From the NCBI GenBank assembly GCA_965208165.1, contig OZ242323.1, positions 1,364,078-1,428,077 of the forward strand: DNA of 64,000 bases, read 5' to 3'. Under the pieces are notes generated by a model. That model saw only the letters and a list, made by a program, of their open reading frames with translations. It was not told the DNA's origin and made no database searches. This document shows positions 1-64,000 of this stretch, one piece after another. Both the position numbers and the translations under genes were made by a program. This stretch comes from Vicinamibacterales bacterium. Its GTDB lineage: Bacteria; Acidobacteriota; Vicinamibacteria; Vicinamibacterales; UBA8438. How positions within the stretch are numbered: position 1 is the first letter of the stretch; each line of letters begins with the position of its first letter.

Positions 1-1
1 G

Positions 2-286
2 GCGTCGACCCCGGACGGCGACGGCTCGCTGCTCGACAACTCGCTGCTGCTCTACGGCGCCTCGCTCAGCGACAGCAACAAGCACCTGCACTACGACCTG
101 CCGCTGATGCTCGTCGGCGGCAGCGGCGGGCACCTGAAGGGCGGGCGGCACCTGCGGTATCCGCGGGACACGCCGATGACGAACCTGCTCGTCAGCCAGC
201 TCGACAAGGCGGGGGTGCGGCTCGACGACGGGCTGGGCGACAGCACCGGGCGTCTCAAGGAGCTGGCGCCGCTGGCGGGGGTGTAG
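2..286 (+). CDS. DUF1552 domain protein, C-terminal fragment (5' end outside window)
   Basis: Frame-2 translation ...HLHYDLPLMLVGGSGGHLKGGRHLRYPRDTPMTNLLVSQLDKAGVRLDDGLGDSTGRLKELAPLAGV* matches the C-terminus of the complete DUF1552 protein at 52752..54086 (NLPILLAGGGAGTGGRHVKY...LSLLDKMGVPIEKLGHSNGRL). Not in the ORF track because it lacks a start. Confidence 0.7.
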   Translation, partial: ASTPDGDGSLLDNSLLLYGASLSDSNKHLHYDLPLMLVGGSGGHLKGGRHLRYPRDTPMTNLLVSQLDKAGVRLDDGLGDSTGRLKELAPLAGV

Positions 287-290
287 CGAG

Positions 291-1655
291 GTGCGGACGA
301 TGCACCATGGTCCGGCCCGCACGCGCCCGTGCGGCCTCGCCGGCGTCCTTGCGGTGATGCTCGGCTGGGCGGGAGCATCCGCGGCGCAGCCGGCAGACGA
401 TGCGACGCCGCTGCACCGGGCCGCGCACGCTGGCGACGGGGCAGCGGTCGCCCGGCTGCTGGACGCGGGCGGCGAGGCCGACGCCGCGACTCGCCACGGG
501 GTGACGCCGCTGGCGCTGGCGGCGGCCGGCGGCCATGACGCCGTCGTGGAGGCGCTGCTCGCGGCCGGGGCCGACGCCAACCGGGCGTCGCCGGACGGCG
601 AGTCGCCGCTGATGGCGGCGGCGCGGACCGGCGCCGTCGACAGCGTCGAGGCGTTGCTGCGGCACGGGGCCGCGGCGGGCGTGGACGCCCGCGAAGGGTG
701 GCGCGGGCAGACCGCGCTGATGTGGGCGGCGGCCGAGGGCCATGCAGCGGTCGTCGACCCGCTGGTAGCGGCGGGGGCGGACGTCGACGCCCGCTCCGAC
801 GCCGGGTTCACGCCGCTCGCATTCGCCGTCCGCGCCGGCCATGGCGCCGCCGTGGAGACTCTGCTCGCGGCCGGGGCCGACGTGAACCTCGCCCTGCCCG
901 ACGGCACCAGCCCCCTCCACCTCGCGGTCGTCAACGCCCAATACGACGTGGCGGTGCAGCTTCTGGAGCACGACGCCGACGCCGCAGCCGCCGGGCCGGG
1001 ATGGACACCGCTCCACCAGCTCGTCTGGACGCGCCGGCCGAACCGGCACTACAACAACCCGTCGGCGTTCCCGACCGGCGTTGTTAGCGATCTCGAGCTG
1101 GCCCGCGCCCTCGTCGCCCACGGCGCCGACGTCGACGCCCGCCAGACGGCGGAGCCGCGCGACGGCTACCGCAACCAGCTCAACCGCACCAGCGCGACCC
1201 CGTTCCTCCTCGCGGCCAAGGCCGTCGATCTCGACCTGATGCGTTTGCTCCTGGAGCTCGGCGCCGAACCGCTGACCGAGAACGAGGACGGCACCACCGC
1301 ACTGTTGGTGGCGGCCGGCGTAGGCATCTGGTCGTCGAGCGAGAGCCCCGGCAGCGCCGAGGAGGCGCTGGAGGCGGTGAAGCTGATGGTGGCGCTGGGC
1401 GACTCGGTCGCCACCGTCGACGCCAACGGCGACGCCGCCCTCCACGGCGCCGTCATGCGCGGCTCGCCCGAGCTCGTCCTCTACCTGCTCGAGCGCGGCG
1501 CGGCCCTGAACCCCGTCAACGAGAACGGGTGGACGCCCCTGACCATCGCCCAGGGCATCTTCTACGCCAACCTCGGCCGGCGCTGGCCCGACATGGAGGC
1601 GCTGCTCCTCGGTCTTGGGGCCACCTCGCCCACCGCGCCGGAGCCCCCGCGATAG
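291..1655 (+). CDS. secreted ankyrin-repeat protein
   Basis: Signal peptide, then more than 10 tandem ANK repeats (TPLHxAAxxGHxxVVxxLLxAGADVN). Starts 4 nt after the DUF1552 stop. Confidence 0.9.
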   Translation: MRTMHHGPARTRPCGLAGVLAVMLGWAGASAAQPADDATPLHRAAHAGDGAAVARLLDAGGEADAATRHGVTPLALAAAGGHDAVVEALLAAGADANRASPDGESPLMAAARTGAVDSVEALLRHGAAAGVDAREGWRGQTALMWAAAEGHAAVVDPLVAAGADVDARSDAGFTPLAFAVRAGHGAAVETLLAAGADVNLALPDGTSPLHLAVVNAQYDVAVQLLEHDADAAAAGPGWTPLHQLVWTRRPNRHYNNPSAFPTGVVSDLELARALVAHGADVDARQTAEPRDGYRNQLNRTSATPFLLAAKAVDLDLMRLLLELGAEPLTENEDGTTALLVAAGVGIWSSSESPGSAEEALEAVKLMVALGDSVATVDANGDAALHGAVMRGSPELVLYLLERGAALNPVNENGWTPLTIAQGIFYANLGRRWPDMEALLLGLGATSPTAPEPPR

Positions 1656-1792
1656 GCGCGGGACGCCTGCGCCGTTCCTTCAGGCCTGGGTGTCGCGGGC
1701 ACGTTCACGATCGACCGGCGTGCTCCGAAGGAGTTTCCCCAGGGCGCGCAACCCCCGCGCGAGAATGGGGTTCGGTTCCTGTTCCGGCCTCA

Positions 1793-2782
1793 TCACACCG
1801 TCGACCGCAGCCGTCGCCCCAGCACGGTCAGCCGGTACTTCTGGTTCCTGGCGTTGGGTGCGTCGGGGCGGGTCATCTCCACGTACCCGTCCTGCAGCGC
1901 GGGCGACAGGTAGCGTTCGCGCAGCGACTTGCGGTCGCTGAGGCCGAGAGCATGGAGGATGTCGCGCCGCGACATCTCGCCGGTCAGCACGGACAACAGG
2001 CGCCGGACTTGGGGGGTTATATGGGGGGCTTCCTGGGGGGTCCGGACCGCGGCGAGAATCGCGTCCAGCATGAAGGCGACGAAGCGCGTGCTCTCGCCCT
2101 CGGCGGAGCTCTCCCGGATGGCCTGGTAGTACTCGCTCTGCCGGGCGCGGACGAGGCTCTCGACGGGCACGGAGGCGAACAGGGTCTTCCAACGGGTCAG
2201 GATCAGCGTCTGCCAGAGCCGGCCCATCCGCCCGTTGCCGTCCTCGAAGGGATGGATGAACTCGAACTCGTAGTGGAAGACCGAGCTGGCGATCAACGGG
2301 TGCTCGTCGGTGCCGCCGAGCCACGCCAGCAGCTCGGCCATCAGCGACGGCACACGCGCTGCCGGCGGGCCCACGTGGTGGACCCGGTCCTGGCCCATCA
2401 CCGCCACACTGCCGCGACGATAGTGGCCGGGGGCATCCACGAGGCCGGTCATCAGGACCTCGTGGGCGTTCAGCAGGTCGGCCTCGCTGGCCGGGTCCCA
2501 CCGCTCGTAGCGATCGTAGGCCTTGATGGCGTTCCGGGCCTCCTGAACGTCCCTCAACGGGGCGACGACGGGCTTGCCGTCGAGAATCGTGGAGATCTGC
2601 TCCTCGGTGAGGATGTTGCCCTCGATGGCCAACGAACCCTGGATCGAGCGGATGCGGTTGATGCGCCGTAGTCGAAGATCCTGTGAGAGGCCACCCGCCT
2701 CGGTGCGGCCGACCGCTTCCGCGATCTGCGCGACCCGGGACAGTATGCCCGTGGTGATGCGGTAAGGCGGTTCGTGGCTCAT
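1793..2782 (-). CDS. Fic family protein (class II, AMPylation/filamentation domain)
   Basis: Fic active-site motif HPFEDGNGRMGR; N-terminal inhibitory S-x-x-x-E-G/N motif (SLAIEGN). Start MSHEPP at 2782; the longer track ORF has an unsupported 5' extension. Confidence 0.85.
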   Translation of the reverse strand: MSHEPPYRITTGILSRVAQIAEAVGRTEAGGLSQDLRLRRINRIRSIQGSLAIEGNILTEEQISTILDGKPVVAPLRDVQEARNAIKAYDRYERWDPASEADLLNAHEVLMTGLVDAPGHYRRGSVAVMGQDRVHHVGPPAARVPSLMAELLAWLGGTDEHPLIASSVFHYEFEFIHPFEDGNGRMGRLWQTLILTRWKTLFASVPVESLVRARQSEYYQAIRESSAEGESTRFVAFMLDAILAAVRTPQEAPHITPQVRRLLSVLTGEMSRRDILHALGLSDRKSLRERYLSPALQDGYVEMTRPDAPNARNQKYRLTVLGRRLRSTV

Positions 2783-2825
2783 GCTTCTCACCCGACTCAA
2801 CGGCGCGACGGTGGGTGATGCGCGG

Positions 2826-3203
2826 CTACGCCGCCATCGTACGGATGCCGTAGAGCGGAATCCGCGCATCGCGGGTGACGACCACCAGCCCCTCCACCTG
2901 CGCCTGCGCGACCAGCATCCGGTCGAACGGATCGCCATGATGGGGTGGAAGTGCGCCGGCCTGCTCCGCGTGCTGGAACGTAAGGTCCAGCGGGAGGAAA
3001 CCCTGCTGCCGGACGCCGGCTTCCAGATCGTCCGGGGCCTCGAGCTTGCCCAGCGCCCGCTTGATTGCGATCTCCCAGCCGCTGACCGCGCTGACGAAGA
3101 TGTCGTTGTGCGCATCAGCCAGCGCCGCGCGCGTCCCGCCGCTCAGCTTCCGCGGCTCGGTCAGCGACCAGAGCAGCGCGTGCGTGTCCAGCAGCAGGCG
3201 CAC
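2826..3203 (-). CDS. vapC: PIN-domain toxin VapC
   Basis: PIN N-terminus (V)RLLLDTHALLW...; GTG start overlaps the upstream antitoxin stop by 4 nt. Confidence 0.75.
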   Translation of the reverse strand: MRLLLDTHALLWSLTEPRKLSGGTRAALADAHNDIFVSAVSGWEIAIKRALGKLEAPDDLEAGVRQQGFLPLDLTFQHAEQAGALPPHHGDPFDRMLVAQAQVEGLVVVTRDARIPLYGIRTMAA

Positions 3204-3205
3204 GA

Positions 3206-3463
3206 CTACTCTTCCTCTTCGCCGGGGAATATTCTCGAGTTCCAGAACGCCTCGATCACGTCCGGCGGCGTCTCGTCGAAGTCCGGAGCCATCCAGATTT
3301 GGCCTTCCAGCGCCCCGAGCCTGCGCTTGGCCTTCGGTTCGCGGTAGGGGACCAGCCGCAGATACGGCTCGCCGGCCTTGGCGATCACGACGTCCTCCCC
3401 CGCCCACGCCGCCTTCGCAAGCCGCGAGAGCTGCGACTTCGCCTCGTGCATGTTCACCTTCAT
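3206..3463 (-). CDS. Phd/YefM-family antitoxin
   Basis: MKVNMHEAKSQLSRLAKAA..GEDVVIAKAGEPYLRLVP is typical of a prevent-host-death antitoxin. AAGGAG RBS upstream; 4-nt overlap with VapC. Confidence 0.7.
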   Translation of the reverse strand: MKVNMHEAKSQLSRLAKAAWAGEDVVIAKAGEPYLRLVPYREPKAKRRLGALEGQIWMAPDFDETPPDVIEAFWNSRIFPGEEEE

Positions 3464-3478
3464 CGGTCTCCTTCGCGC

Positions 3479-3498
3479 CCTAGCTAGACCTAGCTAGG
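3479..3498. promoter_or_regulatory. putative operator: CTAGCTAG-AC-CTAGCTAG double palindrome upstream of the Phd-VapC-Fic operon
   Basis: Two copies of the palindromic octamer CTAGCTAG, 2 nt apart, about 16 nt upstream of the antitoxin RBS. Typical position for an antitoxin autoregulatory site. Confidence 0.4.
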
Positions 3499-3555
3499 TT
3501 ACAGTCGCGCCATGGCCTCGTCAAGCGGGTGTTCCGGAGGGATGCCGGGCGAGCG

Positions 3556-3996
3556 CTATCCCGGCTGCGGCGGCGTGTGGACGATCTCGTACTTGATGCC
3601 CTCGGGGTCCTTGAAGAAGAGCGCGTAGTAGCCCGGCGGGACGTACTCGGGGAACTCGCGCGGCGGGATCACGATCGTGGCTCCGATCTCCTTCAGCTCG
3701 AGATGCAGCCGATCGACCTCGGCGCGCGACTCCGCCCTGAACGCGAGGTGATGCAGCGCGCCGGGCCTGCGGCGGTTGACGGCATCGCCCCGGAACGCGC
3801 TCCTCGGCGAGTTGATGGCGAAGCCCAGCCGCGGATGCAGGTACTCGACGACGTGCAGCTCGTGATCGTCCAGCACGGCGCTGTTCCTGCTCTCGAGATC
3901 GAAGCCGAGGAGCGGAAGCAGCTTGTCGTAGAAGGGCACCGCGACGCTCATGTCCTTCACGGTGATCTCGATGTGGTCGATCATCGGCTCCATCAC
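3556..3996 (-). CDS. VOC (glyoxalase/bleomycin-resistance/dioxygenase) family protein
   Basis: MIDHIEITVKDMSVAVPFYDKLLPLLGF...; size and pattern fit the VOC fold. Confidence 0.8.
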   Translation of the reverse strand: MMEPMIDHIEITVKDMSVAVPFYDKLLPLLGFDLESRNSAVLDDHELHVVEYLHPRLGFAINSPRSAFRGDAVNRRRPGALHHLAFRAESRAEVDRLHLELKEIGATIVIPPREFPEYVPPGYYALFFKDPEGIKYEIVHTPPQPG

Positions 3997-4023
3997 GCCA
4001 TCCCCTTCCTCGACTCGGTGGCT

Positions 4024-4416
4024 TCACGCCGGAGACTCGACATCGAGACCCGCCGCGACGGCGGCGGCGCGGAGCCGGAGGTCGTAGGTCACCAGGGCTT
4101 CGAGTCCGTCCAGCGACAGCGCGGTGGCGAGGTGAACGGCATCGAGGCTGCGCAGGGGGGCCGGTCCCAGTGCAGCGGCGTCATGCAGGATCGCTTCGTC
4201 CACGGCGACCAGGGCGATTCCCTCCAGGATCTGCTCCGCCCGGCGCGGCGCAGCCCGCGAGCGGCCGTGCGTGCGGCGCAGCGCCCGGAGCACCTCGACG
4301 CGGACGAGACCGCTGGCGACGCGGTCCTCATGGTCGGCGAGGAACCGGCGGAGTGCTTCCGACTCGGGCTCCGGTACGACGAGCTTGACGATGGCGGAGG
4401 AGTCGAGGTAGACCAC
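4024..4416 (-). CDS. vapC: PIN-domain toxin VapC (second copy)
   Basis: MVYLDSSAIVKLVVPEPESEAL...LDAVHLATAL is a classic VapC. Confidence 0.8.
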   Translation of the reverse strand: MVYLDSSAIVKLVVPEPESEALRRFLADHEDRVASGLVRVEVLRALRRTHGRSRAAPRRAEQILEGIALVAVDEAILHDAAALGPAPLRSLDAVHLATALSLDGLEALVTYDLRLRAAAVAAGLDVESPA

Positions 4417-4422
4417 GGCGGC

Positions 4423-4716
4423 TCAGAGCCGATCGTCGCGGTCGGCGACGAGCGCATCGCTCGCCGCCGTCGACGGTTCGCCCGGCGGCGACGGCAGGTC
4501 GAGAAGGTCCCGTGCCGGCATGCGTGCGCGCCCCTGCGCAACGAGCTTCTCGAGCGGCGACTGACTGCTGGCGAGCGGGATGAGCAGGGCCACCGGCCTG
4601 CCGCGGTCGGTGATCTCGAATCGTTCGCCGCCATCCAGGCGCCGCAGGTACACGCTCAGGTTCTGCCGCAGCTCGCGTATGCCCACTCGGGAGGTGCCGG
4701 CAACTGTCCGGGACAT
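4423..4716 (-). CDS. Phd/YefM-family antitoxin (second copy)
   Basis: MSRTVAGTSRVGIRELRQNLSVYLRRLDGGERFEITDRGRPVALLIP; ends 7 nt before VapC. Confidence 0.7.
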   Translation of the reverse strand: MSRTVAGTSRVGIRELRQNLSVYLRRLDGGERFEITDRGRPVALLIPLASSQSPLEKLVAQGRARMPARDLLDLPSPPGEPSTAASDALVADRDDRL

Positions 4717-4777
4717 CTTGACGCACATCGTAGCACATGGGCCGGCTGCACACGGATGGTCTTGGTCCGGCGGTCAA

Positions 4778-5791
4778 TCAGGGCTGGCGATCGTTCCCGA
4801 TGCGCGCGATCGCGGTCGTCGCCGCCAGGCCGGCAAGCATCAGGGCCAGCGCGGCGCCGACCTGGCCGGCGGAAGGGGCGAAGCGCGCGAGCGGCCAATC
4901 GGCCGGGTCGATGCCGGGGAGGGACGCCTCGGTGACGACCTGCCCCCCGACGATCGACCCCGGGGGCGGCTCGACCGGTTGCTGGAAGGGCCAGAGCCCG
5001 GCCACCGCGCCGAGCAGGAGCCCGAGCAGGGCGCCGAGCGTCGCCTGACGGTAGCGGTCGAGCAGCCAGCGCAGCAGGTTGGAGACGCCGACGATGCCGG
5101 CGGCAACACCGAGCCCGACCGGCAGCAGGAGCGCCGAGGCGTCGAGCAGCAGCCCGATGTCCACGTCGAGCAGCCCGGCCCTCAGCGTGTCGACGGCGCC
5201 GAGAATCGTCTCGTACTGGCCGAGCAGCAGCAGCAGGTAGCCGCCGCTGACGCCGGGCAGGATCATCGCCGAGGCGCCGGCCAGGCCCGACAGGAAGAGC
5301 AGGGGCCCGCTCGCCTCGCCGCCCGCGCTTCCGGCGCCGAGGCCGAGCTGCATGAGCAGCATCAGGAGGGCGGCGCCGACCGCGGCGGCGTAGACGGCCG
5401 GGGTGGCGGGTCGGGCGAGCCGCCACACGAGGGGCACGCCGCCGAGGGTGAGGCCGATGAACAGGCTGTACATGGACCAGCGCTGCTCGATCACGAGGCT
5501 GCGCATGGGTCCCGCGAGGAGCAGGATGGCCAGGGCCGCCGCCCCGCCGACGGCGCCGAGCATCACGAGGGTGCGCCGGTCGAACCGGAACGTGGTGACG
5601 TCGGCGATCGCGGCGATGAACGCGGGGTAGACGCCGGCCGCGAGCAGCATGGTGCCGCCGCTGATGCCGGGGACGAGATTGGCGAGGCCCATGAGGGCTC
5701 CGCCGATCGCACCGCGAATGGTGAGGGACGCGAGCGAGCCGGCGGCGGCCGGCTCCGCGGTGTCGGCGGTCATCGGAGGGCTGGCGGCCAT
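4778..5791 (-). CDS. polytopic membrane protein with internal duplication (two PG(I/V)SGG motifs); possibly DUF368-like
   Basis: Many TM helices; repeated VPGISGGTMLLAAG / LPGVSGGYLLLLLG motifs. The 5' extension in the track ORF runs through a tandem repeat and is unlikely to be coding. Family assignment is tentative. Confidence 0.65.
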   Translation of the reverse strand: MAASPPMTADTAEPAAAGSLASLTIRGAIGGALMGLANLVPGISGGTMLLAAGVYPAFIAAIADVTTFRFDRRTLVMLGAVGGAAALAILLLAGPMRSLVIEQRWSMYSLFIGLTLGGVPLVWRLARPATPAVYAAAVGAALLMLLMQLGLGAGSAGGEASGPLLFLSGLAGASAMILPGVSGGYLLLLLGQYETILGAVDTLRAGLLDVDIGLLLDASALLLPVGLGVAAGIVGVSNLLRWLLDRYRQATLGALLGLLLGAVAGLWPFQQPVEPPPGSIVGGQVVTEASLPGIDPADWPLARFAPSAGQVGAALALMLAGLAATTAIARIGNDRQP

Positions 5792-5924
5792 CAGGACGCC
5801 CGCGAGATCGGCGCGTGGCGCCGCCCCGCCGTGGCGTCGGCGGTCATCGGAGGGCTGGCGGCTGCTCCGGTCCGGCCGGCTCGTTGGTGCGGCGCGACAC
5901 CGGCGGCCGGTCCCTCGGGGACCG

Positions 5925-6136
5925 CGCCGCCGGGTCGAAGCGAGACGCCGCCGGGTCGAAGCGAGACGCCGCCGGGTCAAAGCGAGACGCCGCCGGGTCG
6001 AAGCGAGACGCCGCCGGGTCGCGAGAAGCCGGCCGGGTCAAAGCGAGACGCCGACCGGGTTGAAGCGAGACGCCGGCCGGGTCGAAGCGAGAAACCGGCC
6101 GGGTCGAAGCGAGAAGCCGGCCGAGTCGGAGCAGAG
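5925..6136. repeat. tandem repeat, 21-bp unit x about 10 (GCCGGGTCGAAGCGAGACGCC)
   Basis: Head-to-tail copies that degenerate toward the 3' side; intergenic. Confidence 0.85.
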
Positions 6137-6143
6137 GCGGCCG

Positions 6144-7151
6144 CTACTGCTGCGATTCCTCCTCGGCCGCGGCCCTGTCGTCCGCCCGCGCCCCGGACAG
6201 GATGCCCTCCATCGAGTAGTTCCCCTCGTGGCAGGCGTACTCGAACAACGGCGTGTCGGTCCGCTGCATGGGCATCGACGCCGTCCAGGGGACCGCCCAG
6301 GTGTCGAGGTCGTTCACCGTGAACGTGTACTCGAGGGTGTCGTCGTCCAGCCGGGTGAACCGCTCCACCAGGGTGAAGCTGTCGCTCGACGCCACGCCGG
6401 AGCCCCCCGAGGTCAGCGGGATCCACTGGCGCTGGTCGTTGAAGTTCGCCGACTCGATGACCAGCGTGTCGCCCTCCCAGTAGCCGCGCGAGTCGCCCGT
6501 CCACAGGCGGATGCCGTCGTCGAGGGCGGGGCGTCCGTCGAGGGGCACGATGCGCGAGGTGTGCACCATCTCGGTGTGGATGACCACGTGGTCGGGGGTC
6601 TGGAAGAGCTGCATGTTCTGGTTGTAGGCGAGCGGCGTGATGGGGGGGCCGGCGTTGAACCCCACGATGCACCGGTCGGACGTGTTGCGGTCGGTGTAGG
6701 TGTCGGCGGGGTGCTCGGCCATGTGCGCCCGCCGCGCCTCGGCGCGCTCGGCGCCGACCTCGGACAGCTCGGGGAACCGGCCGTTCGGAGGATCGGTGAT
6801 GAGCGACGTGCGCCGCGTCTCGATGGGCCGGGTGCCCCGGTCCATCCAGAAGTTGTTGTAGGCGCCGACGTTGCCGCCAGCCTCGGTCCTCTGCGCCTCG
6901 CGCTCCCAGAGCTCGATGTCGCGCTCCACGGCCTCCCGCTCGAGGGTCGCGGCCTCCTCCGGCGTATAGAACGCCTGGTCGCCCAGGTCTTCCGGCCGCT
7001 CCAGCGGGGTGATGGTGCGGAAGTCCCAGATGCCCTGCAGATCCGGCGCCCCCCACGGGGTCCGGGGCGCGTCCTGGGCCGCCGCCGGGGCCGCGGTCAG
7101 CCCCGCGATGGCGATCACGGCGAGCGCCGCGACGAGAGAACGATTGGTCAT
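6144..7151 (-). CDS. hypothetical secreted protein
   Basis: Signal peptide MTNRSLVAALAVIAIAGLTAAPAAAQ; long ORF in the correct-strand context; no recognised domain. Confidence 0.6.
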   Translation of the reverse strand: MTNRSLVAALAVIAIAGLTAAPAAAQDAPRTPWGAPDLQGIWDFRTITPLERPEDLGDQAFYTPEEAATLEREAVERDIELWEREAQRTEAGGNVGAYNNFWMDRGTRPIETRRTSLITDPPNGRFPELSEVGAERAEARRAHMAEHPADTYTDRNTSDRCIVGFNAGPPITPLAYNQNMQLFQTPDHVVIHTEMVHTSRIVPLDGRPALDDGIRLWTGDSRGYWEGDTLVIESANFNDQRQWIPLTSGGSGVASSDSFTLVERFTRLDDDTLEYTFTVNDLDTWAVPWTASMPMQRTDTPLFEYACHEGNYSMEGILSGARADDRAAAEEESQQ

Positions 7152-7405
7152 TGCATCCACCTCCTGGTGTCCCGGTCGTCTTTCCGTGTCCTGCCAATCA
7201 TCGATCCGGAGGGTGGTCGCGCGCAAGGACGGATCGGGCCGATCCTCGACACGGCGGTGTCCGCCGCCGGCGCACCACTGCCGACGGTACGGCCGCCCGG
7301 GACTCGGAGAGCCCGAGTCCGTGGCTGACCCCCCGCCGCATCATTCGATCTCCCTCACGTTCCCCGAGCCGGACGGGCGTGCAATGGCGGCGCGCGGCCG
7401 TATCC

Positions 7406-7781
7406 CTACTGGTCCTTGAAGTAGTGGTCCGTGTGGTCCAGCCAGTCCTGCCGCGGGGGGCTGAAGATGTCGACGTCGAGCGTCTCTTCGAGGGCCTCGG
7501 CCTTGTGCGGGACGTTCGACGGCAGGCGCAGGACCTCGCCCTCGGCGACGTCGAAGACCTGCGAGAGGTCGTCGCCCACCCAGAACCGGAGCTTGCCCTT
7601 GAGGATGTAGGCGAGCTGCTCGTTGTGGTGCGAGCTCGGGCACGATGGCGCCCTTCTCGAGGTAGACGTGGGCCACCATAGTGCTCGCGCCGGTCACGAT
7701 CCGGCGCTCGATGCGGTTGGTGACCCGCTCCCTGGGCATGTCGTTCCATGCGAACTTGGCGACGTCGGTCGGGTTGGCCAT
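7406..7781 (-). pseudogene. cupin-domain protein with +1 frameshift (pseudogene or sequencing error)
   Basis: N-terminus MANPTDVAKFAWNDMPRERVTNRIERRIVTGASTMVAHVYLEKGAIVP, then the cupin continues in another frame (SHHNEQLAYILKGKLRFWVGDDLSQVFDVAEGEVLRLPSNVPHKAEALEETLDVDIFSPP..DQ*) from about 7636. Total length is not a multiple of 3. Confidence 0.55.
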
Positions 7782-7934
7782 GGAGTCCAGTGTACGCGAG
7801 CTCGCGTCCGGGGAACCGTCGTCCTGGGGCGATTGGCGGAGTTGACACCCCGGGGGGCAGCGCCGATCATGGCGGCGAAACCGTCTTCCGCGCCGAGTGC
7901 GGGCCGCGCCGCAGCCCGGCGAACAGGAGCCGCG

Positions 7935-9734
7935 ATGCAGATGCAGTTTCGTGCTTCACGATGTGTTTCGGGGATCGCGCTCGCGGCCCTGACGCTGGCG
8001 TCGCCGCCCGGCAGCGCGTCGGCCCAGTCCGCGAACGAGTTCGTGCCGGTCACCGACGCGATGCTCCACGATCCGGCCCCCGAGGACTGGCTGACGTGGC
8101 GTCGCACCCTCGACGGGTGGGGCTACAGCCCGCTGGACCAGATCGACCGCGGCAGCGTGGGCCGGCTCCGCATGGTGTGGTCGCGCGGGCTCGCGACGGG
8201 GCGGCAGGAGGGCACGCCGCTCGCCTACCGGGGCGTCCTCTACATGCCGCAGTCGAGCGACGTCATCGAGGCGATCGACGCGGTGACCGGCGACCTGATC
8301 TGGCAGCACCGCCGCAACCTGCCCGACGACGTCTACGACTTCGTCGGCGGCAACGCCCGCAACAACCGCAACATCGCCATCTTCGACCGCTTCATCGTCA
8401 ACACCAGCGACGACGACTACTTCTTCGGGCTCGATGTCGAGACCGGGGAGATCGCGTGGGAGACGCAGATCTTCGACTACCAGGAGACGCCGGCCGGGCA
8501 CAGCTCGGGCCCCATCATCGCCGACGGCCGGGCCATCTCCGGCCGGAGCTGCCGTCCCCAGGGCGGTCCCGAGTCGTGCGTCATCGTGGCCCACGACGCG
8601 CGGACCGGCGAGGAGCTGTGGCGTCGGCGCACGGTGCCGGCCCCGGGCGAGCCGGGCGACGAGACGTGGGGCGACGTGCCCTACGAGGAGCGGGTGCACG
8701 TGGGCACGTGGATGCCGGCGAGCTACGACCCCGAGCTGCGGCTCATCTACCAGGGGACGTCGGTCACGTCGCCGGCCCCGAAGTTCATGCTGGGCGGGGT
8801 CGAGAACACGCACCTTTACCACAACTCGACGCTGGCCATCGACGTCGAGACCGGCGAGATCCGTTGGTACTACCAGCACCTGAACGACCACTGGGACCTC
8901 GACCACCCCTTCGAGCGTATCCTCGTCGACACCGCGGTGGCCCCCGACCCGTCCGAGGTGAGCTGGATCAACCCGCGCATCCAGCCCGGCGAGACGCGGC
9001 GGGTAGTGACCGGCATTCCCGGCAAGACCGGCGTCGTCTACACCCTCGACCGCGAGACCGGCGAGTTCCTGTGGGCCACCCCCACCGTCGCCCAGAACGT
9101 CATCAGCGGCATCGACGGGGCGACGGGCGCGGTGACCGAGAACGCGGAGGTGGTGTTCACCGCGGTAGGACAGCAGGTCTTCGCCTGCCCGACGTGGAAC
9201 GGCGGCAAGGACTGGGAGGCGGGCGCCTACAGCCCCCTCACCAACACCATGTACATGCCGCTGCGCAACACCTGCGCGCGCATGCTCGCGACGACCACTT
9301 TCCCCGACGACACCCCGGCCGCGCGCACGGAGAGCCGCTCGCGCACCTACGCCATCGCCTACCGCCACCAGCTCGCGCCGGGCAACGAGAACGCGGGCAC
9401 GGTGCGCGCGATCTCGGCCGAGACCGGCGAGACCCTGTGGCTCCACGAGCAGCGCGCGGCGACCATGTCGATGGTGGCGACGGGCGGGGGGCTGGTCTTC
9501 GGCGGCGACATCGCGGGGCGGTTCCGCGCCTTCGACCAGGAGACCGGCGAGGTGCTGTGGGAGATCAGCCTCGGCTCGCCGGTGAGCGGCTTCCCGATCA
9601 CCTATGCCGTCGACGGCCGGCAGTACCTCGCGGTGGGCACCGGAGCCGGGGGGACGGCGTCGCACTTCAGCGCCCTGACCCCGGAGATCCGGCCCGCCTC
9701 GGGCAATACCCTCTACGTGTTCGCTCTGCCTTGA
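7935..9734 (+). CDS. PQQ-dependent dehydrogenase, methanol/ethanol (quinoprotein ADH) family, secreted
   Basis: Signal peptide; DWLTWRRTLDGWGYSPLDQI; eight-bladed propeller W motifs throughout; AGGAG RBS before MQMQF. Confidence 0.9.
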   Translation: MQMQFRASRCVSGIALAALTLASPPGSASAQSANEFVPVTDAMLHDPAPEDWLTWRRTLDGWGYSPLDQIDRGSVGRLRMVWSRGLATGRQEGTPLAYRGVLYMPQSSDVIEAIDAVTGDLIWQHRRNLPDDVYDFVGGNARNNRNIAIFDRFIVNTSDDDYFFGLDVETGEIAWETQIFDYQETPAGHSSGPIIADGRAISGRSCRPQGGPESCVIVAHDARTGEELWRRRTVPAPGEPGDETWGDVPYEERVHVGTWMPASYDPELRLIYQGTSVTSPAPKFMLGGVENTHLYHNSTLAIDVETGEIRWYYQHLNDHWDLDHPFERILVDTAVAPDPSEVSWINPRIQPGETRRVVTGIPGKTGVVYTLDRETGEFLWATPTVAQNVISGIDGATGAVTENAEVVFTAVGQQVFACPTWNGGKDWEAGAYSPLTNTMYMPLRNTCARMLATTTFPDDTPAARTESRSRTYAIAYRHQLAPGNENAGTVRAISAETGETLWLHEQRAATMSMVATGGGLVFGGDIAGRFRAFDQETGEVLWEISLGSPVSGFPITYAVDGRQYLAVGTGAGGTASHFSALTPEIRPASGNTLYVFALP

Positions 9735-10088
9735 CACCCGCGGCTATTCCGGGGGGCGTCCGAAGCGGCGCGCCCGGCCCGTAGCCGGCGTGCCCGAGGG
9801 CGGCCGCGGGTCGGCATTCGCAAGGTCGACGACCCCGTCGTCACCCCGGGCGACCTCGTCATGGCAGCGCTCTTGCCCTACCTCGCTGCGACGAGCGTCG
9901 GAGCTTCGCCGTAGTCGACGCCGTCGACAGCTCAGGAAGCCGCCGGGACTGCGATGGCGGGATTCGGGAGCCTGGGTCCGGCCGGCAATTCCAGGAGCAG
10001 TGCGTGAACCCGCGTTTCCACGCGCGGGAGGACCTCGCGGGGCTTCGTCCCGGCGCCGCCGCGTGATAACTTTGGCGGGCAGGTCTGG

Positions 10089-10379
10089 ATGAGCAACGAC
10101 ACGAAGTGGATCGTCGGTACCGCCGTGGTGCTGACCGGATTGTTGTCGGCGCAGATCGCCGGCGTGAACGCCCGCGTCGACGACCTGCGAGCCGACCTGA
10201 CGGCGCAGCTGACGACGCAGATCGGCGCCGTGAACGCCCGAATCGACCGTATCGAGACGCGCCTGGACGGGCTCGACGAACGGCTGCGCAACGTCGGGAT
10301 CGCGCTCGGCAAGGTCGACCAGAGACTCCTCACCATCGAGCGCGTCGTCCTTCCGGCGCCCGAGCAGCAGGGCGGCTAA
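10089..10379 (+). CDS. small membrane-anchored coiled-coil protein (paralog family 1/3)
   Basis: N-terminal TM helix (IVGTAVVLTGLL) then a heptad-like coiled coil with NARVDDLRADL / NARIDRIETRLDGLDERL. Paralogs at 23898..24089 and 33188..33493. Confidence 0.5.
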   Translation: MSNDTKWIVGTAVVLTGLLSAQIAGVNARVDDLRADLTAQLTTQIGAVNARIDRIETRLDGLDERLRNVGIALGKVDQRLLTIERVVLPAPEQQGG

Positions 10380-10407
10380 CCGCGGCGAGGGTGGCGGCCG
10401 CGCCTGC

Positions 10408-11463
10408 TCATGCGGGTTCGGCGGCTACCTGGCGAGCCGCGGCAAGGGCGCGGTCGATGTCTGCGAGCGAGACGTCGAGGTGGGTGACGGCCCGGATCGC
10501 GCCGCCGGCCCCGCTCAGGCGGACGCCGGACGCGGCGAGGCGGTCGAGAAACTCCCGATTGCTCAAACCCAACCCGGTGGCGTCGAAGAACACCATGTTG
10601 GTGTCCGGCACCGAGGTGCGGACCTTGATGCCGTCGATCTCGGCCAGCCCGCGGGCGAGTCGGCGGGCGTTCTCGTGGTCCTCCACGAGACGGTCGACGT
10701 GGTGGTCAAGGGCGTACAGGCACCCCGCGGCGGCGATGCCCGCCTGCCGCATGGCGCCGCCGAAGAGCTGCTTGTAGCGGCGCGCGCGCGCGATGAACGC
10801 GGCCGTCCCCGCGAGCACGGCGCCGATGGGGGCGCCGAGCCCCTTGGTGAAGTCGATCCACAAGCTGTCCACCCGGGCCGCGACCGCGGCGGCGGGGACG
10901 CCGAGGGCCACGCAGGCGTTCAGCAGCCGCGCGCCGTCCATGTGCAGCGGCACGCGGCGCGCCCGCGCGCAGGCCGCGACGGCGTCGAGCGCCTCGAGCG
11001 GCCACACCGCGCCGCCGCCGAAGTTGTGAGTCTGCTCGACGCAGACGAGCCCCACGGGCTGGCCGTAGGGCTCGGGCACGGCGACGACCCGGTCCATCGC
11101 CGCCTCGAGCTCGGCCGCGGTGAAGATGCCGCGCTCGGTCCGGATTCCCTCCACGATGACCCCGGAGGCGAGGGCGGCCCCGCCCGACTCGGCGCGGATG
11201 ACGTGGGCCATCCAGTCGGCGACGAGGGCGTCGCCGGGCCGGGTGTGGGTCTTGACCGCCACGAGATTGCACATCGTGCCGGTGGGCAGCCACAGGGCCG
11301 CGTCCTTGCCGAGCAGCTCGGCCACGCGTGCCTGCAAACGGATGACGGTGGGGTCTTCTCCTTTCTGCTCGTCTCCGACCTCGGCCGCCGCGATGGCCGC
11401 GCGCATGCCGGGCGTGGGCCGGGTCTCGGTGTCGCTGAAGAGTGGAATGACGTGGTCGGACAT
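10408..11463 (-). CDS. ltaE: low-specificity L-threonine aldolase (PLP-dependent)
   Basis: MSDHVIPLFSDTETRPT...LPTGTMCNLVAVKTH...HMDGARLLNA matches threonine aldolase signature regions. Confidence 0.85.
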   Translation of the reverse strand: MSDHVIPLFSDTETRPTPGMRAAIAAAEVGDEQKGEDPTVIRLQARVAELLGKDAALWLPTGTMCNLVAVKTHTRPGDALVADWMAHVIRAESGGAALASGVIVEGIRTERGIFTAAELEAAMDRVVAVPEPYGQPVGLVCVEQTHNFGGGAVWPLEALDAVAACARARRVPLHMDGARLLNACVALGVPAAAVAARVDSLWIDFTKGLGAPIGAVLAGTAAFIARARRYKQLFGGAMRQAGIAAAGCLYALDHHVDRLVEDHENARRLARGLAEIDGIKVRTSVPDTNMVFFDATGLGLSNREFLDRLAASGVRLSGAGGAIRAVTHLDVSLADIDRALAAARQVAAEPA

Positions 11464-11653
11464 GGCGTGTCGCTTCGGGTTCCGTCCCCTGCGCGGAGGG
11501 ACGGCAGATTGGTCATGGTGCCTCGCGGCCAACGATGACAAACGGTCCTGGACATTCCGGCGGTTTCGCGGGGGACGGGGCGGGTGTGCGCTGATCCCCG
11601 GCCCCACCGCTCGCGTGGCGGAGCGATCGGTCGTCCGTGTGGTCCCGATTGGA

Positions 11654-11771
11654 GCTAGGAGTCTGCGCCGCAGGAAATTTTCGCCCCAACATGAAGTGGT
11701 TAATTCCAGTGCCAACCACAACATGCAGTAGCCGATCGGGCCCAAGACCGTTCCACGGCGCAGACTCCTAG
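11654..11771. repeat. 118-bp AT-rich element bounded by perfect 16-bp inverted repeats CTAGGAGTCTGCGCCG
   Basis: The IRs sit at 11654..11669 and 11756..11771; the interior is about 45% GC in a 70% GC genome. The element abuts the MITE-like copy A. Confidence 0.5.
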
Positions 11772-11879
11772 TGTCCCGCCACCGTGGTTCGAGGAACAAT
11801 CCTGTGCGGCACTACTTTAGTCTTGCAGGCAGTTACCGCGATCCAGAGCTTTCGCGAAACTTCACGGCCCCGACACTAG
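11768..11879 (+). mobile_element. MITE-like 112-bp element, copy A (TIR CTAGTGTC...GACACTAG)
   Basis: 8-bp perfect terminal inverted repeat. About 80% identical over its full length to 60489..60600, and in reverse to 60079..60185. Confidence 0.55.
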
Positions 11880-12460
11880 AAGATGGCGATCGGGTTCACC
11901 GGCGACCCCGTGCCGCCCGGCACCCGTAGCGGGGCCACCACCAGCAGGAACTCCCAGCGGTTGAGCCGGGCCGCGGTCTCGGCCGCCGCGTCGAGGTCGA
12001 TGTTGTCGAGCAGGTTCATCCCGCGCGCGACGATGGCGAAGCGGTGGATGGGGTTGACGCGCAGCCCCGGCACGCTGTCGGGCGCCTCGTGCACCGAGTC
12101 GGCCCCGAGCAGGGCGATGTCGCGCTCGGCCAGGAACGGGATGACCGAGGCGTCCCACCCCGACATCTCCCGCGTCGGCCCCACCGCCTCGCGGTAGGCC
12201 CAGCGGCCGGTGCGCAGCAGCAGCGCGTCGCCCGGCCCCAGCCGCACGCCGGCATACTCTTCCCACGCCTCGATGTCCTCGCGGTACAGCTTCGTGCCCG
12301 GCTCGAGGTACGGCACGCCCTTCAGCCGGGGCATGTCGACGAGCACCCCACGCGTCACCAGGCCGTCCCTCATCTGGGTGGTGTCCATCAGCGAGGGGTG
12401 CGGCTCTTTTTCATCGGCGATCGAGGGGTCCATGGGCTTCTGCGAGGAGCATGGCAAGAC

Positions 12461-14080
12461 CTACTTGATCCGTCGAAGGCGGGGTGAGGGTGGTGGGGGC
12501 GGCTCGGCGACGGGCGGTACTATCCCGTCGGCGTAGCGCTGGGCGTGGTTCCGTTCGTACTCGCGCGCTTCGTGGAAGGTCCAGTACGCATCGAAGTCGC
12601 CGCTGGCGCGCAGCGCCCGGAGCTTCAACACCGCCTCGGCCCCGACCAGGCGCCACCGGGCGCCGGTCAATTCCATCCGGTCGCGGACGAGGTGCCGGCA
12701 CGCCCCTTCGACAACGCCGGTGGCGATGGGATAGCCCGCCGCGAGGTAGCGGTCGTAGTGCAGATACGGTGCGTACTTCAGCAGGTAGTCCGCGCACGTA
12801 TCGACCGGCTTGCGGGTGTCGGGCGACAAGCCGGCGACGGTCGCCGCACGCCGCATCGACGACGCCACCTGGCGGGCCTTGCCCTCGAGAATGTCCCGCA
12901 CCCGCGTCCACGCCCAACACGCCAGCTCGGGGCTCCCCTCGCGATGGAATACGCGCGCCGCCTTCCAGACGTACTCGACCACGTGGATGATGTCCAGGAC
13001 CACCGTGACCTCCACCCCGAATTCTGCGGCGCCCGCTTCCACCAGGTCGAGCTGCGTCTCGGCCCCGTCGACGAGCACCACCCAGCGCTTGACGCGCTTC
13101 GGGTCGTGGCGCTCCGCTTCCAGCATCGCCTCGACGATCACCTCCCCGGGCTCCCGTTCGAGGCTCGCCCAGACCCGTTTCGCCACCGGGCGGGGCCGCA
13201 CCGCCGGGGGCGCGGCCTTCTTGCCCTTGCCCTTCTTGGTCTTGTCCCCCGGCTGTCGGGGCATCAAGCTCTGCAGGAACTCCTCCGCACTCCGCACGAA
13301 CGGCGCGACCGTGTAGACGGCGGCCACCGTCGCCATCCGCTTCGAGTGCTTCTTCTCCCCCGGCTTGAGGCGATTGAACGGGGAGAGCTGCTCCCGTTGC
13401 CGCCGACGCCGCTCGGCCTCCTTGCGCGTCGCCTCGCGCAGGTCCTCGCGATGCAGCACCACCCCCTTGCCGTCGAAGGTGAGCACGACAACCGACTCCT
13501 CCGGGGCCGGCTCGCCCGTCGCCGCACGGCGGGCTTCGTAGAACGCGTCGAAGTCCACGGCCGCGCGAGCCGCCAACTGCTCCGCCTGACGCTTCGGCAC
13601 CTCCGCGCCGGTACTCCGGGACAGATCGAACAACGCTTCGTCGAAAGACCGCGAGGCCGCCGCCTCCGCCACCCGCCGACGCACCTCCAGCGAGTAGCGC
13701 TCCACCGGCAGATTGAGCGACGCATCGAGCGGATGGAGACTATCGTGACCGGGGCGCGCATAGCCCACGCGACCGACATCCACCGTCCCGAAGACCGTCT
13801 CCACCGCGCGTTTGTGCACGCGCCGTTCCCGGCGCTCGACACCATCAGACCCCGCGACCGGACCCGCCGCCTCCCCAGGACTGCGTTGGTCGAGGTGACC
13901 TTGCAGCAGCTTCTGCATCAGCTCCTGGCCCCGCCGGTGCAGCTCCCGTTCGAGATCGCTCTCACTCATCTGCCGGGCCTCACGCGAAGAGAGGTAGGCT
14001 TTGGCCTCCGCAAAGGCCTCGTCCGCCGCCGCATACGGCGCCGGTGCGGATGCCGCGGCGGGGTGGGGAACAACTCGCAC
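12461..14080 (-). CDS. ISKra4-family transposase
   Basis: 539 aa; C-terminal GACRHLVRDRMELTGARWRLVGAEAVLKLRALRASGDFDAYWTFHEAREYERNH is characteristic of ISKra4-like transposases. Confidence 0.8.
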   Translation of the reverse strand: MRVVPHPAAASAPAPYAAADEAFAEAKAYLSSREARQMSESDLERELHRRGQELMQKLLQGHLDQRSPGEAAGPVAGSDGVERRERRVHKRAVETVFGTVDVGRVGYARPGHDSLHPLDASLNLPVERYSLEVRRRVAEAAASRSFDEALFDLSRSTGAEVPKRQAEQLAARAAVDFDAFYEARRAATGEPAPEESVVVLTFDGKGVVLHREDLREATRKEAERRRRQREQLSPFNRLKPGEKKHSKRMATVAAVYTVAPFVRSAEEFLQSLMPRQPGDKTKKGKGKKAAPPAVRPRPVAKRVWASLEREPGEVIVEAMLEAERHDPKRVKRWVVLVDGAETQLDLVEAGAAEFGVEVTVVLDIIHVVEYVWKAARVFHREGSPELACWAWTRVRDILEGKARQVASSMRRAATVAGLSPDTRKPVDTCADYLLKYAPYLHYDRYLAAGYPIATGVVEGACRHLVRDRMELTGARWRLVGAEAVLKLRALRASGDFDAYWTFHEAREYERNHAQRYADGIVPPVAEPPPPPSPRLRRIK

Positions 14081-14083
14081 GGC

Positions 14084-15001
14084 TCAACCCTCCCGAAGCC
14101 GCCGCTTCGCATCCCGGACCAAAGGATAGACCAGAACCGTCTTGGGCGCCTCGCCGACACGGCGGCCGTACCGGTCCATCCGCCCTCGACCGGCCGTGGC
14201 GCCCAACGCCACCCAGTTGGCGGCGCGATACGAACCGCCGTGGTGCCGGCTCGGGTCCACCAGCGTCTCCACGAGCCAGGGCTCGAGGCCGTAGCGGCGC
14301 GGCCAGTCGACCATCAAGTGCCCGAGCCCGCGCGACAGGACTGCGCTGGCCAGGTTCCTCACCCCGACCCACGGCAGCAGCAGGAAGCGGCTGTTGTTGA
14401 CCACGTGCTGGAGATTCCGCGCCCGAGTCGCGTCGTCCCAGCCGACCCAGCCATCCCGCGCCGCCATCCGCCACGCCGGGCTGGAGAACTGCAGGCAGCC
14501 GACCACCACCCGCTGAGGCCTCGCCGCGAACACCAGATAGCGCAGGTGGGCGCCGAAGGGGACCGTGTGCCCGAGGTAGTGGTAGCGGCCCACGAGCTCC
14601 CGGAACAGCAGGCGCTCGGCCGGCTCGCGTACCAGCTCGACATCCAGCGGCTCGACGTCGCGCACGCTGCCGACGAGCGGGCAACCCGGCTCTCCCGCCG
14701 CCGTCCGGGGCACGCGGGTGACCGAGCCGGGGGCGCGGCCCAGGCGCTTGTCCGGCAGCGCCACCGCACCCTCCGCGTCGAGCCGCTCCAGGAACTCGCG
14801 GCACTCGCGCGCCTTCAGCCTCCCGTTCGGGCGCCGCCACCGCAACAGCTCGCACACCGTGCGCGCCAGCTCCATCCGGCTCAAGCCCGGACAGTCCCGC
14901 ACGACCTCGCGGATCAGCGTCATCTCTCGCCCGCTGAAGGTGCGTCCCGAGAATCTCGTCGTCGCAGCCGCCATCGCAGGGGCTTTCCTTCCCCACGACA
15001 C
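14084..15001 (-). CDS. IS passenger protein (DUF4338-like)
   Basis: 305 aa; ends 4 nt before the transposase start; lies inside the IS inverted repeats; ...LVGRYHYLGHTVPFGAHLRYLVF...NLQHVVNNSRFLLLPWV. Family call from memory. Confidence 0.6.
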   Translation of the reverse strand: MSWGRKAPAMAAATTRFSGRTFSGREMTLIREVVRDCPGLSRMELARTVCELLRWRRPNGRLKARECREFLERLDAEGAVALPDKRLGRAPGSVTRVPRTAAGEPGCPLVGSVRDVEPLDVELVREPAERLLFRELVGRYHYLGHTVPFGAHLRYLVFAARPQRVVVGCLQFSSPAWRMAARDGWVGWDDATRARNLQHVVNNSRFLLLPWVGVRNLASAVLSRGLGHLMVDWPRRYGLEPWLVETLVDPSRHHGGSYRAANWVALGATAGRGRMDRYGRRVGEAPKTVLVYPLVRDAKRRLREG

Positions 15002-15748
15002 CGTACCAAAACGCCGCGCGAATGTCCAGAGGGAGCGCCGGACGGGAAGACCGGAGCGCGCCGGCGTCGTGATCAGGCCGGGCGAAGGCCCGAAAGCGGC
15101 GGGTGGAGACGCTGGCCGGAAGCTGTCCCCGGCCAGAGCGCACTAGCGAGCGCGGGCCCCGTGGGCATAACTCCTTATGAATGAGTGAGATAACATTCTA
15201 CGCAAAAGAGCCGCACCCATCAGCGAGCAGCCGTCCTCGGTGACCACGTCGCGGAAGTCGAGGCCGTTGTAGAGCCTGTCCTTGTAGAAGACGTGGCACA
15301 GCCCGTCGAGGTGGGAGTAGCTCACGCCGTGGAAATAGACCTCGACCCGGTCGCCCGAGTTCTGCCCCTCGGGATTGACGTTCATCTGCAGCACATAGGG
15401 CTCGGCCGCGTCGGGCGCTTCCTCGGTGAGGAAGTCGTGGGACAGCGACACGGTGGTGCCGGTCCGAACGAGGGCCGCCGCCTCGCGGCGCTTCTCGTCC
15501 GTCATCAGGTTGGCGGCGCCGATCTGGTCGTCGTCGCCCCACCGGCCCCAGTTCGACAGCTCGTCCATCCACCGGTCGAACTGCGCGATGCTGACCGGCT
15601 CGCGCTCGGGCGACTGGGCCGGTGCGTCGGCGGTCGACCCGACCAGGCCGAGTCCGGTGATGCCCGCCACGAGTATCGATGTTCTCCTCATGTTGCTCTC
15701 CCTGCGCCCGGTTCGGTGTTGGCCTGCTGGCGTCAGTGCGGTGAGATG

Positions 15749-16045
15749 TCACCAGCCGAGGAACTCCCAGCGCACGATGTGCGACGCCATGAAGACGAAG
15801 TCGCAGAAGACGTACATAACAGCCGTTCGCCGGAGGAGGAGCGGGTACCCGGACCGCAGGCAGACGGCCGAAGCGCACAGGAGCAGCCCCGCTGGCACGA
15901 CACCCTTGTGGAGGGTGTCGTCCGGGACCGGCCAGGTGGCCGCGACCACGAGAACGGCGAGCGGCGCCATTGCCCACGCCCGCCGCCGCAGAAACGCAAG
16001 GCCCTCCCGCAACCCCTCTCGCGCGTCGGGCTGCACCCACTTCAT
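15749..16045 (-). CDS. hypothetical small membrane protein
   Basis: 98-aa ORF with two hydrophobic segments in a locally lower-GC spacer; no homology recognised. Confidence 0.3.
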   Translation of the reverse strand: MKWVQPDAREGLREGLAFLRRRAWAMAPLAVLVVAATWPVPDDTLHKGVVPAGLLLCASAVCLRSGYPLLLRRTAVMYVFCDFVFMASHIVRWEFLGW

Positions 16046-16096
16046 CGCTCGACCTCCTCGGCCGATCCTGCGGTCGCCGGTCCCAAGGTGCGGTCC

Positions 16097-16470
16097 GGTT
16101 CACGCCAGTCCAAGCACCTCCTCCATCACCAGTCGCGGCCCGCGGTCGTGGTCCCGCACGACGTTGCGCGTCCGGTTTCACGCGAGTCCAAGCACGTCTT
16201 CCATGACCAGCCGCGGACCGCGGTCGTGGTCCCGTACGACGTTGCGCGTCCGGTCTCACGCGAGTCCAAGCACCTCCATGACCAGCCGCGGACCGCGGTC
16301 GTGGTCCCGTACGACGTTGCGCGTCCGGTTTCACGCGAGTCCAAGCACCTCCTCCATGACCAGCCGCGGACCGCGGTCGTGGTCCCGTACGACGTTGCGC
16401 GTCCGGTCTCACGCGAGTCCAAGCACCTCCTCCATGACCAGCCGCGGACCGCGGTCGTGGTCCCGCACGA
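16097..16470. repeat. tandem repeat: 75-bp unit x5 duplicating the 3' end plus stop codon of the carboxylesterase gene
   Basis: Unit GGT(Y)TCACGCGAGTCCAAGCACCTCCTCCATGACCAGCCGCGGACCGCGGTCGTGGTCCCGTACGACGTTGCGCGTCC; one copy is 72 bp. Each copy encodes ...RDHDRGPRLVMEEVLGLA* on the minus strand. The last copy is the genuine gene end. Confidence 0.85.
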
Positions 16471-18076
16471 TGAGGCTCTCGTTGTCGAAGATCATCGCCT
16501 GCCGGGTGTCCGCGGCGTAAACGGGCCAGTGCGGCAGGTCCCGGGTGTCGGGGTTCCCGGTGCGGGCGAACGCCGTCCACGCCGCGCTCATCCGGCCGGC
16601 GAGAACGCGCGCGGCCGGCGATCCGGGCAGATCGAACAGCCGCGTCTCGGTGTGGTCGACGTTGTCGAAGACGAAGCGAATCTCGAGGGCGTGGGGCGTC
16701 TTCATCTCGCCCCCCATGTCCCAGTCGAAGCGGTAGAGCCAGGCGGGGGCGCCGCCCTGCGCGGTCTTCCGCGCCGCGAGCTCGCGCGCGTACATGCCGC
16801 GCGGGTGGTCCGTGCAGATCAGGATGTAGAGGTCCCACGGGCGCGCGTCGGGGTAGGCGTCGCGATAGGCGGTGACGACGCGGCCGGCGTCGGCGTCGCT
16901 CCGCAGCCGTGCCGCCATGCGCCCCTGCAGGTCGGTCTCCGTCATGTCGAGCGGCATCTCGCGGCCCCGCCACCACAGCGTCTCCTCGGTGCGGTTGTAG
17001 CCGACGATCACCGGCACGTCTCTCGAAATCTCGGCCGCCGCCGGATCGAAGGGATGAACCGGGATGAAGCGGCCGTCGAGCACGGGGGTGCTGCCGGACA
17101 TGCCGACCACGTGCTCCTCCGGCTCGAAGTCGCCGGACACCTCGGTGAATGCCGCGAACAGCCGGTCGGTCGGGACCGCCTGCAGATCCCGCGCCTGGTC
17201 GGCGCGCAGCCCGAGCTTCGCGAGCAGCAGCTCCGCCTCGCGGGTCGCATCGGACGCATGGCGAACGCGCAGCACCGCGCCGCTCTGGATGATCGCGCGG
17301 TGGAAGAGGCCCTTGGCGTCGGGCATCGCGAGCAGGGTCGAGACCTTCCGTCCGCCGCCGGACTCTCCGAACACGGTCACCCGGCCCGGATCGCCGCCGA
17401 ACGCCTCGATGTTGTCGCGTACCCACTTGAGGGCGGCGACGACGTCGAGCATGCCCGTGCAGCCGGACGCCGCGAAGTCGTCGCCGGCCAGCTCGGCGAG
17501 GTACGCCGACCCGAAGATGTTGAGGCGGTGGTTGATGGTGACGACGACCACGTCGCTCCGGTTGCACAGGTTGACGCCGTCGTAGGTGGCCGAAGACCCG
17601 GAGCCGGAGCTGAAGCCGCCGCCGTGCAGCCAGACCATGACCGGCCGCCGGCCACCGTCGCCGAGCCCCCGCGTCCACACGTTGAGGAAAAGGCAGTCCT
17701 CGCTGGCGACGGGCTGGGAGCGACCCTGCGGCGCCGCCGCGCCGTAGTCCAGCGCGTCGCGCACGCCGGTCCACGGCGCCGGCGCCGCGGGCGGCATGAA
17801 CCGGTTCCGCCCCCCCGTCGGTGCGCCGTATCGAACCCCCTTGAAGACGTGGACGCCCGCGCGGACGGCGCCTCGGACGCGGCCCGCGGTTGTCTCGACC
17901 GTCGCGCCCGAGGCCGTCTCCTGGCCCCACGCGGAAACGGTCGCGGCCGGCTCGCCGTGCAGCAGCCGTGCCGCGCCGCCGGCGGCGGCGAGGCCCGACG
18001 CCCGGCGCAGGAACCCGCGTCGGCTCCAGAGGTCGTGGCGTGTGGTCGCGGAGCCGGCGTGATGCGTTGCTGTCAT
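16409..18076 (-). CDS. carboxylesterase/lipase type B family, Tat-secreted
   Basis: Tat motif SRRGFLRRASGLAAAGGAA; FGESGGG nucleophile elbow (GESAG-type); EDCLFLNVW. Confidence 0.9.
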   Translation of the reverse strand: MTATHHAGSATTRHDLWSRRGFLRRASGLAAAGGAARLLHGEPAATVSAWGQETASGATVETTAGRVRGAVRAGVHVFKGVRYGAPTGGRNRFMPPAAPAPWTGVRDALDYGAAAPQGRSQPVASEDCLFLNVWTRGLGDGGRRPVMVWLHGGGFSSGSGSSATYDGVNLCNRSDVVVVTINHRLNIFGSAYLAELAGDDFAASGCTGMLDVVAALKWVRDNIEAFGGDPGRVTVFGESGGGRKVSTLLAMPDAKGLFHRAIIQSGAVLRVRHASDATREAELLLAKLGLRADQARDLQAVPTDRLFAAFTEVSGDFEPEEHVVGMSGSTPVLDGRFIPVHPFDPAAAEISRDVPVIVGYNRTEETLWWRGREMPLDMTETDLQGRMAARLRSDADAGRVVTAYRDAYPDARPWDLYILICTDHPRGMYARELAARKTAQGGAPAWLYRFDWDMGGEMKTPHALEIRFVFDNVDHTETRLFDLPGSPAARVLAGRMSAAWTAFARTGNPDTRDLPHWPVYAADTRQAMIFDNESLIVRDHDRGPRLVMEEVLGLA

Positions 18077-18160
18077 ACTACAGGCCTCCTGTCATCGGGC
18101 TCTTCCGTTGCGTCTTCTCGGACGTCTACTACGTCGATTGTCACTGATGGAGTTGGAGTG

Positions 18161-18448
18161 GTGGCCTTGCAGAATCCGCCCCACCCGGGAGGAATCGTAC
18201 GGCGCCGATGCCTCGATCCGCTCGGGCTGTCGGTGACGGAGGCCGCGGCCGGTCTGGGGGTGACACGCCAGGCGCTGTCGGATCTCGTCAACGAGAAGAC
18301 CGGCGTTTCGGTGGAAATGGCGATCCGGCTGTCCAAGGCGTTCGGGTCGTCGCCCGCGACGTGGCTCGGCATGCAGATCGCGTACGACCTCTGGCAGATG
18401 CGCACGCGTACTCGTGAGATCGAGGTCCGGCGATTCAGCACCGAATAG
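18161..18448 (+). CDS. higA: HigA-family antitoxin / XRE-type HTH regulator (no cognate HigB seen)
   Basis: (V)ALQNPPHPGGIVRRRCLDPLGLSVTEAAAGLGVTRQALSDLVNEKTGVSVEMAIRLSKAFGSSPATWLGMQ is the canonical HigA HTH. It is the 3' tail of a long shadow ORF; GTG start. Confidence 0.7.
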   Translation: MALQNPPHPGGIVRRRCLDPLGLSVTEAAAGLGVTRQALSDLVNEKTGVSVEMAIRLSKAFGSSPATWLGMQIAYDLWQMRTRTREIEVRRFSTE

Positions 18449-18482
18449 CCGCAAGCGGGCGACCCTGTATCCGAGGGATCGT

Positions 18483-18971
18483 TCACGGCTCGCGCAGCTC
18501 CACGGGCTGACCGTGCGGGGTGTGGCGGTAGGCGTCGGCCCACGCCTCCTTGCGGGCGTGGAGGGCCGGCGCGTCGGTCAGGCCCTTGGCGGCGGCGAGG
18601 CGCTCGAGGGTGGCGACCCAGTGGTGGTAGTAGCGCGAGCCGTCGTCGGGCTCGCCCTGCGCGGCGGCGGCGCGAAGCTCGTCGGCGAGGGCGCCGGTCC
18701 ATTCCTTCCAGGTGAAGTGGCCCTGCTCGCTGAGGCTGACGGCGAGGGCGAACGCCTGCGCCTGCCACGGCTCCGCGAACACGGGTCCGTCCTCGTCGCG
18801 CGGCAGCGGAGGGAGGGCGGCGAGCCGTTCGGCGTCCAGCCGCGGCACGGCGGGCCGGGGCGCGCGGGGGGGTGGCTCAGCCGTCGGTCCGTCGGCCCGC
18901 GGCGCCGGGAGGGCGTCCGGCCTAGGGGCGCCGGGGCCCGGTGCGCGGGGCCCAGGGTCAGGCAGGTTCAA
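18483..18971 (-). CDS. nitrile hydratase accessory (activator/metallochaperone) protein
   Basis: ...PVFAEPWQAQAFALAVSLSEQGHFTWKEWTGAL...YYHHWVATLERLAAAKGL...TPHGQPVEL matches the NHase beta-homologue accessory family. Overlaps the nthB stop. Confidence 0.75.
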   Translation of the reverse strand: MNLPDPGPRAPGPGAPRPDALPAPRADGPTAEPPPRAPRPAVPRLDAERLAALPPLPRDEDGPVFAEPWQAQAFALAVSLSEQGHFTWKEWTGALADELRAAAAQGEPDDGSRYYHHWVATLERLAAAKGLTDAPALHARKEAWADAYRHTPHGQPVELREP

Positions 18972-19611
18972 GGTGGTCCTCCCAGAGATCGACGTAGACG
19001 GTGTCGCGCGCGGACGCGCGCTCTCCCCACAGGTCGCGCGCCGTGAAGCGCACGGTGTAGACGTGCTGGGGCGGGCGGTCGATCGCCTGCCCGGCTTCGT
19101 CGGTGTCCTGCAGGGCGTACACGCCGTTGTCCCGCTTGACGACGCCCGTCTTGCCGCGCGTGTAGCGCGGCAGCCGCGTGTGTCCCGGCGGATGCAGATT
19201 GCGCGCGCGCACGTCCTCGCCCGGTCGGAAGCGCGGTGGCACGTCGGCGTTCAGTCGCCCGGGGCCGGAGGGGCGCGCGACGGGCCCGGGGCGGAGAGCC
19301 AACCCCGCCGGTCCCGGCCCCGGCCGTCCCGTTTCGAGCTCGGCCCTCGTCACCAGGCCGCTGCGTAGGAGCCGGTCCATCGATATCGCGAACCAGCGCT
19401 CGTAGTACGACATGCGCAGGTAGTCGGCGGGGGGGATGCGCTCGAGGTCGTAGCGGAAGCTGCCCCAGCCCGGCACCCGGTCCTTGGGCCGGAGGGCGGC
19501 GCGGATGGCGAACACGCGGCCCTCCCAGGGGTGGTGGAAGACGGGCTCGTCGTCTTCGCGCTCGACGGGGCCGAATCCGTCCATGCCGCCCATGTCGTGG
19601 ACGCCGTTCAT
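18958..19611 (-). CDS. nthB: nitrile hydratase beta subunit
   Basis: MNGVHDMGGMDGFGPVEREDDEPVFHHPWEGRVFAI...; unsplit beta chain, so nitrile hydratase rather than thiocyanate hydrolase. Confidence 0.85.
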   Translation of the reverse strand: MNGVHDMGGMDGFGPVEREDDEPVFHHPWEGRVFAIRAALRPKDRVPGWGSFRYDLERIPPADYLRMSYYERWFAISMDRLLRSGLVTRAELETGRPGPGPAGLALRPGPVARPSGPGRLNADVPPRFRPGEDVRARNLHPPGHTRLPRYTRGKTGVVKRDNGVYALQDTDEAGQAIDRPPQHVYTVRFTARDLWGERASARDTVYVDLWEDHLEPA

Positions 19612-19745
19612 GTCGATCTCCCGCCGGTGGGGGGCGGCTCGACGGCGACTTCGCGCTCGACGGGGCCGAATCCGTCCATGCCGCTCATGTCGTGGACGCC
19701 GTTCATGCGGACCTCCCGCCGGCCGGCGGCGGCACGACGGCAACG
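19556..19745. repeat. 95-bp tandem duplication of the nthA-3' / nthB-5' junction
   Basis: ATG-to-ATG period is 95 bp. The proximal copy gives a 32-aa [35 protein letters not shown] whose stop overlaps the real nthB ATG (ATGA), just as its own ATG overlaps the nthA stop. Confidence 0.75.
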
Positions 19746-20386
19746 CCGATCATGGCGTCGCGCGAGACGAGACCGGCCAGCTCTTCCTCGGTCATTCCCT
19801 CCGTGCCGGCAGGTCGTGCGGGCAGCACCAGGTAGCGGATCTCCGCCGTGCTGTCCCACACCCGCACCTCGATGTCGTCGCCGACGTCGACGCCGAACTC
19901 GCGCAGCACCGCGCGCGGCTCGATGACGGCGCGCGCGCGGTAGGCGTTGGACTTGTACCAGACCGGGGGCAGCCCGAGGGTCGGCCACGGGTAGCAGGAG
20001 CAGAGGGTGCAGACGACGAGGTTGTGGACATCGGCGGTGTTCTCGACGACCACCATGTGCTCGCCCTGGGTGCCGCCGAACCCGATCTCGGCGATGGCCG
20101 CGGTCCCGTCGTCGAGCAGCCGCGTCTTGTAGGCGGGGTCGGCCCAGGCCCGGGCCACGACCTGGGCGCCGTTCCGGGGGCCGATGCGGTTCTCGTATGC
20201 GTCGACCACCGCGTCGAGGTCGGCGGGGTCGACCATCTTCTTGTCGACGAGAATCGACTCGAGCGCGCGCACGCGCAGCGCGATGTCGTCGGGCACGACC
20301 TGGTGGTCGTGGTGGTGCTCGTGTCCGCCCGGCTCGCCGCCGGCCGCCTGCCTTCCGCGGGCCGGGCCGTTCTCCGATTCTGTCAT
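19703..20386 (-). CDS. nthA: nitrile hydratase alpha subunit, cobalt type
   Basis: Metal-binding [10 protein letters not shown] (Co-type CTLCSC); AGGAG RBS before MTESENG. Confidence 0.9.
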
Positions 20387-20560
20387 CTCCTGGGCTCCCG
20401 ATCGTCTGTCGCCCGAGCCGTAACCTGGCGACGACAGGCCGGGCGACGCCACGTGCTCTCGCCGGTTCGTGGCCAACGCCGCCCGCGGAGGGGTCCGTAA
20501 GTCAAGCAGCCGTCGGGCGGGTATCGATCCGGCTACCGGCGCCGGACGCTCGCCGACCCC

Positions 20561-20764
20561 TTGGGACAGTGATCGACATAAGGTTGCCAACTGCAACTGG
20601 GCGCAACCCGTTTCTCACCGTTTCGGGCGCTTGGCGCGTGGCAAGGTAATTTCCGTCATTAGTTGGGACAGTGATCGACACAGGGTTGCCAACTGGACTC
20701 GGGCTCAGCCCGTATTCTACGGTTTCGCGCTCCAGGCAGACGGCAAGGCAATTCTCGTCAGTGT
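20561..20764. repeat. two tandem ~102-bp direct repeats upstream of nthA
   Basis: TTGGGACAGTGATCGACAyAgGGTTGCCAACTG... occurs twice head-to-tail between the NTF2-like gene stop and the nthA promoter region. Confidence 0.7.
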
Positions 20765-20766
20765 CC

Positions 20767-21219
20767 TCACTGCACCCGCGTGCTGTGCGCCGAGACGCAC
20801 TGCCAGCGGCCGTCGCGCCGTATCCAGACGTCGGTGTACCGCAATGTCAGCTCGGATTCCTGTCCCTGGCGCAGGCCGACGAGGTGCAGGGTGAACCACA
20901 CCACCGCGGTGTCCCCGTAGATCGCGACGCGGAAGTCGTCCTGGACGGCCGAGATCACCGCCTGGTTGAAGTTGGCGACGAGTTCCAGCTCCCGCGCCTT
21001 GTCGCCGCGGCTGCCGTCGTCGTAGGTGCCGCGGAACTCGTCGGCGAGCAGGCCCTCGATGACGTCCACGTCCCCCGTGTAGACCGCGTCGTTCCAGCTT
21101 CGCTCGAGCTCGATCAAGGTCTCCCGGGTGGACTGGGCCGATTGGGCGCCCGCCGTCGCCGCCACGGCGAGAAGGACGGCGGCAAGCATCCACGAGAAGG
21201 GTCGGCGGCAGGTTCGCAT
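20767..21219 (-). CDS. secreted NTF2-like / DUF4440 (SnoaL-like) protein
   Basis: Signal peptide; ...LIELERSWNDAVYTGDVDVIEGLLADEF...RDGRWQCVSAH is the NTF2 fold pattern. Confidence 0.7.
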   Translation of the reverse strand: MRTCRRPFSWMLAAVLLAVAATAGAQSAQSTRETLIELERSWNDAVYTGDVDVIEGLLADEFRGTYDDGSRGDKARELELVANFNQAVISAVQDDFRVAIYGDTAVVWFTLHLVGLRQGQESELTLRYTDVWIRRDGRWQCVSAHSTRVQ

Positions 21220-21406
21220 CGTTGGCGTTCCTTTCAAATGGCCGCGGCGTCGCTGCCGACGCTACGGGGCGGGGGCAACCGCGGGGCACTTGCCCACGCG
21301 CCCGTCGCCCGCAGAATCTCGCACTGCAACTCCGATGTCCGCATTGTCGAACCCCCGGGCGGCGTTATCGCCGTTGTCGGGGTGGCGCGGTCCCACGGCG
21401 CGGGCG

Positions 21407-22159
21407 CTACAGCTCGCGGACCCAGATGTTGCGGTAGCTCACATGGTTGCGGTGATCCTGGAGCATGAGCGGCAGCCGGTCGGCGTGGGCCTCGTAGCGG
21501 GGATCGCCGCGGAAGACGGTCGGGCCTTCCAGGGTCACGTGGTTCTGCACGAGCACGCCGTTGTGGAGCACCGTCACCGTGGCGGGGCTCTCCAGGTCGC
21601 CGTCCGGGGTGAACCGCGGAGCGGCGAAGATGATGTCGTAGGTCTGCCACTCGCCGGGCCCCCGCGAGGCGTTCACGAGGGGGATGTGCTGCTTGTAGAC
21701 GCTCGCCGCCTGCCCGTTGACGTAGGTGGGGTTCTGCCACGAGTCCAGCACCTGAACCTCGTAGAGCCCCATCAGGAACACCCCGCTGTTGCCGCGGCCC
21801 TGGCTCTCGCCGACGATCTCGGCGGGCGTGCGCCACTCGATGTGGAGCTGCACGTCGCCGAACCCCCGCTTCGTGGTCAGGTTCCCGGTGCCCGGGACCA
21901 CGGTCATGGCGCCGTCGGCCACCTTCCACCCGGGCTCGCCGCCGCGGCCCCGCCACTCGGACAGGCCGGTGCCGTCGAACAGGACGATGGCGTCGGCCGG
22001 CGCGTGGCCGGGCCGGCCGGGGTCCACGGCGGCGGGCGTGGGCTTCCACACCTCGGTCTTCTCGGGCGGCGGCAGTGCGCCGCGTTCCTGAGCCCCCGCC
22101 GCGACCGTCAGCACCGACACGATCAGCCCGCCCGCCATGAACCCTGTGTTGCGCAGCAT
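21407..22159 (-). CDS. DUF1080 / 3-keto-disaccharide hydrolase family, secreted
   Basis: NSGVFLMGLYEVQVLDSWQNPTYVNGQAASVYKQHIPLVNASRGPGEWQTYDIIF...VTVLHNGVLVQNH is a diagnostic DUF1080 block; GGAGAG RBS. Confidence 0.8.
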   Translation of the reverse strand: MLRNTGFMAGGLIVSVLTVAAGAQERGALPPPEKTEVWKPTPAAVDPGRPGHAPADAIVLFDGTGLSEWRGRGGEPGWKVADGAMTVVPGTGNLTTKRGFGDVQLHIEWRTPAEIVGESQGRGNSGVFLMGLYEVQVLDSWQNPTYVNGQAASVYKQHIPLVNASRGPGEWQTYDIIFAAPRFTPDGDLESPATVTVLHNGVLVQNHVTLEGPTVFRGDPRYEAHADRLPLMLQDHRNHVSYRNIWVREL

Positions 22160-22400
22160 GGTTGCGTCCTCTCCATCAACTCTTGTGTTCCGCGCAGACT
22201 CGGTTCCACCAGTCCTCGCAAGACTCACCGGTCTGCCCTTCGTGCCTGGTCCGGTAATGCCGGTCGATGCCGTCCCACCCATTGCCACGGAACGCATGGT
22301 CGCACAGGGGACAAATCCGTGGTCGCGACGTGGGCTGCCCCCAACACGGACAGCCCGGATGGCACTTGGCGCGCGGTATGTCGTCGGTCGCCTCGACTGA

Positions 22401-23765
22401 CTATACCTGCGGCAGCATCCAGGGCGCGCGGTACGGCGTCCGCAGCATCTTGTTGGCGGCACTGTCCGCCTCGCCCTCGAACATCTGCTTCCCGGCGTCC
22501 CACACCACCTTGCCGCCGGTGCGGAACGCGATGTTCCCGAGGTGGGCGTTCACCGCGGCGAGGCTCGCGACGTCGGCGTTGCAGACCGGCTGCTCACGCG
22601 ACCGCATGCACGCGATGAAGTTCTCGGTGTGCTGGTCGAGGCCTCGCTGGGCCGGGTTCGCCGCGACGCGCGGCCGGCCGGGCATCTTGTAGCCGACGGG
22701 GCGCCGGTTCTCGAGCTTCTCCTCGGGATAGAGCTCCCAGCCCTGGCGGTCGACGACCAGCGTGCCGTTGTTGCCGACGAATGCGACCCCGTGCGCCCGC
22801 TGGAAGGGGCCGAGCTCGATACCGGTGGCGTGCTCCCACGTCATCAGGAAGTCGTCGAACTCGTAGAGGGCGGTCATCGTGTCGGGGGTCTCCTGGTCGT
22901 CGTCGGGATAGGCGAACTTGCCCCCGCTCGCGACCACGCTGCGCGGCGCCTCGGCCTGCATGCCCCAGAGCACGATGTCGATGATGTGGACGCCCCAGTC
23001 GGTCATCAGGCCGCCCGCGTAGTCCCAGAACCACCGGAAGTTGAAGTGGAAGCGGTTGGGGTTGAACGGCCGCTTCGGGGCGGGGCCGAGCCACCGGTCG
23101 TAGTCGACGCCCTCGGGCGGCTCGCTGTCGGGCACGTCGGGCACCGGGGGCAGCCAGTTCATGTAGGCCCAGGCCCGCACGCTGCGGATGCGCCCCAGCG
23201 CCCCGCCGTGCACGAACTCGATGGCCTCGGCCCAGTGCGGTCCGCTGCGCTGCCACTGCCCGCACTGCACGACCCGGCCGTAGTGGCGGGCGGCGGTGGT
23301 CATGACCTGGCACTCGTAGATCGAGTTGGCCAGCGGCTTCTCCACGTACACGTCCTTGCCGGCCGCGCAGGCGTCGACCATCTGCAGGCAGTGCCAGTGG
23401 TCGGGGGTGCCGATGACCACCGCGTCGAGGTCGTCGTTCTCCAGCAACGCCCGGTGGTCGGCGTAGAGGGCCGGCCGCTTGCCGCCCATCGCCTCGACGT
23501 CGCCGGCCCGCCGCTCGAGCACGCCCGGGTCGACGTCGCAGAGGGCGGCGCACTCGACGCCCGGCTGCCGCAGCAGCGATCGCACGTTCGAGAACCCCAT
23601 GCCGTTGACGCCGATGGCGCCGATGACGATGCGGTCGCTCGGGGCCGTCGCCTGCCGGCCCGTGGCGTAGGCGGGCGGCGTCCACAGGGCGGCGCTCGCG
23701 CCCACGGCGCCGGTGGCGGAGGTTTGGAGGAAGCGGCGTCTCGACAGGCTCATGGCACTCTCCAT
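22401..23765 (-). CDS. Gfo/Idh/MocA-family oxidoreductase, Tat-secreted
   Basis: Tat motif SRRRFLQTSATGAVGASAA; Rossmann IGAIGVNGMG; family-typical GKDVYVEKP. Confidence 0.85.
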   Translation of the reverse strand: MESAMSLSRRRFLQTSATGAVGASAALWTPPAYATGRQATAPSDRIVIGAIGVNGMGFSNVRSLLRQPGVECAALCDVDPGVLERRAGDVEAMGGKRPALYADHRALLENDDLDAVVIGTPDHWHCLQMVDACAAGKDVYVEKPLANSIYECQVMTTAARHYGRVVQCGQWQRSGPHWAEAIEFVHGGALGRIRSVRAWAYMNWLPPVPDVPDSEPPEGVDYDRWLGPAPKRPFNPNRFHFNFRWFWDYAGGLMTDWGVHIIDIVLWGMQAEAPRSVVASGGKFAYPDDDQETPDTMTALYEFDDFLMTWEHATGIELGPFQRAHGVAFVGNNGTLVVDRQGWELYPEEKLENRRPVGYKMPGRPRVAANPAQRGLDQHTENFIACMRSREQPVCNADVASLAAVNAHLGNIAFRTGGKVVWDAGKQMFEGEADSAANKMLRTPYRAPWMLPQV

Positions 23766-23897
23766 CGTCGGCGGATCACGTCAGGGCGGATTGCGGCTCC
23801 AAGAATAATCCGGCGACCCGCGGCTTGTCATCCGCTGCGGGCCGCGGGCCACCCCCCGGGGTTGCCGGTACCGGCTGCCTTCGTCTACGTTGTGAGT

Positions 23898-24089
23898 ATG
23901 GACGTATTGCTCGACGCCCTTCCCGTACTCGCGGTCGGCGGCTTCCTCTGGCGCCAGATTTCCAGCCTGGATCGACGCCTGGGATCCGTCGAGCGAGGGT
24001 TGGGCGATGTCGCGCAGCGGCTCGCGCGCCTCGAAGGCCGCATCGAGGGCTGGCAGGATCGCCAGCATCCGCCGGTGGCGTCCGCCTGA
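23898..24089 (+). CDS. small membrane-anchored coiled-coil protein (paralog family 2/3)
   Basis: MDVLLDALPVLAVGGFLWRQISSLDRRLGSVERGLGDVAQRLARLEGRIEGW: TM helix then coiled coil. It is the tail of a long shadow ORF. Confidence 0.45.
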   Translation: MDVLLDALPVLAVGGFLWRQISSLDRRLGSVERGLGDVAQRLARLEGRIEGWQDRQHPPVASA

Positions 24090-24148
24090 AGCCGACCCCA
24101 GGGCTTCGTCGTCGTCTCCACTCTCGGCGACCACGCCGTCGCCCCCGG

Positions 24149-24232
24149 CTCAACTGAAGTACCAGCGCCGCCACCAGCAGCACGATCGCTGCCGACTGGA
24201 CGAGGTCTCCCGTCGTCAGGTCCGCTCGCGCC
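24149..24232. repeat. ~85-bp duplicated copy of the SSS-transporter gene 3' end (134-bp period)
   Basis: TCAACTGAAGTA..CACGATCGCTGCCGACTGGACGAGGTC.CCCGTCGTC.AGGTCCGCTCGCGC recurs 134 bp upstream of the genuine gene end (24283..) and includes the stop. Confidence 0.7.
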
Positions 24233-24284
24233 GCGATCCTCTGCCGCACCTCCGCTCCGGAGGACTACGCCGTTGCCTCTGGGA

Positions 24285-25886
24285 TCAACTGAAGTAGATC
24301 AGCACCCCCGCCACCAGCAACACGATCGCTGCCGACTGGACGAGGTCCCCCGTCGTCCAGGTCCGCTCGCGCGGCGCGTCTTCCGCCTCCGGGGCGCTGA
24401 ACGTCAGCCCCCGTAGTCGCGCCGGGTCCGGCCGTTCGGTGGCGAGGCTGACCGTGGCGAGGAGCAGCACGCAGACCACGAACAGGGCGAAGCCGAAGTA
24501 CAGGAAGTTCACGCCGGCCAGCCAGCCGAGGGGACCGGACAGCGCGTCGGCCCGCAGCTCGAGCAGCAGCTTCGCCATCCCGAGGACGAACCCCGCCACC
24601 AGGGTGGTGATGGCCCCGGTCGCGTTCACCCGGTTCCACAGCAGCCCCAGCAGGAACACCGCCGCGATGGGCGGGGCGATGTACGCCTGCACGTTCTGCA
24701 GGTAGGTGTAGAGCCCCGTCGCGAGGGCCTGCATGACGGGGATCCACGCGATGCCGAGCCCGACGACGGCGAGGGTGCCCCAGCGCCCCACCCGCACGAG
24801 CTCCGCCCCCGTTGCGGCGGGGCGCACCTTGCGGTAGACGTCCATCGTGAACAGGGTCGAGCACGAGTTGAAAACGGCGGCGAGCGAGCTCATCAGGGCC
24901 GCGAGCAGGCCGGCGGCGACGAGGCCGCGCAGGCCCACCGGCAGCACCGCGTTGACGAGCACGGGCAGGGCCTGGTCGGCCTCGGCGAGGTCGAGCCGGC
25001 CGCGGTTGGCGAGGCCCAGCGCGATCATCCCCGGCACGATGAAGAGGAACACCGCCGACAGCTTCAGCCACGCGCCCCAGATGGCGCCCCGGCGCGCGGT
25101 GGCCTCGTCCTCGGCGGCCAGCACCCGCTGCACGATGTACTGGTCGGTGCACCAGTACCAGAGGCCGACGATGGGCGGGGTCAGCACCATGCCGAGCCAG
25201 GGGAACTCGGGGTCGTCGAGGGGCTTCCACATGTCGAACAGGTCGCTCCCCACCGACGCGCGCAGCTCGCCCCAGCCGCCGATCTCCGCGAGCCCGAAGA
25301 AGGTCACCGCGGCCGAGCCCCCGACGAGGACGAACGCCTGCAGCGCCTCGGTGTAGACCACCGCGCGCAGGCCGCCGAGCACGGTGTAGACGCCGGTCAG
25401 CACGACCACCGCCGCCGCCCCCGTCCAGAAGTCGAGGCCCATCAGCCCCTGCAGCATGACGCCGCCCGCGTAGACGGTCACCGACACCTTGGTGAGGACG
25501 TAGCCCACCAGCATGACCACCGACAAGAACCAGCGGCTGCGGCCGTCGTAGCGCCGCTCGAGGAACTCGGGCATCGTGAAGACGCCGCTGCGCAGGTAGA
25601 ACGGCACGAACACCCAGCCCAGGAGCAGGATGATCCACGAGTGCAGCTCGTAGTGCCCCAGCACCATGCCGGTGCTGGCCCCCGAGCCGGCGAGCCCGAC
25701 CACGTGCTCGGAGCCGATGTTCGAGGCGAACAGCGACCCCCCGATGGCGAACCAGCCGACGTGCCGGCCCGCGAGAAAGTAGTCGGCGGCGGTCTGCTGG
25801 CGCCGGCGCGCGACCCACGCCGCGATGCCGAGCAGGGCCGCGAAGTACGCGCCGACGACGATCCAGTCCAGAGCGGCGAACCTCAT
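24285..25886 (-). CDS. sodium:solute symporter (SSS/SGLT family)
   Basis: 533 aa with 13-14 TM helices; N-terminus DWIVVGAYFAALLGIAAWVARRRQQTAADYFLAGRHVGWFAIGGSLFASNIGSEH is typical of SSF transporters. Confidence 0.9.
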   Translation of the reverse strand: MRFAALDWIVVGAYFAALLGIAAWVARRRQQTAADYFLAGRHVGWFAIGGSLFASNIGSEHVVGLAGSGASTGMVLGHYELHSWIILLLGWVFVPFYLRSGVFTMPEFLERRYDGRSRWFLSVVMLVGYVLTKVSVTVYAGGVMLQGLMGLDFWTGAAAVVVLTGVYTVLGGLRAVVYTEALQAFVLVGGSAAVTFFGLAEIGGWGELRASVGSDLFDMWKPLDDPEFPWLGMVLTPPIVGLWYWCTDQYIVQRVLAAEDEATARRGAIWGAWLKLSAVFLFIVPGMIALGLANRGRLDLAEADQALPVLVNAVLPVGLRGLVAAGLLAALMSSLAAVFNSCSTLFTMDVYRKVRPAATGAELVRVGRWGTLAVVGLGIAWIPVMQALATGLYTYLQNVQAYIAPPIAAVFLLGLLWNRVNATGAITTLVAGFVLGMAKLLLELRADALSGPLGWLAGVNFLYFGFALFVVCVLLLATVSLATERPDPARLRGLTFSAPEAEDAPRERTWTTGDLVQSAAIVLLVAGVLIYFS

Positions 25887-26188
25887 CAGGCGGTCTCCCT
25901 CCCGTGGTGGAGCGCGTCGATCTTACCGGGACCGGCTGCCGCCGACGATCCGGCCCCACTGCGGCCAGCGCGTCGGGGGGGGCTCCTCCGCGGGCGGGAC
26001 GCGTTGAGCCTTGCCCGAATCCGCCGCCACGGACGACTCCGGCTCCCGAACCTGCGAGGACGTTCGGCGGCCTCCCTGCGGCGGGCAGCAGGGCATTCGT
26101 CCGGCACGGATCGGCTGCCGCGGCGGCGCTTGTGATATGACAATGCCGCGCGGCGTTCCCGCCGCGACGGAAGGAGACGAGGCGAACG

Positions 26189-27178
26189 ATGGCGCGAAAG
26201 GTAACGCTGTTCACGGGACAATGGGCCGACCTGCCGCTCGCCGAGCTGGCCCCCAAGGCGAAGCAGTTCGGTTTCGACGGGCTGGAGCTGGCGTGCTGGG
26301 GAGACCACCTCGACGTCGCCCGCGCCGCCGTCGACCAGGACTACTGCGACGGGCGCCATGCCCTGCTGGCCGAGCACGGGCTCGGCTGCTGGGCGATCTC
26401 GCACCACCTCGCCGGCCAGCTCGTCTGCGACCCGAACGACGACCGGTCCGACGCGTTCGCCCCCGAGGCGGTTCACGGCGACCCCGAGGCGAAGCGGGCG
26501 TGGGCGGTCGAGACCATGAAGAACACCGCCCGCGCCGCCCGCAACCTCGGGCTGAAGGTGGTATGCGGGTTCACGGGGTCGCCCATCTGGCACCTGCTCT
26601 ACTCGTTCCCGCCGGTGTCCGAGGAGACCCTTGAGGTCGGCTACCGGCGGTTCGCCGAGCTGTGGCACCCGATTCTCGACGTGTTCGACGAGTGCGGGGT
26701 GCGGTTCGCCCTCGAGGTGCACCCCACCGAGATCGCGTTCGACATCGTCAGCGCCCACCGTGCCCTCGACGCCGTCGGCCGGCGCGAGGCGTTCGGCTTC
26801 AACTTCGACCCCAGCCACCTGCAGTGGCAGGGGATGGAGCCCGCCCGGTTCATCGGCGAGTTCTCCGACCGCATCTACCACGTGCACATGAAGGACGCTG
26901 CCGTCACCCTCGACGGCCGCACCGGCCTGCTCTCGTCCCACCTGCCGTTCGGGGCGGCCGACCGGGGCTGGGACTTCCGCTCGGTGGGCCGGGGCGACGT
27001 CGACTTCGAGGCGATCATCCGCGCCCTGAACCGCATCGGCTACGCGGGGCCGCTCTCGGTCGAATGGGAGGACTCGGGCATGGACCGCGAGCACGGCGCC
27101 CGCGAGTCGTGCGAGTACGTGAAGGACGCCGACTTCGAGCCGTCGACGGTGGCGTTCGACGCCGCGTTCGAGGAGTAG
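26189..27178 (+). CDS. sugar-phosphate isomerase/epimerase (xylose-isomerase-like TIM barrel)
   Basis: [16 protein letters not shown]...HPTEIAFD...[10 protein letters not shown]...HVHMKD contains the AP-endonuclease-2 / TIM-barrel family motifs. Confidence 0.85.
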
Positions 27179-27260
27179 GGGTGGAGGGCCGGCGACCGGC
27201 GCCCGGAACCGTGGTATAACGGTTGAACGTAGCGAAACGACGGCCCTCCAAGGGACTCGG

Positions 27261-28136
27261 ATGCGCATTCTCTTCTGGAATACCGGCAGGCGTCCCGTAG
27301 TAGACCTGCTCAGGGATGTATGCGGTCGCCGGGATCTGGACGTTCTCGTCCTGGCGGAGACGGTCGACCCCGTCGAACGTCTCGTCTCTCAATTGAACAG
27401 GGGAGCAGGACGGCTCTACTCTTCTGCGCCTGACCCGCTGGCGGGGTTGGTCAAGCGGCCGTTACGCGTGCTGACGCGCCTGCCCGAGAACCGTGTGAAG
27501 GCTGTTCATGACAGCGATGGCGTCACGGTGAGGCGAGTATTCCCTGTCATCGGACCGGACTTCACCATCGTCGCCGTGCACCTTCGCAGCAAGCTGTTTC
27601 GGGACCATGACGATCAGGTGTCCGAAGCCAAGGACGTCAACGCGGACATCGAATCGGCCGAGCGTCAAGTGGGCCACTGCAGAACCCTCGTCATCGGCGA
27701 CTTCAACATGAACCCCTTCGAGCGCGGGTTGGTGAATTTCGACTGTTTTCACGCGGTGATGTCGCGAGCTACGGCGCGCCGACGATTGCGCAGGTCCGAC
27801 CGCCGTGAACGGCGCTTTTTCTACAATCCGATGTGGAGTCACTTCGGCGACCGCAGTCCGGGTCCTCCCGGCTCCTACTATCGCAGCGGTTCCCGACAGA
27901 CCGAGTATTTCTGGCACCTGTTCGATCAGGTTCTGCTTCGACCGGAACTACTCGACTACTTCATGGATGATGGCCTGGAAGTCGTCACGCGGATCGGGCA
28001 GCGGTCGCTCGTGAATCGACGCGGAGTCCCCGATCGCAATACAGGATCTGATCATCTACCGTTGTTTCTCGACTTGTCGATAGAGGCGGGAGTTTTGCAT
28101 GGCAGCGCTCAACCCATGGCTCAAGCTGAAGGATGA
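27261..28136 (+). CDS. endonuclease/exonuclease/phosphatase (EEP) family protein
   Basis: EEP catalytic motifs in order: DVLVLAE, VAVHL, IGDFNMNP, GSDHLPL. Local GC about 58-60% against a 70% background, with distinct codon usage. Confidence 0.8.
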   Translation: MRILFWNTGRRPVVDLLRDVCGRRDLDVLVLAETVDPVERLVSQLNRGAGRLYSSAPDPLAGLVKRPLRVLTRLPENRVKAVHDSDGVTVRRVFPVIGPDFTIVAVHLRSKLFRDHDDQVSEAKDVNADIESAERQVGHCRTLVIGDFNMNPFERGLVNFDCFHAVMSRATARRRLRRSDRRERRFFYNPMWSHFGDRSPGPPGSYYRSGSRQTEYFWHLFDQVLLRPELLDYFMDDGLEVVTRIGQRSLVNRRGVPDRNTGSDHLPLFLDLSIEAGVLHGSAQPMAQAEG

Positions 28137-28512
28137 GGCGTCGAAGATCCGTACGCCTGTCCTGATTCTCAACAGGCAGGCGGATATGTTGAACGAGGCC
28201 ACCGATGGACTGATTAGAGGGAGTACCGACGTCGAGGGAGGACTTGGCCGTGCGGAAACGACCGTCGCCTTCTGCGCCTATGTCCCGACGCTGAACAACT
28301 ACGAGGTCCGCCTGTTTCGAGTGAGGCAACCGGTCACCCAGTATCCCGCACTACTGATTCCGGAATGGGGCGAGGGTATTCATCCGGTCACGTGCGAGAA
28401 CGACGAGCGGCTTGAAGCGGCCGTGGTCGACTATTGTGGGGGCCCTGACGTGCAGAAAATCGTCAGCGGTTTGTTGGCGCAGGCGCGTCACGCGATGGGT
28501 GAAGCCACGTGA
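28099..28512 (+). CDS. hypothetical protein in the low-GC islet
   Basis: 137-aa ORF (true start may be the internal Met at about 28186); overlaps EEP by 38 nt; its stop overlaps the GTG start of the downstream oxidoreductase (GTGA). Confidence 0.45.
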   Translation: MAALNPWLKLKDEASKIRTPVLILNRQADMLNEATDGLIRGSTDVEGGLGRAETTVAFCAYVPTLNNYEVRLFRVRQPVTQYPALLIPEWGEGIHPVTCENDERLEAAVVDYCGGPDVQKIVSGLLAQARHAMGEAT

Positions 28513-29699
28513 GCAGTACAGACATCGAGACGAAACGACGGCTGCGCATGGGCATGGTGGGGGGAGGCCCCGGGGCGTTCATCGGCGACGTCCACCGCCG
28601 GGCCGCGTGCATCGACGGGGACGTGGATCTGGTGGCGGGGGCGTTCGCGTCCGACGCCGCCCGGTCGCGGCAGAAGGGGGCCGAGCTGGGGCTGGACCCC
28701 GACCGCGCCTACGCCTCGTACGCCGCCATGGTCGACGGCGAACGCGCGATGCCCGCCGGCGAGCGCATCGACTTCGTGTCCATCGTCACCCCGAACCACG
28801 TCCACTTCCCCGTTGCCAAGGCGTTTCTCGAGGCCGGGTTCCACGTCGTCTGCGACAAGCCGATGACGTTCACGGTGGACGAGGCGCGCGAGTTGCGCCA
28901 GATCGTCCGCAAGAGCCGCCGCGTCTTCGCCCTCACCCACAACTACACCGGCTATCCGATGGTGAAGCTGGCCCGCGACCTCGTGCGGGCGGGCGACCTC
29001 GGCCGGCTCCGCAAGGTGGTCGTCGAGTACCCGCAGGGCTGGCTCGCCACCCGCCTCGAGCGGACCGGCATGAAGCAGGCCGAGTGGCGCACCGACCCCC
29101 GGCGCAGCGGCGGCGCCGGCTGCATGGGCGACATCGGCACCCACGCCGAGAACCTCGCCGAGTACGTCACCGGCCTGCGCATCGTCGAGCTGTGCGCCGA
29201 CCTGACGACCTTCGTTCGCGGGCGCCGCCTCGACGACGACGGCAACGTGCTGGTGCGGTTCCAGAAGGGCGCGCGGGGCGTGCTGCACGCCAGCCAGGTG
29301 TCGGTGGGGGAGGAGAACGCCCTCACCCTCCGGGTCTACGGCGAGGAGAAGGGTCTGGAGTGGCGGCAGGAGGCCCCGAACGCTCTCCGCGTCCGGTCGA
29401 ACGACGGGCCGGTCGAGATCTGGACCCGCGGCTCGGGCTACGTCGCCGCGAAGAGCCCCGCCGCGGCGCGGGCCACCCACCTGCCGGCGGGGCACCCCGA
29501 GGCGTTCCTCGGCGCCTTCGCCAACGTCTACCGCAACGCCGCCGACACCATCCGCGCCCGTCTCGCCAGCGTGAAGCCCGACCCGCTGGCCCTCGACTTC
29601 CCGACCGTCGACGACGGCCTGCGCGGCATGCTGTTCATCGAGGCCCTGCTCGAGAGCGCGCGGTCGGACCGGAAGTGGACGCGCGTGCCGGCGCGATGA
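28509..29699 (+). CDS. Gfo/Idh/MocA-family oxidoreductase (cytoplasmic)
   Basis: MGMVGGGPGAFIGDVHRRAA...VCDKPMTF...ALTHNYTGYP follows the family pattern. Confidence 0.9.
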   Translation: MSSTDIETKRRLRMGMVGGGPGAFIGDVHRRAACIDGDVDLVAGAFASDAARSRQKGAELGLDPDRAYASYAAMVDGERAMPAGERIDFVSIVTPNHVHFPVAKAFLEAGFHVVCDKPMTFTVDEARELRQIVRKSRRVFALTHNYTGYPMVKLARDLVRAGDLGRLRKVVVEYPQGWLATRLERTGMKQAEWRTDPRRSGGAGCMGDIGTHAENLAEYVTGLRIVELCADLTTFVRGRRLDDDGNVLVRFQKGARGVLHASQVSVGEENALTLRVYGEEKGLEWRQEAPNALRVRSNDGPVEIWTRGSGYVAAKSPAAARATHLPAGHPEAFLGAFANVYRNAADTIRARLASVKPDPLALDFPTVDDGLRGMLFIEALLESARSDRKWTRVPAR

Positions 29700-29928
29700 A
29701 GAACTGCGCCGGGGCGGCGCCGGCCGCGATGCGATCGACATCCCCGCGTGTCCGCACTACCGTCCGATTCACCGCTGTCTCGGAGAAAGTGGCGTCAACG
29801 GACCATTCTATGTGGACAAAAGTGGCAAGGCTCGCCCGATGATGTCGGCCCATCGGGCTTCATCTTCCACCGGGACGAACTCGGGAGAACAGCGTGGGAG
29901 CTTCCGACACGGATCTCCACGTTCGTCG

Positions 29929-30420
29929 CTACACGAAGCTCCGGAGGAACGGAATCGCCGGCTGCACGCGAATGCCGTCCGGGGTCCGGTAGTCGTCGGT
30001 GCCGGTCGCGCTGATCTGGGTCGCCTCGGCATCGGTGAAGCGGGCGTGCAGGTACCGCTGGGCCTTGTCCACAGGGCGGTCGCTCCACTTCACCTCGATC
30101 AGGTGGACCGGGACAGGTGGACCGGGACCTCCCGGTCGGTCACCACGAAGTCGACCTCGCGGCCGTCGACGTCGCGGAAGTACCGCAGGTCGAGGTCGCG
30201 CCCGCGGACGGGCGCAGCAGGTGGTAGCGCCCCTGCAGGGAGTCGCCGCCGTGGCGGTAGTAGTCGAGCCGGCCGCTACCGGTGACGAGAATGCGGGTCC
30301 CGTCCTGCCGGTCGTAGAGGCCCTTGAGGAAGCCGCGCCACCCGCGGAACTTGTGCAGCTCGTCGAAGACGAGCAACGAAGCGTTCGGCAGGCGGCCACG
30401 CAGGATCCTGCGGAGGGACC
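29929..30420 (-). pseudogene. remnant of an AAA+ ATPase (COG1373, DUF4143 C-terminal domain), 5'-truncated and frameshifted
   Basis: Fragments ...LLVFDELHKFRGWRGFLKGLYDRQDGTRILVTGS and ...PVHLIEVKWSDRPVDKAQRYL.. are in different frames. A 14-bp tandem duplication (AGGTGGACCGGGAC x2 at about 30101..30128) causes the shift. Confidence 0.5.
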
Positions 30421-30455
30421 CCAGCGTTCGGTCGGGTCGTGGTCGAAGCCTCTTG

Positions 30456-30481
30456 TAATTGTACCTATTGTCTAGTACAAC
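30456..30481. promoter_or_regulatory. putative GntR operator (TTGTAC-N10-GTACAA palindrome)
   Basis: TTGTAATTGTACCTATTGTCTAGTACAACAGG lies immediately upstream of the GntR gene's GTG start. Confidence 0.4.
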
Positions 30482-30488
30482 AGGGCAC

Positions 30489-30872
30489 GTGGATCTCGTC
30501 AGCGTCGACCCGCGGGACCGGACACCGATCTACGTGCAGCTGGAGCGCGGGTTGCGTGCCGCGATCGCGGCGGGACGCCTGCAGCCGGGCGATCGACTGC
30601 CGACCGTCCGGCAGCTCGCGGTCGATCTGCGCGTCAACGCGAACACTGTCGCGCGCGTGTACGGCGAGCTCGAGCGGCGCGGCGTCCTCGAGACGCGGCG
30701 GGGCGTCGGCTCGTTCGTCAGCGCCACCCCGGCGCAGGCTCGCCCACCGCGGGAACACCATCGCCGGCTGAACGCGTTCGTCACGCGCCTGCTGGCGGAT
30801 GCCGACTCGGCCGGTTTCACCATCGACGAGGTGACCGCGGCGCTTCGCGCGCGTCAGCACGGAGGATCATGA
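30489..30872 (+). CDS. GntR-family transcriptional regulator (HTH only, short)
   Basis: LPTVRQLAVDLRVNANTVARVYGELERRGVLETRRGVGSFV is the GntR wHTH; GTG start; its stop overlaps the next gene's ATG. Confidence 0.8.
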   Translation: MDLVSVDPRDRTPIYVQLERGLRAAIAAGRLQPGDRLPTVRQLAVDLRVNANTVARVYGELERRGVLETRRGVGSFVSATPAQARPPREHHRRLNAFVTRLLADADSAGFTIDEVTAALRARQHGGS

Positions 30873-31817
30873 TGGCCCACACAATCTTCGGAGAGCGTCC
30901 GGAATCCCGCCTCCGCCACGTCCGGCGCATCAACGTCGTGTCGGTCGCAATCCTGCTGGCCTGGTGCGCGATCGCGTTGTGGGGATGGGAGACCACGGGC
31001 AACCCCGCGCCGCCGGTCGCGGCCGTGTCGATCGGACTCGTGCTGATGCAGTCGCCGCGGATCGCGCACCAGTGGGAACGGAGCGTCGTGCTGCGGCTCG
31101 GACGGTTCGTCGGCTTGCGGGGGCCCGGGCTGTTCTGGGTCGTGCCGTTCGTCGACCGCGTATCCGCGTGGGTCGACCAGCGCACGGTCACGACCACCTT
31201 CGCGGCCGAGCAGACCCTGACCTCGGACACCGTGCCGGTGAACGTCGACGCGGTGCTGTTCTGGATGGTGCACGACGTCGAAAAGGCGGCGCTCGAGGTC
31301 CAGGACTACGCGCAGGCGGTGAGCTGGGCGGCGCAGACCGCATTGCGCGACATCATCGGCCGGACCACCCTCGCCGATCTCCTGCGCGGCCGGGAACGCA
31401 TCGAGGCCGAGCTGCAGCAGCTCATCGATCAGCGCTCGAATCCGTGGGGGGTGACCGTGTCGTCCGTCGAGATGCGGGACGTCGTGATACCCGACGCGCT
31501 CCAGGACGCCATGTCGCGTGAAGCACAGGCGGCCCGCGAGAAGCAGGCGCGCGTCATATTGGGCGAAGCCGAGATGGCCATCGCCAGCTCGTTCCAGGAA
31601 GCCGCCAAGGTATCAGGAGAACCCGACCGCCCTGCATCTGCGGGCGATGAACATGCTCTACGAGGGCCTGAAGGAGAAGGGCGCGCTGATGCTGGTCCCG
31701 AGCAGCGCCGTCGAGTCGATGGGCATGGGCGGCCTGATGGGCGCCGCGGCGTTGCGACAGTCCGGCCTGGTGGGCGGGAGCGACACGCACGGCGCCGCCG
31801 GCCGTCCGCCGGAGTGA
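30869..31817 (+). pseudogene. SPFH/band-7 (stomatin/slipin-like) protein with frameshift near 31610
   Basis: N-terminal two thirds are in frame (TM helix plus SPFH core ...TTLADLLRGRERIEAELQQL...). The C-terminus YQENPTALHLRAMNMLYEGLKEKGALMLVP is in a different frame (track ORF 31518..31817). A 1-2 nt deletion at ..AAKV|YQE.. Confidence 0.7.
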
Positions 31818-31829
31818 AGGACGTCACGG

Positions 31830-31966
31830 GTCGGGTACCGCGACGAACGACGGTTCGGGGGCGGGCATGGACCGGGGAGATGCGACGCCAAGTCCCCGGT
31901 CGGGTACCGCGACGAACGACGGTTCGGGGGGCGGCATGGATCGGGAGATGCGACGCCAAGTCCCCG
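31830..31966. repeat. tandem repeat, ~69-bp unit x2, containing a CGGGGA...TCCCCG hairpin
   Basis: GTCGGGTACCGCGACGAACGACGGTTCGGGGGCGGGCATGGACCGGGGAGATGCGACGCCAAGTCCCCG occurs twice head-to-tail in the intergenic leader of the next gene. Confidence 0.7.
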
Positions 31967-31987
31967 GCGCTTGGAAGGAGTCGTCAC

Positions 31988-33130
31988 ATGAGCAGGATCA
32001 CCGGTTCGCATGCGGGGCTGTTGGCTACGTTGCTTCTCGTGACGCCCGGCGCCGGTGGAGCCGCGGCCGGGCAGGCCCCGCCACGGCCGGCCACGCCGTT
32101 CGAGCCGATTGCCGCGATCCTCCTTGCTTTCGAGCGGCACGCGATAGTCGCCGTCGGCGACCCGCACGACAACGAGCAGGCCCACGAGTTCCGGCTCTCG
32201 CTGATTCGCGACCCCCGGTTCGCGGCGGCCGTCGACGACATCGTGGTGGAATGGGGGAACGCCCACTATCAAGGCGTCATGGACCGCTTCGTCGACGGCG
32301 ACGACGTCCCCGACGCCGAGTTGCGCCAGGTCTGGCAGAACACTACGCATCCCGGACTGGGCAACGATCGGCCGATCACGGAAGCGTTCTTCCGGGCGGT
32401 GCGCGAGGTCAACGCGTCGCTCCCGCCTGAGCGCCGGCTCCGGGTCCTGCTCGGCGACCCCCCGATCGACTGGGATGCGGTGGAGAGCCGGGAGGACCAC
32501 CAGAAGTGGATAGAGCTGCGCGACACGCACGCCGCCGCGCTGATTCGACGCGAGGTGATCGAGAAGGGCCGGCGCGCTCTCGTCGTCTACGGCAGCATGC
32601 ACCTGCAGCGGCGGAATCTGTTCTCCAACTACGAGCTCGTCGAAGACCCGAACCTCCACACGCTCGTCCAGCAGCTCGAGCGCGAGGGCGGCGCGCGCGT
32701 GTTCACCGTCTGGCCGACGGCCTGGTCGACGGCGGGCGTCGACCTGCAGGAAGCGCAGCCTGACGTGGCGTCATGGCGGGCTCCCAGCCTTGCCCTGGTG
32801 CGCGGCACCGTGCTCGGGGCGGCGGACTTCAGCGCGTTCTACCCGGCCGAGGTGCCCCGCGCGACGATCCGGGACGGCCGGATCGTGACGAGCCGGGACG
32901 GCCGGATCGTGCCGGTTCCCCCTGAAGAGTGGCGCTCGTTGCCCGCCGAAGAGCAGTTCGACGCCGTGCTGTATCTCGGGCCTCCGTCCGACATGACGAG
33001 GTCGTTGCTCTCTCCTGCGCTATGTCGCGACCCGGCCTACATGGACATGCGCCGGGAACGCCTGTCGCTCGTGGAGATGCAGCGCAACCTGGAGCAGCTG
33101 CAGCGGTACTGCGCGCGGGTCGCGCCGTAG
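31988..33130 (+). CDS. hypothetical secreted protein (possibly ChaN/Tiki-like)
   Basis: Signal peptide; AIVAVGDPHDNEQAHEFRLSLIRD resembles the GExH-type motif of the ChaN/Tiki family. Tentative. Confidence 0.6.
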   Translation: MSRITGSHAGLLATLLLVTPGAGGAAAGQAPPRPATPFEPIAAILLAFERHAIVAVGDPHDNEQAHEFRLSLIRDPRFAAAVDDIVVEWGNAHYQGVMDRFVDGDDVPDAELRQVWQNTTHPGLGNDRPITEAFFRAVREVNASLPPERRLRVLLGDPPIDWDAVESREDHQKWIELRDTHAAALIRREVIEKGRRALVVYGSMHLQRRNLFSNYELVEDPNLHTLVQQLEREGGARVFTVWPTAWSTAGVDLQEAQPDVASWRAPSLALVRGTVLGAADFSAFYPAEVPRATIRDGRIVTSRDGRIVPVPPEEWRSLPAEEQFDAVLYLGPPSDMTRSLLSPALCRDPAYMDMRRERLSLVEMQRNLEQLQRYCARVAP

Positions 33131-33187
33131 AGTAACCGCGGTCCGCCGGAAGCTCCCAGTCGGGACCGGCCGGAGCGCCAGGCCCGA

Positions 33188-33493
33188 CTACTGGGTGGGC
33201 TGATCGGACGCCACCGCGAGTTCGACCACGCGCAGACGATCGTCGATGCGGCGGATCTCGGTGCGGATTTCGGCGTGCTCGGCCCGAACCTCGGCGTTGA
33301 GCTCGCCGATGCGGGCGTTCGTGTCGCCGATGCGGGCGTTCACATCGGCGAATCGGGCGTTCATGTCGGCGCGGAGGTCATCGATCCGGCCGTTCGTCGA
33401 ACAGGAGCCGCCGATGATGGCGAGCACGACGGTGGCGCCGATGCCGATGACCGTCAGCCGGTCGGTCGTCGTCATGATCCGAGCCTGCCACAA
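33188..33493 (-). CDS. small membrane-anchored coiled-coil protein (paralog family 3/3)
   Basis: TM helix LTVIGIGATVVLAIIGG, then IDDLRADMNARFADVNARIGDTNARIGELNAEVRAEHAEIRTEIRRIDDRL. Starts 10 nt after the DUF3604 stop. Confidence 0.5.
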   Translation of the reverse strand: MWQARIMTTTDRLTVIGIGATVVLAIIGGSCSTNGRIDDLRADMNARFADVNARIGDTNARIGELNAEVRAEHAEIRTEIRRIDDRLRVVELAVASDQPTQ

Positions 33494-33503
33494 TTGAGTC
33501 GGG

Positions 33504-36134
33504 CTACCGCGACGGGTAGCCCCCCACCCAGACCGGGCTCGACCACGCCATCGCGTCGTTCACCTGCCGCACCCGCACGTAGTAGTAGTCGCCCTGCCGC
33601 GGGGTGTCCTCGTCGGTGTAGTCGAAGCTGACGTCGCGGGGGCCGTTGCGGATGAGGCGGCGCAGGGTGACGCGGTCGTCGGGGTAGTCGTCGATGGGCA
33701 TCGCGCGGGAGATGCCGCCGGCGTTGAGGGTCATCCGCACCCGGCTGGCGGGGATGACCGCGCGGGGCCGGTAGAAGGGCGGCGCCGAGCCGGTCTCGGT
33801 GGTCTCCTCGAGGTCGACGGTGACGGCCACGCTGGGGCGGATGCCCGACAGCGTGAGCCGCAGCGAGCTGCTGTCGCCGCGGGTGTGGGTGGCGAAGCGG
33901 GCGCCGTTGCCGGTCCGATCGAGGAACTGGGTGGTCGGGTTGACGAAGTCGGTGGCCGCGACCGCGACGACGTTGGCCCCCGTCACCCGCACCTCGCCTC
34001 GCCAGTGGCGCCAGCCCCTCGGGGCGTCGCCGGGATGGACGGGGGTCTCGCCGGACGAGAACGACAGCAGCCACTGCTCGGTGTCGGCGGGCCGGCCGCG
34101 GCCCACCGCGTACTCCTCGCTCCAGATGACCTCGTCGTTCTTCAGCAGTTCGACCGACCGGATGGGCGCGGTGCCGACGACCCGGCCCTCGACCTCGCGG
34201 ACGTCCGCGTACCCGGCCTCCTGCCCCATCGGGGTGCCGTTGACGGTGACGTCGAGGATGATGCGGTCGCCGGTCGTCGCATAGGTGCGCCGCTGCTTCA
34301 TGGCGTCGAAGATGGCGTCGCGCGAGCGCTCGGGGGCCATCACCGCGCCGAGGCCGCCGCGCTGGGCCAGCGAGTCGCGGTTGGGGGCGGAGTAGCCGGG
34401 GTGCGACAGGTGGTCGTCGGACGCGGCGATGAGCCCCACGCGGTGGCCGTGCGACAGGTACTGCCGGACGAACCAGTTGAAGGTGCCGTGCATCGACATC
34501 ATCTCGATGAGCGGCTCGAGCTGCGGGTCCGACTGGCGGTAGTCGCCGGGGTTGTGGGCGTGGGGGATGACGAGGACGTCGTCGGGGTCGTAGCGCGCGT
34601 GCAGGCCCTGGTAGAGCTCGGACAGGGTCGGGTACTCGACGGCGGACACCGGGGTGCGGTCGACGGTGTTCCGGTAGAGCACGTTGTGGTGACCGCCGAA
34701 CCGGGCCGGCCGCGTCCACTCCCAGCCGAGGTAGGGGATGAACCGGCCCGGGTCGTCGAACGCCTCGACCGCGCTCTTCGACAGCTCCCACTCGGCGTCG
34801 TCGAGCCAGACGTCGTGCTCGGAGTGGGTGACGAAGTCGAGCCGGGCGTCGTCGCGCGCGAAGGTCATGAAGAAGTCGATGGTGCCGATGCCCTCGGCGT
34901 AGCCCGAGTGGCCGTGGGTGTCGCCCCAGAAGATGCGCCGCTCGGGGTCCTCGACGACGAGGACCGGGTTGGCGTCGCCGGTGATCTCCCGGTCCTCGGA
35001 GCGGAGGGTGATCCAGTGCGGTCCCGGCTCGTCCAGCGTCAGCGGCACCACGGTGATGGCCTCCGTGCCGGCGGGGGTGGTGGCGCGCACGTCGCCGTCG
35101 ACCAGCACCTCGAAGGCGGGGATGTCGCCGGTGGCGCGGTTGAAGAACGCGTCCTCGGCCCGCACCGACAGCTCGAACGGCTCGCCCGGCTCGACGATGC
35201 TGGGGGCGAAGCCGTGCACGCCGGCCACCCGCGTGCCGCTGACGACGAAGGGCAGGATGGGCAGCGGCCGCCACTCGCCCGACGCGTCGAGGTCGACGTA
35301 GAGGGGCAGGGGCATGCGCGCGCTCGACGTGCCGGTCATGAGCAGCCCCGGGCCGCCGCCGCTGGTGTCGCCGTAGGTGATGGTGACCGTCTCGCCGGGG
35401 TCGAGCCGGCCCGAGGCGAGCCGGAAGACGAGGGCGGGCTCGGGCGCCCGGAACCCGCCGTGGGGGCCGCGCGCCATGTACACGTCGGGCTGGAACTCGG
35501 CGTCGCCGTCGCTGGTGGCGATGGTCACGTACCCCTCGCCGGCGGGGTCGTCGGTCTGGAAGGGGCCGTAGTTCATGTTGAAGTGCCGGGCCACCCAGAA
35601 GCCGCCGCCGGTCTCCACCGCGCGCGTTCCCGCCGTCCACGTCTGGCGGATGGTCTGGTGGCTGCGCGCCTCGAACGGGCCGAGCGACTCGGCCGCGAGC
35701 TCGCCGAGGGCGCCGGGCTCGTCGTGCAGGGTGAACTGGCGGACGAGCCGGTCGATGACGGCGCCCTGGTTCAGGGCCGCCTGGCCCCTCGGGGGCAGGG
35801 TCGCCTGCAGCCGCACGCGCGGGCCCTCCAGCCCGACCTCGCCGCCGCCGAGGGCGTAGGCGTCGACCCACTCGTCGAGGATGCGCGCGCGCTCGGCGAT
35901 GGTCGTCTCGTCGGTCGGGCTCGCCGCGACGTCGGCCTTGAGCTGCTCGACGGCGGTGCGGAGGGCCGGCGACAGGTAGTCGTCGCCGGCGCCGTCGCCG
36001 CCCGGCGCCCCGCAGGCGGCGGCCCAGCCGGCCAGCGCGAGGGCGGGAATCAAGCGAGGAATGGGGCGTGTCGTGGCTACGGATCGGCTGCGTGCTGCTC
36101 CGCGTCGTTCTCGGTCCGCTCTCCAGTCTGTCAT
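33504..36134 (-). CDS. DUF3604-domain protein (large secreted metal-dependent hydrolase-like), probable lipoprotein
   Basis: FWGDTHGHSGYAEG...THSEHD...PHAHNPGD blocks are typical of DUF3604; lipobox-like ALAGWAAAC. Start uncertain: ATT or TTG candidates lie nearer the signal. Confidence 0.7.
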   Translation of the reverse strand: MTDWRADRERRGAARSRSVATTRPIPRLIPALALAGWAAACGAPGGDGAGDDYLSPALRTAVEQLKADVAASPTDETTIAERARILDEWVDAYALGGGEVGLEGPRVRLQATLPPRGQAALNQGAVIDRLVRQFTLHDEPGALGELAAESLGPFEARSHQTIRQTWTAGTRAVETGGGFWVARHFNMNYGPFQTDDPAGEGYVTIATSDGDAEFQPDVYMARGPHGGFRAPEPALVFRLASGRLDPGETVTITYGDTSGGGPGLLMTGTSSARMPLPLYVDLDASGEWRPLPILPFVVSGTRVAGVHGFAPSIVEPGEPFELSVRAEDAFFNRATGDIPAFEVLVDGDVRATTPAGTEAITVVPLTLDEPGPHWITLRSEDREITGDANPVLVVEDPERRIFWGDTHGHSGYAEGIGTIDFFMTFARDDARLDFVTHSEHDVWLDDAEWELSKSAVEAFDDPGRFIPYLGWEWTRPARFGGHHNVLYRNTVDRTPVSAVEYPTLSELYQGLHARYDPDDVLVIPHAHNPGDYRQSDPQLEPLIEMMSMHGTFNWFVRQYLSHGHRVGLIAASDDHLSHPGYSAPNRDSLAQRGGLGAVMAPERSRDAIFDAMKQRRTYATTGDRIILDVTVNGTPMGQEAGYADVREVEGRVVGTAPIRSVELLKNDEVIWSEEYAVGRGRPADTEQWLLSFSSGETPVHPGDAPRGWRHWRGEVRVTGANVVAVAATDFVNPTTQFLDRTGNGARFATHTRGDSSSLRLTLSGIRPSVAVTVDLEETTETGSAPPFYRPRAVIPASRVRMTLNAGGISRAMPIDDYPDDRVTLRRLIRNGPRDVSFDYTDEDTPRQGDYYYVRVRQVNDAMAWSSPVWVGGYPSR

Positions 36135-36241
36135 CGACGTATCCAGCTTCCTCCGCCATGACGGCGCCACCAGAAGCGCCGCAGCCGGCATGTTCCGACG
36201 GCCCGGGAGCCCGCGGGGAGAGCTCCGCCCTCCGCCGCGTG

Positions 36242-37051
36242 ATGACGATGGACGCGCGGCTGTCCGCCGCCGTCGCCCAGCCGCGCGTCTCCTCGCTCTT
36301 CGTCGGCTTCTTCGCCGCCCTCGCGGTGATCCTCGCGGCGACGGGCCTCTACGGGCTGCTCAGCTACACCGTGTCGCAGCGGCGGCGGGAGATCGGCGTC
36401 CGCAGGACCGCCGCCGTCGCGAGGAGGCCGAGGGCCCCGCCGCCCGCGCTCAGCACCACACTCTCGGTCAGGAGCTGGCGGACGATGCGCCCGCGGGCCG
36501 CGCCCAGCGCGCCCCGCACCGCCAGCTCGCGCTGCCGCGCGATGCCGCGGGCGAGGAAGCAGGCCGGCTACGTTGACGCAGGCAATCAGCAGCACCAGCC
36601 CCGTCGCCGCGCTGAGCACCAGCAGCGCCGGCCGGTGGTCGCGGACCATCTCCTCCTGCAGCGGGACCACGCGCCCCACGAAGGCGGGGGCCGCGTTCGC
36701 TGCCCGCCCCGCGCCCGGCGCCGCGCCACCGATGTCCGGCTGCCGCAGTATCGCATCGACCTCGGCCGCGGCCTGCGCCGGCGACACGCCGGGCCCGAGG
36801 CGCCCGAGGGCCGAGAAGGCGAACGAGACCGTGAGCGTGCGGCCTCCGGCATTCTCGACCGGGGCGGAGGGCTGCATCACCATGGGGGTCCAGAGCTCGT
36901 CCTCGGGGCCGGGGAACGCGAACCCCTCGGCGAGCACCCCCACCACCGTGTACGGCTCGCCGTCGAGCTCGATCGGCGCCCCGGCGATGTCCGGATCGGC
37001 CGCGAAGCGGGTGGTCCACGCGCGGAAGCTCAGCAGCGGTTGGTGAGCCAC
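36242..37051 (-). pseudogene. remnants of an FtsX/MacB-type (ADOP-like) ABC permease: 5'-truncated, frameshifted, with an inverted 3' segment
   Basis: Minus strand 36421..37051 encodes the periplasmic domain plus TM2 (..GEPYTVVGVLAEGF...[12 protein letters not shown] / [41 protein letters not shown]), with a frameshift near 36550. The plus strand 36242..36404 encodes the pre-TM4 block [51 protein letters not shown] in the opposite orientation. No TM4 follows. Confidence 0.5.
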
Positions 37052-37127
37052 CCGATCGATTCGGGCTGGGCGGAGCGGCCGGCGTCGGACTGCGGCGCGG
37101 ACTCGCCGGCGCGAACACCCCGTGCGG

Positions 37128-37874
37128 TCAGTCCTGCAGCTCGAACAGGATCGCGCGCGGCGCGCCCTCGAGCACCTCGACCCGGTGCGCGCGGCCGGCC
37201 GGCCAGTAGTCGACGTCCTTGTAGGCGTAGGTCCGGTCTTCCCCGGCGCCGTCCTCGTCGATCGACCGGAGGGAGCCGCCTTCGAGAAAGACCACGGCGG
37301 TATCGGTCTCGTGGACGTGGAGCGGCAGGTCCTGCCCCTCGGTCAACGGGACGTCCCACACCTTCACGCGCGCGTGGTCCAGCATCAGGGTGGCCCCGTC
37401 CATCGGAACCGCGGGCGGGAGGTCGATCCGGGCCGCCGGCGCCGGCGGCGGATCGTCCTTCAGGTCGATCATGATCGAGTGCCGCTCGGGCTGCCCGATG
37501 CCTTCCTCCTTGTGGGTCACCCCCTTGGGGAGCAGGAACGTGCTCGGAATCTCGAACGGCGTCTCGCTGACGGTGAATGTACCGTCCGGCCGCGTCACCC
37601 GCAGCGGCCCCCAGCGCAGGAACACGCCGGTCATGTCGTAGCGGTGGCGGTGGTAGGGCTGCGGCAAGCCGTCGAGCCAGAGGACCTCCCACACGATTAC
37701 CCGGTCGTTCTCGAACCGCTTCGTGACCCCCTCGCGCGGATAGGCGTGGGGATAGTCGGGCTCTTCCCCCGCCGGCTGGGCCCGAGCCGGGCTCCCCCCG
37801 GCCGCCAGAAGGCCGGTGATCAGCAAGCCGCCGATCGCCGTGGCGGACCGCCGCGCCTGCATCGCAATCATCAT
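37128..37874 (-). CDS. secreted cupin-domain protein
   Basis: Signal peptide MMIAMQARRSATAIGGLLITGLLAAGG; two cupin-like segments (RVIVWEVLW..., ARVKVWDVPLTEG...HVHETDTAVVFLEGG). Confidence 0.65.
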   Translation of the reverse strand: MMIAMQARRSATAIGGLLITGLLAAGGSPARAQPAGEEPDYPHAYPREGVTKRFENDRVIVWEVLWLDGLPQPYHRHRYDMTGVFLRWGPLRVTRPDGTFTVSETPFEIPSTFLLPKGVTHKEEGIGQPERHSIMIDLKDDPPPAPAARIDLPPAVPMDGATLMLDHARVKVWDVPLTEGQDLPLHVHETDTAVVFLEGGSLRSIDEDGAGEDRTYAYKDVDYWPAGRAHRVEVLEGAPRAILFELQD

Positions 37875-38006
37875 CGCACTCCATTCGTGGATCGACACCA
37901 CCGCCGCCAACCGGGTATCGACCGGCTCCGCTTCGTTCACGGGACCGACACACAGCCCGGCCGCCCCTCGTCGGCAGCCCGCCCTCCGGGGTGCTGTCGA
38001 GTCCCG

Positions 38007-39089
38007 TCAGAACATCGCGATCGGGTTCGCGGGGCTGCCGGTGCCGCGCGCCACGTTGAGCGGCAGCAGCATGAACATGAACTCGTGCCGGCCCTCCTCG
38101 GCGCAGGCGTCGGCGATGGGCTCGAGCCGCGCGTTGTCGAGCAGGGCGACGCCGAAGTTGAAGAGCACCCCGTGGACGGGCCAGGGCAGCCCGTCCGCGC
38201 CCATGCGGGCGTCCATGAGATCCCAGCCCAGCAGCGCCACGTCGTGGTCGCGGATGAACTCGGCGCAGCTCGGGTGCAGGCCGGGGCGCCCCTGGCTGCC
38301 GTCGTCGCCGCTCTGCATGTACGACGCCCAGCCGCTGTGGACGAGGAGGGCGTCGCCCGGCTCGACGGTCACCCCCTGCGCGGCCGCGATCGCCTCGAGC
38401 TCGTCGCCGCGCACGGGACGGTCCGCCGTGACGTGGGGCTCGCCGCGGTGGCGGGGCACGTCGATCAGGACTCCCTTGGTGATGACGCCGCGGTTCCAGT
38501 GGGTGATGTCGCCGAAGTGGGCGCCCTGGGTGGTGATCTCGTCGTCGGGGTCGCGGCCCTGCCACATTCCGTCCTCGTCCCAGATGTGGCAGAGGGCGTC
38601 GATGTGGGTCACGGTCGAGCCGTGGTAGATGAAGCCCAGGTAGTCCATGACGTAGCCGCCGTTCCCGCCGAGCGAGTCCTTGGTGATGAAGTGCTGCGGC
38701 GGCTCGAAGACGCGGCTGAGCGAGACGGTGCGGCCGGTGCGGACGAGGCCGGCGGCGGCGGCGCGCTTCTCGGCGGTGATGAGGTTGATGGCGCCGACCT
38801 GGTCGTCGTCGCCCCAGCGGCCCCAGTTGCGCCGGTCGCGGTACATCGCCGCGTAGTCGGTGTCGGCGGCCTGTCCGGCCCGGACGGCGGGAGAGGCGGG
38901 CGCCGCCGCGGCCGATGCCGCCGCCCGGTTCCGGGCGGCCTGACGGGCGAGGAGCTCCGGGGGAGAGAAGGTCCCGGCGCCGGTGCGGGGGGCGCCCGCC
39001 GGCGAGGCCAGGGCCGAGGCGGGCCGGGCCAGCGCGGCGCTGCCCACGGCCGCCGCGTGCATCAGGAATCGTCGTCGTGATGAAGCCAT
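38007..39089 (-). CDS. cyclase-family protein (kynurenine-formamidase-like), Tat-secreted; intact paralog of the IS-disrupted gene
   Basis: Tat motif SRRRFLMHAAAVG; YHGSTVTHIDALCH (HxGTHxDxPxH-type); GGGAGGA RBS. Confidence 0.85.
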   Translation of the reverse strand: MASSRRRFLMHAAAVGSAALARPASALASPAGAPRTGAGTFSPPELLARQAARNRAAASAAAAPASPAVRAGQAADTDYAAMYRDRRNWGRWGDDDQVGAINLITAEKRAAAAGLVRTGRTVSLSRVFEPPQHFITKDSLGGNGGYVMDYLGFIYHGSTVTHIDALCHIWDEDGMWQGRDPDDEITTQGAHFGDITHWNRGVITKGVLIDVPRHRGEPHVTADRPVRGDELEAIAAAQGVTVEPGDALLVHSGWASYMQSGDDGSQGRPGLHPSCAEFIRDHDVALLGWDLMDARMGADGLPWPVHGVLFNFGVALLDNARLEPIADACAEEGRHEFMFMLLPLNVARGTGSPANPIAMF

Positions 39090-39290
39090 TGCGAGGTCCT
39101 CCCGCGGCCCCGGTCGGGGCATCTCCTGCCGGTTTCCGGCGGTGTCGTCGGTTCGCACGAACGGGATGGATTATAGCGTCAGGCGCCCCGGCCCGTTCCG
39201 CGTCGGGTAAACGGCTGACTGGATTGGACGTATGCTATGTAGCCGCGAGGTCGTGGCGAGATCGGGTTCCGTACTGATGAGGTCGTAAAC

Positions 39291-42200
39291 GTGGGAGCGA
39301 GACGTGTGCGTCGGGTGGGGCCGTCGTGGGCGGTACTGGCAGGCATGGCGCTGGCGGCGGTCCCGGTGTTCGGGCAGCCGGCCCCGGCACCCGTCGGCGG
39401 CCCGCTGCCCGGTACGGTGGCCATCGTCCCGTTCACCAACCTGACGGGCAGTGCGGTCGACGACTGGATGGGCCTGGGCATCGCCGAGGCGCTCGCGGCC
39501 GGGTTCCCGGCGGGGACGGCGGTCGTCGCGCGGCGGGACGGCACCGTTGCGGCCGATGAGGCGGCCGCCGCGCCGGTGTCGGCGGAGGATGCCGCCGGCG
39601 TGGGCCGCGCCCTCGACGTGCCGTTCGTGCTGGTCGGCGCCTATCAGCGGTTCGGCAGTCGGCTCCGCATCACCGCCCGGGTCGTGTCGGTGACCGCCGG
39701 CGGCATCGTCCGTTCCGCCATCGTCGATGGCGGCCCGCACGATCTGTTCGACCTGCAGGACCGCCTGGTGCTCGCGCTGTCGGCGGCCGAGGCGCCCGCC
39801 GGGGGAGCAGGCGCCCCGAGCGAGGGTCCCGCGGCCGGCGCGTCCGCTTCGCCGGTGGGCGCGGCCCCGTTCGCTGGGACCGCACCGTCGGGCGGCGCCG
39901 GCTCGTCCGGGAGGCCGCGACCGGCTCCGGTCCGGCCGCCGGCCCCGCGCGGTCCCGGCGAGGCGTCGACCGTCCCCCGGACGGCGCCATTCGCGGGGGG
40001 GGCGGCCGCGACGCCCGCCGGTCCGGCCGCCGAGGCGGGGACGGTGGCGCCCGGCGGCTTCCTGGCCGGCACTGCCGCGTCGCTCGCATCGCTCATCGAC
40101 GGACCGCCGGCCCCGGTCGCGCCCGAGGTGATGACGCGCGACGAGGAAGGGCGCACCACGGTCCGGGCGATCCGGTTGGCCGAGGGCATCCGCCTCGACG
40201 GGGTGCTCGACGAGGGGGTCTACGAGACCGTCCCCCCGATCACCGGGTTCATCCAGCAGGTGCCCGACATCGGCGCCCCCGCCACCGAGCGGACCGAGGC
40301 GTGGATCCTCTTCGACGAGATCAACGTCTACGTCTCCGCCCGGGTCTGGGACTCGGCCCCCGAGAGTCAGTGGGTCGCCAACGAGATGCGCCGCGACACC
40401 AGCCAGCTCCGCCAGAACGACACGTTCACCGCCTTCTTCGACACCTTCTACGATCGCCGCAACGGCTTCAACTTCTACACGAATCCCCTCGGGGCCCGCG
40501 CCGACCAGCAGTTCACGAACGAGGGCAATCCCAACAGTGACTGGAACCCGGTGTGGGACGTGCGCACCGGCCGCTTCGCCGGGGGCTGGACGGTCGAGAT
40601 GGAGATACCCTTCAAGACCCTCCGCTACCGCTCGGAACCGCCCCACATCTGGGGCATCCAGCTCCGCCGCGCCATCCGCCGCAAGAACGAGTGGGTCTAC
40701 CTGACCCGGCTGCCCATCTCCGCCGGCGGCGGCAGCGGCTCGGCCGGCATCTTCCGGGTCTCGGCGGCGGGGTCGCTGGTCGGCCTCGAGCCGCCCCCGG
40801 CGAGCCGCAACCTCGAGGTGAAGCCGTACGGCATCGGCGGCATCTCCACCGACATGACCGCGGATCCGGTGGTGAGCAACGAGCGGAGCGGCAACGGGGG
40901 CATCGACGTCAAGTACGGCATCACCCAGAACCTGACCGCGGACTTCACCTACAACACCGACTTCGCGCAGGTGGAGGTGGACGAGCGTCAGGTCAACCTG
41001 ACGCGGTTCCCGCTGTTCTTCCCCGAGAAGCGCGAGTTCTTCCTCGAGGGGCGGGGCATCTTCGGCTTCGCGCGCGGCGGCGTCACCGGTCGGTTCGGCG
41101 GGCCGGGGGGCGGTCCGGTGGGCGGGGTGTTCGGCGACGTGAACGTGCCGCAGCTCTTCTACAGCCGGAAGATCGGGCTCGAGCGGGGGCGTGTGGTCCC
41201 CATCGTCGGGGGCGCGCGGGTCACCGGAAAGATGGGACCGTTCGACGTCGGGGCGCTGAACATCCACGCCGGCGACGAGGTGGTCTCGGCCAGCGAGCCG
41301 ACCAACTTCACGGTGGTGCGGCTGCGCCGCGACGTCCTGCGGCGCAGCTCGATCGGTGGGATGTTCACCAACCGTTCCGTGTCGCGGGTGGCCCCGGGGG
41401 AGGCGAGCCAGGCCTACGGCGTCGACGGCACGTTCGCGTTCTTCGAGAACGTCAGCCTCATCAGCTACTTCGCCAAGACCCGGGTTCCGATCCCCGAGTA
41501 CGAGGGCAAGGACACGAGCTACCAGGGCAAGTTCGAGTACGCCGCCGACCGCTACGGCATGCAGGTCGACCACCTGCTGGTCGAGGACAACTTCCTGCCC
41601 GAGGTGGGGTTCCTCCGGCGCGACAACTTCCGGCGCACCTACGTGTCGGGGCGGTTCAGCCCGCGGCCCGCGTCCATCGAGAGCGTGCGTCAGTTCAGCC
41701 TGGAAGGGGCCGTCGACTACATCCTCATGGCCGACGTCACCCAGCTCGAGACGCGCCAGGGCCTCGTGTCGTTCCAGACCGAGTTCGAGTCGAGCGACCT
41801 GCTGACGTTCTCGGCGACCGACAACTACGAGCTGCTGCTGCAGCCGTTCACGCCGCCCGGCGCCGACTTCACGATCCCGGTGGGGGACTACAGCTTCGCC
41901 GACTACCAGGTGGCGTACGCCGTCGGGCAGCAGCGGCGCATCAACGGTCAGGTGGCGCTCCGCCGGGGCGACTACTTCGGGGGCCGGTTGACGAGCCTCG
42001 AGCTGAGCCAGGGGCGCATCGCGGTGCTGCCGCAGATGTCGGTGGAGCCGACGGTGTCGTTCAACTGGATAGACACGCCGTTCGGAAAGTTCCAGTCGAA
42101 CCTGGCGGTCACGCGGGTGAACTACGCGTTCAACCCGCGGATGTTCTTCAGCGGCCTGCTGCAGTACAACTCGGCCGGCAACTCGTTCAGCAGCAACCTG

Positions 42201-42350
42201 CGGCTGCGCTGGGAGTACAGCCCCGGCAGCGAGCTGTTCGTGGTCTACACCGACGACCGCGACGTCACCAACGGCTTCCGCCCCGACCGCGGCCTCGACC
42301 TCCGCAACCGCGGCTTCGTCGTCAAGTTCAACCGCCTGTTCCGGTTCTGA
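39291..42350 (+). CDS. large secreted protein: TolB-N-like / CBM9-like / DUF5916 outer-membrane-type domains
   Basis: Signal peptide; TVAIVPFTNLTGSAVDDWMGLGIAEAL (FlgO/TolB-N-like); Gly/Pro/Ala-rich linker; DUF5916-like barrel region with abundant aromatic-X-aromatic strands and terminal ..FVVKFNRLFRF. Confidence 0.7.
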   Translation: MGARRVRRVGPSWAVLAGMALAAVPVFGQPAPAPVGGPLPGTVAIVPFTNLTGSAVDDWMGLGIAEALAAGFPAGTAVVARRDGTVAADEAAAAPVSAEDAAGVGRALDVPFVLVGAYQRFGSRLRITARVVSVTAGGIVRSAIVDGGPHDLFDLQDRLVLALSAAEAPAGGAGAPSEGPAAGASASPVGAAPFAGTAPSGGAGSSGRPRPAPVRPPAPRGPGEASTVPRTAPFAGGAAATPAGPAAEAGTVAPGGFLAGTAASLASLIDGPPAPVAPEVMTRDEEGRTTVRAIRLAEGIRLDGVLDEGVYETVPPITGFIQQVPDIGAPATERTEAWILFDEINVYVSARVWDSAPESQWVANEMRRDTSQLRQNDTFTAFFDTFYDRRNGFNFYTNPLGARADQQFTNEGNPNSDWNPVWDVRTGRFAGGWTVEMEIPFKTLRYRSEPPHIWGIQLRRAIRRKNEWVYLTRLPISAGGGSGSAGIFRVSAAGSLVGLEPPPASRNLEVKPYGIGGISTDMTADPVVSNERSGNGGIDVKYGITQNLTADFTYNTDFAQVEVDERQVNLTRFPLFFPEKREFFLEGRGIFGFARGGVTGRFGGPGGGPVGGVFGDVNVPQLFYSRKIGLERGRVVPIVGGARVTGKMGPFDVGALNIHAGDEVVSASEPTNFTVVRLRRDVLRRSSIGGMFTNRSVSRVAPGEASQAYGVDGTFAFFENVSLISYFAKTRVPIPEYEGKDTSYQGKFEYAADRYGMQVDHLLVEDNFLPEVGFLRRDNFRRTYVSGRFSPRPASIESVRQFSLEGAVDYILMADVTQLETRQGLVSFQTEFESSDLLTFSATDNYELLLQPFTPPGADFTIPVGDYSFADYQVAYAVGQQRRINGQVALRRGDYFGGRLTSLELSQGRIAVLPQMSVEPTVSFNWIDTPFGKFQSNLAVTRVNYAFNPRMFFSGLLQYNSAGNSFSSNLRLRWEYSPGSELFVVYTDDRDVTNGFRPDRGLDLRNRGFVVKFNRLFRF

Positions 42351-42854
42351 AACGGGTGGCCGCCCGTCCGGCTGGAGGGCGGGCCGGGGCAGGATGACGC
42401 CGCCTGCGGACGCCGGACCGGGCGGCGCGGCGGGGACGCGGTTCCGGATGCGGCCGGGGCCAGCGGGCCGTACTCCACCGGATCGGGTGCCACCAGAGCC
42501 GGAATCAGGACTCTTCACCTTCCCTCGCTCGATGCCCTGTCGACGGGGACACCCTCACGAGCTGGTCGGCTGGGCCGATCGCGCCTGCCGCTTCCTCGAG
42601 GGGAACCGCGGTTACCGTCCCATCATGGCGTCGGTGGGGTTCGGCCGCCCTCGCCCGCGCACGCTGCCGTCGCCGTGCGTGCAGAACCGGCATGCTTTCG
42701 GCCGCCGTTCGGTCCGGGCGCCTCGCCGTTTCGTGCGGCGCGTACCGCGCCAGCACGCCGTTGCGGGGTGTCGAGGCGCGCGAGGCGGCGGACCCCCGGG
42801 GCGGCGGCGGACCCGCTACGCTGGCACGGGTTTCGCTACACAGGCGGTGATACG

Positions 42855-43418
42855 ATGGCGCCCATGGGCGATGTGCAGCCGCCGGTCAGCTACAGCGACC
42901 TGCTGGTCATGCCCGACGACGGGCGCCGGTACGAGATCCACGGGGGAGAGCTCGTCGTGGTCCCGTCGCCGATGCCCGCACACCAGATCGTCGCGGTGGA
43001 GATCCTCACGCTGCTGAACGACTACCGGCGGAGGTCCGGCGGGCTGGCTTTGGTGGCGCCGCTCGACATCGTCTTCGACGAGCACGACGTCGTCCAGCCG
43101 GACGTCGTGTTCTTCCGCGCCGAACGGCGCCGGCTCGTGCAGCCGTTCGCGGTGACGCGGGCGGCGCCGGACATCGCCGTGGAGGTGCTCTCGCCGTCGA
43201 CCGCGGCTGTCGACCGGGGGCGGAAGATGCGGATGTTCGCGCGCTACGGCGTGCCCGAGGTCTGGATCGTCGACCCCGTCGACGAGCAGATCGAAGTGCA
43301 CGTTCTCGCAGACGGTGCGTACCGGCGGGTGCAGACGGCGTCGGCGGGAGACACCGTGCGGTCGGTCTTGCTTCCGGACCTGACTTTCGACGCCGCCCGC
43401 GTCTTCACTTTCGCGTAG
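42855..43418 (+). CDS. Uma2-family (DUF820) putative restriction-endonuclease-like protein
   Basis: ...YEIHGGELVVVPSP...PDVVFFRAERR...APDIAVEVLSPST...D is the canonical Uma2 PD-(D/E)xK pattern. Confidence 0.85.
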   Translation: MAPMGDVQPPVSYSDLLVMPDDGRRYEIHGGELVVVPSPMPAHQIVAVEILTLLNDYRRRSGGLALVAPLDIVFDEHDVVQPDVVFFRAERRRLVQPFAVTRAAPDIAVEVLSPSTAAVDRGRKMRMFARYGVPEVWIVDPVDEQIEVHVLADGAYRRVQTASAGDTVRSVLLPDLTFDAARVFTFA

Positions 43419-43495
43419 CCGGCGCGAACGGCGAATCTGGCTCGAGTTGGTCGTGATCGTCGTCGGCGCGCGGTTCGGGGCACTACATCCAGTCG

Positions 43496-43612
43496 GCCAA
43501 ACCGCCGCATCAGGCTGGTCTTCCCAGTCTGGCGGGAGCACGTCAGCACCACCACCGGCCGCGTCGCCGCCCGCCACAGCAGAAGCGGCTCGATCTGACG
43601 ATCGATCCACAT
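43496..43612 (-). pseudogene. N-terminal 39-aa remnant of an AAA+ ATPase (COG1373; Walker A)
   Basis: MWIDRQIEPLLLWRAATRPVVVLTCSRQTGKTSLMRRFG is the P-loop region, then loses frame; abuts the Uma2 3' end. Confidence 0.4.
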
Positions 43613-43709
43613 CGTGCAAATCCTGCGATGTCATCGAACGATTTGCACGATGTGCGAAACCGGTAGGCTGCATGTGGGGCGAGAGTGTCGCCCCGGGACA
43701 CCGCCGCTG

Positions 43710-44966
43710 CTAGTCGGCCGCTTCCCGCACGACCGTGAAGTCGGTGGCCCACTCGTGGGGGCCCCAGTGGACGACGAGGCGGCCGCGGTCGTCTCCGGTG
43801 GGGACGAGGGTGGCGCCGAGGGGCCGGAAGGACCCGGCGGCCCGCGAGTACTCGACCGGGGTCTCCGCCGCGTCGAAGTCGGGGTCGTGCTGCGTGCCCC
43901 AGGAATCGGGCTCGTGGTTGAACACGAAACGCCAGCCGGCGCCGGCCCGCCGCAGCCAGACGCCGTAGGCCCCGGCGAATCCGGGGGCGAGGTTGCCGGT
44001 GGGGACGCCGGCGTCGCCGAATCGCAGCGACACGTCGGACTTGAGGCGGAGGACGGGGGCGCGGATCATCTCGACGACCGCCCCGTCGGGGGTCTCGGCC
44101 AGTGTCGGATAGTCCTCGTCCTCGACGTCGATGCCCTTCCAGTACAACATCGAGATGCGAGCGCCGTCCGGCAGCACGAGGGCCGTCTCGTTGCGCTCGT
44201 TGAGCATGTTGTTCCGGGCCGTCGGGCTGTTGTCGTCCGCGGCCTGGCGGGGGGTCCCGCGGCCCGAGACCCGGGGCCGGCGGGGCGGCGGCGGCAGCTC
44301 GTCGAAGCGGAAGTCGCTGCTCCAGGCCTGGCGTCCCCAGCGCAGCTCCAGCCGGCCCGTCTCGGCCGCGGTGGCGTGCACCGAGGCGGTGAACACCGGC
44401 GCCGAAGCGGCGGCCTCCCGATGCTGCAGCGGCACGACGTGGACGGTGCCGCCGTCGCCGTCGGCGTCGCCGGTGGTCCGGATCTCGAGGCGCCAGCCCT
44501 CGGCGTCCCTCGCGATCCACAGCTCGGGATCGGGGGGCTCGGCCGGCTCCGTCACGGCTTCGGCCGCCGTTTCATCGGACTCGTCCGCGGATTCGCCCTC
44601 GGCCGGCTCCTCCCGCGCGGGTGCGGCCTGCCGCCGCGCCTCGGCCTCCACCCGCGCCGCGGCCGCGGCGCGCTCCGCGGCCAGCGCCTCGAGGTCGGCC
44701 TCGAGCGTTCCGATCCTCAGGGCGCGATGCCCCTCGAAGGTGCCGAGGCGTACCGGGACGCCCGCGAGCAGCTCCGCGTAGGCCGGCTCGTTCGCGGCCA
44801 GGTCGGGCGGGAACGCGACGTCGATCTGCTGTCCTTCCAGCACGAGCGAAGCGTGCACGAGCCCGTCAGCTTCCTCGGTCGGCGGCGGTGTCTGCGCGCC
44901 CGCGTGGGTCGCCGCCAGGGCGGTCAGGCCGCAGGCGACCCCCGCGGCGAGGAAGGTGGCGCACAC
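43710..44966 (-). CDS. hypothetical secreted protein (acidic linker plus C-terminal beta-rich domain)
   Basis: Signal peptide ..CATFLAAGVACGLTALAATHAGAQ. Start placed at the in-frame GTG nearest the signal; the track's 5' extension to 45182 would translate tandem repeats. Confidence 0.5.
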   Translation of the reverse strand: MCATFLAAGVACGLTALAATHAGAQTPPPTEEADGLVHASLVLEGQQIDVAFPPDLAANEPAYAELLAGVPVRLGTFEGHRALRIGTLEADLEALAAERAAAAARVEAEARRQAAPAREEPAEGESADESDETAAEAVTEPAEPPDPELWIARDAEGWRLEIRTTGDADGDGGTVHVVPLQHREAAASAPVFTASVHATAAETGRLELRWGRQAWSSDFRFDELPPPPRRPRVSGRGTPRQAADDNSPTARNNMLNERNETALVLPDGARISMLYWKGIDVEDEDYPTLAETPDGAVVEMIRAPVLRLKSDVSLRFGDAGVPTGNLAPGFAGAYGVWLRRAGAGWRFVFNHEPDSWGTQHDPDFDAAETPVEYSRAAGSFRPLGATLVPTGDDRGRLVVHWGPHEWATDFTVVREAAD

Positions 44967-44980
44967 GCGCAGGGAGCCGC

Positions 44981-45105
44981 GACGGACCGCTGCTCCCCCT
45001 CGCCCGCCCTTGATATCACCGGCAAGCAGGCAGGGGCGCCGGGGTGGGAGAGCACCCCCGCCGCGACGAACCGCTGCCCCCCGCCCGCCCGCGACATCCC
45101 GGGCG
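44981..45105. repeat. ~82-bp tandem repeat x2 (coordinates approximate); also a 17-bp direct repeat CGATGTTCCCCGCAGAA x2 at about 45186..45262
   Basis: GCGACG(G/A)ACCGCTGC.CCCC.CGCCCGCCC..GA.AT.. occurs twice. The 17-mers are 59 bp apart, immediately upstream of the hypothetical gene. Confidence 0.5.
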
Positions 45106-45258
45106 GCGATGAGGGCCGGACGCACCGGCAGGGGGCCGCGCCGGCCGAGACCGGCAGGATGGTTGTCACCGATGGTCGGCATGTCGATGTTCCCCGCAGA
45201 ATCGTGACGTGTTCCGGAGGGTCGAGATGGTGCCCGCGGGGTCGCGATGTTCCCCGCA

Positions 45259-45296
45259 GAAAAAGCGAGGGCGGGACCGTTCGGCCCCGCCCTGCT
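45259..45296 (-). terminator. Rho-independent terminator (minus strand) after the cytochrome-c-domain gene
   Basis: Minus-strand reading CAGGGCGGGGCCGAACGGTCCCGCCCTCGCTTTTTCTG: an 8-9 bp GC stem, loop, then T5. Sits 30 nt downstream of the stop at 45325. Confidence 0.55.
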
Positions 45297-45324
45297 GTGA
45301 ACGTCGAACGGCGGTCGACGGCCG

Positions 45325-46644
45325 TCAGTCGTTGTCGGTGGTCGGCATCGCCGCGGGCTCGTCGATCTCGGCGTAGCCGATGAACCCGAGCGACATCTCG
45401 TCGTCGGTCCGCGGCCCGTAGCCGACGAAGCGGTTCGGGTCGAAGCTGCGCCGCGAGGCGCGCTCCGCGGTGTTGTCGTACCAGAAGTCGACGTCGATGC
45501 GGGTGCCCTTCGGGAGCAGCTTCGGCTCCTTGTACTTGTAGGTCACCTGCCAGCTCTGGTCGTAGTGCGGCACGTCGAGCAGCAGCTCCTCGGTGCCGTC
45601 GGGGTAGAACGCGGTGTAGCGCGCGGCGACGGCCCGCAGGTGAGCGTGCGGCCAGTAGGTCAGCACCAGCGTGTCCTTCTCGAGGACGCGCGACGACCCC
45701 ACGCGGTAGTTCGGATGGTTGGGCGGAATCTCGAACCCGCGGTTGTAGAGGGTGTCGTTGACGACCTTGTGCCGCACCGGCTCGTCGGCGACCCAGAACG
45801 CGACCTGCGGGTTGCTCCAGGCGGCCGAGCCCTCGGCCGGCTCCTTGTGGTAGTGCATGTTGAACGAGATGCTCGACCCCGTCTCGAGCAGCACCCCGAA
45901 GCCCTCGGGCAGCATGTCGGGCTCGCCGCCCTCGGCCACGCAGCTCAGGAGCTGGCTGCCGGCCGCGTCGGCGCCCTCGTCCTCCACCGCGCTCTCGGGG
46001 ATGAAGGCGCCGGGCGCGATCATCGACGAGCACATGTGGTGGGTGATCTTGTTGTCGCCGACCCGGAACTCCCACCCCTTGACCCAGGTGTCCTCGGGCA
46101 GGATGTCCTCGGTCAGCTTCGCATAGAAGGTGATGTTCAGGTCGTAGATGTCGTCCTCGACGAGGAACGGCTCGGGCATGTTGACCACGAAGTCGGGGGC
46201 GCCGAGGGTCCAGCCGTCGTTGGCGTCCTCCGCGAACTGCCTCGCCGGCGGGGCATCGGCCAGGTCACCCGCGGGGGCGCCGGCCTCGACCCAGCCGAGG
46301 ATGGTGTCGATCTCGCCGTCGGTCAGGCCGCGCTCGTTCTCGAACACGCCCTTGGGGGCCGAGGCGAACCACGGCGGCATCTCGCGCGACTCGACCTTGG
46401 CGGCGATGGCGCGGGCCCAGGGCCGCGTCTCGCGGTAGTCCATGAACGACATCGGGGCGACGAGCCCGCCGATGTTGGCCCCGGACGGCCGATGGCAGGT
46501 CTGGCAGTTCTCCTGCATGATCGGCAGCACGTCCTTGTAGTAGGTCACCGCGGCCTCGGCGCCGTTCTCGGCGTAGCCGGGGGCGGCGAACGTCGAAACC
46601 ATGCCGAACGCGAGAAGAGCGGCGAGAGTGCGCGTGAGCTTCAT
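45325..46644 (-). CDS. secreted c-type cytochrome-domain protein with a large C-terminal domain
   Basis: Signal peptide MKLTRTLAALLAFGMVSTFAAPGYA; haem-binding CQTCH in YYKDVLPIMQENCQTCHRPSG, typical of PSCyt-like N-termini. Confidence 0.7.
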   Translation of the reverse strand: MKLTRTLAALLAFGMVSTFAAPGYAENGAEAAVTYYKDVLPIMQENCQTCHRPSGANIGGLVAPMSFMDYRETRPWARAIAAKVESREMPPWFASAPKGVFENERGLTDGEIDTILGWVEAGAPAGDLADAPPARQFAEDANDGWTLGAPDFVVNMPEPFLVEDDIYDLNITFYAKLTEDILPEDTWVKGWEFRVGDNKITHHMCSSMIAPGAFIPESAVEDEGADAAGSQLLSCVAEGGEPDMLPEGFGVLLETGSSISFNMHYHKEPAEGSAAWSNPQVAFWVADEPVRHKVVNDTLYNRGFEIPPNHPNYRVGSSRVLEKDTLVLTYWPHAHLRAVAARYTAFYPDGTEELLLDVPHYDQSWQVTYKYKEPKLLPKGTRIDVDFWYDNTAERASRRSFDPNRFVGYGPRTDDEMSLGFIGYAEIDEPAAMPTTDND

Positions 46645-46998
46645 TCAAGATCTCCTTGGCGGCCCGGGTCGCGTGCGTGTGGGGACAGACGCCCCGACGA
46701 GTGCTTTTACCACAGTGCGGCACGGGCCGCAAGGAAAACGGGTGCACGACATTGTTGGATGCGGCCCCCGGCGCCGTCGGGCTCTCGATTCACGGGGAGC
46801 GGCTCGGGCCAAGACCCCCGCAACAGGCCAATCCCTGGGCTGCCGCGCCCGCACACGAGGTGGTGCCCGTCTTGCGTGACGGCGCACAACTTTCCCTGTC
46901 GTGCACCCAAGGGCAACGGCCCGGGAGGCGCCCGTGGTCGAGCCCGCGTTGCCCGCGATCGGGGGGCGGGTGGAGGGCGACGGGGGCGGAACGGGCAT

Positions 46999-49773
46999 TC
47001 AGGGGATTGGCACCCGCTCGGCGAGCTCAGTGAACCAGTTGGCGACGTAGACGAGATCCGTCGGTCCCTGGCGCGGGTCGTCGCCGGGCGCGTTTTCGTC
47101 TTCCTTGATCATGAGGAACCGGCCGCCGTCCGGCGCCACGTCCCACTGCCGGCTGGCCGCCGCCATCCAGATGTCCATGCGGCCAGACAGCTCGAACAGC
47201 CTCTCGGGGCGCGACCAGGTGAACGACGGGTCGCCGTCGTACTCGACCGCCATCATCGCCCTGCCGCCGGGAGCGGCGGCGACGTAGAAGAGCTCCCGGC
47301 TGTCTCGGGACCACGCCGGCGCGAGGCCGGGGCCCTGCGACACCTGCCACTTGCCGTCGCCGACGTCGGGGAACGGCCGCACGAAGACGGCGGGAGGACC
47401 CGACTCGTTCGACTGGTAGGCGATCCAGCGGCCGTCGGGGGAGACGGCCGGCAGCGCTTCCGCGAAGGCGGTCGCGATCAGCGGCTCCGAGACCCCGCCG
47501 TCGAGCGGCAGCCGGTGAATGTCCACGTCGGTCATGCCGGCCGCGTGCGAGAGCACGAGGGTGGCGGAGCTCTCCACCCACGCCGCCCCGGTCTGCATCG
47601 GTCCGGTCGAGGTCAGGCGCTCGGCCTGCCCCGTGCCGTCCGCCGCCTTCCGGAACAGGCCGAACCCGTCGGCACCGGCGGTCGTGTACACGACGCGACG
47701 GCCGTCCGGCGACCAGAGCGGATTGACGTTCCACCCCTCGAAGGTCAGGCGGTTCGACGCCTCGCGGGCGACGTCGTAGATGACGATGTCGGCGTCGCTG
47801 CCGTTGGCGGCGGTGACGGCCAGCGCGATGCGGCCGCCGTCGGGCGAGACGCGCGGCGTGCGGTACGCGCGCGGCGGCGCCGGCAGCGGCTCCTCGCCCC
47901 CCTCGCGGTCCACCCATGCCAGTGTCCGGCGGCTCTCGGCGGGATAGAAGGCGTCGACCTCGTAGACGAGCGTGCCGTCGCCGGCCCAGGCGCTGAGGCC
48001 CGCGTCCGGGACGACGGGGACCGTCGGGCCGGTCAGCTCGAGGCGCTCGGCGTCGAAGGGGGCGGCCATGAGCGTCGCGGTGGCGGGTCCGCGCCGGCTG
48101 GGCGCCTGGCGGACCTCGCGGAGCAGGAGGTGGCCCGTCGGCGCGTAGGTCGCCTCCGTGACCGCCGACGCCACGAGGCGCGGTTCCCCCGCCGGCAGGG
48201 TCACCGCCTTGAGTTGCAGCTCTCCGTCGGGCACGAACTCCACGAAGAGCAGCGCCGAGGAGCCCGGGAGCACGTGGGGCGCCATGCACGCGGCCAGCTC
48301 GGGGACCGCGCCGGCCGGCAGCACCGCCTCCGGCGTTCCGCCGTCGCCCGGCACGCGCAGCAGGCCGCCGAGGGCGCCGACGACGATGCGGTCGTCGTCC
48401 CCCCAGCTCGCGCCGATGGCGGGCACGTTCTCGGCGAGCGCCACCGGCGCCCCTCCGGCCCCGGGCACCTTCATCAGGGTCCAGCGGGGCTGGAGCCGTT
48501 CCGTCGGTCCCGCCGGTCCGCCGCCCGCGAAGAAGCCGATCCAGGCACCGTCGGGCGAGAAGAACGGGTCGAGCGCGCCTTCGGCGCCGGCCAGCGGCTG
48601 CGCGTCGGCCTGGTCCAGACGGCGGACCATCAGGCGCCGGCTCCGGCCGTCGCGGCCGACGTAGGCCAGGGTCGAGCCGTCCGGCGACAGCGCGAAGCTG
48701 GTGCCGCGCGCCATCGGAGACGGCAGGTCGAGAGAGAGGCGCCGGACGCCGGACGGCGCCGGCGGCGGCGCGAGGCTCCAGAGCGCCAGGCCCACCGCGG
48801 CCGCGCCGAGGGCCAGACCCGCGGCGGCCCACGCGGTCCGCTGCCGCCACCCGGGCGGGGGTGGTGGGGCGATCGCCGCGGTCCCGCCGCCGGAAGCCGT
48901 CACCTCCGGCTTCAGCGCCGCCTCGAGGTCGCTGATTGCCTCGCCCGCGTCCCGCATGCGCCGCCGCGGGTCGCGTTCGAGACACCGTCGCAGCACACGC
49001 CTGACGGGCGCGGGGGTGGACGGCGGCAGGTTCGACAGATCGAGCTCGCGGTCGAGCACCCGGGCCAGCACATGGGGCACCGTCTCGCCCCCGAACAGGC
49101 GTTCGCCGGCCAGCATCTCGTAGAGCAGGACGCCGAAGGACCAGAGATCGGTGCCGACATCGACGGCGGTGCCCGCGGCCTGCTCGGGCGACATGTAGGA
49201 CGGGGTCCCCATGATCACCCCCATGCGGGTGGCCGACGCGGTGAGGGTGAGCGACTGCGACACGTCCTCCTCGGGAGCCGGCTCCGGGTCGAGGGCCTTG
49301 GCGAGGCCGAAGTCCAGCACCTTGACGGTCCCGTCGTTCCGCACCTTGACGTTGGCCGGCTTGAGGTCCCGGTGCACCACGCCCGCTTCGTGCGCCGCCT
49401 GCAGGGCCGAGGCGATCTGCCACGCGACCTGAAGCGCGTCGTCGAGGGGAACGGGGCCGCGCTCGATGAGGTCGGCGAGGGTCGGGCCCTCGACCAGCTC
49501 GAGGACCAGCGCCCGCGTTTCCCCGCTCTCCTCGAAGCCGTAGATCTGCGCGATGTTGGGGTGGTTCAGCGAGGCCAGCACCCTGGCTTCGCGCTCGAAG
49601 CGCGCCTGCCGCTCGGGGTCGGCGCTGAACGCCTCGGGCAGCACCTTCAGCGCCACGTCGCGGTCGAGGGTGGTGTCGTGCGCGCGGTGCACCTCGCCCA
49701 TGCCCCCGGCGCCGAGCGAGCCGATGACCTCGTAGATGCCGATTCGCGTCCCGGGGGTGAGCGGCATGGCCAT
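46999..49773 (-). CDS. Ser/Thr protein kinase with TM segment and C-terminal TolB-like (PD40/WD40) beta-propeller
   Basis: Kinase subdomains GxGxxGxV...HRDLKPANV...DFGLAK; TM helix WAAAGLALGAAAVGLALW; repeated PD40-like blades. Confidence 0.9.
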   Translation of the reverse strand: MAMPLTPGTRIGIYEVIGSLGAGGMGEVHRAHDTTLDRDVALKVLPEAFSADPERQARFEREARVLASLNHPNIAQIYGFEESGETRALVLELVEGPTLADLIERGPVPLDDALQVAWQIASALQAAHEAGVVHRDLKPANVKVRNDGTVKVLDFGLAKALDPEPAPEEDVSQSLTLTASATRMGVIMGTPSYMSPEQAAGTAVDVGTDLWSFGVLLYEMLAGERLFGGETVPHVLARVLDRELDLSNLPPSTPAPVRRVLRRCLERDPRRRMRDAGEAISDLEAALKPEVTASGGGTAAIAPPPPPGWRQRTAWAAAGLALGAAAVGLALWSLAPPPAPSGVRRLSLDLPSPMARGTSFALSPDGSTLAYVGRDGRSRRLMVRRLDQADAQPLAGAEGALDPFFSPDGAWIGFFAGGGPAGPTERLQPRWTLMKVPGAGGAPVALAENVPAIGASWGDDDRIVVGALGGLLRVPGDGGTPEAVLPAGAVPELAACMAPHVLPGSSALLFVEFVPDGELQLKAVTLPAGEPRLVASAVTEATYAPTGHLLLREVRQAPSRRGPATATLMAAPFDAERLELTGPTVPVVPDAGLSAWAGDGTLVYEVDAFYPAESRRTLAWVDREGGEEPLPAPPRAYRTPRVSPDGGRIALAVTAANGSDADIVIYDVAREASNRLTFEGWNVNPLWSPDGRRVVYTTAGADGFGLFRKAADGTGQAERLTSTGPMQTGAAWVESSATLVLSHAAGMTDVDIHRLPLDGGVSEPLIATAFAEALPAVSPDGRWIAYQSNESGPPAVFVRPFPDVGDGKWQVSQGPGLAPAWSRDSRELFYVAAAPGGRAMMAVEYDGDPSFTWSRPERLFELSGRMDIWMAAASRQWDVAPDGGRFLMIKEDENAPGDDPRQGPTDLVYVANWFTELAERVPIP

Positions 49774-50292
49774 GAACCTCGATTGGCTTCGACACCGTAG
49801 ACCGCCGGCCGGCGCGGATTATGCCGCCGGGCCCGATATGCGCCCTCGCCGCGCCTCCTCGGGCGGGCGCCCCGGCATCCGCAGAGCGCTGGGGCGCGGT
49901 GCGAGGCCGGGCTTCACCACGGGCTCCTGGCGGTATGTCCGAGCCCGGCGCGCCCCCGGGAATGATATCCGCGGAGCGGCCGCCGGATCGCGCTCGATTG
50001 ACAGCGTGCGGGGGTTCGGCCAGACTATCAGCGAGTCGATCGGTGGCGATATCGCCGTTCCACAGTCACATCGACCGGAGTGCAGGGGCCTTCCTGACTG
50101 GCGTCACGCGCTCTACGCGCCCGCTCCCGTCCGGCGCCGTGTTGGCATGCCGGCGTGTCGCGGCACACCGGTTCAGGCGGATTCTCGGCGGCGTGCCAGG
50201 CGTCCGGGCCGTAGAACAGTAGACGGCTGGCAGGCTTGGCTGGGCGCCAAGCGGAGCCCGTAGGGCGACGGTTGGCGGGCTTTGGAGGGCTG

Positions 50293-52755
50293 ATGATGCT
50301 GGCTGTCTCGCCAGGTTTCCGTTTCCGGGCTGACGCGGTCGCCGCCGTGCTTCTCGCGCAGGCCCTCGCCGCCACCGGGGCGCTCGCCCAGCCCGCCGGC
50401 GGCGCCGACCTGCTCGCGGCCACCGTCGACCGCTACTGCCTGACCTGCCACAACGACCGGCTGCGCACCGCCGGCCTGAGCCTCGACGGCCAGGATCTCT
50501 CCTCCGTCGCCAGCCATGCGGAGCTGTGGGAGAAGGTGGTGGCGAAGCTGCGCACCCGCGCCATGCCGCCGGTCGGCCGCCCGAGGCCCGACGCCGGGAT
50601 CTACGACGGGGTCGCGGGGTGGCTGGAATCGGAGATCGACCGCGTCGCCCTCGGCGCGCCTGACCCGGGGCGCACGCAGGCCGTGCACCGCCTGAACCGC
50701 GCCGAGTACGCCAACGCCGTGCGCGACCTGCTGGCGGTGGACGTCGACGTCGACGACCTGCTGCCCGCCGACGACTTCGACGAGTACGGCTTCGACAACA
50801 ACGCCGACGTGCTGACCGTCTCGTCCGCCCTCATGGAGCGGTACCTGTCGGCCGCCCGGAAGATCGGGCGGACCGCCCTCGGCGAGGCCCCGCTGGGGCC
50901 GGCCGCGGAGACCTACAAGGTCCCCATCCTGCTGCTGCAGGACGACCGGATGAGCGAGGACCTGCCGTTCGGGTCACGCGGGGGCATCGCCATCCGGCAT
51001 GTCTTTCCCGTGGACGGCGAGTACGACCTGGAGATCCGCCTCCACCGCAACTACGTGAACTACGTGCGGGGCATGGGGTCGCGCCACGAGCTCGAGGTCC
51101 GGGTGGACGGCGAGCTCGTCCGCACGTTCGTCTTCGGCGGCGAGGAGCCGGAAGGGGTCCAGGCCCCGGCCAGCTACGGCGGCAACCAGTTCGGCGACCC
51201 CGAGTGGGAAGAGTACATGCTCTTCGCCGACGCCAACATGCGGGTGCGCTTCGAAGCCGAGGCCGGCCCGCGCGTCGTCGGGGTCTCGTTCGTGCGGCGG
51301 TTCACCGAGCCGGAAGGGGTGCTGCAACCCCGGCAGAGCGTGTTCGCGGTCGCCGTGAACGAGATGCGGGACGGCTACGCGGCGGTCGAGCACGTCGTCA
51401 TCGGCGGCCCCTACTCGTCGGCGGGCGGGCCGGGGGACACCCCGAGCCGCCGCGCCATCTTCACGTGCCGCCCCGACAGCGGAACGGCGGCCGACGAGGC
51501 GCGGTGCGCGCGCGAGATCCTCGGCTCGCTGGCCCGGCGCGCCTACCGCCGGCCCGTCGACGCGGGCGACCTCGACACCCTGATGCAGTTCTACCGGGCG
51601 GGCCGCGAGGGCGGCAGCTTCGACGCCGGCATCCAGCTCGCCCTCGAGCGCGTGCTCATCGCCCCCGACTTCCTGTTCCGGGTGGTGCGCGACCCCGTCG
51701 ACGCCGGCCCCGGGACCGCCTACGCCCTCAGCGACCTCGATCTGGCGTCGCGGCTCTCGTTCTTCCTGTGGTCGACCGGCCCCGACGACGAGCTGCTCGC
51801 CCTCGCCGAGGCGGGCCGGCTCGCCGACCCCGCGGTGCTCGAGGCTCAGGCGCGGCGCATGCTCGCCGATCCCCGGGCGACCGAGCTGGTGCGGAACTTC
51901 GCGGGCCAGTGGCTGTACCTGCGCAACCTGCGCAGCGTAGTGCCCGACGCCATCACCTTCCCCGAGTTCGACGAGAACCTGCGCGAGGCGTTCCGCGAGG
52001 AGACGGAGCTGTTCGTCGACAGCCTGCTGCGGGAGGACCGCAGCGTGCTCGACCTGCTCGGGGCCGACTACACGTTCGTCAACGAGCGGCTCGCCGACCA
52101 CTACGGCATCCCCAACGTCTACGGCAGCCACTTCCGGCGGGTGCGCCTGGACGACGAGCTGGCGGAACGGCGCGGCGGCATCTTCGGGCACGGCAGCGTG
52201 CTGACGGTGACGTCGTACCCGAACCGGACGTCGCCGGTGCTGCGCGGCAAGTGGATGCTGATCAACATCCTCGGGACGCCCCCGCCACCGCCCCCGGCCG
52301 ACGTCCCCGACCTGCCGGAGCGGGGCGAGGACGGCCGGGCCGCCACCGTGCGCGACCGGCTCGCCCGCCACCGCGAGAGCCCCGCCTGCTCGGTGTGCCA
52401 CGCCCCGATGGACCCCCTGGGGCTGGCCCTGGAGAACTACGACGCGGTGGGGCGCTGGCGCACCACCGGCACCGCCGGGCTGCCCATCGACTCGTCGGGG
52501 CAGCTGCCCGACGGCACCGCCTTCGACGGGCCGACCGGGCTGCGCTCGCTGCTGATGGAGCGGCGCCACCAGTTCGCCCAGACCTTGACCGAGAAGCTGC
52601 TGGCCTACGGGCTGGGGCGGGGGCCGGAGTACTACGACCGTCCCACCGTGCGGGCCATCACCCGCGAGGCGGCTTCCGACAACTACCGCTGGTCGTCTAT
52701 CATTGTCGGCATCGTCAAGAGCACACCGTTCCGGATGCGGAGGACCGAATCATGA
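50293..52755 (+). CDS. DUF1592/DUF1595/DUF1587/DUF1588/DUF1585 (PSD/PSCyt-type) protein with CxxCH
   Basis: DRYCLTCHNDRLRTAGLSLDG (planctomycete-type cytochrome-c domain), then the conserved DUF15xx blocks; GGAGGG RBS before MMLAV. Confidence 0.85.
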   Translation: MMLAVSPGFRFRADAVAAVLLAQALAATGALAQPAGGADLLAATVDRYCLTCHNDRLRTAGLSLDGQDLSSVASHAELWEKVVAKLRTRAMPPVGRPRPDAGIYDGVAGWLESEIDRVALGAPDPGRTQAVHRLNRAEYANAVRDLLAVDVDVDDLLPADDFDEYGFDNNADVLTVSSALMERYLSAARKIGRTALGEAPLGPAAETYKVPILLLQDDRMSEDLPFGSRGGIAIRHVFPVDGEYDLEIRLHRNYVNYVRGMGSRHELEVRVDGELVRTFVFGGEEPEGVQAPASYGGNQFGDPEWEEYMLFADANMRVRFEAEAGPRVVGVSFVRRFTEPEGVLQPRQSVFAVAVNEMRDGYAAVEHVVIGGPYSSAGGPGDTPSRRAIFTCRPDSGTAADEARCAREILGSLARRAYRRPVDAGDLDTLMQFYRAGREGGSFDAGIQLALERVLIAPDFLFRVVRDPVDAGPGTAYALSDLDLASRLSFFLWSTGPDDELLALAEAGRLADPAVLEAQARRMLADPRATELVRNFAGQWLYLRNLRSVVPDAITFPEFDENLREAFREETELFVDSLLREDRSVLDLLGADYTFVNERLADHYGIPNVYGSHFRRVRLDDELAERRGGIFGHGSVLTVTSYPNRTSPVLRGKWMLINILGTPPPPPPADVPDLPERGEDGRAATVRDRLARHRESPACSVCHAPMDPLGLALENYDAVGRWRTTGTAGLPIDSSGQLPDGTAFDGPTGLRSLLMERRHQFAQTLTEKLLAYGLGRGPEYYDRPTVRAITREAASDNYRWSSIIVGIVKSTPFRMRRTES

Positions 52756-54086
52756 TCGTCACCCAGAAGGCGCTTCCCCGTCGTACCGTGCTCCGAGGGC
52801 TCGGAGCCTCGCTCGCGTTGCCGCTGCTCGACGGGATGGTGCCGGCGTTCGCGGCCCTGCGCACCACCGCGGCGGCCCCGGTGCGCCGCCTCGGGGTGGT
52901 GTACGTCCCCAACGGGATGATGATGCCGCACTGGACGCCGCCCTCCGAGGGCGCCGGGTTCGAGTTCCCGACCATCCTCAAGCCCCTCGAGCCGTTCCGC
53001 TCGCACGTCCAGGTGCTGTCGGGCATGCACGGCGTCGAGAGCGAGGGGCCGCACGCCCGCTCCTCGACCCGGTTCCTCACCGGGGTGCCGTCGAAGCCGG
53101 ACGACGGGTCCGACCTGCGGGGCGGCGTGTCGATGGACCAGCTCGCAGGGCGCGTGCACGGCCGCGAGACGCAGCTCGCGACCCTCGAGCTCGCCCTCGA
53201 CGGGCGCGACTTCGCGGGGTCGTGCGACGACGGCTTCAGCTGCGCCTACACCAACACCATCACGTGGGCCAACGACGTGACCCCGCTGCCGATGGAGAAC
53301 AACCCCCGGGCGGTGTTCGAGCGCCTGTTCGGCGACACCGGCAGCACCGACCCCGCGATTCGCCGGGCGCGGCTCGCCAGGGACGCCAGCCTCCTCGACT
53401 CGGTGACGGACCGCGCCGCGCATCTGTCGCGCCAGCTCGGGGCCGGCGACCAAGCCAAGCTCGACCAGTACCTCGACGCGGTGCGCGACATCGAGCGCCG
53501 CATCCAGATGGCCGAGGCCCAGAGCGACCGCGAGCTCCCGGTGGTGGCCCAGCCCGCCGGCATTCCCGACAGCGTGGGCGAGCACGCGAAGCTGATGTTC
53601 GACCTGATGGCCCTCGCCTGGGAGACGGACCTCACGCGGGTCGTGACGTTCATGATGGGGCGGGAGATCACCGGCCGGACGTACGCCGAGATCGGCGTGC
53701 CCGACGCCCACCATCCGATCTCGCACCACCAGCGCGACCCCGAGAAGCTCGCCAAGCTGACGAAGATCAACCAGTACCACGTGCAGCTCTTCTCGGCCTT
53801 CGTCGACCGGCTGGCGAACACCCCCGACGGCGACGGCACGCTGCTCGACCGCTCGATGATCGTCTACGGCGCGGGCATGGGCGACAGCAACGCCCACGCC
53901 TCGTACAACCTGCCGATCCTCCTCGCCGGCGGCGGCGCGGGCACGGGCGGGCGCCACGTGAAGTATTCCGAGGACACGCCGCTGGCCAACCTGCACCTGA
54001 GCCTGCTCGACAAGATGGGGGTGCCCATCGAGAAGCTCGGCCACAGCAACGGCCGGCTGCCGCTCGAGCCGCTGTCCGGCGTGTAG
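52752..54086 (+). CDS. DUF1552 protein (Tat-type N-terminus), partner of the DUF1592 protein
   Basis: ATG overlaps the upstream stop (ATGA); RRTVLRGLGASLALPLLD...NLPILLAGGGAGTGGRHVKY...LSLLDKMGVPIEKLG. The track merges it into a wrong-frame 960-aa ORF. Confidence 0.9.
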   Translation: MIVTQKALPRRTVLRGLGASLALPLLDGMVPAFAALRTTAAAPVRRLGVVYVPNGMMMPHWTPPSEGAGFEFPTILKPLEPFRSHVQVLSGMHGVESEGPHARSSTRFLTGVPSKPDDGSDLRGGVSMDQLAGRVHGRETQLATLELALDGRDFAGSCDDGFSCAYTNTITWANDVTPLPMENNPRAVFERLFGDTGSTDPAIRRARLARDASLLDSVTDRAAHLSRQLGAGDQAKLDQYLDAVRDIERRIQMAEAQSDRELPVVAQPAGIPDSVGEHAKLMFDLMALAWETDLTRVVTFMMGREITGRTYAEIGVPDAHHPISHHQRDPEKLAKLTKINQYHVQLFSAFVDRLANTPDGDGTLLDRSMIVYGAGMGDSNAHASYNLPILLAGGGAGTGGRHVKYSEDTPLANLHLSLLDKMGVPIEKLGHSNGRLPLEPLSGV

Positions 54087-54090
54087 GGCC

Positions 54091-54483
54091 ATGCTCGGGC
54101 GCGTTGCGGCCGGCCTCGCCGCCTTGGCGATGCTGGCCGCGTTCGGGTGCGAGCGTGATGCCGGCGACGTGCGGGGCTCGCTGCTGGAGACCATTGCCGA
54201 TCTCGAAGCGATCGCCCGCGACGAGATCGCAATCCTGGACGAGCTGAGCGGCCTGCCGGACACGCGGTCTCGCCACGAGGTGTGGCGGCAGCGCCTGGAC
54301 GAGGCGCGGGACACCCTCGACGAGCTTGCGGCGTTGCGGGCGGAGATCGACGCTTCGACCGAGGCGGAGCTCGCCGGCGACGCCGGCCGGCGCGCGTTGT
54401 CCGTCGTGGAGGAGATTCGCCGCGCCACGGGCGAGCGCATTCAGCGCCTGCAGGTGGAGTTCGGTCGGCAGCGGATCACCTGA
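54091..54483 (+). CDS. hypothetical lipoprotein
   Basis: Lipobox LAAFGC; helical and acidic; starts 4 nt after the DUF1552 stop. Confidence 0.5.
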   Translation: MLGRVAAGLAALAMLAAFGCERDAGDVRGSLLETIADLEAIARDEIAILDELSGLPDTRSRHEVWRQRLDEARDTLDELAALRAEIDASTEAELAGDAGRRALSVVEEIRRATGERIQRLQVEFGRQRIT

Positions 54484-54523
54484 CGGCGGGGCCTTTCCCC
54501 GGCAGCGAGAGGAGACAGCCCCC

Positions 54524-56527
54524 ATGGGATTCATCACTGCAGGGCGCACGTCCCGACGGCATTCGTCCTGGACGGGCCGGGTGGTCTGGGCGCTGGTCGC
54601 GACCGCTATGGCTTCGGCGCCGGCGCCGGTACCGGCCCAGGAGGCGGAACGCAGCGCCGCCGCCGACTGGCCGACCTACAACCGGGACCTCGCCGGCACC
54701 CGCTACTCGCCCCTCGACCAGATCGACCCGTCGAACGTCGCCTCGCTCGAGGAGGTGTGGTCGTACCGGTTCCATCCCGAGGACGGGTTCATCGAGGGGC
54801 CGAGCCCGGCCGAGCTCTTCCAGCAGGTGACGCCGATCGTGGTCGACGGCGTGATGTACCTCGCGTCGGGCAACCGGGTCGTGGCCCTGCGGCCCGAGAC
54901 CGGCGAGGAGATCTGGCGGCACGAGCTGGCCGAGGGGCTGGCGTCGTTCCGCGGGGTCGCCTACGGCCCGGCCACCGACGACCACGAGGCCCGCATCTAC
55001 TTCACGAGCCTGTCGAAGGTCGTCGCCCTGAAGGCGGCGACCGGCGAGCCCGACCCCGCGTTCGGCGACGGGGGCGAGGCGGCCCTGCGCATCCCCTACA
55101 CCGGGGTGCCGGTGGTCTACGACGACACCCTGATCCTGGGCTCGAGCGCCTTCGGGCCGGGACAGCGGCACATCGCGCCCCACCTGAACCAGCCCCGGGG
55201 CGGGGGAGAGCCGGCCCGGGCCTGGCCGCGGGCCCTCGACGCGGTGACCGGCACCCTGCTCTGGGAGTTCCCGACCCTGCCCACCGAGAGCGACTTCGGC
55301 AGCGAGACCTGGGGCAACCAGAGCTGGCGCGACCGCATCGGGAACAACGTGTGGGCGTTCACCCTCACCGTCGACGAGGAGCGGGGTCTCGTCTACATGC
55401 CCGTCAGCAGCCCGGGGTCGAACTTCTACGGCGGCGACCGCCCCGGCGCCAACCTCTTCGCGAACTCGACCATCGCCATCGACATCGCCACCGGCGAGCT
55501 CGCCTGGTACTTCCAGAACATCCACCGCGAGCTGTGGGACTACAACCTGCCGCCGCCGCCCGGCCTGATGGACATCGAGCGCGACGGCGAGGTCATCCCC
55601 GCCCTCGCCCAGGTCGGCAAGTCGGGCTGGATGTTCATCCTCAACCGCGTGACCGGCGAGCCCGTCCACGGGGTCGAGGAGCGGCCGGTGCCCGTCGGCG
55701 ACGTGCCCGGCGAGCAGTACTCGCCGACCCAGCCGTTCCCCCTCGCGCCGCCCCCGGTGTCGCGGGTGAGCATCGGGCCCGACGACATCGTCACCGCCGG
55801 CGACACCACCCCCGAGCACGCCGCCGCCTGCCGCGAGCTGTGGGACACCGTGGGCTACTACAACGACGGGCCCTACACGCCCATCCGCTACCGGCAGGAG
55901 GGCACCCCGCCGTCGCTCGTGTTCCCCGGCACCGGAGGCGGCGTCAATTGGAACGGCACCGCCTACGACCCCGAGCTCGGCTACATCTTCGTCAACTCGA
56001 AGGACCAGCCCATCAGCGGCTGGCTGACGGAGAACGAGGAGTACGGCCCCGAGGTCGAGGACCAGGTGGCCTTCGTCCGCGAGGCGGGCCCGCCGTTCGA
56101 GGCCCCCGTCTTCGACGCCGACGGCGAGCGTCTCGGGGCCCTGCCCTGCTTCAAGCCGCCGTGGGCGCGTCTCGTCGCGGTCGAGGCGGCCACCGGCGCC
56201 ATCGCGTGGGAGGTGCCGCTGGGCATCGACGAGCTCCTGCCCGAGGGCAAGCAGCGCGTCGGCAGCCGCAACGTCGGCGGCGCCATCGCCACCGCGGGCG
56301 GCCTCGTGTTCATCGGGGCCACCGTCGACCGGCGTTTCCGGGCGTTCGACTCGCGCACCGGCGAGGAGCTGTGGTCGGCGGCGTTCGACTACAACGTCGA
56401 GGCCGTTCCCATCACCTACGCGGGCAGCGACGGCCGGCAGTACGTCGCGGCCAACGTCTCGGCCCCGGCGAGTGGCGAGCCGCGGGGGAACGAGCGGCTG
56501 GTGGTGTTCGCACTGCCGGGCGAGTAG
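54524..56527 (+). CDS. PQQ-dependent dehydrogenase (quinoprotein, glucose/sorbosone-DH-like propeller), secreted
   Basis: Signal peptide; DWPTYNRDLAGTRYSPLDQI; repeated propeller W motifs; GAGAGGAG RBS. Confidence 0.85.
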   Translation: MGFITAGRTSRRHSSWTGRVVWALVATAMASAPAPVPAQEAERSAAADWPTYNRDLAGTRYSPLDQIDPSNVASLEEVWSYRFHPEDGFIEGPSPAELFQQVTPIVVDGVMYLASGNRVVALRPETGEEIWRHELAEGLASFRGVAYGPATDDHEARIYFTSLSKVVALKAATGEPDPAFGDGGEAALRIPYTGVPVVYDDTLILGSSAFGPGQRHIAPHLNQPRGGGEPARAWPRALDAVTGTLLWEFPTLPTESDFGSETWGNQSWRDRIGNNVWAFTLTVDEERGLVYMPVSSPGSNFYGGDRPGANLFANSTIAIDIATGELAWYFQNIHRELWDYNLPPPPGLMDIERDGEVIPALAQVGKSGWMFILNRVTGEPVHGVEERPVPVGDVPGEQYSPTQPFPLAPPPVSRVSIGPDDIVTAGDTTPEHAAACRELWDTVGYYNDGPYTPIRYRQEGTPPSLVFPGTGGGVNWNGTAYDPELGYIFVNSKDQPISGWLTENEEYGPEVEDQVAFVREAGPPFEAPVFDADGERLGALPCFKPPWARLVAVEAATGAIAWEVPLGIDELLPEGKQRVGSRNVGGAIATAGGLVFIGATVDRRFRAFDSRTGEELWSAAFDYNVEAVPITYAGSDGRQYVAANVSAPASGEPRGNERLVVFALPGE

Positions 56528-56579
56528 GAGCTTGGGCGACCGCCGGCCGTGACACCTCGGCAACGGCCATACTCGAGGC

Positions 56580-56792
56580 ATGGCCCTTGCCGACTACAAG
56601 GTCGTCCTGTACCGCCAGCGCGACGGCGCGTGGGTCGCGGAAGTGCCGACCATCGGCGGCTGCTACGCACTGATGGACACCCGCGAAGCGGCACTGGCAG
56701 AGCTGCATCGCGTGTTTCGACTGATCGCGGAAGAGCACGCCGAGCGCGGTCAGGCCCTCCCCGTGGACACGACCCAGATCGTGCATGCCTAG
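56580..56792 (+). CDS. hicB: HicB-family antitoxin (UPF0150), apparently solo
   Basis: YKVVLYRQRDGAWVAEVPTIGGCYALMDTREAALAELHRVFRLIAEEH is the HicB RNase-H-like fold signature. No hicA within 100 bp on either side. Confidence 0.7.
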   Translation: MALADYKVVLYRQRDGAWVAEVPTIGGCYALMDTREAALAELHRVFRLIAEEHAERGQALPVDTTQIVHA

Positions 56793-56896
56793 CGCGACGG
56801 CCCGCGATTTCCGCTGTCAGGGGCTCGGGCGGTCCGTGCCAGCCCGCGGCCGCCGCATTCACTCCTCGGGCAGCGCGAACTGCCGTGCCCGCCGCA

Positions 56897-58708
56897 TCAC
56901 TCCTCCGCCAGCGCGAAGGTGACGATCATGTTGCTCCCCATCGGGGCCTCCAGCTCCGAGGCGTAGTTGTTCAGCTGGAAGATAGACGCGCCGCCCACCG
57001 GCACCGTCAGGTACTGGCGGCCGCCCGCGGTGTAGGTGACGGGGAAGCCCGTGATCTGGCTGCCGAGGATGGTCTCCCACAGCACGTCGCCGGTCTCGGC
57101 GTCGAAGGCGCGGTAGCGGCGGTTGAGGTCGCCGTGGAAGACGACGTTGCCGGCGGTGGCGAGGGTCGAGCCGGCGTTGGGGGCGCGCTGGGTGTAGCGC
57201 CACGCCTCGCGGCCGGTGGAGATGTCGATGGCCCGCACCTCGGTGAGGTGGCCGTCGACCTCGAAGCCGGGCTCGGGCTGGGTGAACCGGGGGCTCGCGC
57301 CCGAGACGGAGCGCTCGTTGGTCGTCTGGTTGAGGCACGAGCGGTTGATGGGGACATAGAGCATCCCGGTCTCGGGGCTGTACGACCACGACCACCAGCC
57401 CTTGACGTTGTGGCCGCAGATGATGAACTGCTGGCCGAGCTCGCGGGCGACCAGGTCCATGTTGATGAAGACCTGCCCGGTCGCGGGATCGATGTCGCTG
57501 ATGACGAAGCGCTCGGTGCTGTCGTAGGGGGTCGGGTGGCCCCACAGGAACTCGCCGGTCTCGCGGTCGAGGACGAAGAGGCCGCCGGGCTCGCCCATGG
57601 TGACGACGACCTTGCGCTCCTCGGCGGTGCCGGCGAGGTTGGGGTTGACCCACATCGCCGCCTCGGGGTCGGGGTCGATGACGGTGTCGATGAGGGTCCG
57701 CTCCTGCACGAAGTCCTGGTCCCAGTCGTCGCAGGGCAGGTGCTGGTAGTACCACTCCAGGGCCCCGTCGCCGACGGCAAGGGCCACCGTCGAGTTGGAG
57801 TACAGCTCGCACGGGGTGCTGTCGCCGACGTCCCAGGTGCCCCGGCGCACGATGCGCGGGTAGGGCAGGGGGACGGCGATGCCCCAGTAGATGAGCCCGA
57901 GCTCGGGGTCGTAGCTGCCGGGGGCGCCCCACGGCGACACGTGGACGCGGTCGGCGACGGGCAGCTCGCCCCACGTGCGGCCGCCGGGGTCGTCGGAGCC
58001 GGCCGCGGTGTACATGCGCCACAGCTCGGCCCCGGTGTCGGAGTCGTGGGCCGAGATGAAGCAGCGGGCCTCGACGCTCCGCGGGCTGCAGGTGCGGCCG
58101 GCGAGGACCCGGCCGTCGATGATCATCGCCCCGGTGGAGTGGGTGATGCCGTCGCGGTAGTCGGCCATCTCGGTGTCGAACGCCACCTCGCCGGTGGCCG
58201 CGTCGAGGGCGAGGAGGTGCGCGTCGGCGGTCAGGTGGTAGATGTGGTTGCCGTAGATGGCGAGGTTGCGGGTGCGGTTGCCGAGGGTGACGTACTGGCG
58301 CAGGTCCGGCGGCGACTCGCGCCGGTAGTCCCAGAGCATGTCGCCGGTGGTGGCGTCGAGGGCCTGGATGTGGTCGTCGTTGTGGGCGAGGTACATGACG
58401 CCGTCGTAGACCAGCGGCTGGGTCTGCTGCGGCCCGTCGTCCATCGCCCGCATCCACGCCACCTGCAACTGGTCGACGTTGTCGCGGTTGATCTGGTCCA
58501 GCGGGCTGTAGGCCTGGAAGTCGTACGTCCGGTGGGTCATCAGCCAATCGCCGGGGGCGGGGTCCCGCAGCATCTCGTCGGTGACGGGCACGAACGGCCG
58601 CGCCTCGCGGGTGATCGTCGTGCCCTCCTGGGCCCCCGCGAGGGGTGCGAGGGACAGGGCCGCGAGGGCGGCGAGCAGGCACGCGAGCGTCAGGGGTCGG
58701 TTCGGCAT
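56897..58708 (-). CDS. PQQ-dependent dehydrogenase, methanol/ethanol family (second copy), secreted
   Basis: Signal peptide MPNRPLTLACLLAALAALSLAPLAGAQ; DWLMTHRTYDFQAYSPLDQI; AGGAG RBS. The track fuses it with the upstream gene. Confidence 0.9.
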   Translation of the reverse strand: MPNRPLTLACLLAALAALSLAPLAGAQEGTTITREARPFVPVTDEMLRDPAPGDWLMTHRTYDFQAYSPLDQINRDNVDQLQVAWMRAMDDGPQQTQPLVYDGVMYLAHNDDHIQALDATTGDMLWDYRRESPPDLRQYVTLGNRTRNLAIYGNHIYHLTADAHLLALDAATGEVAFDTEMADYRDGITHSTGAMIIDGRVLAGRTCSPRSVEARCFISAHDSDTGAELWRMYTAAGSDDPGGRTWGELPVADRVHVSPWGAPGSYDPELGLIYWGIAVPLPYPRIVRRGTWDVGDSTPCELYSNSTVALAVGDGALEWYYQHLPCDDWDQDFVQERTLIDTVIDPDPEAAMWVNPNLAGTAEERKVVVTMGEPGGLFVLDRETGEFLWGHPTPYDSTERFVISDIDPATGQVFINMDLVARELGQQFIICGHNVKGWWSWSYSPETGMLYVPINRSCLNQTTNERSVSGASPRFTQPEPGFEVDGHLTEVRAIDISTGREAWRYTQRAPNAGSTLATAGNVVFHGDLNRRYRAFDAETGDVLWETILGSQITGFPVTYTAGGRQYLTVPVGGASIFQLNNYASELEAPMGSNMIVTFALAEE

Positions 58709-58758
58709 CGGTATCTCCTGAGTGCGACGGCCACCGGTCATCGGGGCCCGGCGAGGCC

Positions 58759-59865
58759 CTACCCGTTCTTCGGCACGAACGCGAGAAATCGCCGCGGGTT
58801 GTCGACCATGATCTTGCGGATGGTCTCCTCGGGCACGCCGGCGTAGCGCAGCTTCGGCAGGAAGATCGCCGTCACCGACGAGTACCCGGCCCCGCCGTTC
58901 GCCTTGAGCTCGGCCTCGCGGGCGAAGTCGGCCGACAGCAGCACCTGGTCTTCGTAGCCGGCGTCTATGCACGACACGATCATCCGCAGCTTCTCGGCGT
59001 CGCCCTGCGTGATCTGGTGGCCGACGGTGTCGAAGCCGAGGAACGCGCCGCGGCTCGCCAGCTCGCGGTGCAGCTCGGCCCGGGGGTCGCCGACGATGTC
59101 GGCGAGGTGGCCGATGCACACGAGCCGCGGGTCGACGCCCATGTCCTCGATGATGTCGAGCTGCTCGCGCGCGCACGAGGGGCAGCCCGCGTGCGGGGTG
59201 TGCGTGAACAGGGGCAGCCCGGTGCGCTGGTGCACGAGGCAGCTCGCGCGCAGCACCTTGCGCTCGTCGGCGTGCATGGTCATCGACGAGCCGATCTCGC
59301 CGATGGCCCCCCAACGCTCGGCCTCGGCGTCGCGCTGGAAGTCCGCCGCGACCTCCTCCTCGGTCTGTTGCGCGATCTCGGGCGGATAGCGCGGCTGCGT
59401 CCACAGCCCCCCGGCCATGACGATGTGCAGGTCGACGCGGCGGGCCAGCTCGACGAGCCGGTCGAAGTTCTGGCCGAGGTCGCGGGTGCCGCCGTTGACG
59501 ATGCACGCCACCCCCTCCTGCGCGGTCGCGTTCACCTCGTCGGCCATCAGGTCGAGGTCGGCGGTGAACGACGGCTGCGGGTTCTCGAGAGCGGGCAGCC
59601 AGGGGGGGCGCGGGTCGCCGATGGACAGGTGCTCGTGGAACAGCGTCTGCCCGCCCGCGAGCTCGTCGGGCGAGATGTCGCGAAGCACGGTGCGGATGAT
59701 GGCGCCGTCGGGGAATGTCACCCCGCTGGTCTGGCGCCGGCCCCCCGTCGACGGCAGGCCGACTGCCAGGCTCGGTGCGGCGACGATCCCGATGCCGGCG
59801 GCGCCGAGCCGGCGCAGGGCGCCACGGCGTGTCACGGACATGGACGGGTGCGGGTGCATGGGCAT
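58759..59865 (-). CDS. phosphotriesterase-family (PTE / aryldialkylphosphatase-related) metal-dependent hydrolase, Tat-secreted
   Basis: Tat motif TRRGALRRLGAAG; QTLFHEHLSI (HxH metal ligands) and the TIM-barrel PTE pattern; GGAGAG RBS. Confidence 0.85.
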   Translation of the reverse strand: MPMHPHPSMSVTRRGALRRLGAAGIGIVAAPSLAVGLPSTGGRRQTSGVTFPDGAIIRTVLRDISPDELAGGQTLFHEHLSIGDPRPPWLPALENPQPSFTADLDLMADEVNATAQEGVACIVNGGTRDLGQNFDRLVELARRVDLHIVMAGGLWTQPRYPPEIAQQTEEEVAADFQRDAEAERWGAIGEIGSSMTMHADERKVLRASCLVHQRTGLPLFTHTPHAGCPSCAREQLDIIEDMGVDPRLVCIGHLADIVGDPRAELHRELASRGAFLGFDTVGHQITQGDAEKLRMIVSCIDAGYEDQVLLSADFAREAELKANGGAGYSSVTAIFLPKLRYAGVPEETIRKIMVDNPRRFLAFVPKNG

Positions 59866-59968
59866 GGTTGCTCTCCAGGAAACGGATGGAACTTCGCAGG
59901 CGGCTGCGCCTCGTCGCGCGGACGGGCGGTGCCGCGCCACGGGTGCGGCACGACATCGCCCCGTCGCA

Positions 59969-60058
59969 CTACTCCGCCAGCGGATGCGGATGGACCTGGA
60001 AGCTCACTGTCTCGTTCGTCATCCGCTTGCCGCCCTCGTTGTGCCTGTTGGCAATCCC
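59969..60058. repeat. displaced ~90-bp copy (about 88% identity) of the 3' end plus stop of gene 60702..62864
   Basis: CTACTCCGCCAGCGGATGCGG..GGACCTGGAAGC..AC..TCTCG..CGTCATCC.CTTGCCGCCCTCGTTGTGCC.GTT matches 60702..60791; encodes ..NEGGKRMTNETVSFQVHPHPLAE* versus genuine ..NEGGKGMTSEIVRFQVRPHPLAE*. Confidence 0.75.
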
Positions 60059-60078
60059 GGCAGCTCCCCGTTGCGTTC

Positions 60079-60185
60079 CTATTGTCCCGGCCGTGAAGTT
60101 CGCGAAAGCGCCGGATCGCTGTAAATAACCGTAAACACAGAACAACTGCCGCGTAGAATTGTTCCGCGAACCACCGTTCGACACC
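60079..60185 (-). mobile_element. MITE-like element copy B (reverse orientation, one end degenerate)
   Basis: Reverse complement aligns with copies A and C (..GGCCGTGAAGTTCGCGAAAGC..GGATCGC.. / ..TTGTTCCGCGAACCACC..). Confidence 0.5.
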
Positions 60186-60285
60186 ACGCCAACGGTGCAC
60201 GGGTCGCAGCTCGCCTGCCCGGAAGCCGAGACAGCCGCGCCCGCGAGCAGCACCGTCGTCAGGAGTCGGGGCGGCCTCACCGTTC

Positions 60286-60474
60286 TCACCTGCGCCACAC
60301 CACGTTGGCCATGACGTGCAAGACGGCAATCGTGGCCACGACGCCCACCCCGAGCGATAGCGGCACAAGCGACACGACGGCTGCGTACAGGAGCAACGGC
60401 CCGAGGCCCCAGGCGGTCAGCAACAGCGCACCGAGCAGGACGAGGGCGAGAACGAAGAAAACGAACTCCCTCAT
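60286..60474 (-). CDS. hypothetical 62-aa two-TM membrane protein, bracketed by inverted MITE-like copies
   Basis: MREFVFFVLALVLLGALLLTAWGLGPLLLYAAVVSLVPLSLGVGVVATIAVLHVMANVVWRR; internal Met start chosen. The longer track ORF would run into MITE copy C. Confidence 0.4.
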   Translation of the reverse strand: MREFVFFVLALVLLGALLLTAWGLGPLLLYAAVVSLVPLSLGVGVVATIAVLHVMANVVWRR

Positions 60475-60488
60475 CACCACCGGCTCAT

Positions 60489-60600
60489 CTAGTGTCCCGC
60501 AACTGTGGTTCGTGGAACAGTCTTGAGCGGCATTACTTCTGTTTTTGCAGTCACTTACGGATACCAAAACCGCTCACGAACTTCACGGCCGGGACACTGG
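60489..60600 (+). mobile_element. MITE-like 112-bp element copy C (TIR CTAGTGTCCCG / CGGGACACTGG)
   Basis: Same length and orientation as copy A; 10 of 11 bp terminal inverted repeat. Confidence 0.55.
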
Positions 60601-60701
60601 ATCAGGTCTCGCGACGGGACCTCTCGTGCAGCCGGTGGCCGACCCCGCGCCACGCGGCGGGGCCGGCGCGCAGCATCGCCTCGTTGCCCTACTCCACCGG
60701 C

Positions 60702-62864
60702 CTACTCCGCCAGCGGATGCGGCCGGACCTGGAAGCGTACTATCTCGCTCGTCATCCCCTTGCCGCCCTCGTTGTGCCAGTTCGTCACCGAGTCGTAGCT
60801 GGCCCACACGCCGCGCCCCTTCCAGCCGGCGCCGGCGTCGTCGATGCGGCCGTCGAGGCCGCGGGTGTAGAAGCCGAGCGGATAGGGGACCCGCAGCGTG
60901 ACCCACTCGCCGGTTCCGGGCAGCAGCGCGAGTAGCGCATCCGAGCTGGTGCCGTTCGCGATGGGGACGTTCTCGCCGAGCCCCAGCGTGTCGAACTGGT
61001 CGACCCAGTTGTAGTAGTGGAAGTCGGCGCTGCCCGCCGCCTCCACGCCCTTCATCTGCGGGCCGGGGGTCGAGTACAGCGTCCACCCCTCGGGGCAGTG
61101 CTGCCCGGTGGCGGTGGGGCCGTTCAGCACCCCGCACTTGCCGCGGTCGAAGCTCGCGAGGTGGCCGCTGCCGCCTAGCGCGGTCCAGAGGACCCCGTTG
61201 CGGTCGACGTCGATGCCGCGGCCGCCGTGGCCCCACTGGCCCGGGTCGACGTCGGGGTTCTCGAACGGCGGCTCGTAGACCTCGGCGATGCAGGTCTCGG
61301 GCGGGTTGTCGCCGAGCTCGAGCCGGACGATGTTGCCCGGCACCGGCAGGCGCCGCGCGATCCAGATGGAGCCGTCGACGGGGTTGGGGATGACGCCGTA
61401 GGCGAACCCGTCGATGCGCATGTCCTTCGCGGGGTCGAGCGGCTCGCCGGGCTCGGTGTAGGCGCCGATGACGCCGTCGCCGCTGGTGTCGACGATGGTG
61501 GGGCACCAGCCCTGGGCCGCCTGCTCGTCGCCGGTCTCGTCGTAGAGCCGGGTGTTGAGCCACCCGACGACGTCCGTCGACCCGCTCAGCCAGAGGGTGT
61601 CGTCCTCGTCCTCGGCGAACTGCAGGTGGTGGGTCATGTAGCAGGTGTCGACGTGCACGAACTCGCCGCTCTCGACGTCGTAGTACGAGAGCTGCCGCTG
61701 ACTGCGGTCGATGGGGAAGTGCCGCGCCGAGGGATGGTCCGAGCCCGCCTTGCACCAGTCGGGGTTGTCGGACGGCCGGATGAGCTGGGTGATCCAGAGG
61801 CGCCCCTTGTCGTCCATCATCGGGTTGTGGGCGCTGAAGCCGCGCGCCGTCGAGCGCTCGTCGCCCCAGTACGGCGACGGTATGCGGGCGGCGGTGCCGG
61901 CGTAGGAGTCGCCGCGCTCCGCCATCGGCACGCGGGTCGTCATGTCCAGCCGCTCCGAGCGGTGGGTCACCGGGTCGGTGATGACGAGGCCGGCGCCGCC
62001 GACGCCGTAGACCGGGCCGTTGGCGTACAGGTGGGGGTTGCGCTTGTCGGTGGCGATCTCGTCGTGGACCATCGCGATGGGGTCGCCCCAGCCCCACATC
62101 GTCAGCACCAGGTTGCGTTCCTGCCCCTGCGGGCGGGGCGGCGCCGGCGGGACCTCGCCGGCCGCGATGCGGTCGGTCCAGTCGGCGAACAGGCCCAGCG
62201 CGCGCTCGCGCCCCATGCGGTTGAGCCCGGCGTTCATGCTCGGGCCGCTACGCCCCACCTGCACCCGGTGGTCCCACGCGTCGAGGGTCGAGTCGAAGTC
62301 GTCGATGTCCAGCATGGGCATCTCGCGGGTGGCCACGTTGCCCATCTGGTGGCAGAGCTGACAGCCGTCCTTCAGCCGGTCGACCCACTCGGCCTGGTGC
62401 CGCATGGCCCGGCCGATGCCGTTGCCGTTCGGGCCGGTGCCCGGGAACTCGCTCGCCGCCGGCACCTCGAGCAGCGAGTACCAGTAGTTGGCGGGGTAGA
62501 TGCGCGCCGCCTCCTGCGGGGTGGCCGCCGCGGTCACCGTCAGGGTCACCTCGTCCCCGGGCCGCGCCGCCTGCTTCCCGGAGTCGACGAGGCCGTAGCC
62601 GCGCACCCAGAGCTCGTAGCCGGCGTCCGGCAGGTCGGGCACGAGAAACCGGCCGTCGTCGCCGGTGACGACGATCTTGCGGAACGTGGTCTCGAGGTCG
62701 CCGGTCTCGGCGATCACCCATACCCCGGCCTCGCCGCCGCCGGCGCCCCGCACGACGCCGCTGATGTCCTCGTCGGCCGCCGCCGCGCCGCCGCCGGTCA
62801 GCAACAGGACGACGCCGGCCAGGAGCAGAGCCCCCGGGAATCCGATCCGCGATGTCACGCGCAT
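60702..62864 (-). CDS. large secreted protein: N-terminal CarboxypepD_reg-like domain plus CxxCH motif
   Basis: Signal peptide MRVTSRIGFPGALLLAGVVLLL; GVVRGAGGGEAGVWVIAETGD...FRKIVVTGDDGRFLVPDL (carboxypeptidase-regulatory-like fold); CQLCH haem motif; strong AAGGAGG RBS. The track ORF has a 376-codon false 5' extension. Confidence 0.7.
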   Translation of the reverse strand: MRVTSRIGFPGALLLAGVVLLLTGGGAAAADEDISGVVRGAGGGEAGVWVIAETGDLETTFRKIVVTGDDGRFLVPDLPDAGYELWVRGYGLVDSGKQAARPGDEVTLTVTAAATPQEAARIYPANYWYSLLEVPAASEFPGTGPNGNGIGRAMRHQAEWVDRLKDGCQLCHQMGNVATREMPMLDIDDFDSTLDAWDHRVQVGRSGPSMNAGLNRMGRERALGLFADWTDRIAAGEVPPAPPRPQGQERNLVLTMWGWGDPIAMVHDEIATDKRNPHLYANGPVYGVGGAGLVITDPVTHRSERLDMTTRVPMAERGDSYAGTAARIPSPYWGDERSTARGFSAHNPMMDDKGRLWITQLIRPSDNPDWCKAGSDHPSARHFPIDRSQRQLSYYDVESGEFVHVDTCYMTHHLQFAEDEDDTLWLSGSTDVVGWLNTRLYDETGDEQAAQGWCPTIVDTSGDGVIGAYTEPGEPLDPAKDMRIDGFAYGVIPNPVDGSIWIARRLPVPGNIVRLELGDNPPETCIAEVYEPPFENPDVDPGQWGHGGRGIDVDRNGVLWTALGGSGHLASFDRGKCGVLNGPTATGQHCPEGWTLYSTPGPQMKGVEAAGSADFHYYNWVDQFDTLGLGENVPIANGTSSDALLALLPGTGEWVTLRVPYPLGFYTRGLDGRIDDAGAGWKGRGVWASYDSVTNWHNEGGKGMTSEIVRFQVRPHPLAE

Positions 62865-63055
62865 GTCGACCTCCTTGAGCAACCGGGTCCACGTCGATGG
62901 CGTACAGTGTATGTCGCCGTGAGGGAAAGTGGCACCGTCGATGTGGTGCGCGCGGCGAGGAACACCGAACTGCGTCTTCGATGCCCCGCCCGCTGGCGGC
63001 GAGGCGAGACCTCGCGTTGCACCGAGAGCCGCGGGGCGGCTAGCGGGCCGAAGGG

Positions 63056-63128
63056 CGCCGTGGGCGGAGAGCGCCGTGGGCGGAGAGCGCTCGTGGGCGG
63101 AGAGCGCCCGGGGCGGAGAGCGCCCGTG
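63056..63128. repeat. tandem repeat, 16-17-bp unit x4 (GGGCGGAGAGCGCYCGT) in a divergent promoter region
   Basis: CGTGGGCGGAGAGCGCCGTGGGCGGAGAGCGCTCGTGGGCGGAGAGCGCCCGGGGCGGAGAGCGCCCGTG. Confidence 0.7.
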
Positions 63129-63257
63129 CCTCATCGCGGGCGACGAGGGAGACTGCTCGGGGTATTGACCGCCCACGTGCAACGCGGCCCGGCGGGATGC
63201 ATCGCCGCTCGCATGCGGGGGTGACTCCTCGCCACGGGCTGGCGGGGGAGACAGCTC

Positions 63258-64000
63258 ATGCGTTCGTCGCCGACTCCGGGTTTTCGCCTTGGCGGGGCTG
63301 TGGTCGTGATGCTGACCGCCTGCTCCGCCGCGGCGGGTGGGCAGACCTCTGGAGGCGGAGAGCAGGCGCGCCTCCGCGTCGAGGTCCGCTACGCCGCCGG
63401 TCTCCACGACGGCCCCCTCACCGGCCGCCTCTTCCTGGCCCTGGCCCCGACCGCGGAGCCCGAGCCGCGCATCGCCGCCTACAACTCGGCGAGGCAGCGC
63501 GACGGGCGCGTGCCGTTCTTCGCGGCCGACGTGGCCGGCGTCGACCCGGGCGAGGCGATGGTCATCGACGCCGCCGCCGACGGCTATCCCTACGCACGCC
63601 TGGGCGAGCTGCCGCCGGGCGAGTACTGGCTGCAGGCGCTGATCCACGTTTACGCCGAGTTCCGCCGGCAGGACGGCCACGTCATCCGGGCGCCCCAGGA
63701 TCAGTGGGAAGGGCAGCGGTGGGCGTTCTCGCCGGGCAACCTCGTCAGCGCCCCGCGGCGGGTCCGCGTGGACCCCGCTTCGGACGAGCCGATTCGCCTC
63801 GAGCTGGCGGACGTCATCCCACCCGTCGAGGTGCCCCCGGACACCGAGTGGGTCAGGCGCGTGAAGATCCGGAGCCGCATCCTCAGCGAGTGGTGGGGGC
63901 ACCCGATGTACCTGGGGGCGGTCGTCCTGCTGCCCCGGGGCTACGACGACGATTCCGACCTGCGCTACCCCGTCGTCTTCGAGGCCGACCACTTCCGGCT
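63258..64000 (+). CDS. hypothetical lipoprotein, 3' end outside window (possible esterase-like C-terminal region)
   Basis: GGGGAG RBS; lipobox VVVMLTACS; long open frame to the window end (...HPMYLGAVVLLPRGYDDDSDLRYPVVFEADHFR...). Not in the ORF track because it lacks a stop. Confidence 0.6.
   Translation, partial: MRSSPTPGFRLGGAVVVMLTACSAAAGGQTSGGGEQARLRVEVRYAAGLHDGPLTGRLFLALAPTAEPEPRIAAYNSARQRDGRVPFFAADVAGVDPGEAMVIDAAADGYPYARLGELPPGEYWLQALIHVYAEFRRQDGHVIRAPQDQWEGQRWAFSPGNLVSAPRRVRVDPASDEPIRLELADVIPPVEVPPDTEWVRRVKIRSRILSEWWGHPMYLGAVVLLPRGYDDDSDLRYPVVFEADHFR

Follow-up and report, generated by a model that had tools for sequence, protein, structure and literature searches.

The window analysed here, the whole stretch of 64,000 nucleotides, contains three small open reading frames, designated A, B and C, which a preliminary description had grouped as paralogues sharing an N-terminal transmembrane (TM) anchor and a coiled-coil stalk:

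10089..10379, plus strand: gene A, 96 aa, the canonical "A-type" member, with a hydrophobic anchor and an M1 module
23898..24089, plus strand: gene B, 63 aa, with a short hydrophobic N-terminus and a short coiled coil (RLGSVE, RLARLE, LEGRIEGWQDR)
33188..33475, minus strand: gene C, 95 aa, lipoprotein-type with distal module M2; its homologues start at MTTTDR

The limits first given for A and B were retained. The start of C was corrected, as its homologues begin at the ATG at 33475 and not at the TTG at 33493. The 95 aa product read from this ATG is 100% identical to a homologue (P0121), for which an exact look-up yielded no recorded contig.

In this genome of 71% GC, each of A, B and C is overlapped by longer ORFs in alternative frames, and it had been doubted whether the three were genes rather than chance or shadow ORFs. 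The GC content by codon position was 0.70/0.42/0.91 for A, 0.67/0.47/0.90 for C and 0.80/0.48/0.80 for B, compared with about 0.7/0.5/0.95 for the neighbouring genes, and this pattern was best in the proposed frames, the shadow ORFs scoring worse. Homologues were found for all three, forming 389 (A), 105 (C) and 13 (B) clusters; conservation follows the protein frame, insertions and deletions consist of whole codons and whole helical turns, and dN/dS stayed under 1 throughout (A, 0.34-0.62; B, 0.30-0.46; C, 0.22-0.40). The third-position value of B (0.80) is weaker and leans the other way; the homologues of B, however, sit in differing genomic contexts and are not echoes of one contig. A, B and C are thus real conserved genes. 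The shadow-ORF explanation is already refuted for A and C, and for the three together it keeps hardly any credibility.

Genes A and C can be divided into an anchor, a stalk, a distal module and a tail, as follows:

10089..10163, plus strand: N-terminal anchor of A, MSNDTKW followed by IVGTAVVLTGLLSAQIAG, without Cys
10164..10262, plus strand: variable stalk of A, VNARVDDLRAD / LTAQLTTQ / IGAVNARIDRIETR, with one R-h-x-x-h-E motif (RIDRIE)
10197-10220, plus strand: 12-nt tandem duplication in the A stalk (TRF), LTAQ/LTTQ, a 4-residue stutter
10263..10355, plus strand: distal module M1 of A, LDGLDERLRNVGIALGKVDQRLLTIERVVLP, conserved, about 4.5 canonical heptads
10356..10379, plus strand: Pro-rich tail of A, APEQQGG, and stop codon; poorly conserved, no terminal Lys
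33401..33475, minus strand: signal peptide of the lipoprotein type in C, with the lipobox I-G-G-S-C25 at its end; predicted mature start C-S-T-N
33303..33368, minus strand: 21-nt tandem repeat in C, 3.1 copies (TRF), heptads NARFADV / NARIGDT / NARIGEL
33212..33286, minus strand: distal module M2 of C, RAEHAEIRTEIRRIDDRLRVVELAV, with one R-h-x-x-h-E motif (RLRVVE)

A matches its own family HMM with an E value of 1.4e-53. When A and C were compared, similarity was detected by BLASTP (E 9e-8), by the family HMM (E 1e-13) and by hhalign (98.4%, E 5.7e-15). On these sequence comparisons, A and C are homologous, and this part of the proposed paralogy stands, as do the DDLRAD/NARI motifs that the two were said to share. 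Their C-termini read PEQQGG in A and SDQPTQ in C.

The two proteins differ in their anchors. C had been described as TM-anchored, but its hydrophobic segment terminates in a lipobox which had been missed: residues C25, S26, T27 and N28 do not vary among 29 aligned relatives (GGSC followed by STN), and a PROSITE PS51257-like pattern fits C and 46 of 50 C-type sequences. The Ser at position +2 of C would direct it to the outer membrane under the E. coli rule, which may not be that of Acidobacteriota. The lipobox pattern occurs in only one of 120 A-type sequences, and A itself fails it.

The N-terminal segment of A probably remains uncleaved and acts as a signal-anchor whose N-terminus lies inside; its flanking charges follow a pattern common to A-type and C-type proteins. 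Alternatively, it could be a cleavable Sec signal peptide, in which case A would be soluble in the periplasm; A-type proteins would then be periplasmic or secreted coiled coils, and only the lipoprotein versions would be tethered to the membrane. This is suggested by a strongly hydrophobic core of only about 13 residues, followed by the polar SAQIAG, by small residues at -1 and -3 (IAG before V), and by an n-/h-/c-region layout matching that of C, whose signal peptide is true. On the other hand, the N-terminus of A is conserved unusually well for a signal peptide (in the family alignment there is no variation at D4, G10 or G17 and hardly any in MSNDTKW), and the uncharged span of 20-33 residues across the A-type family also counts against cleavage. 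Furthermore, the anchor glycines, spaced by 7 residues, extend the helical register, and the helix predicted by AlphaFold runs uninterrupted through the N-terminal segment. We therefore regard a soluble A as rather improbable and continue with the signal-anchor.

Gene B did not follow A and C. Its family is small, with a conserved sequence of its own (RLARLEGRIEGWQDR), and the alignment shows neither the DDLRAD/NARI motifs nor any of the distal modules M1-M4. No lipobox pattern was found in its 13 sequences, and the homologues share no common context. The charge bias around the hydrophobic segment is reversed relative to A and C, the C-side flank being net positive, which implies an orientation opposite to that of A; the helix of B would thus probably face the cytoplasm. 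Still, B could be a true minimal member of the A/C family, made of an anchor and a coiled coil resembling a distal module, without repeats. Among 880 translated segments of the window, the profile matches between A and B were reciprocal (A-family HMM against B, E 0.019; B-family HMM against A, E 2e-5), A being the sole other hit; hhalign of B against the A family gave 88.5% (E 2.7e-6), limited to the TM and coiled-coil region, and BLASTP aligned residues 20-46 of B with M1 of A at 44% identity. B also possesses R-h-x-x-h-E motifs, occurs in the same lineage as A and C and on shared contigs, and shares with them the arrangement of a -10 box at the start. Against this stand the missing motifs, the segment LEGRIEGWQDR found in B and absent from A and C, the reversed orientation, and the lack of any match when B and C were compared directly; moreover, spurious profile matches come easily from TM and coiled-coil segments. 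Membership of B is possible but doubtful. We class B apart, as a small membrane-associated coiled-coil protein that is at best a remote relative and is not to be counted with the A/C family.

Within that family, anchors and distal modules are combined freely. TM-anchored proteins carry M1, M2, M3 and M4 in 117, 7, 1 and 6 cases, respectively, and lipobox proteins in 6, 30, 16 and 20, so that all eight anchor-module combinations occur; M2, for instance, is also found behind an A-type anchor (P0171, P0172). Since both anchors pair with all four modules and have the same flanking charges, A-type and C-type proteins would be located in the same compartment.

The stalk varies in length between relatives, by whole heptads in those of C: the syntenic orthologue (L088) has 88 aa, C has 95 and P0123 has 102, the latter being 91% identical to C with one additional NARIGDT. 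In 157 distinct proteins, the distance from anchor to module takes only values that preserve the helical phase, with a period of 3.63-3.65 residues (R = 0.75) which none of 5000 random sets matched. This quantisation points to a rigid continuous rod. AlphaFold modelled A and C each as one helix, covering residues 3-87 of A (pLDDT 85, then no helix and pLDDT down to 51) and residues 3-91 of C (pLDDT 86). A Foldseek search of the PDB with the C model gave zero matches, as expected for a model consisting of a single helix.

The family genes number several to a genome and lie in tandem, with as many as six in one array; the paralogues of an array differ mainly in repeat number. The taxonomic range is almost entirely Vicinamibacterales (Acidobacteriota). 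When ten diverse relatives from the representative search were scanned against Pfam and NCBIfam, no curated family covered this architecture, which bears out the earlier suggestion that these envelope coiled coils form a family not previously recognised and largely restricted to one lineage. The above-threshold hits to UPF0184 and HSBP1 in these ten relatives are coiled-coil cross-matches. One subfamily resides on a conjugative element; a tblastn search of 72,556 plasmids with A gave no match.

As regards the oligomeric state, four of the five best PDB hits of the A-family profile were reovirus sigma-1, coronavirus HR1, P22 gp26 and SadA, all of which we take to be trimeric coiled coils. The R-h-x-x-h-E trimer motif (defined in PMC3653964) averages 3.35 occurrences in each A-type protein, compared with 0.06 in shuffled sequences, an enrichment of more than 50-fold. 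In M1 of A, the motif is present as RLLTIE, while the RLRNVE usual in the family is replaced by RLRNVG; the invariant or near-invariant columns of this module are R65, L66, R67, V69, E70, R79-T82, E84, R85, L88 and P89. The heptad core of M1 has Leu at a and Val/Ile at d, a combination that favours tetramers over trimers under the Harbury rules. The helices of A and C would probably form parallel homo-oligomers, for which a trimer like that of Lpp is the likeliest state. Long parallel coiled coils of mixed heptads and hendecads also build the trimeric fibre stalks of reovirus sigma-1, P22 gp26 and SadA-like autotransporter adhesins, but these are large multi-domain surface or viral proteins, and the likeness concerns periodicity and composition, not family membership.

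The comparison with Lpp, already proposed in the preliminary description, proved to be the best one. Lpp was the top PDB hit of the C-family profile (E 2.7e-5), aligned from the lipidated Cys (CSSNAKIDQL in Lpp, CSTNaRIDDL in the C family), and hhalign of the C family against E. coli Lpp gave 96% (E 4.7e-9). Both are small (78 aa for Lpp, 95 for C) and encoded by stand-alone genes, with a lipobox signal peptide, a mature start C-S-S/T-N-A-K/R-I-D-Q/D-L and a single long heptad helix; C, like Lpp, would probably form a parallel trimer. The NCBIfam Lpp models were the best sub-threshold hits of C and among the best of two other lipoprotein-type relatives. The scores, however, stay below the curated thresholds: PRK15396 gave 19.1 bits with C and 15.9 bits with A (cut-off 108), and NF040598 gave 14.2 bits for C and 14-23 for lipoprotein-type relatives (cut-off 43). 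Pfam LPP (PF04728) was not listed even at E<=10. The Lpp/OprI alanine-zipper lipoproteins described by NF040598 resemble the family as lipoproteins with a short trimeric-type coiled coil, but the core of the A/C stalk consists of Ile, Leu, Met and Val and not of an Ala zipper.

In Lpp, the C-terminal Lys is joined to peptidoglycan by L,D-transpeptidases. No aligned relative of A-type or C-type ends in Lys, and the last residue is unconserved; A and C having no terminal Lys, the defining peptidoglycan cross-link of Lpp is absent. The A/C family further differs from Lpp in being multi-copy and variable in length, with conserved distal modules and a Cys-less anchor variant (A), and in belonging to Acidobacteriota, whereas reports of Lpp are confined to four orders of Gammaproteobacteria (bioRxiv 10.1101/2021.05.31.446380). 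The coiled-coil similarity of the family to Lpp may be convergent. In E. coli, the width of the periplasm is set by the length of Lpp (PMC5736177).

The other comparison made at first, with XhlA, did not hold. XhlA (PF10779) and DUF7310 (PF23991) were the best raw Pfam hits of A, and both combine a short coiled coil with one membrane segment. DUF7310, described only as a coiled-coil region of unknown function, scored 21.6 bits for A, 15.2 for C and 13.2 for B (Pfam gathering score 40). XhlA is prophage-encoded and its membrane segment is C-terminal. If A, B and C were XhlA-like or other phage-lysis membrane proteins (holin, spanin, haemolysin-like), the XhlA hit (E 5.6e-4, 20.5 bits), its presence among the precomputed Pfam hits of some homologues and the two anchor types, superficially reminiscent of i- and o-spanins, would be accounted for. 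This score, however, lies under the cut-off of 34.7 bits, and the anchor of the family is at the opposite, N-terminal end. In addition, PHROGs returned weak hits only, all of unknown function and none to an annotated lysis family, C had no tblastn match in 50,697 phage records, and none of 77 loci showed a phage context. A role in phage lysis is thus highly improbable, and phage spanins were rejected on the same PHROG and phage-record results.

Several further candidates were discarded. The sll1863 family stress protein model (NF052504) gave 18.1 bits for A and 13.9 for C (cut-off 35). For divisome coiled coils of the FtsL/FtsB type, the match was confined to C with an E value of 0.14 (FtsL_COG5462); a single copy in a division/cell-wall (dcw) or conserved context would be expected of these, but the A/C genes occur in multiple copies and lack conserved neighbours. 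The sole PADLOC hit, PbeC for A (E 0.005, 13.7 bits), is negligible. PEP-CTERM, GlyGly-CTERM or sortase signals do not fit the Pro-rich tail, in which no C-terminal TM segment or LPXTG is present.

The genomic surroundings of the three genes include the following elements:

10064..10072, plus strand: extended -10-like box TGATAACTT, 16 nt upstream of the A start codon, read from the sequence
23886..23891, plus strand: -10-like hexamer TACGTT, 6 nt upstream of the B ATG, likewise read from the sequence
33504..36191, minus strand: DUF3604 gene, an ORF immediately upstream of C with a 28-nt gap, given as context only

A scan for consensus sigma-70 promoters and terminators around A gave nothing, and the -10-like box was recognised only through comparison of paralogues. 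Among 94 family genes, TGnTAnnnT fell in the -10..-6 nt bin in 39 and at 12-21 nt in about 16 more, and it was almost absent from the remainder of the 160 nt upstream. The box directly before the start codon is also found in copies within tandem arrays. The B homologues at three loci (L083-L085) have TGATAAGCT 11 nt upstream. Rfam and tRNA scans of the window returned nothing.

An all-against-all BLASTP of the ORFs at 77 related loci revealed no conserved neighbour, the best being an NHL/beta-propeller-like protein at 14 loci; thus guilt by association yields no functional clue. Since no neighbour is conserved and each copy has its own -10 box, the family genes are taken to be stand-alone and probably abundant. 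The proposed operon of C with the DUF3604 hydrolase gene holds for close orthologues only: at two syntenic loci (L088 and L090, 88% DNA identity) the upstream gene is also a Pfam DUF3604 hit, whereas a 60%-identical homologue (L005) lies in another context. The orthologues also bear a -10-like box themselves, 7 nt ahead of the start codon.

On this basis, we consider it moderately probable that A and C are two versions of one modular, extracytoplasmic, membrane-tethered family of coiled-coil rods, belonging to Vicinamibacterales-type Acidobacteriota and expanded there. In this model, the N-terminus would serve for export and anchoring, either by a signal peptide with a lipidated Cys (C) or by a Cys-less helix that is probably N-in, C-out (A). 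The stalk would be a continuous alpha-helix of 7-, 11- and 4-residue units, the number of which shifts by gain or loss of repeats, and it would be followed by the conserved distal module and a short Pro-rich tail. Parallel homo-oligomers would then form rigid rods of about 9 to 20 nm, projecting from a membrane into the periplasm and holding the distal module at a set distance. By analogy with Braun's lipoprotein, such rods would likely act as non-covalent struts, spacers or tethers of the envelope, without the Lys-peptidoglycan cross-link. Paralogues of differing length in one genome, up to six per array, are ill-suited to one fixed "ruler" distance and count against this model.

The variability of the stalk could also be understood differently. 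Mycoplasma Vlp/Vsa proteins form multigene families of size-variable lipoproteins, often in tandem, with phase-variable expression and with repeats that are not rods constrained by helical phase. They have no sequence relationship to the A/C family, but they likewise combine a conserved N-terminal export and anchor region with a repeat copy number that alters protein length. The A/C proteins might similarly be a surface or host-facing family, the stalk length being varied for interactions with hosts, phages or predators. The tandem arrays whose members differ chiefly in repeat number, the heptad-wise variation among close relatives of C (88, 95 and 102 aa), the fairly high dN/dS of A (about 0.6) and the subfamily on a conjugative element are in line with this, and we read the record titles and bin names as pointing to marine, host-associated sources. 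Nevertheless, phase variation and switching have left no sign; invertible or homopolymeric tracts were not seen, and all copies are preceded by a promoter-like box of their own. Strong constraint acts on the termini of the family proteins, and nothing indicates passage across the outer membrane. A host-facing role is therefore quite unlikely, and the periplasmic rod remains our preferred reading.

Braun's lipoprotein is the textbook envelope tether, and envelope spacing in most other diderms is only partly understood. With an Lpp-like start and rod but no Lys, swappable anchors and tips, and stalks that vary by whole turns, the A/C family offers a tractable natural series on rod length and tip identity. 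Several hundred "hypothetical proteins" also gain a name and an architecture, corrected start sites and anchor types. The lineage carrying them is poorly studied and known here from metagenome-assembled genomes only; pending measurements of localisation and oligomeric state, the practical value of the family is modest.

More speculatively, and against the balance of probability, envelope spacing in Vicinamibacterales might come from a combinatorial kit of non-covalent coiled-coil rods with two anchors (a helix in the inner membrane or a lipid), at least four tips and turn-tuned stalks, several lengths being co-expressed from tandem leaderless genes. If true, a phylum believed to be without Lpp would possess, in natural and evolvable form, an equivalent of the engineered Lpp+14 and Lpp+21, reportedly used in "periplasmic ruler" experiments, and the kit could also allow the surface presented to a host to be varied.

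Long shadow ORFs overlap A, B and C, and the window has a G+C content of 71%; the coding status was therefore tested directly.

Genes A, B and C in the window
10089..10379, + strand: gene A, ORF of 96 aa
23898..24089, + strand: gene B, ORF of 63 aa
33188..33493 as ORF, - strand: gene C, likely start ATG at 33475, 95 aa (MTTTDR…)

The three ORFs exist as first described, with the start of C moved to the ATG at 33475, since all its close homologues begin there; homologous protein P0121 is 100% identical to the 95-aa form. In the proposed frames, the codon-position GC was gene-like for A (0.70/0.42/0.91), C (0.67/0.47/0.90) and B (0.80/0.48/0.80), and it was less so in the overlapping frames. Furthermore, 389 homologue clusters were found for A, 105 for C and 13 for B, and codon-wise comparison with homologous loci gave dN/dS values of 0.34-0.62 (A), 0.30-0.46 (B) and 0.22-0.40 (C). 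Codon-position GC, homologues and dN/dS thus upheld the coding status, and all three are genes.

In the window, codon 70 of A (10296-10298) encodes Gly, where 87/120 relatives have the Glu that ends the trimer motif RLRNVE; protein P0002, 99% identical to A, has Glu there, unlike the window copy. The copy closest to A in DNA, 250 nt upstream included, lies at 4001-4110 of L025, a related locus. Its frame is shifted beyond 25 residues (MSNDTKWIAATAVALAGLLSAQIAASTPASTTCEPT*), which marks it as a pseudogene or else as a fault of the assembly.

The preliminary description had proposed three paralogues sharing DDLRAD/NARI motifs. For A and C, this was confirmed: BLASTP aligned them with an E of 9e-8, the motif N-A-R-I-D-D-L-R-A-D is common to both, an HMM built from 120 A homologues matched C among 880 translated window segments (E 1e-13), and profile-profile comparison gave a probability of 98.4% (E 5.7e-15). 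On these sequence grounds, A and C are paralogues. B, in contrast, is devoid of any DDLRAD/NARI unit and has its own conserved motif, RLARLEGRIEGWQDR, instead. It gave no match with C, and its HMM matches with A were weak (E 0.019 one way and 2e-5 the other, at window scale); hhalign of A and B gave 88.5% over the hydrophobic segment and the coiled coil. The 15 residues past the hydrophobic segment are net positive in B (3.7 K/R vs 2.4 D/E), the reverse of the net negative A and C types, and following the positive-inside rule the B helix would face the cytoplasm. B was treated as a separate family, which may be remotely related. A conserved 74-aa ORF without any Pfam hit was observed about 250-330 nt past the B homologue in three contigs.

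74-aa ORF past the B homologue
L083, 4512-4736
L084, 4431-4655
L085, 677-901

The family alignment of A was read as four parts.

Anatomy of A
Part 1: N-terminus MSNDTKW, strongly conserved, then a Gly-punctuated hydrophobic helix without Cys
Part 2: stalk, variable
Part 3: C-terminal module RLDGFDERLRNVEIAFGKVDQRLLTIERVVLP, nearly invariant
Part 4: tail, short, Pro-rich and variable

The AlphaFold model of A is a single helix (residues 3-87, pLDDT 85), in which the ~62 residues outside the membrane segment correspond to ~9 nm. Stalk length was measured in 157 distinct A-type proteins as the DTKW-to-RLRNVE distance minus its minimum. The excess was 0, (3), 4, 7, 8, 11, 14, 15, 18, 19, 21, 22, 25, 26, 28, 29, 32, 33, 35, 36, 39, 40, 43, 44, 47, 48, 62, 77 or 80 residues, and in these proteins never 1, 2, 5, 6, 9, 10, 12, 13, 16, 17, 20, 23, 24, 27, 30 or 31. 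The best-fit period was 3.63-3.65 residues, equal to a single turn of a helix (resultant length 0.75), a periodicity matched by 0/5000 random offset sets. Since the stalk is quantised in helical turns, anchor and tip hold their angular register, as expected of one continuous rod. Mechanically, the quantisation arises from units of 7, 11 and 4 residues being gained or lost. The window shows this at the DNA level, as A contains a 12-nt duplication encoding LTAQ/LTTQ and C a 21-nt repeat in 3.1 copies. A syntenic C orthologue (88% DNA identity) is one heptad shorter (88 aa), and protein P0123, 91% identical to C, one heptad longer (102 aa).

The distal module of A consists of 4.5 clean heptads with two copies of the parallel-trimer motif, defined as Arg(g)-h(a)-x-x-h(d)-Glu(e) (PMC3653964). 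The stalk unit ARMDRIE, 7 residues long, is an R-h-x-x-h-E motif in its own right; A-type proteins carry a mean of 3.35 such motifs vs 0.06 in shuffled sequences, and the C and B types about one each. The best five PDB matches to the A profile include four trimeric coiled coils, namely reovirus sigma-1, coronavirus HR1, P22 gp26 and SadA. The core of the module, with Leu at a and Val/Ile at d positions, would also allow a tetramer by the Harbury rules.

A TM anchor had been proposed for C, and this was not borne out. Its hydrophobic segment is closed by Cys25-Ser-Thr-Asn, invariant in 29 aligned relatives, and C and 46/50 C-type sequences follow the PROSITE-type lipobox rule. Because of this fit, C is predicted to be a lipoprotein. 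The suggested comparison with Lpp-like coiled coils was well founded: when the C-family profile was run against all PDB sequences, the best match was Braun's lipoprotein Lpp (E 2.7e-5), in an alignment whose first residue is the acylated Cys (CSSNAKIDQLSSDV…LNAKVDQL vs CSTNaRIDDLRAD…mNaRfDDL). Hhalign of the C family with E. coli Lpp gave 96% (E 4.7e-9); the mature part of the Lpp sequence used agrees with the aligned PDB chain. The AlphaFold model of C is one helix (residues 3-91, pLDDT 86). Pfam LPP did not match C, and NCBIfam PRK15396 scored 19 bits, below the cut-off of 108. In Lpp, a C-terminal Lys defines the covalent peptidoglycan link, whereas C is without that Lys; Lpp has been reported from only four orders of Gammaproteobacteria (bioRxiv 10.1101/2021.05.31.446380). 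Since the curated models failed and the Lys is absent, Lpp membership was ruled out for the A/C proteins, which are best described as a new form of the Lpp-like kind. What sets them apart is that anchors and tips are interchangeable, that length varies in phase-quantised steps and that the family has expanded in a lineage-specific way.

Retrieved sequences of up to 170 aa were classified by anchor and by distal, C-terminal module (M1, present in A; M2, present in C; M3; M4), and each anchor type was found with all four modules; thus protein P0199 joins a lipobox to M1, and P0171 a helix to M2.

Sequences by anchor and distal module
Cys-less helix anchor: M1 117, M2 7, M3 1, M4 6
Lipobox anchor: M1 6, M2 30, M3 16, M4 20

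The mature part of a lipoprotein is exported. Because the same modules follow the lipobox in such proteins, those behind the Cys-less anchor should be extracytoplasmic too, and the matching flank charges of the A and C types agree with a shared side. The window A hydrophobic core spans only ~13 residues before SAQIAG, and its anchor may instead be a Sec signal peptide that is cleaved off. A retained anchor is favoured, however, by how unusually conserved the N-terminus is, by the uncharged span of 20-33 residues across the A family and by the continuous modelled helix.

With the A anchor retained, A would be seated in the inner membrane and C, by analogy with Lpp, lipid-anchored. In the reading best supported by the data, both are exported and tethered to a membrane and form parallel oligomeric rods, probably as trimers, with a conserved tip held 9-20 nm away from the membrane of the anchor. 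When E. coli Lpp is altered by two or three heptads, the periplasmic width shifts by 3-4 nm (PMC5736177). Since rod length, in helical turns, is the sole freely varying property, the family is most simply read, by analogy, as envelope struts or spacers without covalent peptidoglycan attachment. It is not obvious how several lengths per genome would fit a single "ruler", and their coexistence leaves room for a role in surface variation. The family is well defined, unannotated and neat in architecture; it overturns nothing in current understanding, and its function is one that we infer.

Homologues are present outside this genome. When one genome was scanned for each GTDB species, 225 A-type loci were confirmed, of which 77, from 41 MAGs and with 118 family genes, were kept; 39/41 MAGs carry the label Vicinamibacterales, Vicinamibacteria or Acidobacteria. 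Of the remaining two, one is the source of L050 (CBDBNA010000001.1, 56,598 nt), a contig labelled Dehalococcoidia with an A-type gene; the gene of P0383, from the B cluster, lies on a contig of equal size (56,598 nt). Apart from this label, the A-type and B families are Vicinamibacterales-specific, and the L050 contig is probably mis-binned or part of a transferred element. A-type genes also form tandem same-strand arrays of paralogues with near-identical termini, differing mainly in stalk length, and a conserved sequence of its own lies upstream of every copy.

A-type arrays
L014, 2298-4850: 6 copies, same strand
L024, 3624-6340: 5 copies, same strand
L022, 3947-7183: 4 copies, three adjacent and one ~1.5 kb upstream

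No conserved neighbour gene family was found around A-type genes in the 77 loci. The commonest neighbour, an NHL/beta-propeller-like secreted family (14/77 loci: L007 2609-3760, - strand, and 13 others), varies in distance and orientation, and its frequency probably reflects family abundance rather than a functional link. The proposed operon of C with the DUF3604 gene held as adjacency in close orthologues, but not beyond them. Among 1.84 billion representatives, the C-family profile retrieved 1491 clusters at E<=1e-3, many of which have a CSTN lipobox or an N-terminal helix ahead of NxR[IF]DD heptads. This repeat type is thus broader than the A-type module, yet it is covered by none of the curated Pfam or NCBIfam models.

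An A-type subfamily with the N-terminus MSDTRT.VLTIVGTGVGLAVLL… sits inside a conjugative type IV secretion cluster, between VirB8 and TrbL/VirB6 on the opposite strand, with TraG/VirD4, TrbI/VirB10 and CagX/VirB9 nearby.

MSDTRT-type genes and secretion-cluster flanks
L049, 3956-4264, + strand: gene; flank 399-5250
L050, 3956-4231, + strand: gene
L042, ~3956-4252, + strand: gene; flank 6351-7664

One genome contains two copies of the ~8-kb element (L042, L049), and other MAGs have it as well; a mobile element thus carries an A-type member, whose position recalls small entry-exclusion genes.

Most family genes have an extended -10-like box, TGnTAnnnT, just 5' of the start codon. Upstream of 94 family genes (L006-L082), 39 boxes fell in the -10..-6 nt bin and ~16 more at 12-21 nt.

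-10-like boxes in the window
10064-10072: box of A
23886-23891: box of B

It is also present in B and C homologues (L083 TGATAAGCT; L088 TGGTAGGCT) and degenerate in the window C copy (TGGCAGGCT). Such a position suggests leaderless or near-leaderless transcripts.

Finally, judged from its translation alone, the 753-aa ORF at 30869-33130 (+ strand) of the window resembles two genes read through: an SPFH/band-7-like first part gives way to a low-complexity stretch rich in Arg, Gly and Pro, after which comes a protein that has a Met and a signal-like start of its own (MSRITGSHAGLLATLLLV…).

Follow-up and report, generated by a model that had tools for sequence, protein, structure and literature searches.

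Three copies of a short repeat, hereafter F1, lie in the window analyzed here, a stretch of 64,000 nucleotides from a Vicinamibacterales bacterium. This raises the question of whether F1 is a mobile element, as the initial annotation had proposed by calling it MITE-like, or a conserved structured small RNA, which had been kept as the alternative. Copy 1 (11768..11879, + strand) and copy 2 (60489..60600, + strand) turned out to be complete at the positions first reported, and both are exactly 112 bp long, in agreement with the equal length claimed for the complete copies. Copy 3 (60079..60190, - strand) has indeed one eroded end, the left one (~60180-60190), but it extends to ~60190 and not only to 60185; next to its intact right end lies ATAG (which reads CTAT on the + strand, 60079-60082). 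BLASTN comparison of the three copies showed that the repeat is real, with a pairwise identity of 76 to 78%, slightly lower than the about 80% given previously. A profile derived from the three copies scored its own members at E values of 1e-31 to 1e-33 in the 64-kb window and revealed no fourth copy there. The G+C content of the copies is 53 to 57%, compared to 71% for the window.

The tetranucleotide CTAG was found 15 times in the window versus about 168 times expected from base composition. Because CTAG is so rare, its presence at both copy ends is not due to chance. Copy 1 consists of a 104-bp element (11772-11875) located between CTAG 11768-11771 and CTAG 11876-11879, and copy 2 is flanked by CTAG (60489-60492) and CTGG (60597-60600). 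The terminal inverted repeats of 8 to 11 bp starting with CTAG described earlier (CTAGTGTC...GACACTAG) do exist. However, they represent only the outer part of an imperfect inverted repeat of about 28 nt, and the outer CTAG is better read as a duplicated target, which leaves an element proper of 104 bp with TGT...ACA ends.

The F1 family in Vicinamibacterales genomes

We scanned one genome per bacterial and archaeal species for the pattern GTGGTTCGNGGAAC-N(45-75)-AACTTCACGGCC. Twenty-four loci were recovered beyond the window, all of them in MAGs of Vicinamibacteria/Vicinamibacterales (Acidobacteriota), with up to 5 pattern-matching copies per genome. The flanking proteins of the window also had their best matches in Acidobacteria MAGs. 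Together, the window and the 24 loci provided an aligned set of 28 copies, including one extra tandem copy found by nhmmer. Nearly all scanned copies align end to end with the 112-bp model (nhmmer), and copy 1 matched the 28-copy profile at an E value of 6e-26. The blocks GTGGTTCG.GGAAC and AACTTCACGGCC are invariant in this set partly as an artefact, since the scan pattern required them. The searchable literature on Acidobacteria or Vicinamibacter MITEs and on small repeats in Vicinamibacteria gave nothing specific.

Among the 28 aligned copies, similarity stops sharply where CTAG meets TGTCCyG on one side and where CGGGACA meets CTAG on the other, and the flanks are unrelated. The TGTCC...GGACA ends are present in nearly all copies. 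The left end reads TGTCCyG-AACyGTGGTTCGyGGAA, and the right end, in reverse complement, TGTCCCGGCCGTGAAGTTCGyGAAA. The first and last ~29 columns thus form an imperfect inverted repeat of about 28 nt, with 19 conserved pairs and 95.7% of the cells paired, while the central ~60 nt are variable and unstructured; distinct subfamilies are visible. The adjoining genes are unrelated to each other and encode TonB-dependent receptors, BshC, cyclophilins, an M1 peptidase, an ankyrin protein, and a SprT-like protein.

The mean identity of the family is 77%. The copies at three loci on chromosome OZ253457.1 (L008, L010, and L006b) are nevertheless 98 to 99% identical, and the copies of L021 and L007, whose flanks are different, are 96% identical. 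Such near-identical copies at separate loci show that F1 was recently active. In contrast, the closest sampled relative of any window copy is at most 83% identical, and the window copies therefore look old. The MITE reading is thereby borne out by many further copies in unrelated contexts, sharp boundaries, CTAG on both sides, near-identical dispersed copies, and the element-free orthologous loci described below; F1 neither occupies the same context everywhere nor is confined to the window.

A solitary 24-nt match to the right end of F1 (CTAGCGTCCCGGCCGTGAAGTTCG) was observed in a metagenome contig, L033 (5800-5823), and the same sequence is present in L036. The GTG AAG TTC of the L033 match is the start (MKF...) of a luciferase-like monooxygenase gene. 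The match may be due to chance or to capture of an element end.

All three window copies are intergenic and lie beside mobile or decayed DNA, as originally noted. Copy 1, which is also adjoined by an aldolase gene whose protein had no exact match on record, abuts a cyclase gene truncated by an IS (ORF 11876-12457, - strand), the TAG stop codon of which (11876-11878) is the TAG of the right CTAG of copy 1. Cyclase homology ends at ~12393, the first position of an ISKra4-like IS (12393..15221, - strand) that carries a transposase gene (12461-14080), a DruA-like ORF (14084-15142), and 18-nt inverted repeats (GAGGGGTGCGGCTCTTTT; 12393-12410 and 15204-15221). This IS removed the N-terminal ~135 codons of the cyclase, which comprises 329 aa in the orthologues versus 193 aa here, with ~170 homologous codons; the C terminus (...NPIAIF) is identical to that of the full-length orthologues. 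The inverted repeats of the ISKra4-like IS are unrelated to the F1 termini, as had been pointed out, and this IS was consequently rejected as the F1 partner.

Eight orthologous cyclase loci (L025-L029 and L037-L039) from five lineages, with 93 to 98% amino acid identity, all lack F1. The cyclase stop codon is TAG in the window versus TGA in all five sampled orthologous lineages. Either the TAG was present beforehand in the window's own lineage or the stop codon was replaced by the insertion; a preexisting CTAG at this site is assumed. A clean empty site for copy 1 was rejected because the orthologues have a TGA stop codon and a rearranged spacer. Elsewhere in the window, a unit of ~78 bp is repeated four times in tandem (16210-16465; GCCGCGGACCGCGGTCGTGGTCCCG at 16210, 16285, 16363, and 16441), located either upstream of a carboxylesterase gene or within its 5' end.

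Copies 2 and 3 are located between a gene encoding a 720-aa secreted protein (60702-62900) and a phosphotriesterase-family gene. At the orthologous loci L031 and L032, the 720-aa gene is directly followed by the phosphotriesterase gene and F1 is absent. Copy 3 lies at a deletion junction inside a remnant ORF (59969..60298, - strand). A paralogue of the 720-aa gene is represented there by its signal-peptide N terminus and its ~35 final codons (...NEGGKRMTNETVSFQVHPHPLAE). The space separating copy 2 from copy 3 also holds a strongly hydrophobic ORF of 62 codons (60286-60474, - strand; MREFVFFVLALVLL...), which had no Pfam match and is missing from L031 and L032. This arrangement was found again in a second sample (L030), where the contig breaks inside copy 3. 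A clean empty site for copies 2 and 3 was rejected, since the orthologous spacers have been rebuilt from other repeats.

Two further observations concern the 720-aa gene itself. Its last ~25 codons (...NEGGK.MT.E.V.FQV.PHPLAE) occur twice in the window (59969-60062 and 60702-60790), with ~88% identity, and tandem repeats made of the motif CTGGCGGAGTAG and a GC-rich hairpin lie downstream of it in L032 (5681-6000). The 3' end of this gene may represent another repeat system.

CTAG sites, stop codons, and neighboring elements

In 12 of the 28 copies, the TAG stop codon of a gene is the TAG of the terminal CTAG (overlap of 2 to 3 nt; long ORFs with high third-position G+C), and a stricter stop-overlap test recovers 9 copies. 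Seven of these 12 copies run in the same direction as the upstream gene (sense), and 5 run against it (antisense). The outer-membrane (TonB-dependent) receptors with F1 at their stop codon keep the canonical C-terminal Phe; the other hosts at stop codons are the remaining genes named above and the window's cyclase.

At one of the filled sites (L008), the receptor gene ends ...GTGTTC TAG and is followed by F1 and then by CTAG CGGC. Its orthologues without F1 end GTGTTCTAG (L040; 97% amino acid identity, genome of a different species) and ATGTTCTAG (L041; 90% amino acid identity). Both share the TTCTAG end with L008, and CTAG is present once. The CTAG target therefore preexists at the stop codon, in a comparison that covers the upstream side and the CTAG only, the three genomes being different downstream. 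No perfectly clean pair of filled and empty sites was found for F1 itself. CTAG or a one-step variant of it is present on both sides of most complete copies, so that the search for target duplications at more copies suggested by the initial annotation, like that for more copies as such (24 more loci, several copies per genome), gave a positive answer.

The flanks of F1 revealed further CTAG-bounded repeats, namely, F2, F3, F4, and a 148-bp element in L003. F2 corresponds to GAGTCTGCGCCGTAGAACGGTGCAGACTC hairpins, short 29-nt versions of which are common in related loci between CTAG-like tetranucleotides. Its long form in the window (11655..11771, 117 bp) has inverted ends of 12 to 18 nt (GAGTCTGCGCCG...) and has the CTAG at 11768-11771 in common with copy 1. 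F3 is 103 bp long with the ends TGCTGCGTCA...TGACGCACCA (TG...CA), and F4 has the ends CCCGGAAATCGCC....

For F3, a filled and an empty site could be compared in two closely related MAGs. L001 (1725-1835) and L005 (~2710) are identical except for 103 bp and a second CTAG in L001. The insertion point of F3 is precisely the CTAG that separates the stop codon of a cyclophilin gene from an F1 copy. This difference is a textbook insertion polymorphism. Arrays in which neighboring elements share one CTAG were found for F1-F1 (L006 and L017), F1-F2 (the window, L001, L005, L024, and L035), and F1-F3 (L001, L016, L017, and L021). Such arrays are expected if each insertion regenerates the target.

Two larger elements are flanked by CTAG as well, an IS1380-type IS of 1703 bp in L015 (1199-2901; PF13701, Pfam) and an IS4-type IS of 2426 bp in L009 (1596-4021; Tnp_DNA_bind, DDE_Tnp_1, and DruA-like domain). 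Both were considered as F1 partners and rejected, as their ends are unrelated. In the Vicinamibacterales genomes sampled, CTAG thus seems to serve mobile DNA generally as a landing site, and it is depleted roughly ten-fold in the fetched Vicinamibacterales DNA. A broader hypothesis would be that at least four MITE families together with the IS1380-like and IS4-like elements form a guild using CTAG as landing site, that CTAGs at stop codons are harmless docking sites seeding the arrays, and that the depletion is linked to targeting. If so, the sites would be marked by, for example, a host factor, or by a modification or repair system specific for CTAG. Alternatively, some F1 copies could have been domesticated as 3'-end hairpins or gene starts. 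We regard these readings as improbable.

An intergenic spacer of the window harbors four CTAGs within 18 bp (3480-3497; CTAGCTAGACCTAGCTAG). This cluster could be a near-palindromic operator, or it could stem from excisions that twice left a pair of duplicated targets as footprints.

Coding potential and RNA structure

We rejected protein coding. One frame is open in all three window copies, but indels shift the frame across the 28 copies, column variability has no 3-base periodicity, and the amino acid sequence is not conserved.

If F1 were instead a structured RNA, either a conserved small RNA or a module acting in cis, such as a 3'-end hairpin stabilizing or terminating the upstream mRNA, it would be kept for its function and not through its mobility. 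The location of 12 of the 28 copies immediately after a stop codon would fit this, and so would the long stem into which the ends can pair. Among the three window copies, the strongest hairpin is that of copy 2 (-42.7 kcal/mol, z -4.0), but copies 1 and 3 are not more stable than shuffled sequences (z -1.5 and 0.0). A promoter-like sequence, TAAACA-16-TAGAAT, also points in the direction of an RNA. It is located in copy 3 (window 60132-60159, +), on the antisense strand of the element, and is shared with the subfamily of L014 and L003, while being absent from the other copies.

The alignment, however, argues against conservation of an RNA structure. The RNAalifold consensus contains the terminal stem only, that is, the terminal repeat, to the exclusion of the central region, and its covariation term is -0.01. 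Two double-change pairs were counted versus 1.1 in shuffles, 157 of 500 shuffles being as high. Comparing copy 2 with copy 3 had suggested a T:A / C:G covariation at GTTCG[N]G / C[N]CGAAC; it was rejected, since it was gone with more copies, among which there are many C:A mismatches. Searching the window against Rfam 15 gave no match at the gathering score, and a permissive Rfam search returned as its sole sub-threshold match a chance plant miRNA on the neighboring F2 element. Moreover, the stem is not followed by a T-run, the element occurs in both orientations relative to the upstream gene, and orthologous genes lack it. The structure and covariation analysis proposed at the outset thus found no covariation across the 28 aligned copies. 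Based on the Rfam searches, the consensus fold, and the pair counts, we rejected a structured RNA and consider that F1 is hardly likely at all to be one.

Probable mode of transposition and relation to known systems

We conclude, with a probability of roughly 0.8, that F1 is a MITE made of 104 bp of noncoding DNA plus a 4-bp CTAG duplication, which is moved in trans by a transposase encoded elsewhere. A DDE-type transposase would bind both F1 ends, excise the element, and paste it into the tetranucleotide CTAG, which would end up on both sides, most simply as a 4-bp target duplication. CTAG is about ten-fold depleted, and a major source of it is a TAG stop codon preceded by C, so that insertions would often fall exactly on stop codons. 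The duplication would restore the stop codon and leave the gene unharmed, and each insertion would make a new CTAG, so that elements would pile up and share CTAGs.

We infer DDE cut-and-paste chemistry and a duplication of 4 bp rather than 2 bp. By analogy, the TGT...ACA ends and the CTAG target suggest an IS481/IS3-like partner; an IS5-like or IS630-like partner is possible. The initial annotation had placed the autonomous partner, if any, outside the window. Indeed, none was found in the window, but the wider search found none either: no transposase gene with F1 ends was detected in ~360 kb of Vicinamibacterales DNA, JGI metagenome contigs, viral contigs, plasmids, and phages, and this includes the IS5- or IS630-family transposase with matching inverted repeats proposed at the time. 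Searching for the parent with the right-end 22-mer yielded 0 viral and 4 metagenome loci, none of them a full-length IS. Plasmids and phages contained no sequence similar to F1, and neither the gene and Pfam tables of the fetched loci nor inverted-repeat searches contained an rve-type (IS481) transposase with matching ends.

The bases outside CTAG differ between the two sides of the element. In L008, for example, the left CTAG is preceded by T and the right one by an A belonging to the element, and the bases following CTAG are likewise different. The duplication is therefore at most 4 bp. It would be shorter if F1 belonged to the IS630/Tc1-mariner type; the element would then be GTGTCC...GGACAC (106 bp), inserted at the TA inside CTAG and duplicating TA only. 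According to Tenzen & Ohtsubo 1991, cited in PMC2170065, IS630 prefers TA within 5'-CTAG-3'. The flanks of three copies (CTAG/CTAA in L014, GTAG/CTAG in L024, and .../CTAC in L019) fit a TA duplication better, and unequal flanks such as those of L014 and the G-TAG stop codon of L019 would need no extra mutations. The F3 pair and the L008 comparison are equally compatible with a TA duplication. On the other hand, the non-CTAG flanks are identical in L009 (CTAA/CTAA) and L013 (CCGG/CCGG), and those of L009 fit a 4-bp duplication better. A TA duplication would also require F1, F2, F3, F4, and the IS1380-like and IS4-like elements all to start with G and end with C. The transposase of L015 is of the IS1380 type (PF13701), a family with 4- to 5-bp duplications and CC ends, which fit CC directly following CTAG. 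Finally, no IS630-type transposase was found in any examined locus. Insertion at TA is thus unlikely.

The same flanks could in principle be left by a single-strand HUH/tyrosine enzyme (IS200/IS605 palindrome-associated or REP/RAYT) inserting F1 3' of CTAG. No duplication would then be involved, and the second CTAG would belong to the element as the cleavage site at its right end; by sequence alone, an element ending in CTAG looks the same as a 4-bp duplication. F1 can fold as a hairpin in single-stranded DNA, and the short F2 repeats, with their 29-nt hairpins between CTAG-like tetranucleotides, look REP-like. But the ends of F1 are inverted copies over ~28 nt, the signature of a DDE transposase binding both ends, whereas IS200/IS605 ends carry different subterminal hairpins instead of a single long terminal inverted repeat. 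In addition, the examined loci contained no TnpA/RAYT gene. We consider this mechanism very improbable and favor a MITE mobilized by a DDE transposase.

Vicinamibacteria abound in soil, and nearly all that is known about them comes from metagenome-assembled genomes. In such genomes, F1 and its siblings break short-read assemblies, as seen for L030, whose contig ends inside a copy. These elements also mark where a genome has changed recently, the gene remnant at copy 3 being an example, and add noncoding DNA just past stop codons, which annotation pipelines will miss. Its docking at stop codons is a tidy example of target choice making a parasite harmless. Our understanding of how such elements work is unchanged by F1.

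Among known systems, the IS481 family has TGT ends (ISLxc2, TGTGTTTCTCAGG...) and a duplicated 6-bp target containing CTAG (NCTAGN), in which a TAG stop codon may lie (PMC2516522). F1 similarly has TGT...ACA termini, a CTAG target, and a TAG stop codon in the target. Unlike IS481 elements, it has flanks matching over 4 bp only and not over the 6 bp of NCTAGN, and it carries no transposase, no rve partner with the same ends having been found. IS5 ends begin with GGAAGG, and those of the IS5 group with GG or GA. F1 differs in beginning with TGTCC, and F2 (GAGTCTG...) looks more IS5-like than F1. As to the target, IS5 duplicates the 4-bp sequence Py-T-A-Pu (YTAR), mostly CTAG, with CTAA and TTAG as minor targets (PMC5493358). 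The F1 flanks conform to YTAR over 4 bp, CTAG being dominant and one copy having CTAA on both sides.

F1 resembles RUP and the Correia elements in being noncoding, ~100 to 150 bp in size, and bounded by terminal inverted repeats, with many mostly intergenic copies. The IS630-derived MITEs (RUP of Streptococcus pneumoniae) and the TA-flanked Correia elements of Neisseria duplicate TA only. F1 is different in that a 4-bp duplication is better supported, though not proven, and it has no sequence similarity to them. IS630 itself duplicates TA inside CTAG, according to work cited in PMC2170065. REPs, as described in PMC3733652, are 20 to 40 bp long, have a GTAG or CGTC tag, and are associated with RAYT enzymes. 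Like REPs and BIMEs, F1 is short, repeated, hairpin-forming, often located just after genes, and clustered; unlike them, it is 104 bp long and has true terminal inverted repeats with CTAG on both sides.

F1 shares with MITEs in general a size in the range of ~50 to 800 bp, the lack of coding capacity, terminal inverted repeats, a target-site duplication, and presence or absence among relatives. Overall, F1, together with several siblings, represents a MITE family that had not been described before, from a poorly studied soil lineage. It is of a well-known kind, its behavior is that of known elements, and its docking at stop codons and its CTAG arrays follow neatly from a known type of target preference.

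Follow-up and report, generated by a model that had tools for sequence, protein, structure and literature searches.

A short inverted-repeat element with IS1182-family termini in a cyclase-aldolase spacer of a Vicinamibacterales genome

The AT-rich palindrome described here, designated E1, is very probably a non-autonomous MITE, which carries the termini of IS1182-family IS elements and was most likely moved in trans into a CTAG tetranucleotide. This assignment is based on the presence of homologous copies at unrelated sites, on termini of the IS1182 type and on the absence of the element from relatives. Mobilisation in trans, the duplication of CTAG and the order of insertions are what we infer from these observations. 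With this reading an odd AT-rich palindrome can be explained as routine mobile DNA, and the family of the partner IS can be named. In the following, the window means the whole 64-kb stretch of DNA that was analysed, and positions without a locus name refer to it. E1 comprises the following features:

11655..11771, no strand: E1, 117 bp, very probably a MITE of IS1182 type, including both flanking CTAGs; recognised by the pair of 16-mers and by 12 homologues elsewhere
11655..11670, plus strand: left terminal inverted repeat of E1, CTAGGAGTCTGCGCCG, whose first four nucleotides, CTAG, are the presumed duplicated target
11756..11771, minus strand: right terminal inverted repeat of E1, an exact reverse complement of the left repeat
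11671..11755, no strand: interior of E1, non-coding, 85 bp, 51.8% GC
11690..11725, no strand: internal stem-loop of E1 (CATG..GTGGTT / AACCAC..CATG), which lengthens the fold-back

Extent of E1 and recurrence of its termini

The initial annotation had described an element of 118 bp at 11654-11771 with perfect 16-bp inverted repeats. The repeats were found as described, at 11655-11670 and 11756-11771, and they match at 16 of 16 positions; the end at 11771 was also correct, but the start lies one base later, at 11655, and the length is 117 bp. E1 is AT-rich relative to its genome, as had been noted, with a GC content of 56.4% for the whole element compared with 71.2% for the window. The figures given for the interior (about 86 bp, roughly 45% GC) have to be replaced by 85 bp and 51.8%. 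The longest ATG-initiated frame in E1 consists of 26 codons, and the element contains no ORF of note and no transposase gene. It is present in one copy in the window: beyond the two ends of E1 no further match to CTAGGAGTCTGCGCCG was found there, even when up to three mismatches were allowed. An IS1182 transposase was not detected in the window by tblastn, and comparison of E1 with the PLSDB plasmids in distant mode gave no match.

When one genome from each of 185,579 species was scanned for exact occurrences of CTAGGAGTCTGCGCCG, the 16-mer was found in at least 119 genome stretches. Among the matches listed, 72 were in MAGs labelled Vicinamibacter, and the other hosts listed were other Acidobacteriota, Longimicrobiales, Gemmatimonadota, several Gammaproteobacteria, Chloroflexota and others; the terminus is common to elements across phyla. 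Eighteen inverted pairs of CTAGGAGTCTGCGCCG among the matches listed were spaced 1588-1710 bp apart, and each enclosed a single ORF of 440-471 aa. Of these ORFs, that of locus L010 (440 aa) was scanned against profiles. It scored 370 bits on the NCBIfam IS1182 model (NF033551, cut-off 270) and also matched Pfam DDE_Tnp_1, DDE_Tnp_1_6 and DUF772, and its predicted product is, by these profiles, an IS1182-family transposase. This IS of about 1.6 kb, copies of which lie at L036:6150-7737 and L038:2076-3663 in Vicinamibacterales, is common in soil members of that order and is also present in other soil and marine bacteria. Five identical IS copies were present in one Longimicrobiales MAG, which indicates recent activity of the IS in that genome. 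The matches listed contain 147 exact 16-mers, of which 44 are IS ends, 30 lie in an 84-nt unit, 10 in 117-bp elements and 8 in 166-bp elements, whereas the remaining 55 are unclassified and can be other derivatives, copies cut at locus edges or chance occurrences.

Twelve further copies of E1, 115-121 bp long and surrounded by different flanks, could be aligned with it over the full length with 63-96% identity. The genome scan contributed, among the matches listed, eight of these homologues (L113, 80% identical to E1, and L024, L064, L093, L019, L090, L038 and L025, 63-74%). Four more were obtained by a paired-terminus scan of JGI metagenomes (L138, 95.7%; L134, 94.0%; L136, 90.6%; L135, 78.6%), the three copies with 91-96% identity coming from another metagenome; a first metagenome pattern, built on the interiors of E1 and L113, had given zero matches. 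The MAG OY282382.1 harbours five 117-bp copies together with one 1588-bp IS, to which one of the copies is joined through a common CTAG. The full-length homologues at unrelated sites and the termini of an IS1182-family IS bear out the proposal, made in the initial annotation as one of several, that the element represents a second MITE family.

Short derivatives bounded by CTAGGAGTCTGCGCCG have lengths of about 57, 84, 117 and 166 bp. Vicinamibacterales MAGs contain the 84-nt repeat unit in abundance, frequently as tandem copies and frequently beside 117-bp MITEs. The unit is composed of a 37-nt fold-back, CTAGGAGTCTGCGCCG-TAGAA-CGGTGCAGACTCCTRG, and about 47 nt (CAGGGTTGGTTGGGCGCC...GACGATGGGCGGG), and was seen at L029:794-963, L057:6531-6700, L134:1620-1707, L135:225-397 and about 30 other loci. 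A class of 166-167 bp, in which the same 16-nt termini enclose unrelated interiors, occurs in Pseudomonadales and in non-Vicinamibacter Acidobacteriota (L044:994-1160, L033:4754-4920, L012:329-494 and L032:3543-3708), and a class of about 57 bp with the same termini was found at L094, L097 and L099. For the annotation of Vicinamibacterales genomes this means that repeats of 57-166 bp sharing one 16-nt terminus will interfere with assembly and with searches for intergenic motifs.

The cyclase-aldolase locus and its relatives

E1 is located between the 3' remnant of a cyclase gene disrupted by an IS and a region of about 190 nt upstream of a gene for a low-specificity threonine aldolase (PF01212; 11463..10408, minus strand). 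The features on the cyclase side of E1 are the following:

11768..11879, no strand: E2 ('MITE copy A'), 112 bp, unrelated to E1, with CTAG at both ends
11768..11771, no strand: CTAG common to E1 and E2 (element junction)
11876..11879, minus strand: outer CTAG of E2, whose TAG terminates the 3' fragment of the cyclase; relatives use TGA
12396..15218, minus strand: ISKra4-family IS inside the cyclase gene, 2823 bp; inverted repeat of 15 bp, duplication of 9 bp

The cyclase (PF04199) is encoded in two pieces, residues 155-330 by 12406..11879 and residues 1-161 by 15691..15218, and its 3' part, on the minus strand, ends at 11876. The ISKra4-family IS has the inverted repeat GGGTGCGGCTCTTTT (15 bp) and the duplication ATCAGCGAG (9 bp), and its 539-aa transposase (12464-14080, minus strand) scored 341 bits on NF033572, for which the cut-off is 205. 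A second ORF of this IS, 387 aa long (13983-15143, minus strand), had no Pfam or NCBIfam match. The insertion is missing from L001, a contig of metagenome ERZ21861969 that is 99.5% identical to the window and carries E1 (100% identical) as well as E2.

Neither E1 nor E2 was found in L002/L003, where the aldolase is 97% identical, or in L123, L126, L132, L133 and L140-L142 (91-93%). The spacer between cyclase and aldolase is 176-350 nt long across all these loci. In L123, L126, L132, L133 and L140-L142 the cyclase is intact (327-330 aa) and the spacer has 176-314 nt, compared with 412 nt in the window. The spacer of L002/L003 is not homologous to that of the window and contains a 59-nt repeat (L002:455-572), which is a local tandem duplication; it was searched for elsewhere and not found. 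Thus, E1 shows presence/absence polymorphism among close relatives, and its position, judged from the sequences compared, is clearly not conserved. The initial annotation had considered that a 16-mer unique in the genome, together with conservation of the region in position among relatives, would favour a regulatory hairpin over mobile DNA; what was found are relatives without E1.

When E1 and E2 were deleted in silico and one CTAG was kept, the spacer could be aligned with that of the relatives on its cyclase side and over about 70 nt before the aldolase ATG, its middle aligning poorly. The empty site obtained in this way is GCCATCTTCTAGCTCCAATCGGGACC. At the junction the relatives have TTCTGA(A)TC..., whereas the window has TTCTAG+CTCC+AATC..., with six extra bases (AGCTCC). 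An exact empty site was not present in any of the seven groups of aldolase relatives, in all of which the cyclase stops at TGA and CTAG is lacking, nor did an all-against-all comparison of element flanks, which included all retrieved loci and the window, reveal one. Because no clean empty site was recovered, we speak of CTAG as the presumed duplicated target.

The spacer had also been taken for an insertion hotspot, and this claim is partly right. Two MITEs lie at one CTAG, an ISKra4-type IS is found 0.5 kb away in the cyclase gene, and in two relatives this spacer has undergone tandem duplication independently. At L142:1147-1340 a stretch of about 64 nt, which takes in the end of the cyclase gene, is present three times in tandem. 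E1 is probably neutral at this locus, and it implies no new biology for the neighbouring genes. Other repeats of the window include 21/22-nt tandem repeats at 5925-6132 and two moderate-GC direct repeats of 98 nt with 76% identity within 20561-20760. Arrays with 78-nt and 99-nt periods are present as well (at 16042-16503 and 398-905) and may be coding repeats.

Folding of E1 and alternative explanations

Folding of the region, proposed as a check in the initial annotation, yielded a very stable fold-back, whose predicted energy is -62.8 kcal/mol for the gene strand, at a z-score of -7.7, and -49.8 kcal/mol for the complementary strand. Over 13 copies the pairing of the E1 interior was kept in 82% of cells, compared with 47% at most when the partners were slid; in this test, for which E1 itself provided the structure, 23-28 of 500 shuffles reached the observed values. 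Pairing in the internal stem-loop at 11690..11725 was kept in 78% of cells over the 13 copies. The central stem alone displayed three pairs with compensatory changes, and RNAalifold, applied to the E1 family, returned the terminal stem only, with no compensatory pairs. No sites were found at E1 by a sigma-70 promoter scan. A terminator scan detected one weak terminator-like stem inside E1, on the gene strand, a count that does not exceed that of shuffles (0.4 ± 0.7), and the U-run that is expected after the main stem of an intrinsic terminator is absent. The scans indicate no promoter or terminator activity for E1. A scan of 10500-13000 with the Rfam covariance models gave no match at E ≤ 1. 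Fold-back structure is a generic property of MITEs. The structure of E1 corresponds to the usual MITE fold-back architecture, and the pairing data are weak evidence for selection on it.

It is very unlikely that the whole family sharing this terminus (the 117-bp MITE, the 84-nt unit and the 57- and 166-bp classes) has been co-opted and is not purely selfish. The conserved fold-back and subterminal boxes would then serve as RNA or DNA structures between genes, for example as transcript punctuation or as binding sites for nucleoid or host factors, a role to which we assign a similarly low probability. If it were true, the element chains seeded by CTAG would constitute a self-extending intergenic module.

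Another possibility, which we consider very unlikely, is that E1 itself, mobile or not, has been co-opted as a structured part of the cyclase-aldolase transcript (terminator, attenuator or stabiliser) or as a small RNA. The high stability of the fold-back, the retention of interior pairing with a few compensatory pairs and the single terminator-like stem on the gene strand could be explained in this way. However, E1 is missing from relatives that are 91-97% identical in the flanking genes, and copies of E1 reside in unrelated contexts. The covariation is weak, being matched by some of the shuffles and measured on a structure derived from E1, the terminator scan gave one stem where shuffles gave 0.4 ± 0.7, the main stem lacks a U-tract behind it, Rfam gave no match, and a fold-back is what MITEs have in general. 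The regulatory or attachment hairpin of the initial annotation is not supported, for the first of these reasons and for the lack of an Rfam match.

Even less can be said for the view that E1 is a one-off remnant of a full-length IS that lost its interior in place, no mobile short family being involved; we regard it as highly improbable. It would account for the identity of the E1 termini with those of a 1.6-kb IS and for the single copy in the window, but the 12 copies of the same length found elsewhere share the interior of E1, three of them at 91-96% identity and five in one MAG, and this interior matches no sampled IS interior. The likeness between E1 and the sampled ISs extends over the 16-mer and roughly 5 nt more (YAGRA); beyond this, similarity to the 3' ends of certain IS copies is confined to about 13 nt at the left end of E1. 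As the interior is held in common with other 117-bp copies and not with the sampled ISs, the solo-TIR remnant of a deleted IS suggested in the initial annotation is not supported either. The possibility that E1 is a simple internal-deletion derivative (type I MITE) of a sampled IS was also considered, and was ruled out by an interior unrelated to the sampled ISs. The true parent IS of E1 may be unsampled.

E1 is the sole perfect inverted repeat of at least 16 bp with a loop of at most 200 nt in the window. In 40 simulations under a first-order Markov model, such repeats arose at a mean of 0.125 per window. The E1 repeat is therefore only moderately improbable when judged by the window alone, and the decisive evidence for E1 being real is the recurrence of the same termini elsewhere. 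This simulated frequency might speak for an intergenic palindrome that arose by chance, but such an origin is refuted: the same 16-mer is present in at least 119 genome stretches, where it forms the termini of ISs and MITEs, and metagenomes contain the paired pattern with a homologous interior.

Shared CTAG junctions and related elements

E2 represents a MITE family of its own, with a length of about 112 bp. Its ends, CTAGTGTC...GACACTAG, are inverted, and two more copies are present in the window at 60489-60598 and 60079-60177. The statement of the initial annotation that E1 abuts this element with a CTAG common to both proved to be accurate (11768-11771). A single CTAG common to abutting elements was observed in five independent places. 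These are the E2/E1 pair of the window, a MITE/IS pair in L038 (MITE 1963-2079 and IS 2076-3663, overlapping by the shared CTAG), an 84-nt unit/E2-like pair in L027 and 84-nt unit/MITE pairs in L134 and L135. At L027:1616-1728 the E2-like copy adjoins an E1-type terminus via the common CTAG. All IS and MITE copies that were compared have CTAG or a one-base variant of it at both ends, and no further direct repeat outside. This pattern is as would be expected if CTAG were the target and were duplicated at insertion; because CTAG is palindromic, the sequence looks the same whether all 4 bp or just the 2 bp TA were duplicated.

CTAG occurs 15 times in the 64 kb, whereas base composition would predict 168 occurrences and trinucleotide counts 73. 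When CTAG sites were checked as amber stops of real genes, long open frames were seen to be common at high GC. Since CTAG is scarce and each insertion adds a new target, chains of elements are to be expected. In the mechanism that we propose for E1 as a MITE, a DDE transposase of the IS1182 family, produced from another site of the genome or in the past, would bind both termini of E1 and insert the element into a CTAG tetranucleotide, with one CTAG resulting at each end. In a 71% GC genome in which CTAG is depleted about ten-fold, every insertion would create a second CTAG, and the ends of resident elements would offer sites at which another element that seeks CTAG could insert. The end-to-end position of E1 and the unrelated E2 at one CTAG, and of MITE pairs in a high-GC genome more generally, would then have a simple reason, namely that the scarce target is remade by each insertion.

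Correia elements of Neisseria, IS630/Tc1-type MITEs and other MITEs that target TA or CTAG are associated with a transposase superfamily different from IS1182. Like all of these MITEs, E1 has a fold-back and a palindromic target that would be regenerated at both ends, so that abutting or nested insertions are possible.

Closer counterparts in terms of the IS family are the ISMac2-related, IS1182-derived MITEs of Methanosarcina acetivorans, which are 160 and 169 bp long (PMC3852290). E1 resembles them in being short and non-coding, in having dispersed copies and in sharing identical termini with an IS1182-family IS. For the 160-bp MITE a direct repeat of 4 bp is given (PMC3852290), which is compatible with the CTAG of E1. 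In contrast to the ISMac2 MITEs, E1 resides in a member of the Acidobacteriota (Vicinamibacterales) and not in an archaeon, it is shorter (117 bp), its interior does not recognisably derive from a sampled IS, and several size classes share its termini. The partner ISs (1588-1710 bp), which were compared by description, fall in the size range of two IS1182-family elements, ISPse1 of Paracoccus seriniphilus (1653 bp, 16/16 inverted repeat, 4-bp direct repeat; PMC3281130) and ISPsy36 of Pseudomonas syringae pv. actinidiae (1666 bp, palindromic 4-bp target GGCC; PMC8027508). They have a single long ORF, and the ORF of L010 encodes a predicted IS1182-type transposase, as in the family of ISPse1 and ISPsy36. 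Unlike the GGCC of ISPsy36, the presumed target of the E1-type elements is CTAG.

Two minor observations concern CTAG itself. A repeat of the form tgctgcgtcatg...gaatgttcggg...cgtcaacgattgcg begins right after a CTAG beside E1-type elements (L136:3650 onward, L027:1729 onward and L135:100-165), which suggests a further CTAG-associated family. Four of the 15 CTAGs of the window are clustered at 3480-3497 as CTAGCTAGACCTAGCTAG, which includes the 12-bp perfect palindrome ACCTAGCTAGGT. This cluster is situated just upstream of the start of a minus-strand gene and could be an operator or the footprint of CTAG-targeting elements.

Follow-up and report, generated by a model that had tools for sequence, protein, structure and literature searches.

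Several insertion sequences (IS) encode a second protein alongside the transposase, such as IstB of IS21, TnpA/TnpB of IS66 and TnpB of IS605. Transposition of IS10 and IS50 is gated by host Dam methylation, and we know of no IS that encodes a DNA-modifying enzyme of its own for the control of transposition. In Druantia type I, DruA is encoded in an operon with DruB, DruC, DruD and the helicase DruE. Druantia was described in 2018, the DUF4338 domain to our knowledge having stayed without an assigned function since, and DruA is likewise an uncharacterised component of the type I system. A literature search on DruA retrieved nothing on DruA itself, and the CoCoNuT paper does not mention it.

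The ISKra4 group corresponds to the p-MULT4 Mutator-like DDE transposases, its rows in the supplement of the describing paper list a DR of 9, and a few of its elements have additional ORFs without a known function (Guerillot et al. 2014, PMC3942029). In double-stranded DNA, the Mom protein of phage Mu modifies adenine at N6 with glycine taken from Gly-tRNA(Gly), the product being N6-carbamoylmethyl-adenine (Silva et al. 2026, PMC13219725). The active-site residues of Mom are H58, Y59, R111, S124, D149, R151 and Y159, with R111 being essential, and an HTH-like insertion at approximately residues 175–209 is needed for activity; the same authors state that the substrates of GNAT enzymes are not predictable from the fold (PMC13219725).

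The window, by which we mean the whole stretch of 64,000 nucleotides that was analysed, holds a complete two-gene IS of the ISKra4 family (2,823 bp, 12396–15218) whose transposition into a cyclase gene left a 9-bp duplication of the target (TSD). Its features, including the terminal inverted repeats (IR), are as follows.

11876–12395, minus strand: C-terminal part of the interrupted gene, PF04199 cyclase / kynurenine-formamidase-like
12387–12395, no strand: left TSD copy, ATCAGCGAG, by repeat match; the orthologous 9-mer is single in the empty site of contig L085
12396–12410, plus strand: IR GGGTGCGGCTCTTTT at the transposase-distal end, corresponding to the right IS end in the 5' to 3' direction of the genes
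12461–14080, minus strand: ISKra4-family DDE transposase ORF, 539 amino acids from GTG at 14080, by model NF033572
14081–14086, minus strand: junction TGA-GCC between the accessory and transposase ORFs, by translation of 12461–14974 (minus strand)
14084–14974, minus strand: accessory gene, 296 amino acids from ATG at 14974 (from GTG at 15001 in the mechanical ORF)
14975–15203, minus strand: non-coding 5' leader, ~230 bp, preceding the accessory gene in the IS
15204–15218, minus strand: IR proximal to the accessory gene, with GGGTGCGGCTCTTTT as its reverse complement
15219–15227, no strand: right TSD copy, ATCAGCGAG, by repeat match
15219–15691, minus strand: N-terminal portion of the split cyclase gene, whose ATG start is at 15691

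A preliminary description of this DNA had proposed that an IS with a 9-bp TSD and intact IRs splits the cyclase gene. The 9-mer is indeed present on both sides of the element, and the two IRs are identical at 15/15 positions, with similarity ending past base 15. Removal of 12396–15227 rejoins the cyclase halves in frame, as had also been claimed, and yields an uninterrupted 984-nt ORF whose 327-amino acid product carries the PF04199 cyclase domain and is collinear with uninterrupted orthologues at 87–97% identity. The alignment of this product with a paralog in the window (38007–39089, minus strand) crosses the IS junction without a gap, but the two proteins do not match residue for residue as first described, given 38% identity over 284 amino acids with 14 gap positions. 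Excision is therefore better supported by the orthologues and by an empty site than by the paralog. This empty site, which the preliminary description had named as a check, lies on L085, a syntenic contig from a related population that carries a single 9-mer (ATCACGGAG) and no IS. In addition, a full IS copy with 99.2% identity and a different TSD is present in a MAG labelled Gemmatimonadetes. The empty site, the intact state of both ORFs and this near-identical copy together indicate that the insertion is clean and evolutionarily recent, in agreement with the original proposal. We consider the joint claim of IS identity and recent insertion to be nearly certain, and the window IS is probably active. 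The insertion as such is an ordinary, routine event. A count of IS copies, made within the window, gave this single copy, and the IR GGGTGCGGCTCTTTT has no further occurrence in the 64,000 nucleotides. Elsewhere, long-read Vicinamibacterales assemblies such as OZ242205, OZ244130 and CBDCCY01 contain 5–10 copies.

Assignment of the transposase to the ISKra4 family, which the preliminary description had suggested, is borne out by a full-length match to the NCBI curated model NF033572 (341 bits with a cut-off of 205, profile positions 2–421 of 422). The next transposase families, ISH6 and ISLre2, score ~41 bits each. The IR of the window IS begins GGGTGCGG, and its GGGTG ends resemble those of ISKra4-group elements, for which the supplement gives ISAcce1 ...GCACCC and ISAcas3 ...CGCCC, corresponding to tips of GGGTGC... 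and GGGCG..., respectively (PMC3942029). The 9-bp TSD is likewise typical of this group, and is found with the window IS and with 26 of 27 related full-length copies. The window IS differs from the described ISKra4-family elements as a two-gene unit, in which a conserved DruA/DUF4338-like gene precedes the transposase in the same frame. Some ISKra4-family elements are reported to insert 13–17 bp upstream of sigma-A promoters. The window IS is instead located within a coding sequence, and all that is common to the 27 target sites is a weak A/T preference (W) at positions 2 and 8 of the TSD. Promoter-targeted insertion finds no support in these 27 sites; promoter-proximal insertion is not a defining property of the family.

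The accessory and transposase ORFs share a reading frame and are separated by one stop codon and one further codon, such that codons 297 and 838 are the sole stops when 12461–14974 (minus strand) is translated. The same arrangement is found in 20 related copies, and the single in-frame TGA is conserved in 21/21 of the close clade. Among nine more distant ISKra4-linked loci, in contrast, the in-frame TGA is present in four, the ORFs are in other frames in four and one locus is decayed. Read-through or frameshifting as a conserved feature was therefore rejected, and fusion by read-through is no more than a possibility. The transposase starts with GTG in the window IS, whereas most relatives have ATG at this same position. 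For the accessory protein, a length of 305 amino acids was originally given; the most likely start is instead ATG 14974, which yields the 296 amino acids found for nearly all homologues. The leader upstream is the most variable part of the IS among copies, with many alignments starting at element position 88–152, and presumably holds the IS promoter. Consensus scans of the IS returned no sigma-70 promoter match and no terminator match, and an Rfam scan of the whole 64,000-nt window gave no match.

The accessory ORF was described at the outset as DUF4338-like, and matches PF14236 at 169 bits (gathering score 27). Its product consists of an N-terminal helical, winged-helix-like module (residues ~1–75), a disordered linker and a Mom-like GNAT core (residues ~100–296). 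To call this gene a passenger, as was done initially, does not fit its distribution. End-to-end alignments of the entire 2,823-bp unit are found in many Vicinamibacterales genomes, at 84–92% nucleotide identity, and the terminus GGGTGCGGCTCTTTT recurs in 27 full-length copies elsewhere. Perfect and mutually different 9-bp TSDs lie outside the shared termini in 26 of the 27 assessable full-length copies, and the accessory gene is inside the IRs in all 26 of these independently inserted copies. Moreover, the accessory ORF is full length and intact in all copies examined, and purifying selection acts on it to the same degree as on the transposase (median dN/dS among copies 0.26 and 0.23, respectively). 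We regard it as very likely that the accessory gene is an integral, conserved part of this IS lineage rather than cargo.

Relatives of the accessory gene adjoin or are fused to transposases of the ISKra4, IS4 (two subgroups), IS66, ISAzo13, IS630, ISAs1 and IS701 families. All ten long representatives tested are transposase fusions, whose partners are IS4_1 (five), IS66 (two), ISAzo13, IS630 and the Tn5-like IS4_3 (one each). The accessory module is C-terminal in both IS66 fusions (C-terminal or downstream in IS66 elements), whereas in P0164 it precedes a Tn5-type DNA-binding domain; the fused transposases retain DNA-binding domains of their own. A tblastn search of plasmids returned two records, and the Thiodictyon plasmids carry an ISAs1 fusion as well as a DUF4338 gene together with a Tn5-like transposase inside IRs with a 9-bp TSD. 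Among 80 metagenome loci (38–65% identity), a transposase of the panel is directly adjacent in 43, nearly always on the same strand, and NCBIfam models add four more (IS701 twice, once as a fusion, ISKra4 and IS66). Thus, PF14236/DUF4338 genes regularly adjoin transposase genes, or form fusions with them, across many unrelated transposase families. A minority have housekeeping neighbours only (L114, L137 and L152), and so the family is not exclusively IS-borne. It comprises ~7,900 clusters at 50% identity and is nearly absent from viral contigs (5 loci). This scale and the links to very different transposases argue for a general, transposition-linked function. A search of the IS literature found no entry for such a function, and the indexed DUF4338 papers do not concern IS elements. 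The accessory module appears to be undescribed, and to be the interesting part of the IS.

Although the DUF4338 domain is shared with DruA of Druantia type I, the accessory protein differs in being IS-borne and in its length of ~296 amino acids. The PADLOC DruA models PDLC00001 and PDLC00002 (407 and 675 positions) match it at 28 and 23 bits, and only over residues 140–192. The partner genes DruB to DruE are not found beside the accessory gene, whose neighbours are the ISKra4 transposase and the cyclase halves, and the 27 other IS copies likewise are without Druantia operon partners. The accessory gene is a paralogous branch to DruA and not a Druantia component.

The nearest solved structure by two methods is that of Mom (PDB 8bv8), which has a GNAT fold. 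A Foldseek search with the model of the accessory protein ranked Mom first (E 1.8e-6), the AF2 model being of moderate quality (pLDDT 73) and based on aligned sequences that are ≥69% identical. The Pfam family Mom (PF25680) is the sole other family match in 6/8 DruA-like proteins and falls in the same region. Its scores are 28.3 bits for P0257, above the gathering score of 27.1, and 24.7 bits for P0108, and the window protein reaches 14.9 bits (E 0.021), which is under the gathering score. Alignment of the accessory family with Mom by hhalign gave an E value of 0.005 with a probability of only 7%. An hmmsearch of PDB sequences with the family profile did not retrieve Mom and gave no significant match, the N-terminal module yielding a non-significant match to eS25 (winged helix). 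In the marginal hhalign alignment, Mom residues H58, Y59, S124, D149, R151 and Y159 correspond to H132, Y133, S210, D240, R243 and Y249, respectively. Mom R111 falls in a gap of this marginal alignment, and the invariant R196 is a candidate equivalent. Residues H132, R196, S210 and E236 are invariant in 47/47 diverse family members and conserved across 13 proteins whose linked transposases belong to six families; an IS701 fusion (L133) with a long leader was left out of this evidence because its alignment was out of register. The two families have in common the motifs HY, N..S (with the catalytic Ser), (E/Q)(T/S)F.D.. and G..Y.A.N(W/F)..G, but share only ~20–25% sequence identity, and the Mom region 175–209 is mostly a gap in the DruA-like family, which has the N-terminal winged-helix-like domain instead. 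These findings suggest that the accessory protein is specifically related to Mom, a kinship that we judge reasonably likely, and we infer that it is a catalytically competent GNAT-fold enzyme. The winged-helix-like module and the tethering to DNA-bound transposases favour DNA as the substrate, an assignment that we put somewhat below an even chance. The preliminary statement that the gene has no established function remains literally true, although the hypothesis of a Mom-like enzyme is now at hand.

Our best explanation overall, which we favour with some reserve, is that the gene encodes a Mom-like nucleic-acid-modifying enzyme tethered to transposition. Very improbable, by comparison, is ordinary cargo, meaning a gene from the host or from a defence system that is useful to the cell (a Druantia relic or a small-molecule acetyltransferase) and is unrelated to transposition. 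The extra ORFs of some ISKra4-group elements (PMC3942029), the naming of the domain after a defence protein and the few relatives with housekeeping neighbours only are in keeping with cargo. However, the module is repeatedly found with transposases, often in one polypeptide, in at least seven unrelated families, and in this IS it has a fixed place directly upstream of the transposase across a 3-nt in-frame gap, under a constraint equal to that of the transposase. Druantia partner genes are absent nearby, and the PADLOC DruA match is partial (28 bits over 50 residues).

Two further explanations are both improbable in our estimation, if less so than cargo. The module could be an architectural, DNA-binding domain, with the winged helix picking IS ends or targets and the GNAT-like core serving as an inert scaffold or dimerisation unit. 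Fusion at the N-terminal side of a transposase is the usual seat of DNA-binding domains, the N-terminal helical part of the module is conserved, and in P0164 the module precedes the Tn5-type domain. Yet the H, S, D/E, R and Y residues that align with Mom catalytic positions are invariant or nearly so among members with 34–58% identity and in all fusion contexts, which is not expected for a dead scaffold, and both the C-terminal or downstream position in IS66 elements and the DNA-binding domains retained by fused transposases argue against this role. Alternatively, the enzyme could act on something other than DNA, by acylating aminoacyl-tRNA (causing addiction or growth arrest) or by regulating activity through acylation of the transposase or of a host protein. 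GNAT toxins such as TacT, AtaT and ItaT acylate aminoacyl-tRNA, the accessory protein has the GNAT fold, and the substrates of such enzymes are notoriously hard to predict. Furthermore, aminoacyl-tRNA is handled by Mom as well as by FemX and TacT, with which its structure is compared (PMC13219725). Set against this, the IS holds no antitoxin-like small ORF, and the closest structural and Pfam neighbour is the DNA-modifying Mom and not a TacT-type toxin; the DNA-directed features noted above weigh in the same direction.

If the accessory protein is a Mom-like enzyme tethered to transposition, it would be made along with the transposase, either because translation is coupled over the 3-nt gap or because the TGA is sometimes read through, the latter yielding a fusion of ~837 amino acids like those that other IS families encode outright. 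The protein would then be brought to IS or target DNA and covalently modify bases there. Such modification might shield the IS or its transposition intermediates from host nucleases or defence systems, or might act as a self-encoded epigenetic mark through which recognition of the ends is controlled, comparable to the control that Dam exerts over IS10 and IS50.

A wider reading, which we consider doubtful, is that Mom-like and possibly aminoacyl-tRNA-dependent DNA base modifiers constitute a widespread, unrecognised IS accessory module, so that IS would chemically mark DNA during transposition, and that the DruA relative supplies a DNA-marking step to Druantia. Equally tentative are its further parts: that at least seven DDE transposase families, and now and then serine recombinases, each acquired the module separately, whether adjacent or fused, and that the marking serves evasion of host nucleases and defence systems or self-encoded epigenetic control. 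With Mom, whose chemistry was solved only in 2026, as the closest structural and Pfam relative, a definite prediction for DUF4338 can be made, namely DNA adenine acylation. If true, transposons would be found to carry their own DNA-modifying enzyme, and a mechanistic hypothesis would be gained for DruA of Druantia type I.

Among IS-encoded proteins, IstB of IS21, TnpA/TnpB of IS66 and TnpB of IS605 resemble the accessory protein as second products co-expressed with a transposase, but none of them is a GNAT or Mom-like protein. The likeness to these proteins and to Dam control is functional speculation. With Mom, the accessory gene also shares residence on transposable DNA, Mu being a transposing phage, and differs in being without Com-type regulation.

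The mobile element that splits the cyclase gene appears, from its sequence, to be a new member of the known ISKra4 family in a textbook insertion. Its transposase gives a full-length match to the NCBI curated ISKra4 model, at 341 bits (cut-off 205); Pfam has no model for this transposase family. In duplication length (9 bp) and in its GGGTG termini the element resembles the ISKra4-group members listed by Guerillot et al. 2014 (PMC3942029). Model score, duplication length and termini agree with the family assignment of the preliminary description, and the sequence agrees throughout with its account of a cyclase gene split by an element with intact duplication and inverted repeats:

12387-12395 and 15219-15227: target-site duplication ATCAGCGAG, 9 bp, by sequence inspection
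12396-12410 (plus) and 15204-15218 (minus): inverted repeat GGGTGCGGCTCTTTT and its reverse complement, 15/15 match, directly inside the duplications
12461-14080 (minus): ISKra4-family transposase ORF, 539 aa, by the NCBI curated ISKra4 model

Because the repeats abut the duplications at both ends, the element comprises 12396-15218 (2,823 bp). No further copies of the 15-bp repeat occur elsewhere in the window, and the element has 70% G+C vs 71% for the window.

As had been proposed, in-silico deletion of 12396-15227 fuses the cyclase fragments into an uninterrupted 984-nt ORF (327 aa) with a PF04199 domain. The accompanying claim of a residue-for-residue match to the intact paralog at 38007-39089 (minus) is too strong: identity is 38%, with 14 gap positions, all of them away from the junction. 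Better evidence comes from other sequences. Orthologues of 327-329 aa at 87-92% identity are collinear with the rejoined cyclase over their full length, as is a partial, 97% identical protein call encoded on the comparison contig L085. This contig is syntenic with the window across the esterase, cyclase and beta-eliminating lyase genes (~95% nucleotide identity), and in its cyclase gene the flanks meet at one copy of ATCACGGAG, with the IS absent. A related population therefore has the site in its empty form, and this insertion gave rise to the 9-bp duplication, because the L085 flanks share a single 9-mer without the IS. The insertion is recent, and its suggested freshness is borne out by this IS-free syntenic site.

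Nearby, five tandem copies of a 78-bp unit (16089-16470; 93% matches) stand just 5' of the carboxylesterase gene, against one copy in L085. The 410-bp intergenic stretch between the lyase and cyclase genes (11469-11878; 63% G+C vs 71% for the window) corresponds to a ~35-bp spacer in L085. Within the stretch, at about 11655-11775, is a perfect 16-bp inverted repeat, CTAGGAGTCTGCGCCG...CGGCGCAGACTCCTAG, and the final ~110 bp of the stretch are found again, 76% identical, at 60489-60598 (plus) and 60080-60177 (minus). Rfam gives no match for this stretch, which is possibly a small intergenic element, repeated or mobile.

The insertion as such is ordinary; interest rests on the accessory module encoded upstream of the transposase. 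This ORF matches PF14236 (DUF4338, 'DruA') at 169 bits, confirming the DUF4338-like identity noted earlier, and the ATG at 14974 is its indicated start because nearly all homologues are 296 aa long. With each species represented by one genome, a scan yielded 265 encoded relatives. Vicinamibacterales MAGs have the whole 2,823-bp unit, matching along its full extent at 84-92% nucleotide identity, in many chromosomal locations, and frequently carry 5-10 copies per genome. An end-to-end copy at 99.2% identity on a Gemmatimonadetes-labelled MAG contig (L003, JAPOOQ010000031.1) suggests either a very recent inter-phylum transfer or a binning or labelling problem; unlike that label, the nearest relatives of the flanking genes in the window are in Acidobacteriota/Vicinamibacterales assemblies. 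Copies on Vicinamibacterales chromosomes (L001/L035, L020, L024, L057, L059 and L080) are themselves split by 2-3-kb insertions, the L001 insert carrying three consecutive tyrosine-recombinase genes, and these genomes appear dense in nested mobile elements.

Among 27 full-length copies with both flanks present, 26 have a perfect 9-bp duplication, all different in sequence and all outside identical termini. Every one retains the accessory ORF at full length, and the median pairwise dN/dS of this ORF (0.26) is indistinguishable from that of the transposase (0.23). Shared termini, intact ORFs and matched constraint argue that the accessory gene is needed for the element's own propagation and is not a hitch-hiker. 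It is very probably integral to the IS; plain cargo is an improbable reading, and these duplications lying outside both genes, the intact ORFs and the dN/dS values contradict the original label of 'passenger'. Target duplications at the 27 sites (the window and 26 loci) have 47% G+C vs 65% in the flanks, with A/T at position 2 in 24 and at position 8 in 20, a weakly palindromic preference; these sites show no tendency to lie near promoters. The accessory and transposase ORFs share a frame with TGA-GCC between them, an arrangement found in 21/21 close copies but in 4/9 more distant ISKra4-linked relatives. Given this distribution, translational coupling is the safe reading, and TGA read-through to a ~837-aa fusion is possible.

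The accessory gene belongs to a family habitually tethered to transposases. On Thiodictyon plasmids, one DUF4338 relative is an N-terminal fusion to an ISAs1 transposase, and on plasmid NZ_CP020372 (L082, 4876-9787 of the locus) a DUF4338 gene precedes the gene of a Tn5-like IS4 transposase, in an IS with inverted repeats CTGACTATTA... and a 9-bp TSD, GGCCCTGGG, that splits a DUF2235 gene. The latter IS is itself broken by an integrase and IS91-family transposase pair. Among 1.84 billion cluster representatives, searched exhaustively, 7,901 relatives reach E<=1e-3. Proteins of 590-883 aa make up 21 of the best 150, and all 10 long relatives examined are fused to complete transposases, with these partners:

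ISAzo13: 560 bits
IS630: 199 bits
IS4_1: five proteins
Tn5-like IS4_3: 425 bits, own Tnp_DNA_bind domain kept
IS66: two proteins, module C-terminal

In 80 metagenome loci with relatives at 38-65% identity, of which about 10 contigs end too near the gene to judge, a panel transposase directly adjoins the module gene in 43, nearly always on the same strand (IS66 20, ISKra4 13, IS4_1 6, Tn5-like 2, ISAs1 1, ISAzo13 1). Scanning 20 further neighbours added two IS701 matches (one adjoining, one fused, both just below cut-off), one more ISKra4, one more IS66, and weak IS1380-, ISH3- and IS1-like matches. Metagenome contigs L096 and L151 have a same-strand large serine recombinase (XisF/Ccr-like, weak matches) after the DruA-like gene and no DDE transposase in that place, so the module may not be limited to DDE elements. 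Three metagenome loci have housekeeping neighbours alone. Among 2.9 million viral contigs the module is nearly absent (5 loci). The 42.7-kb IMG/VR contig UViG_3300048503_000080 (L166/L167) carries two inverted DruA-like gene copies ~4-5 kb from either end, which may reflect a composite element or an artefact of assembly.

Searchable literature, outside of which lie ISfinder and most subscription journals, names DUF4338 in four papers and yielded no description of a regular DUF4338 association with many transposase families or of a DUF4338-Mom resemblance, no work naming both 'DruA' and 'Mom', and nothing relevant on GNAT-transposase fusions in insertion sequences. DUF4338 was called a GNAT domain in a passing remark by Aravind's group (PMC10853773). 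The AlphaFold2 model of the accessory protein (pLDDT 73, pTM 0.69) predicts:

about residues 1-75: N-terminal three-helix module with a small beta-hairpin
after the N-terminal module: disordered linker, then alpha/beta core

Foldseek ranks Mom, the DNA-modifying enzyme of phage Mu, at the top (E 1.8e-6), which independently supports a Mom-like core. When eight DruA-like proteins were scanned against 24,736 Pfam families, only Mom (PF25680), besides DruA, matched six of them, always in the same region; against a cut-off of 27.1, the window protein scores 14.9 bits, a 71% identical relative 24.7 and another relative 28.3. Profile-profile alignment places the characteristic Mom motifs in register with marginal statistics (E 0.005, probability 7%). 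Residues H132, R196, S210 and E236 are invariant across 47 sequences at 34-58% identity and are kept in 13 proteins with links to transposases of six families. These comparisons suggest that the core is probably related to Mom specifically. Orthology to Druantia type I DruA was rejected: the PADLOC models give a weak match confined to 50 residues, and the surrounding genes include no Dru gene.

We infer that the accessory protein is probably an active Mom-like acyl- or aminoacyl-transferase. Its likeliest substrate, proposed tentatively, would be DNA, because its nearest relative is Mom, it has a helical DNA-binding-like module and it is tethered to DNA-bound transposases. An inert DNA-binding scaffold would share that module and that tethering, and is unlikely beside the four invariant core residues; an enzyme acting on a non-DNA substrate is equally unlikely given the features that point to DNA. 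If DNA is indeed modified, the mark would, speculatively, make the element or its transposition intermediates resistant to host nucleases and defences. Alternatively, and as speculatively, it could be an epigenetic signal, encoded by the IS itself, that governs how the ends are used, on the model of Dam and IS10/IS50.

Seven active-site residues of Mom are named by Silva et al. 2026 (PMC13219725). In the marginal alignment, six of these fall on conserved positions of the accessory protein (H58/Y59=H132/Y133, S124=S210, D149=D240, R151=R243, Y159=Y249). Against the link with Mom stands the lack of a clear counterpart to its essential R111. The absence of the essential HTH-like insertion of Mom from the accessory protein also counts against the link; the N-terminal helical module could serve in place of that insertion.
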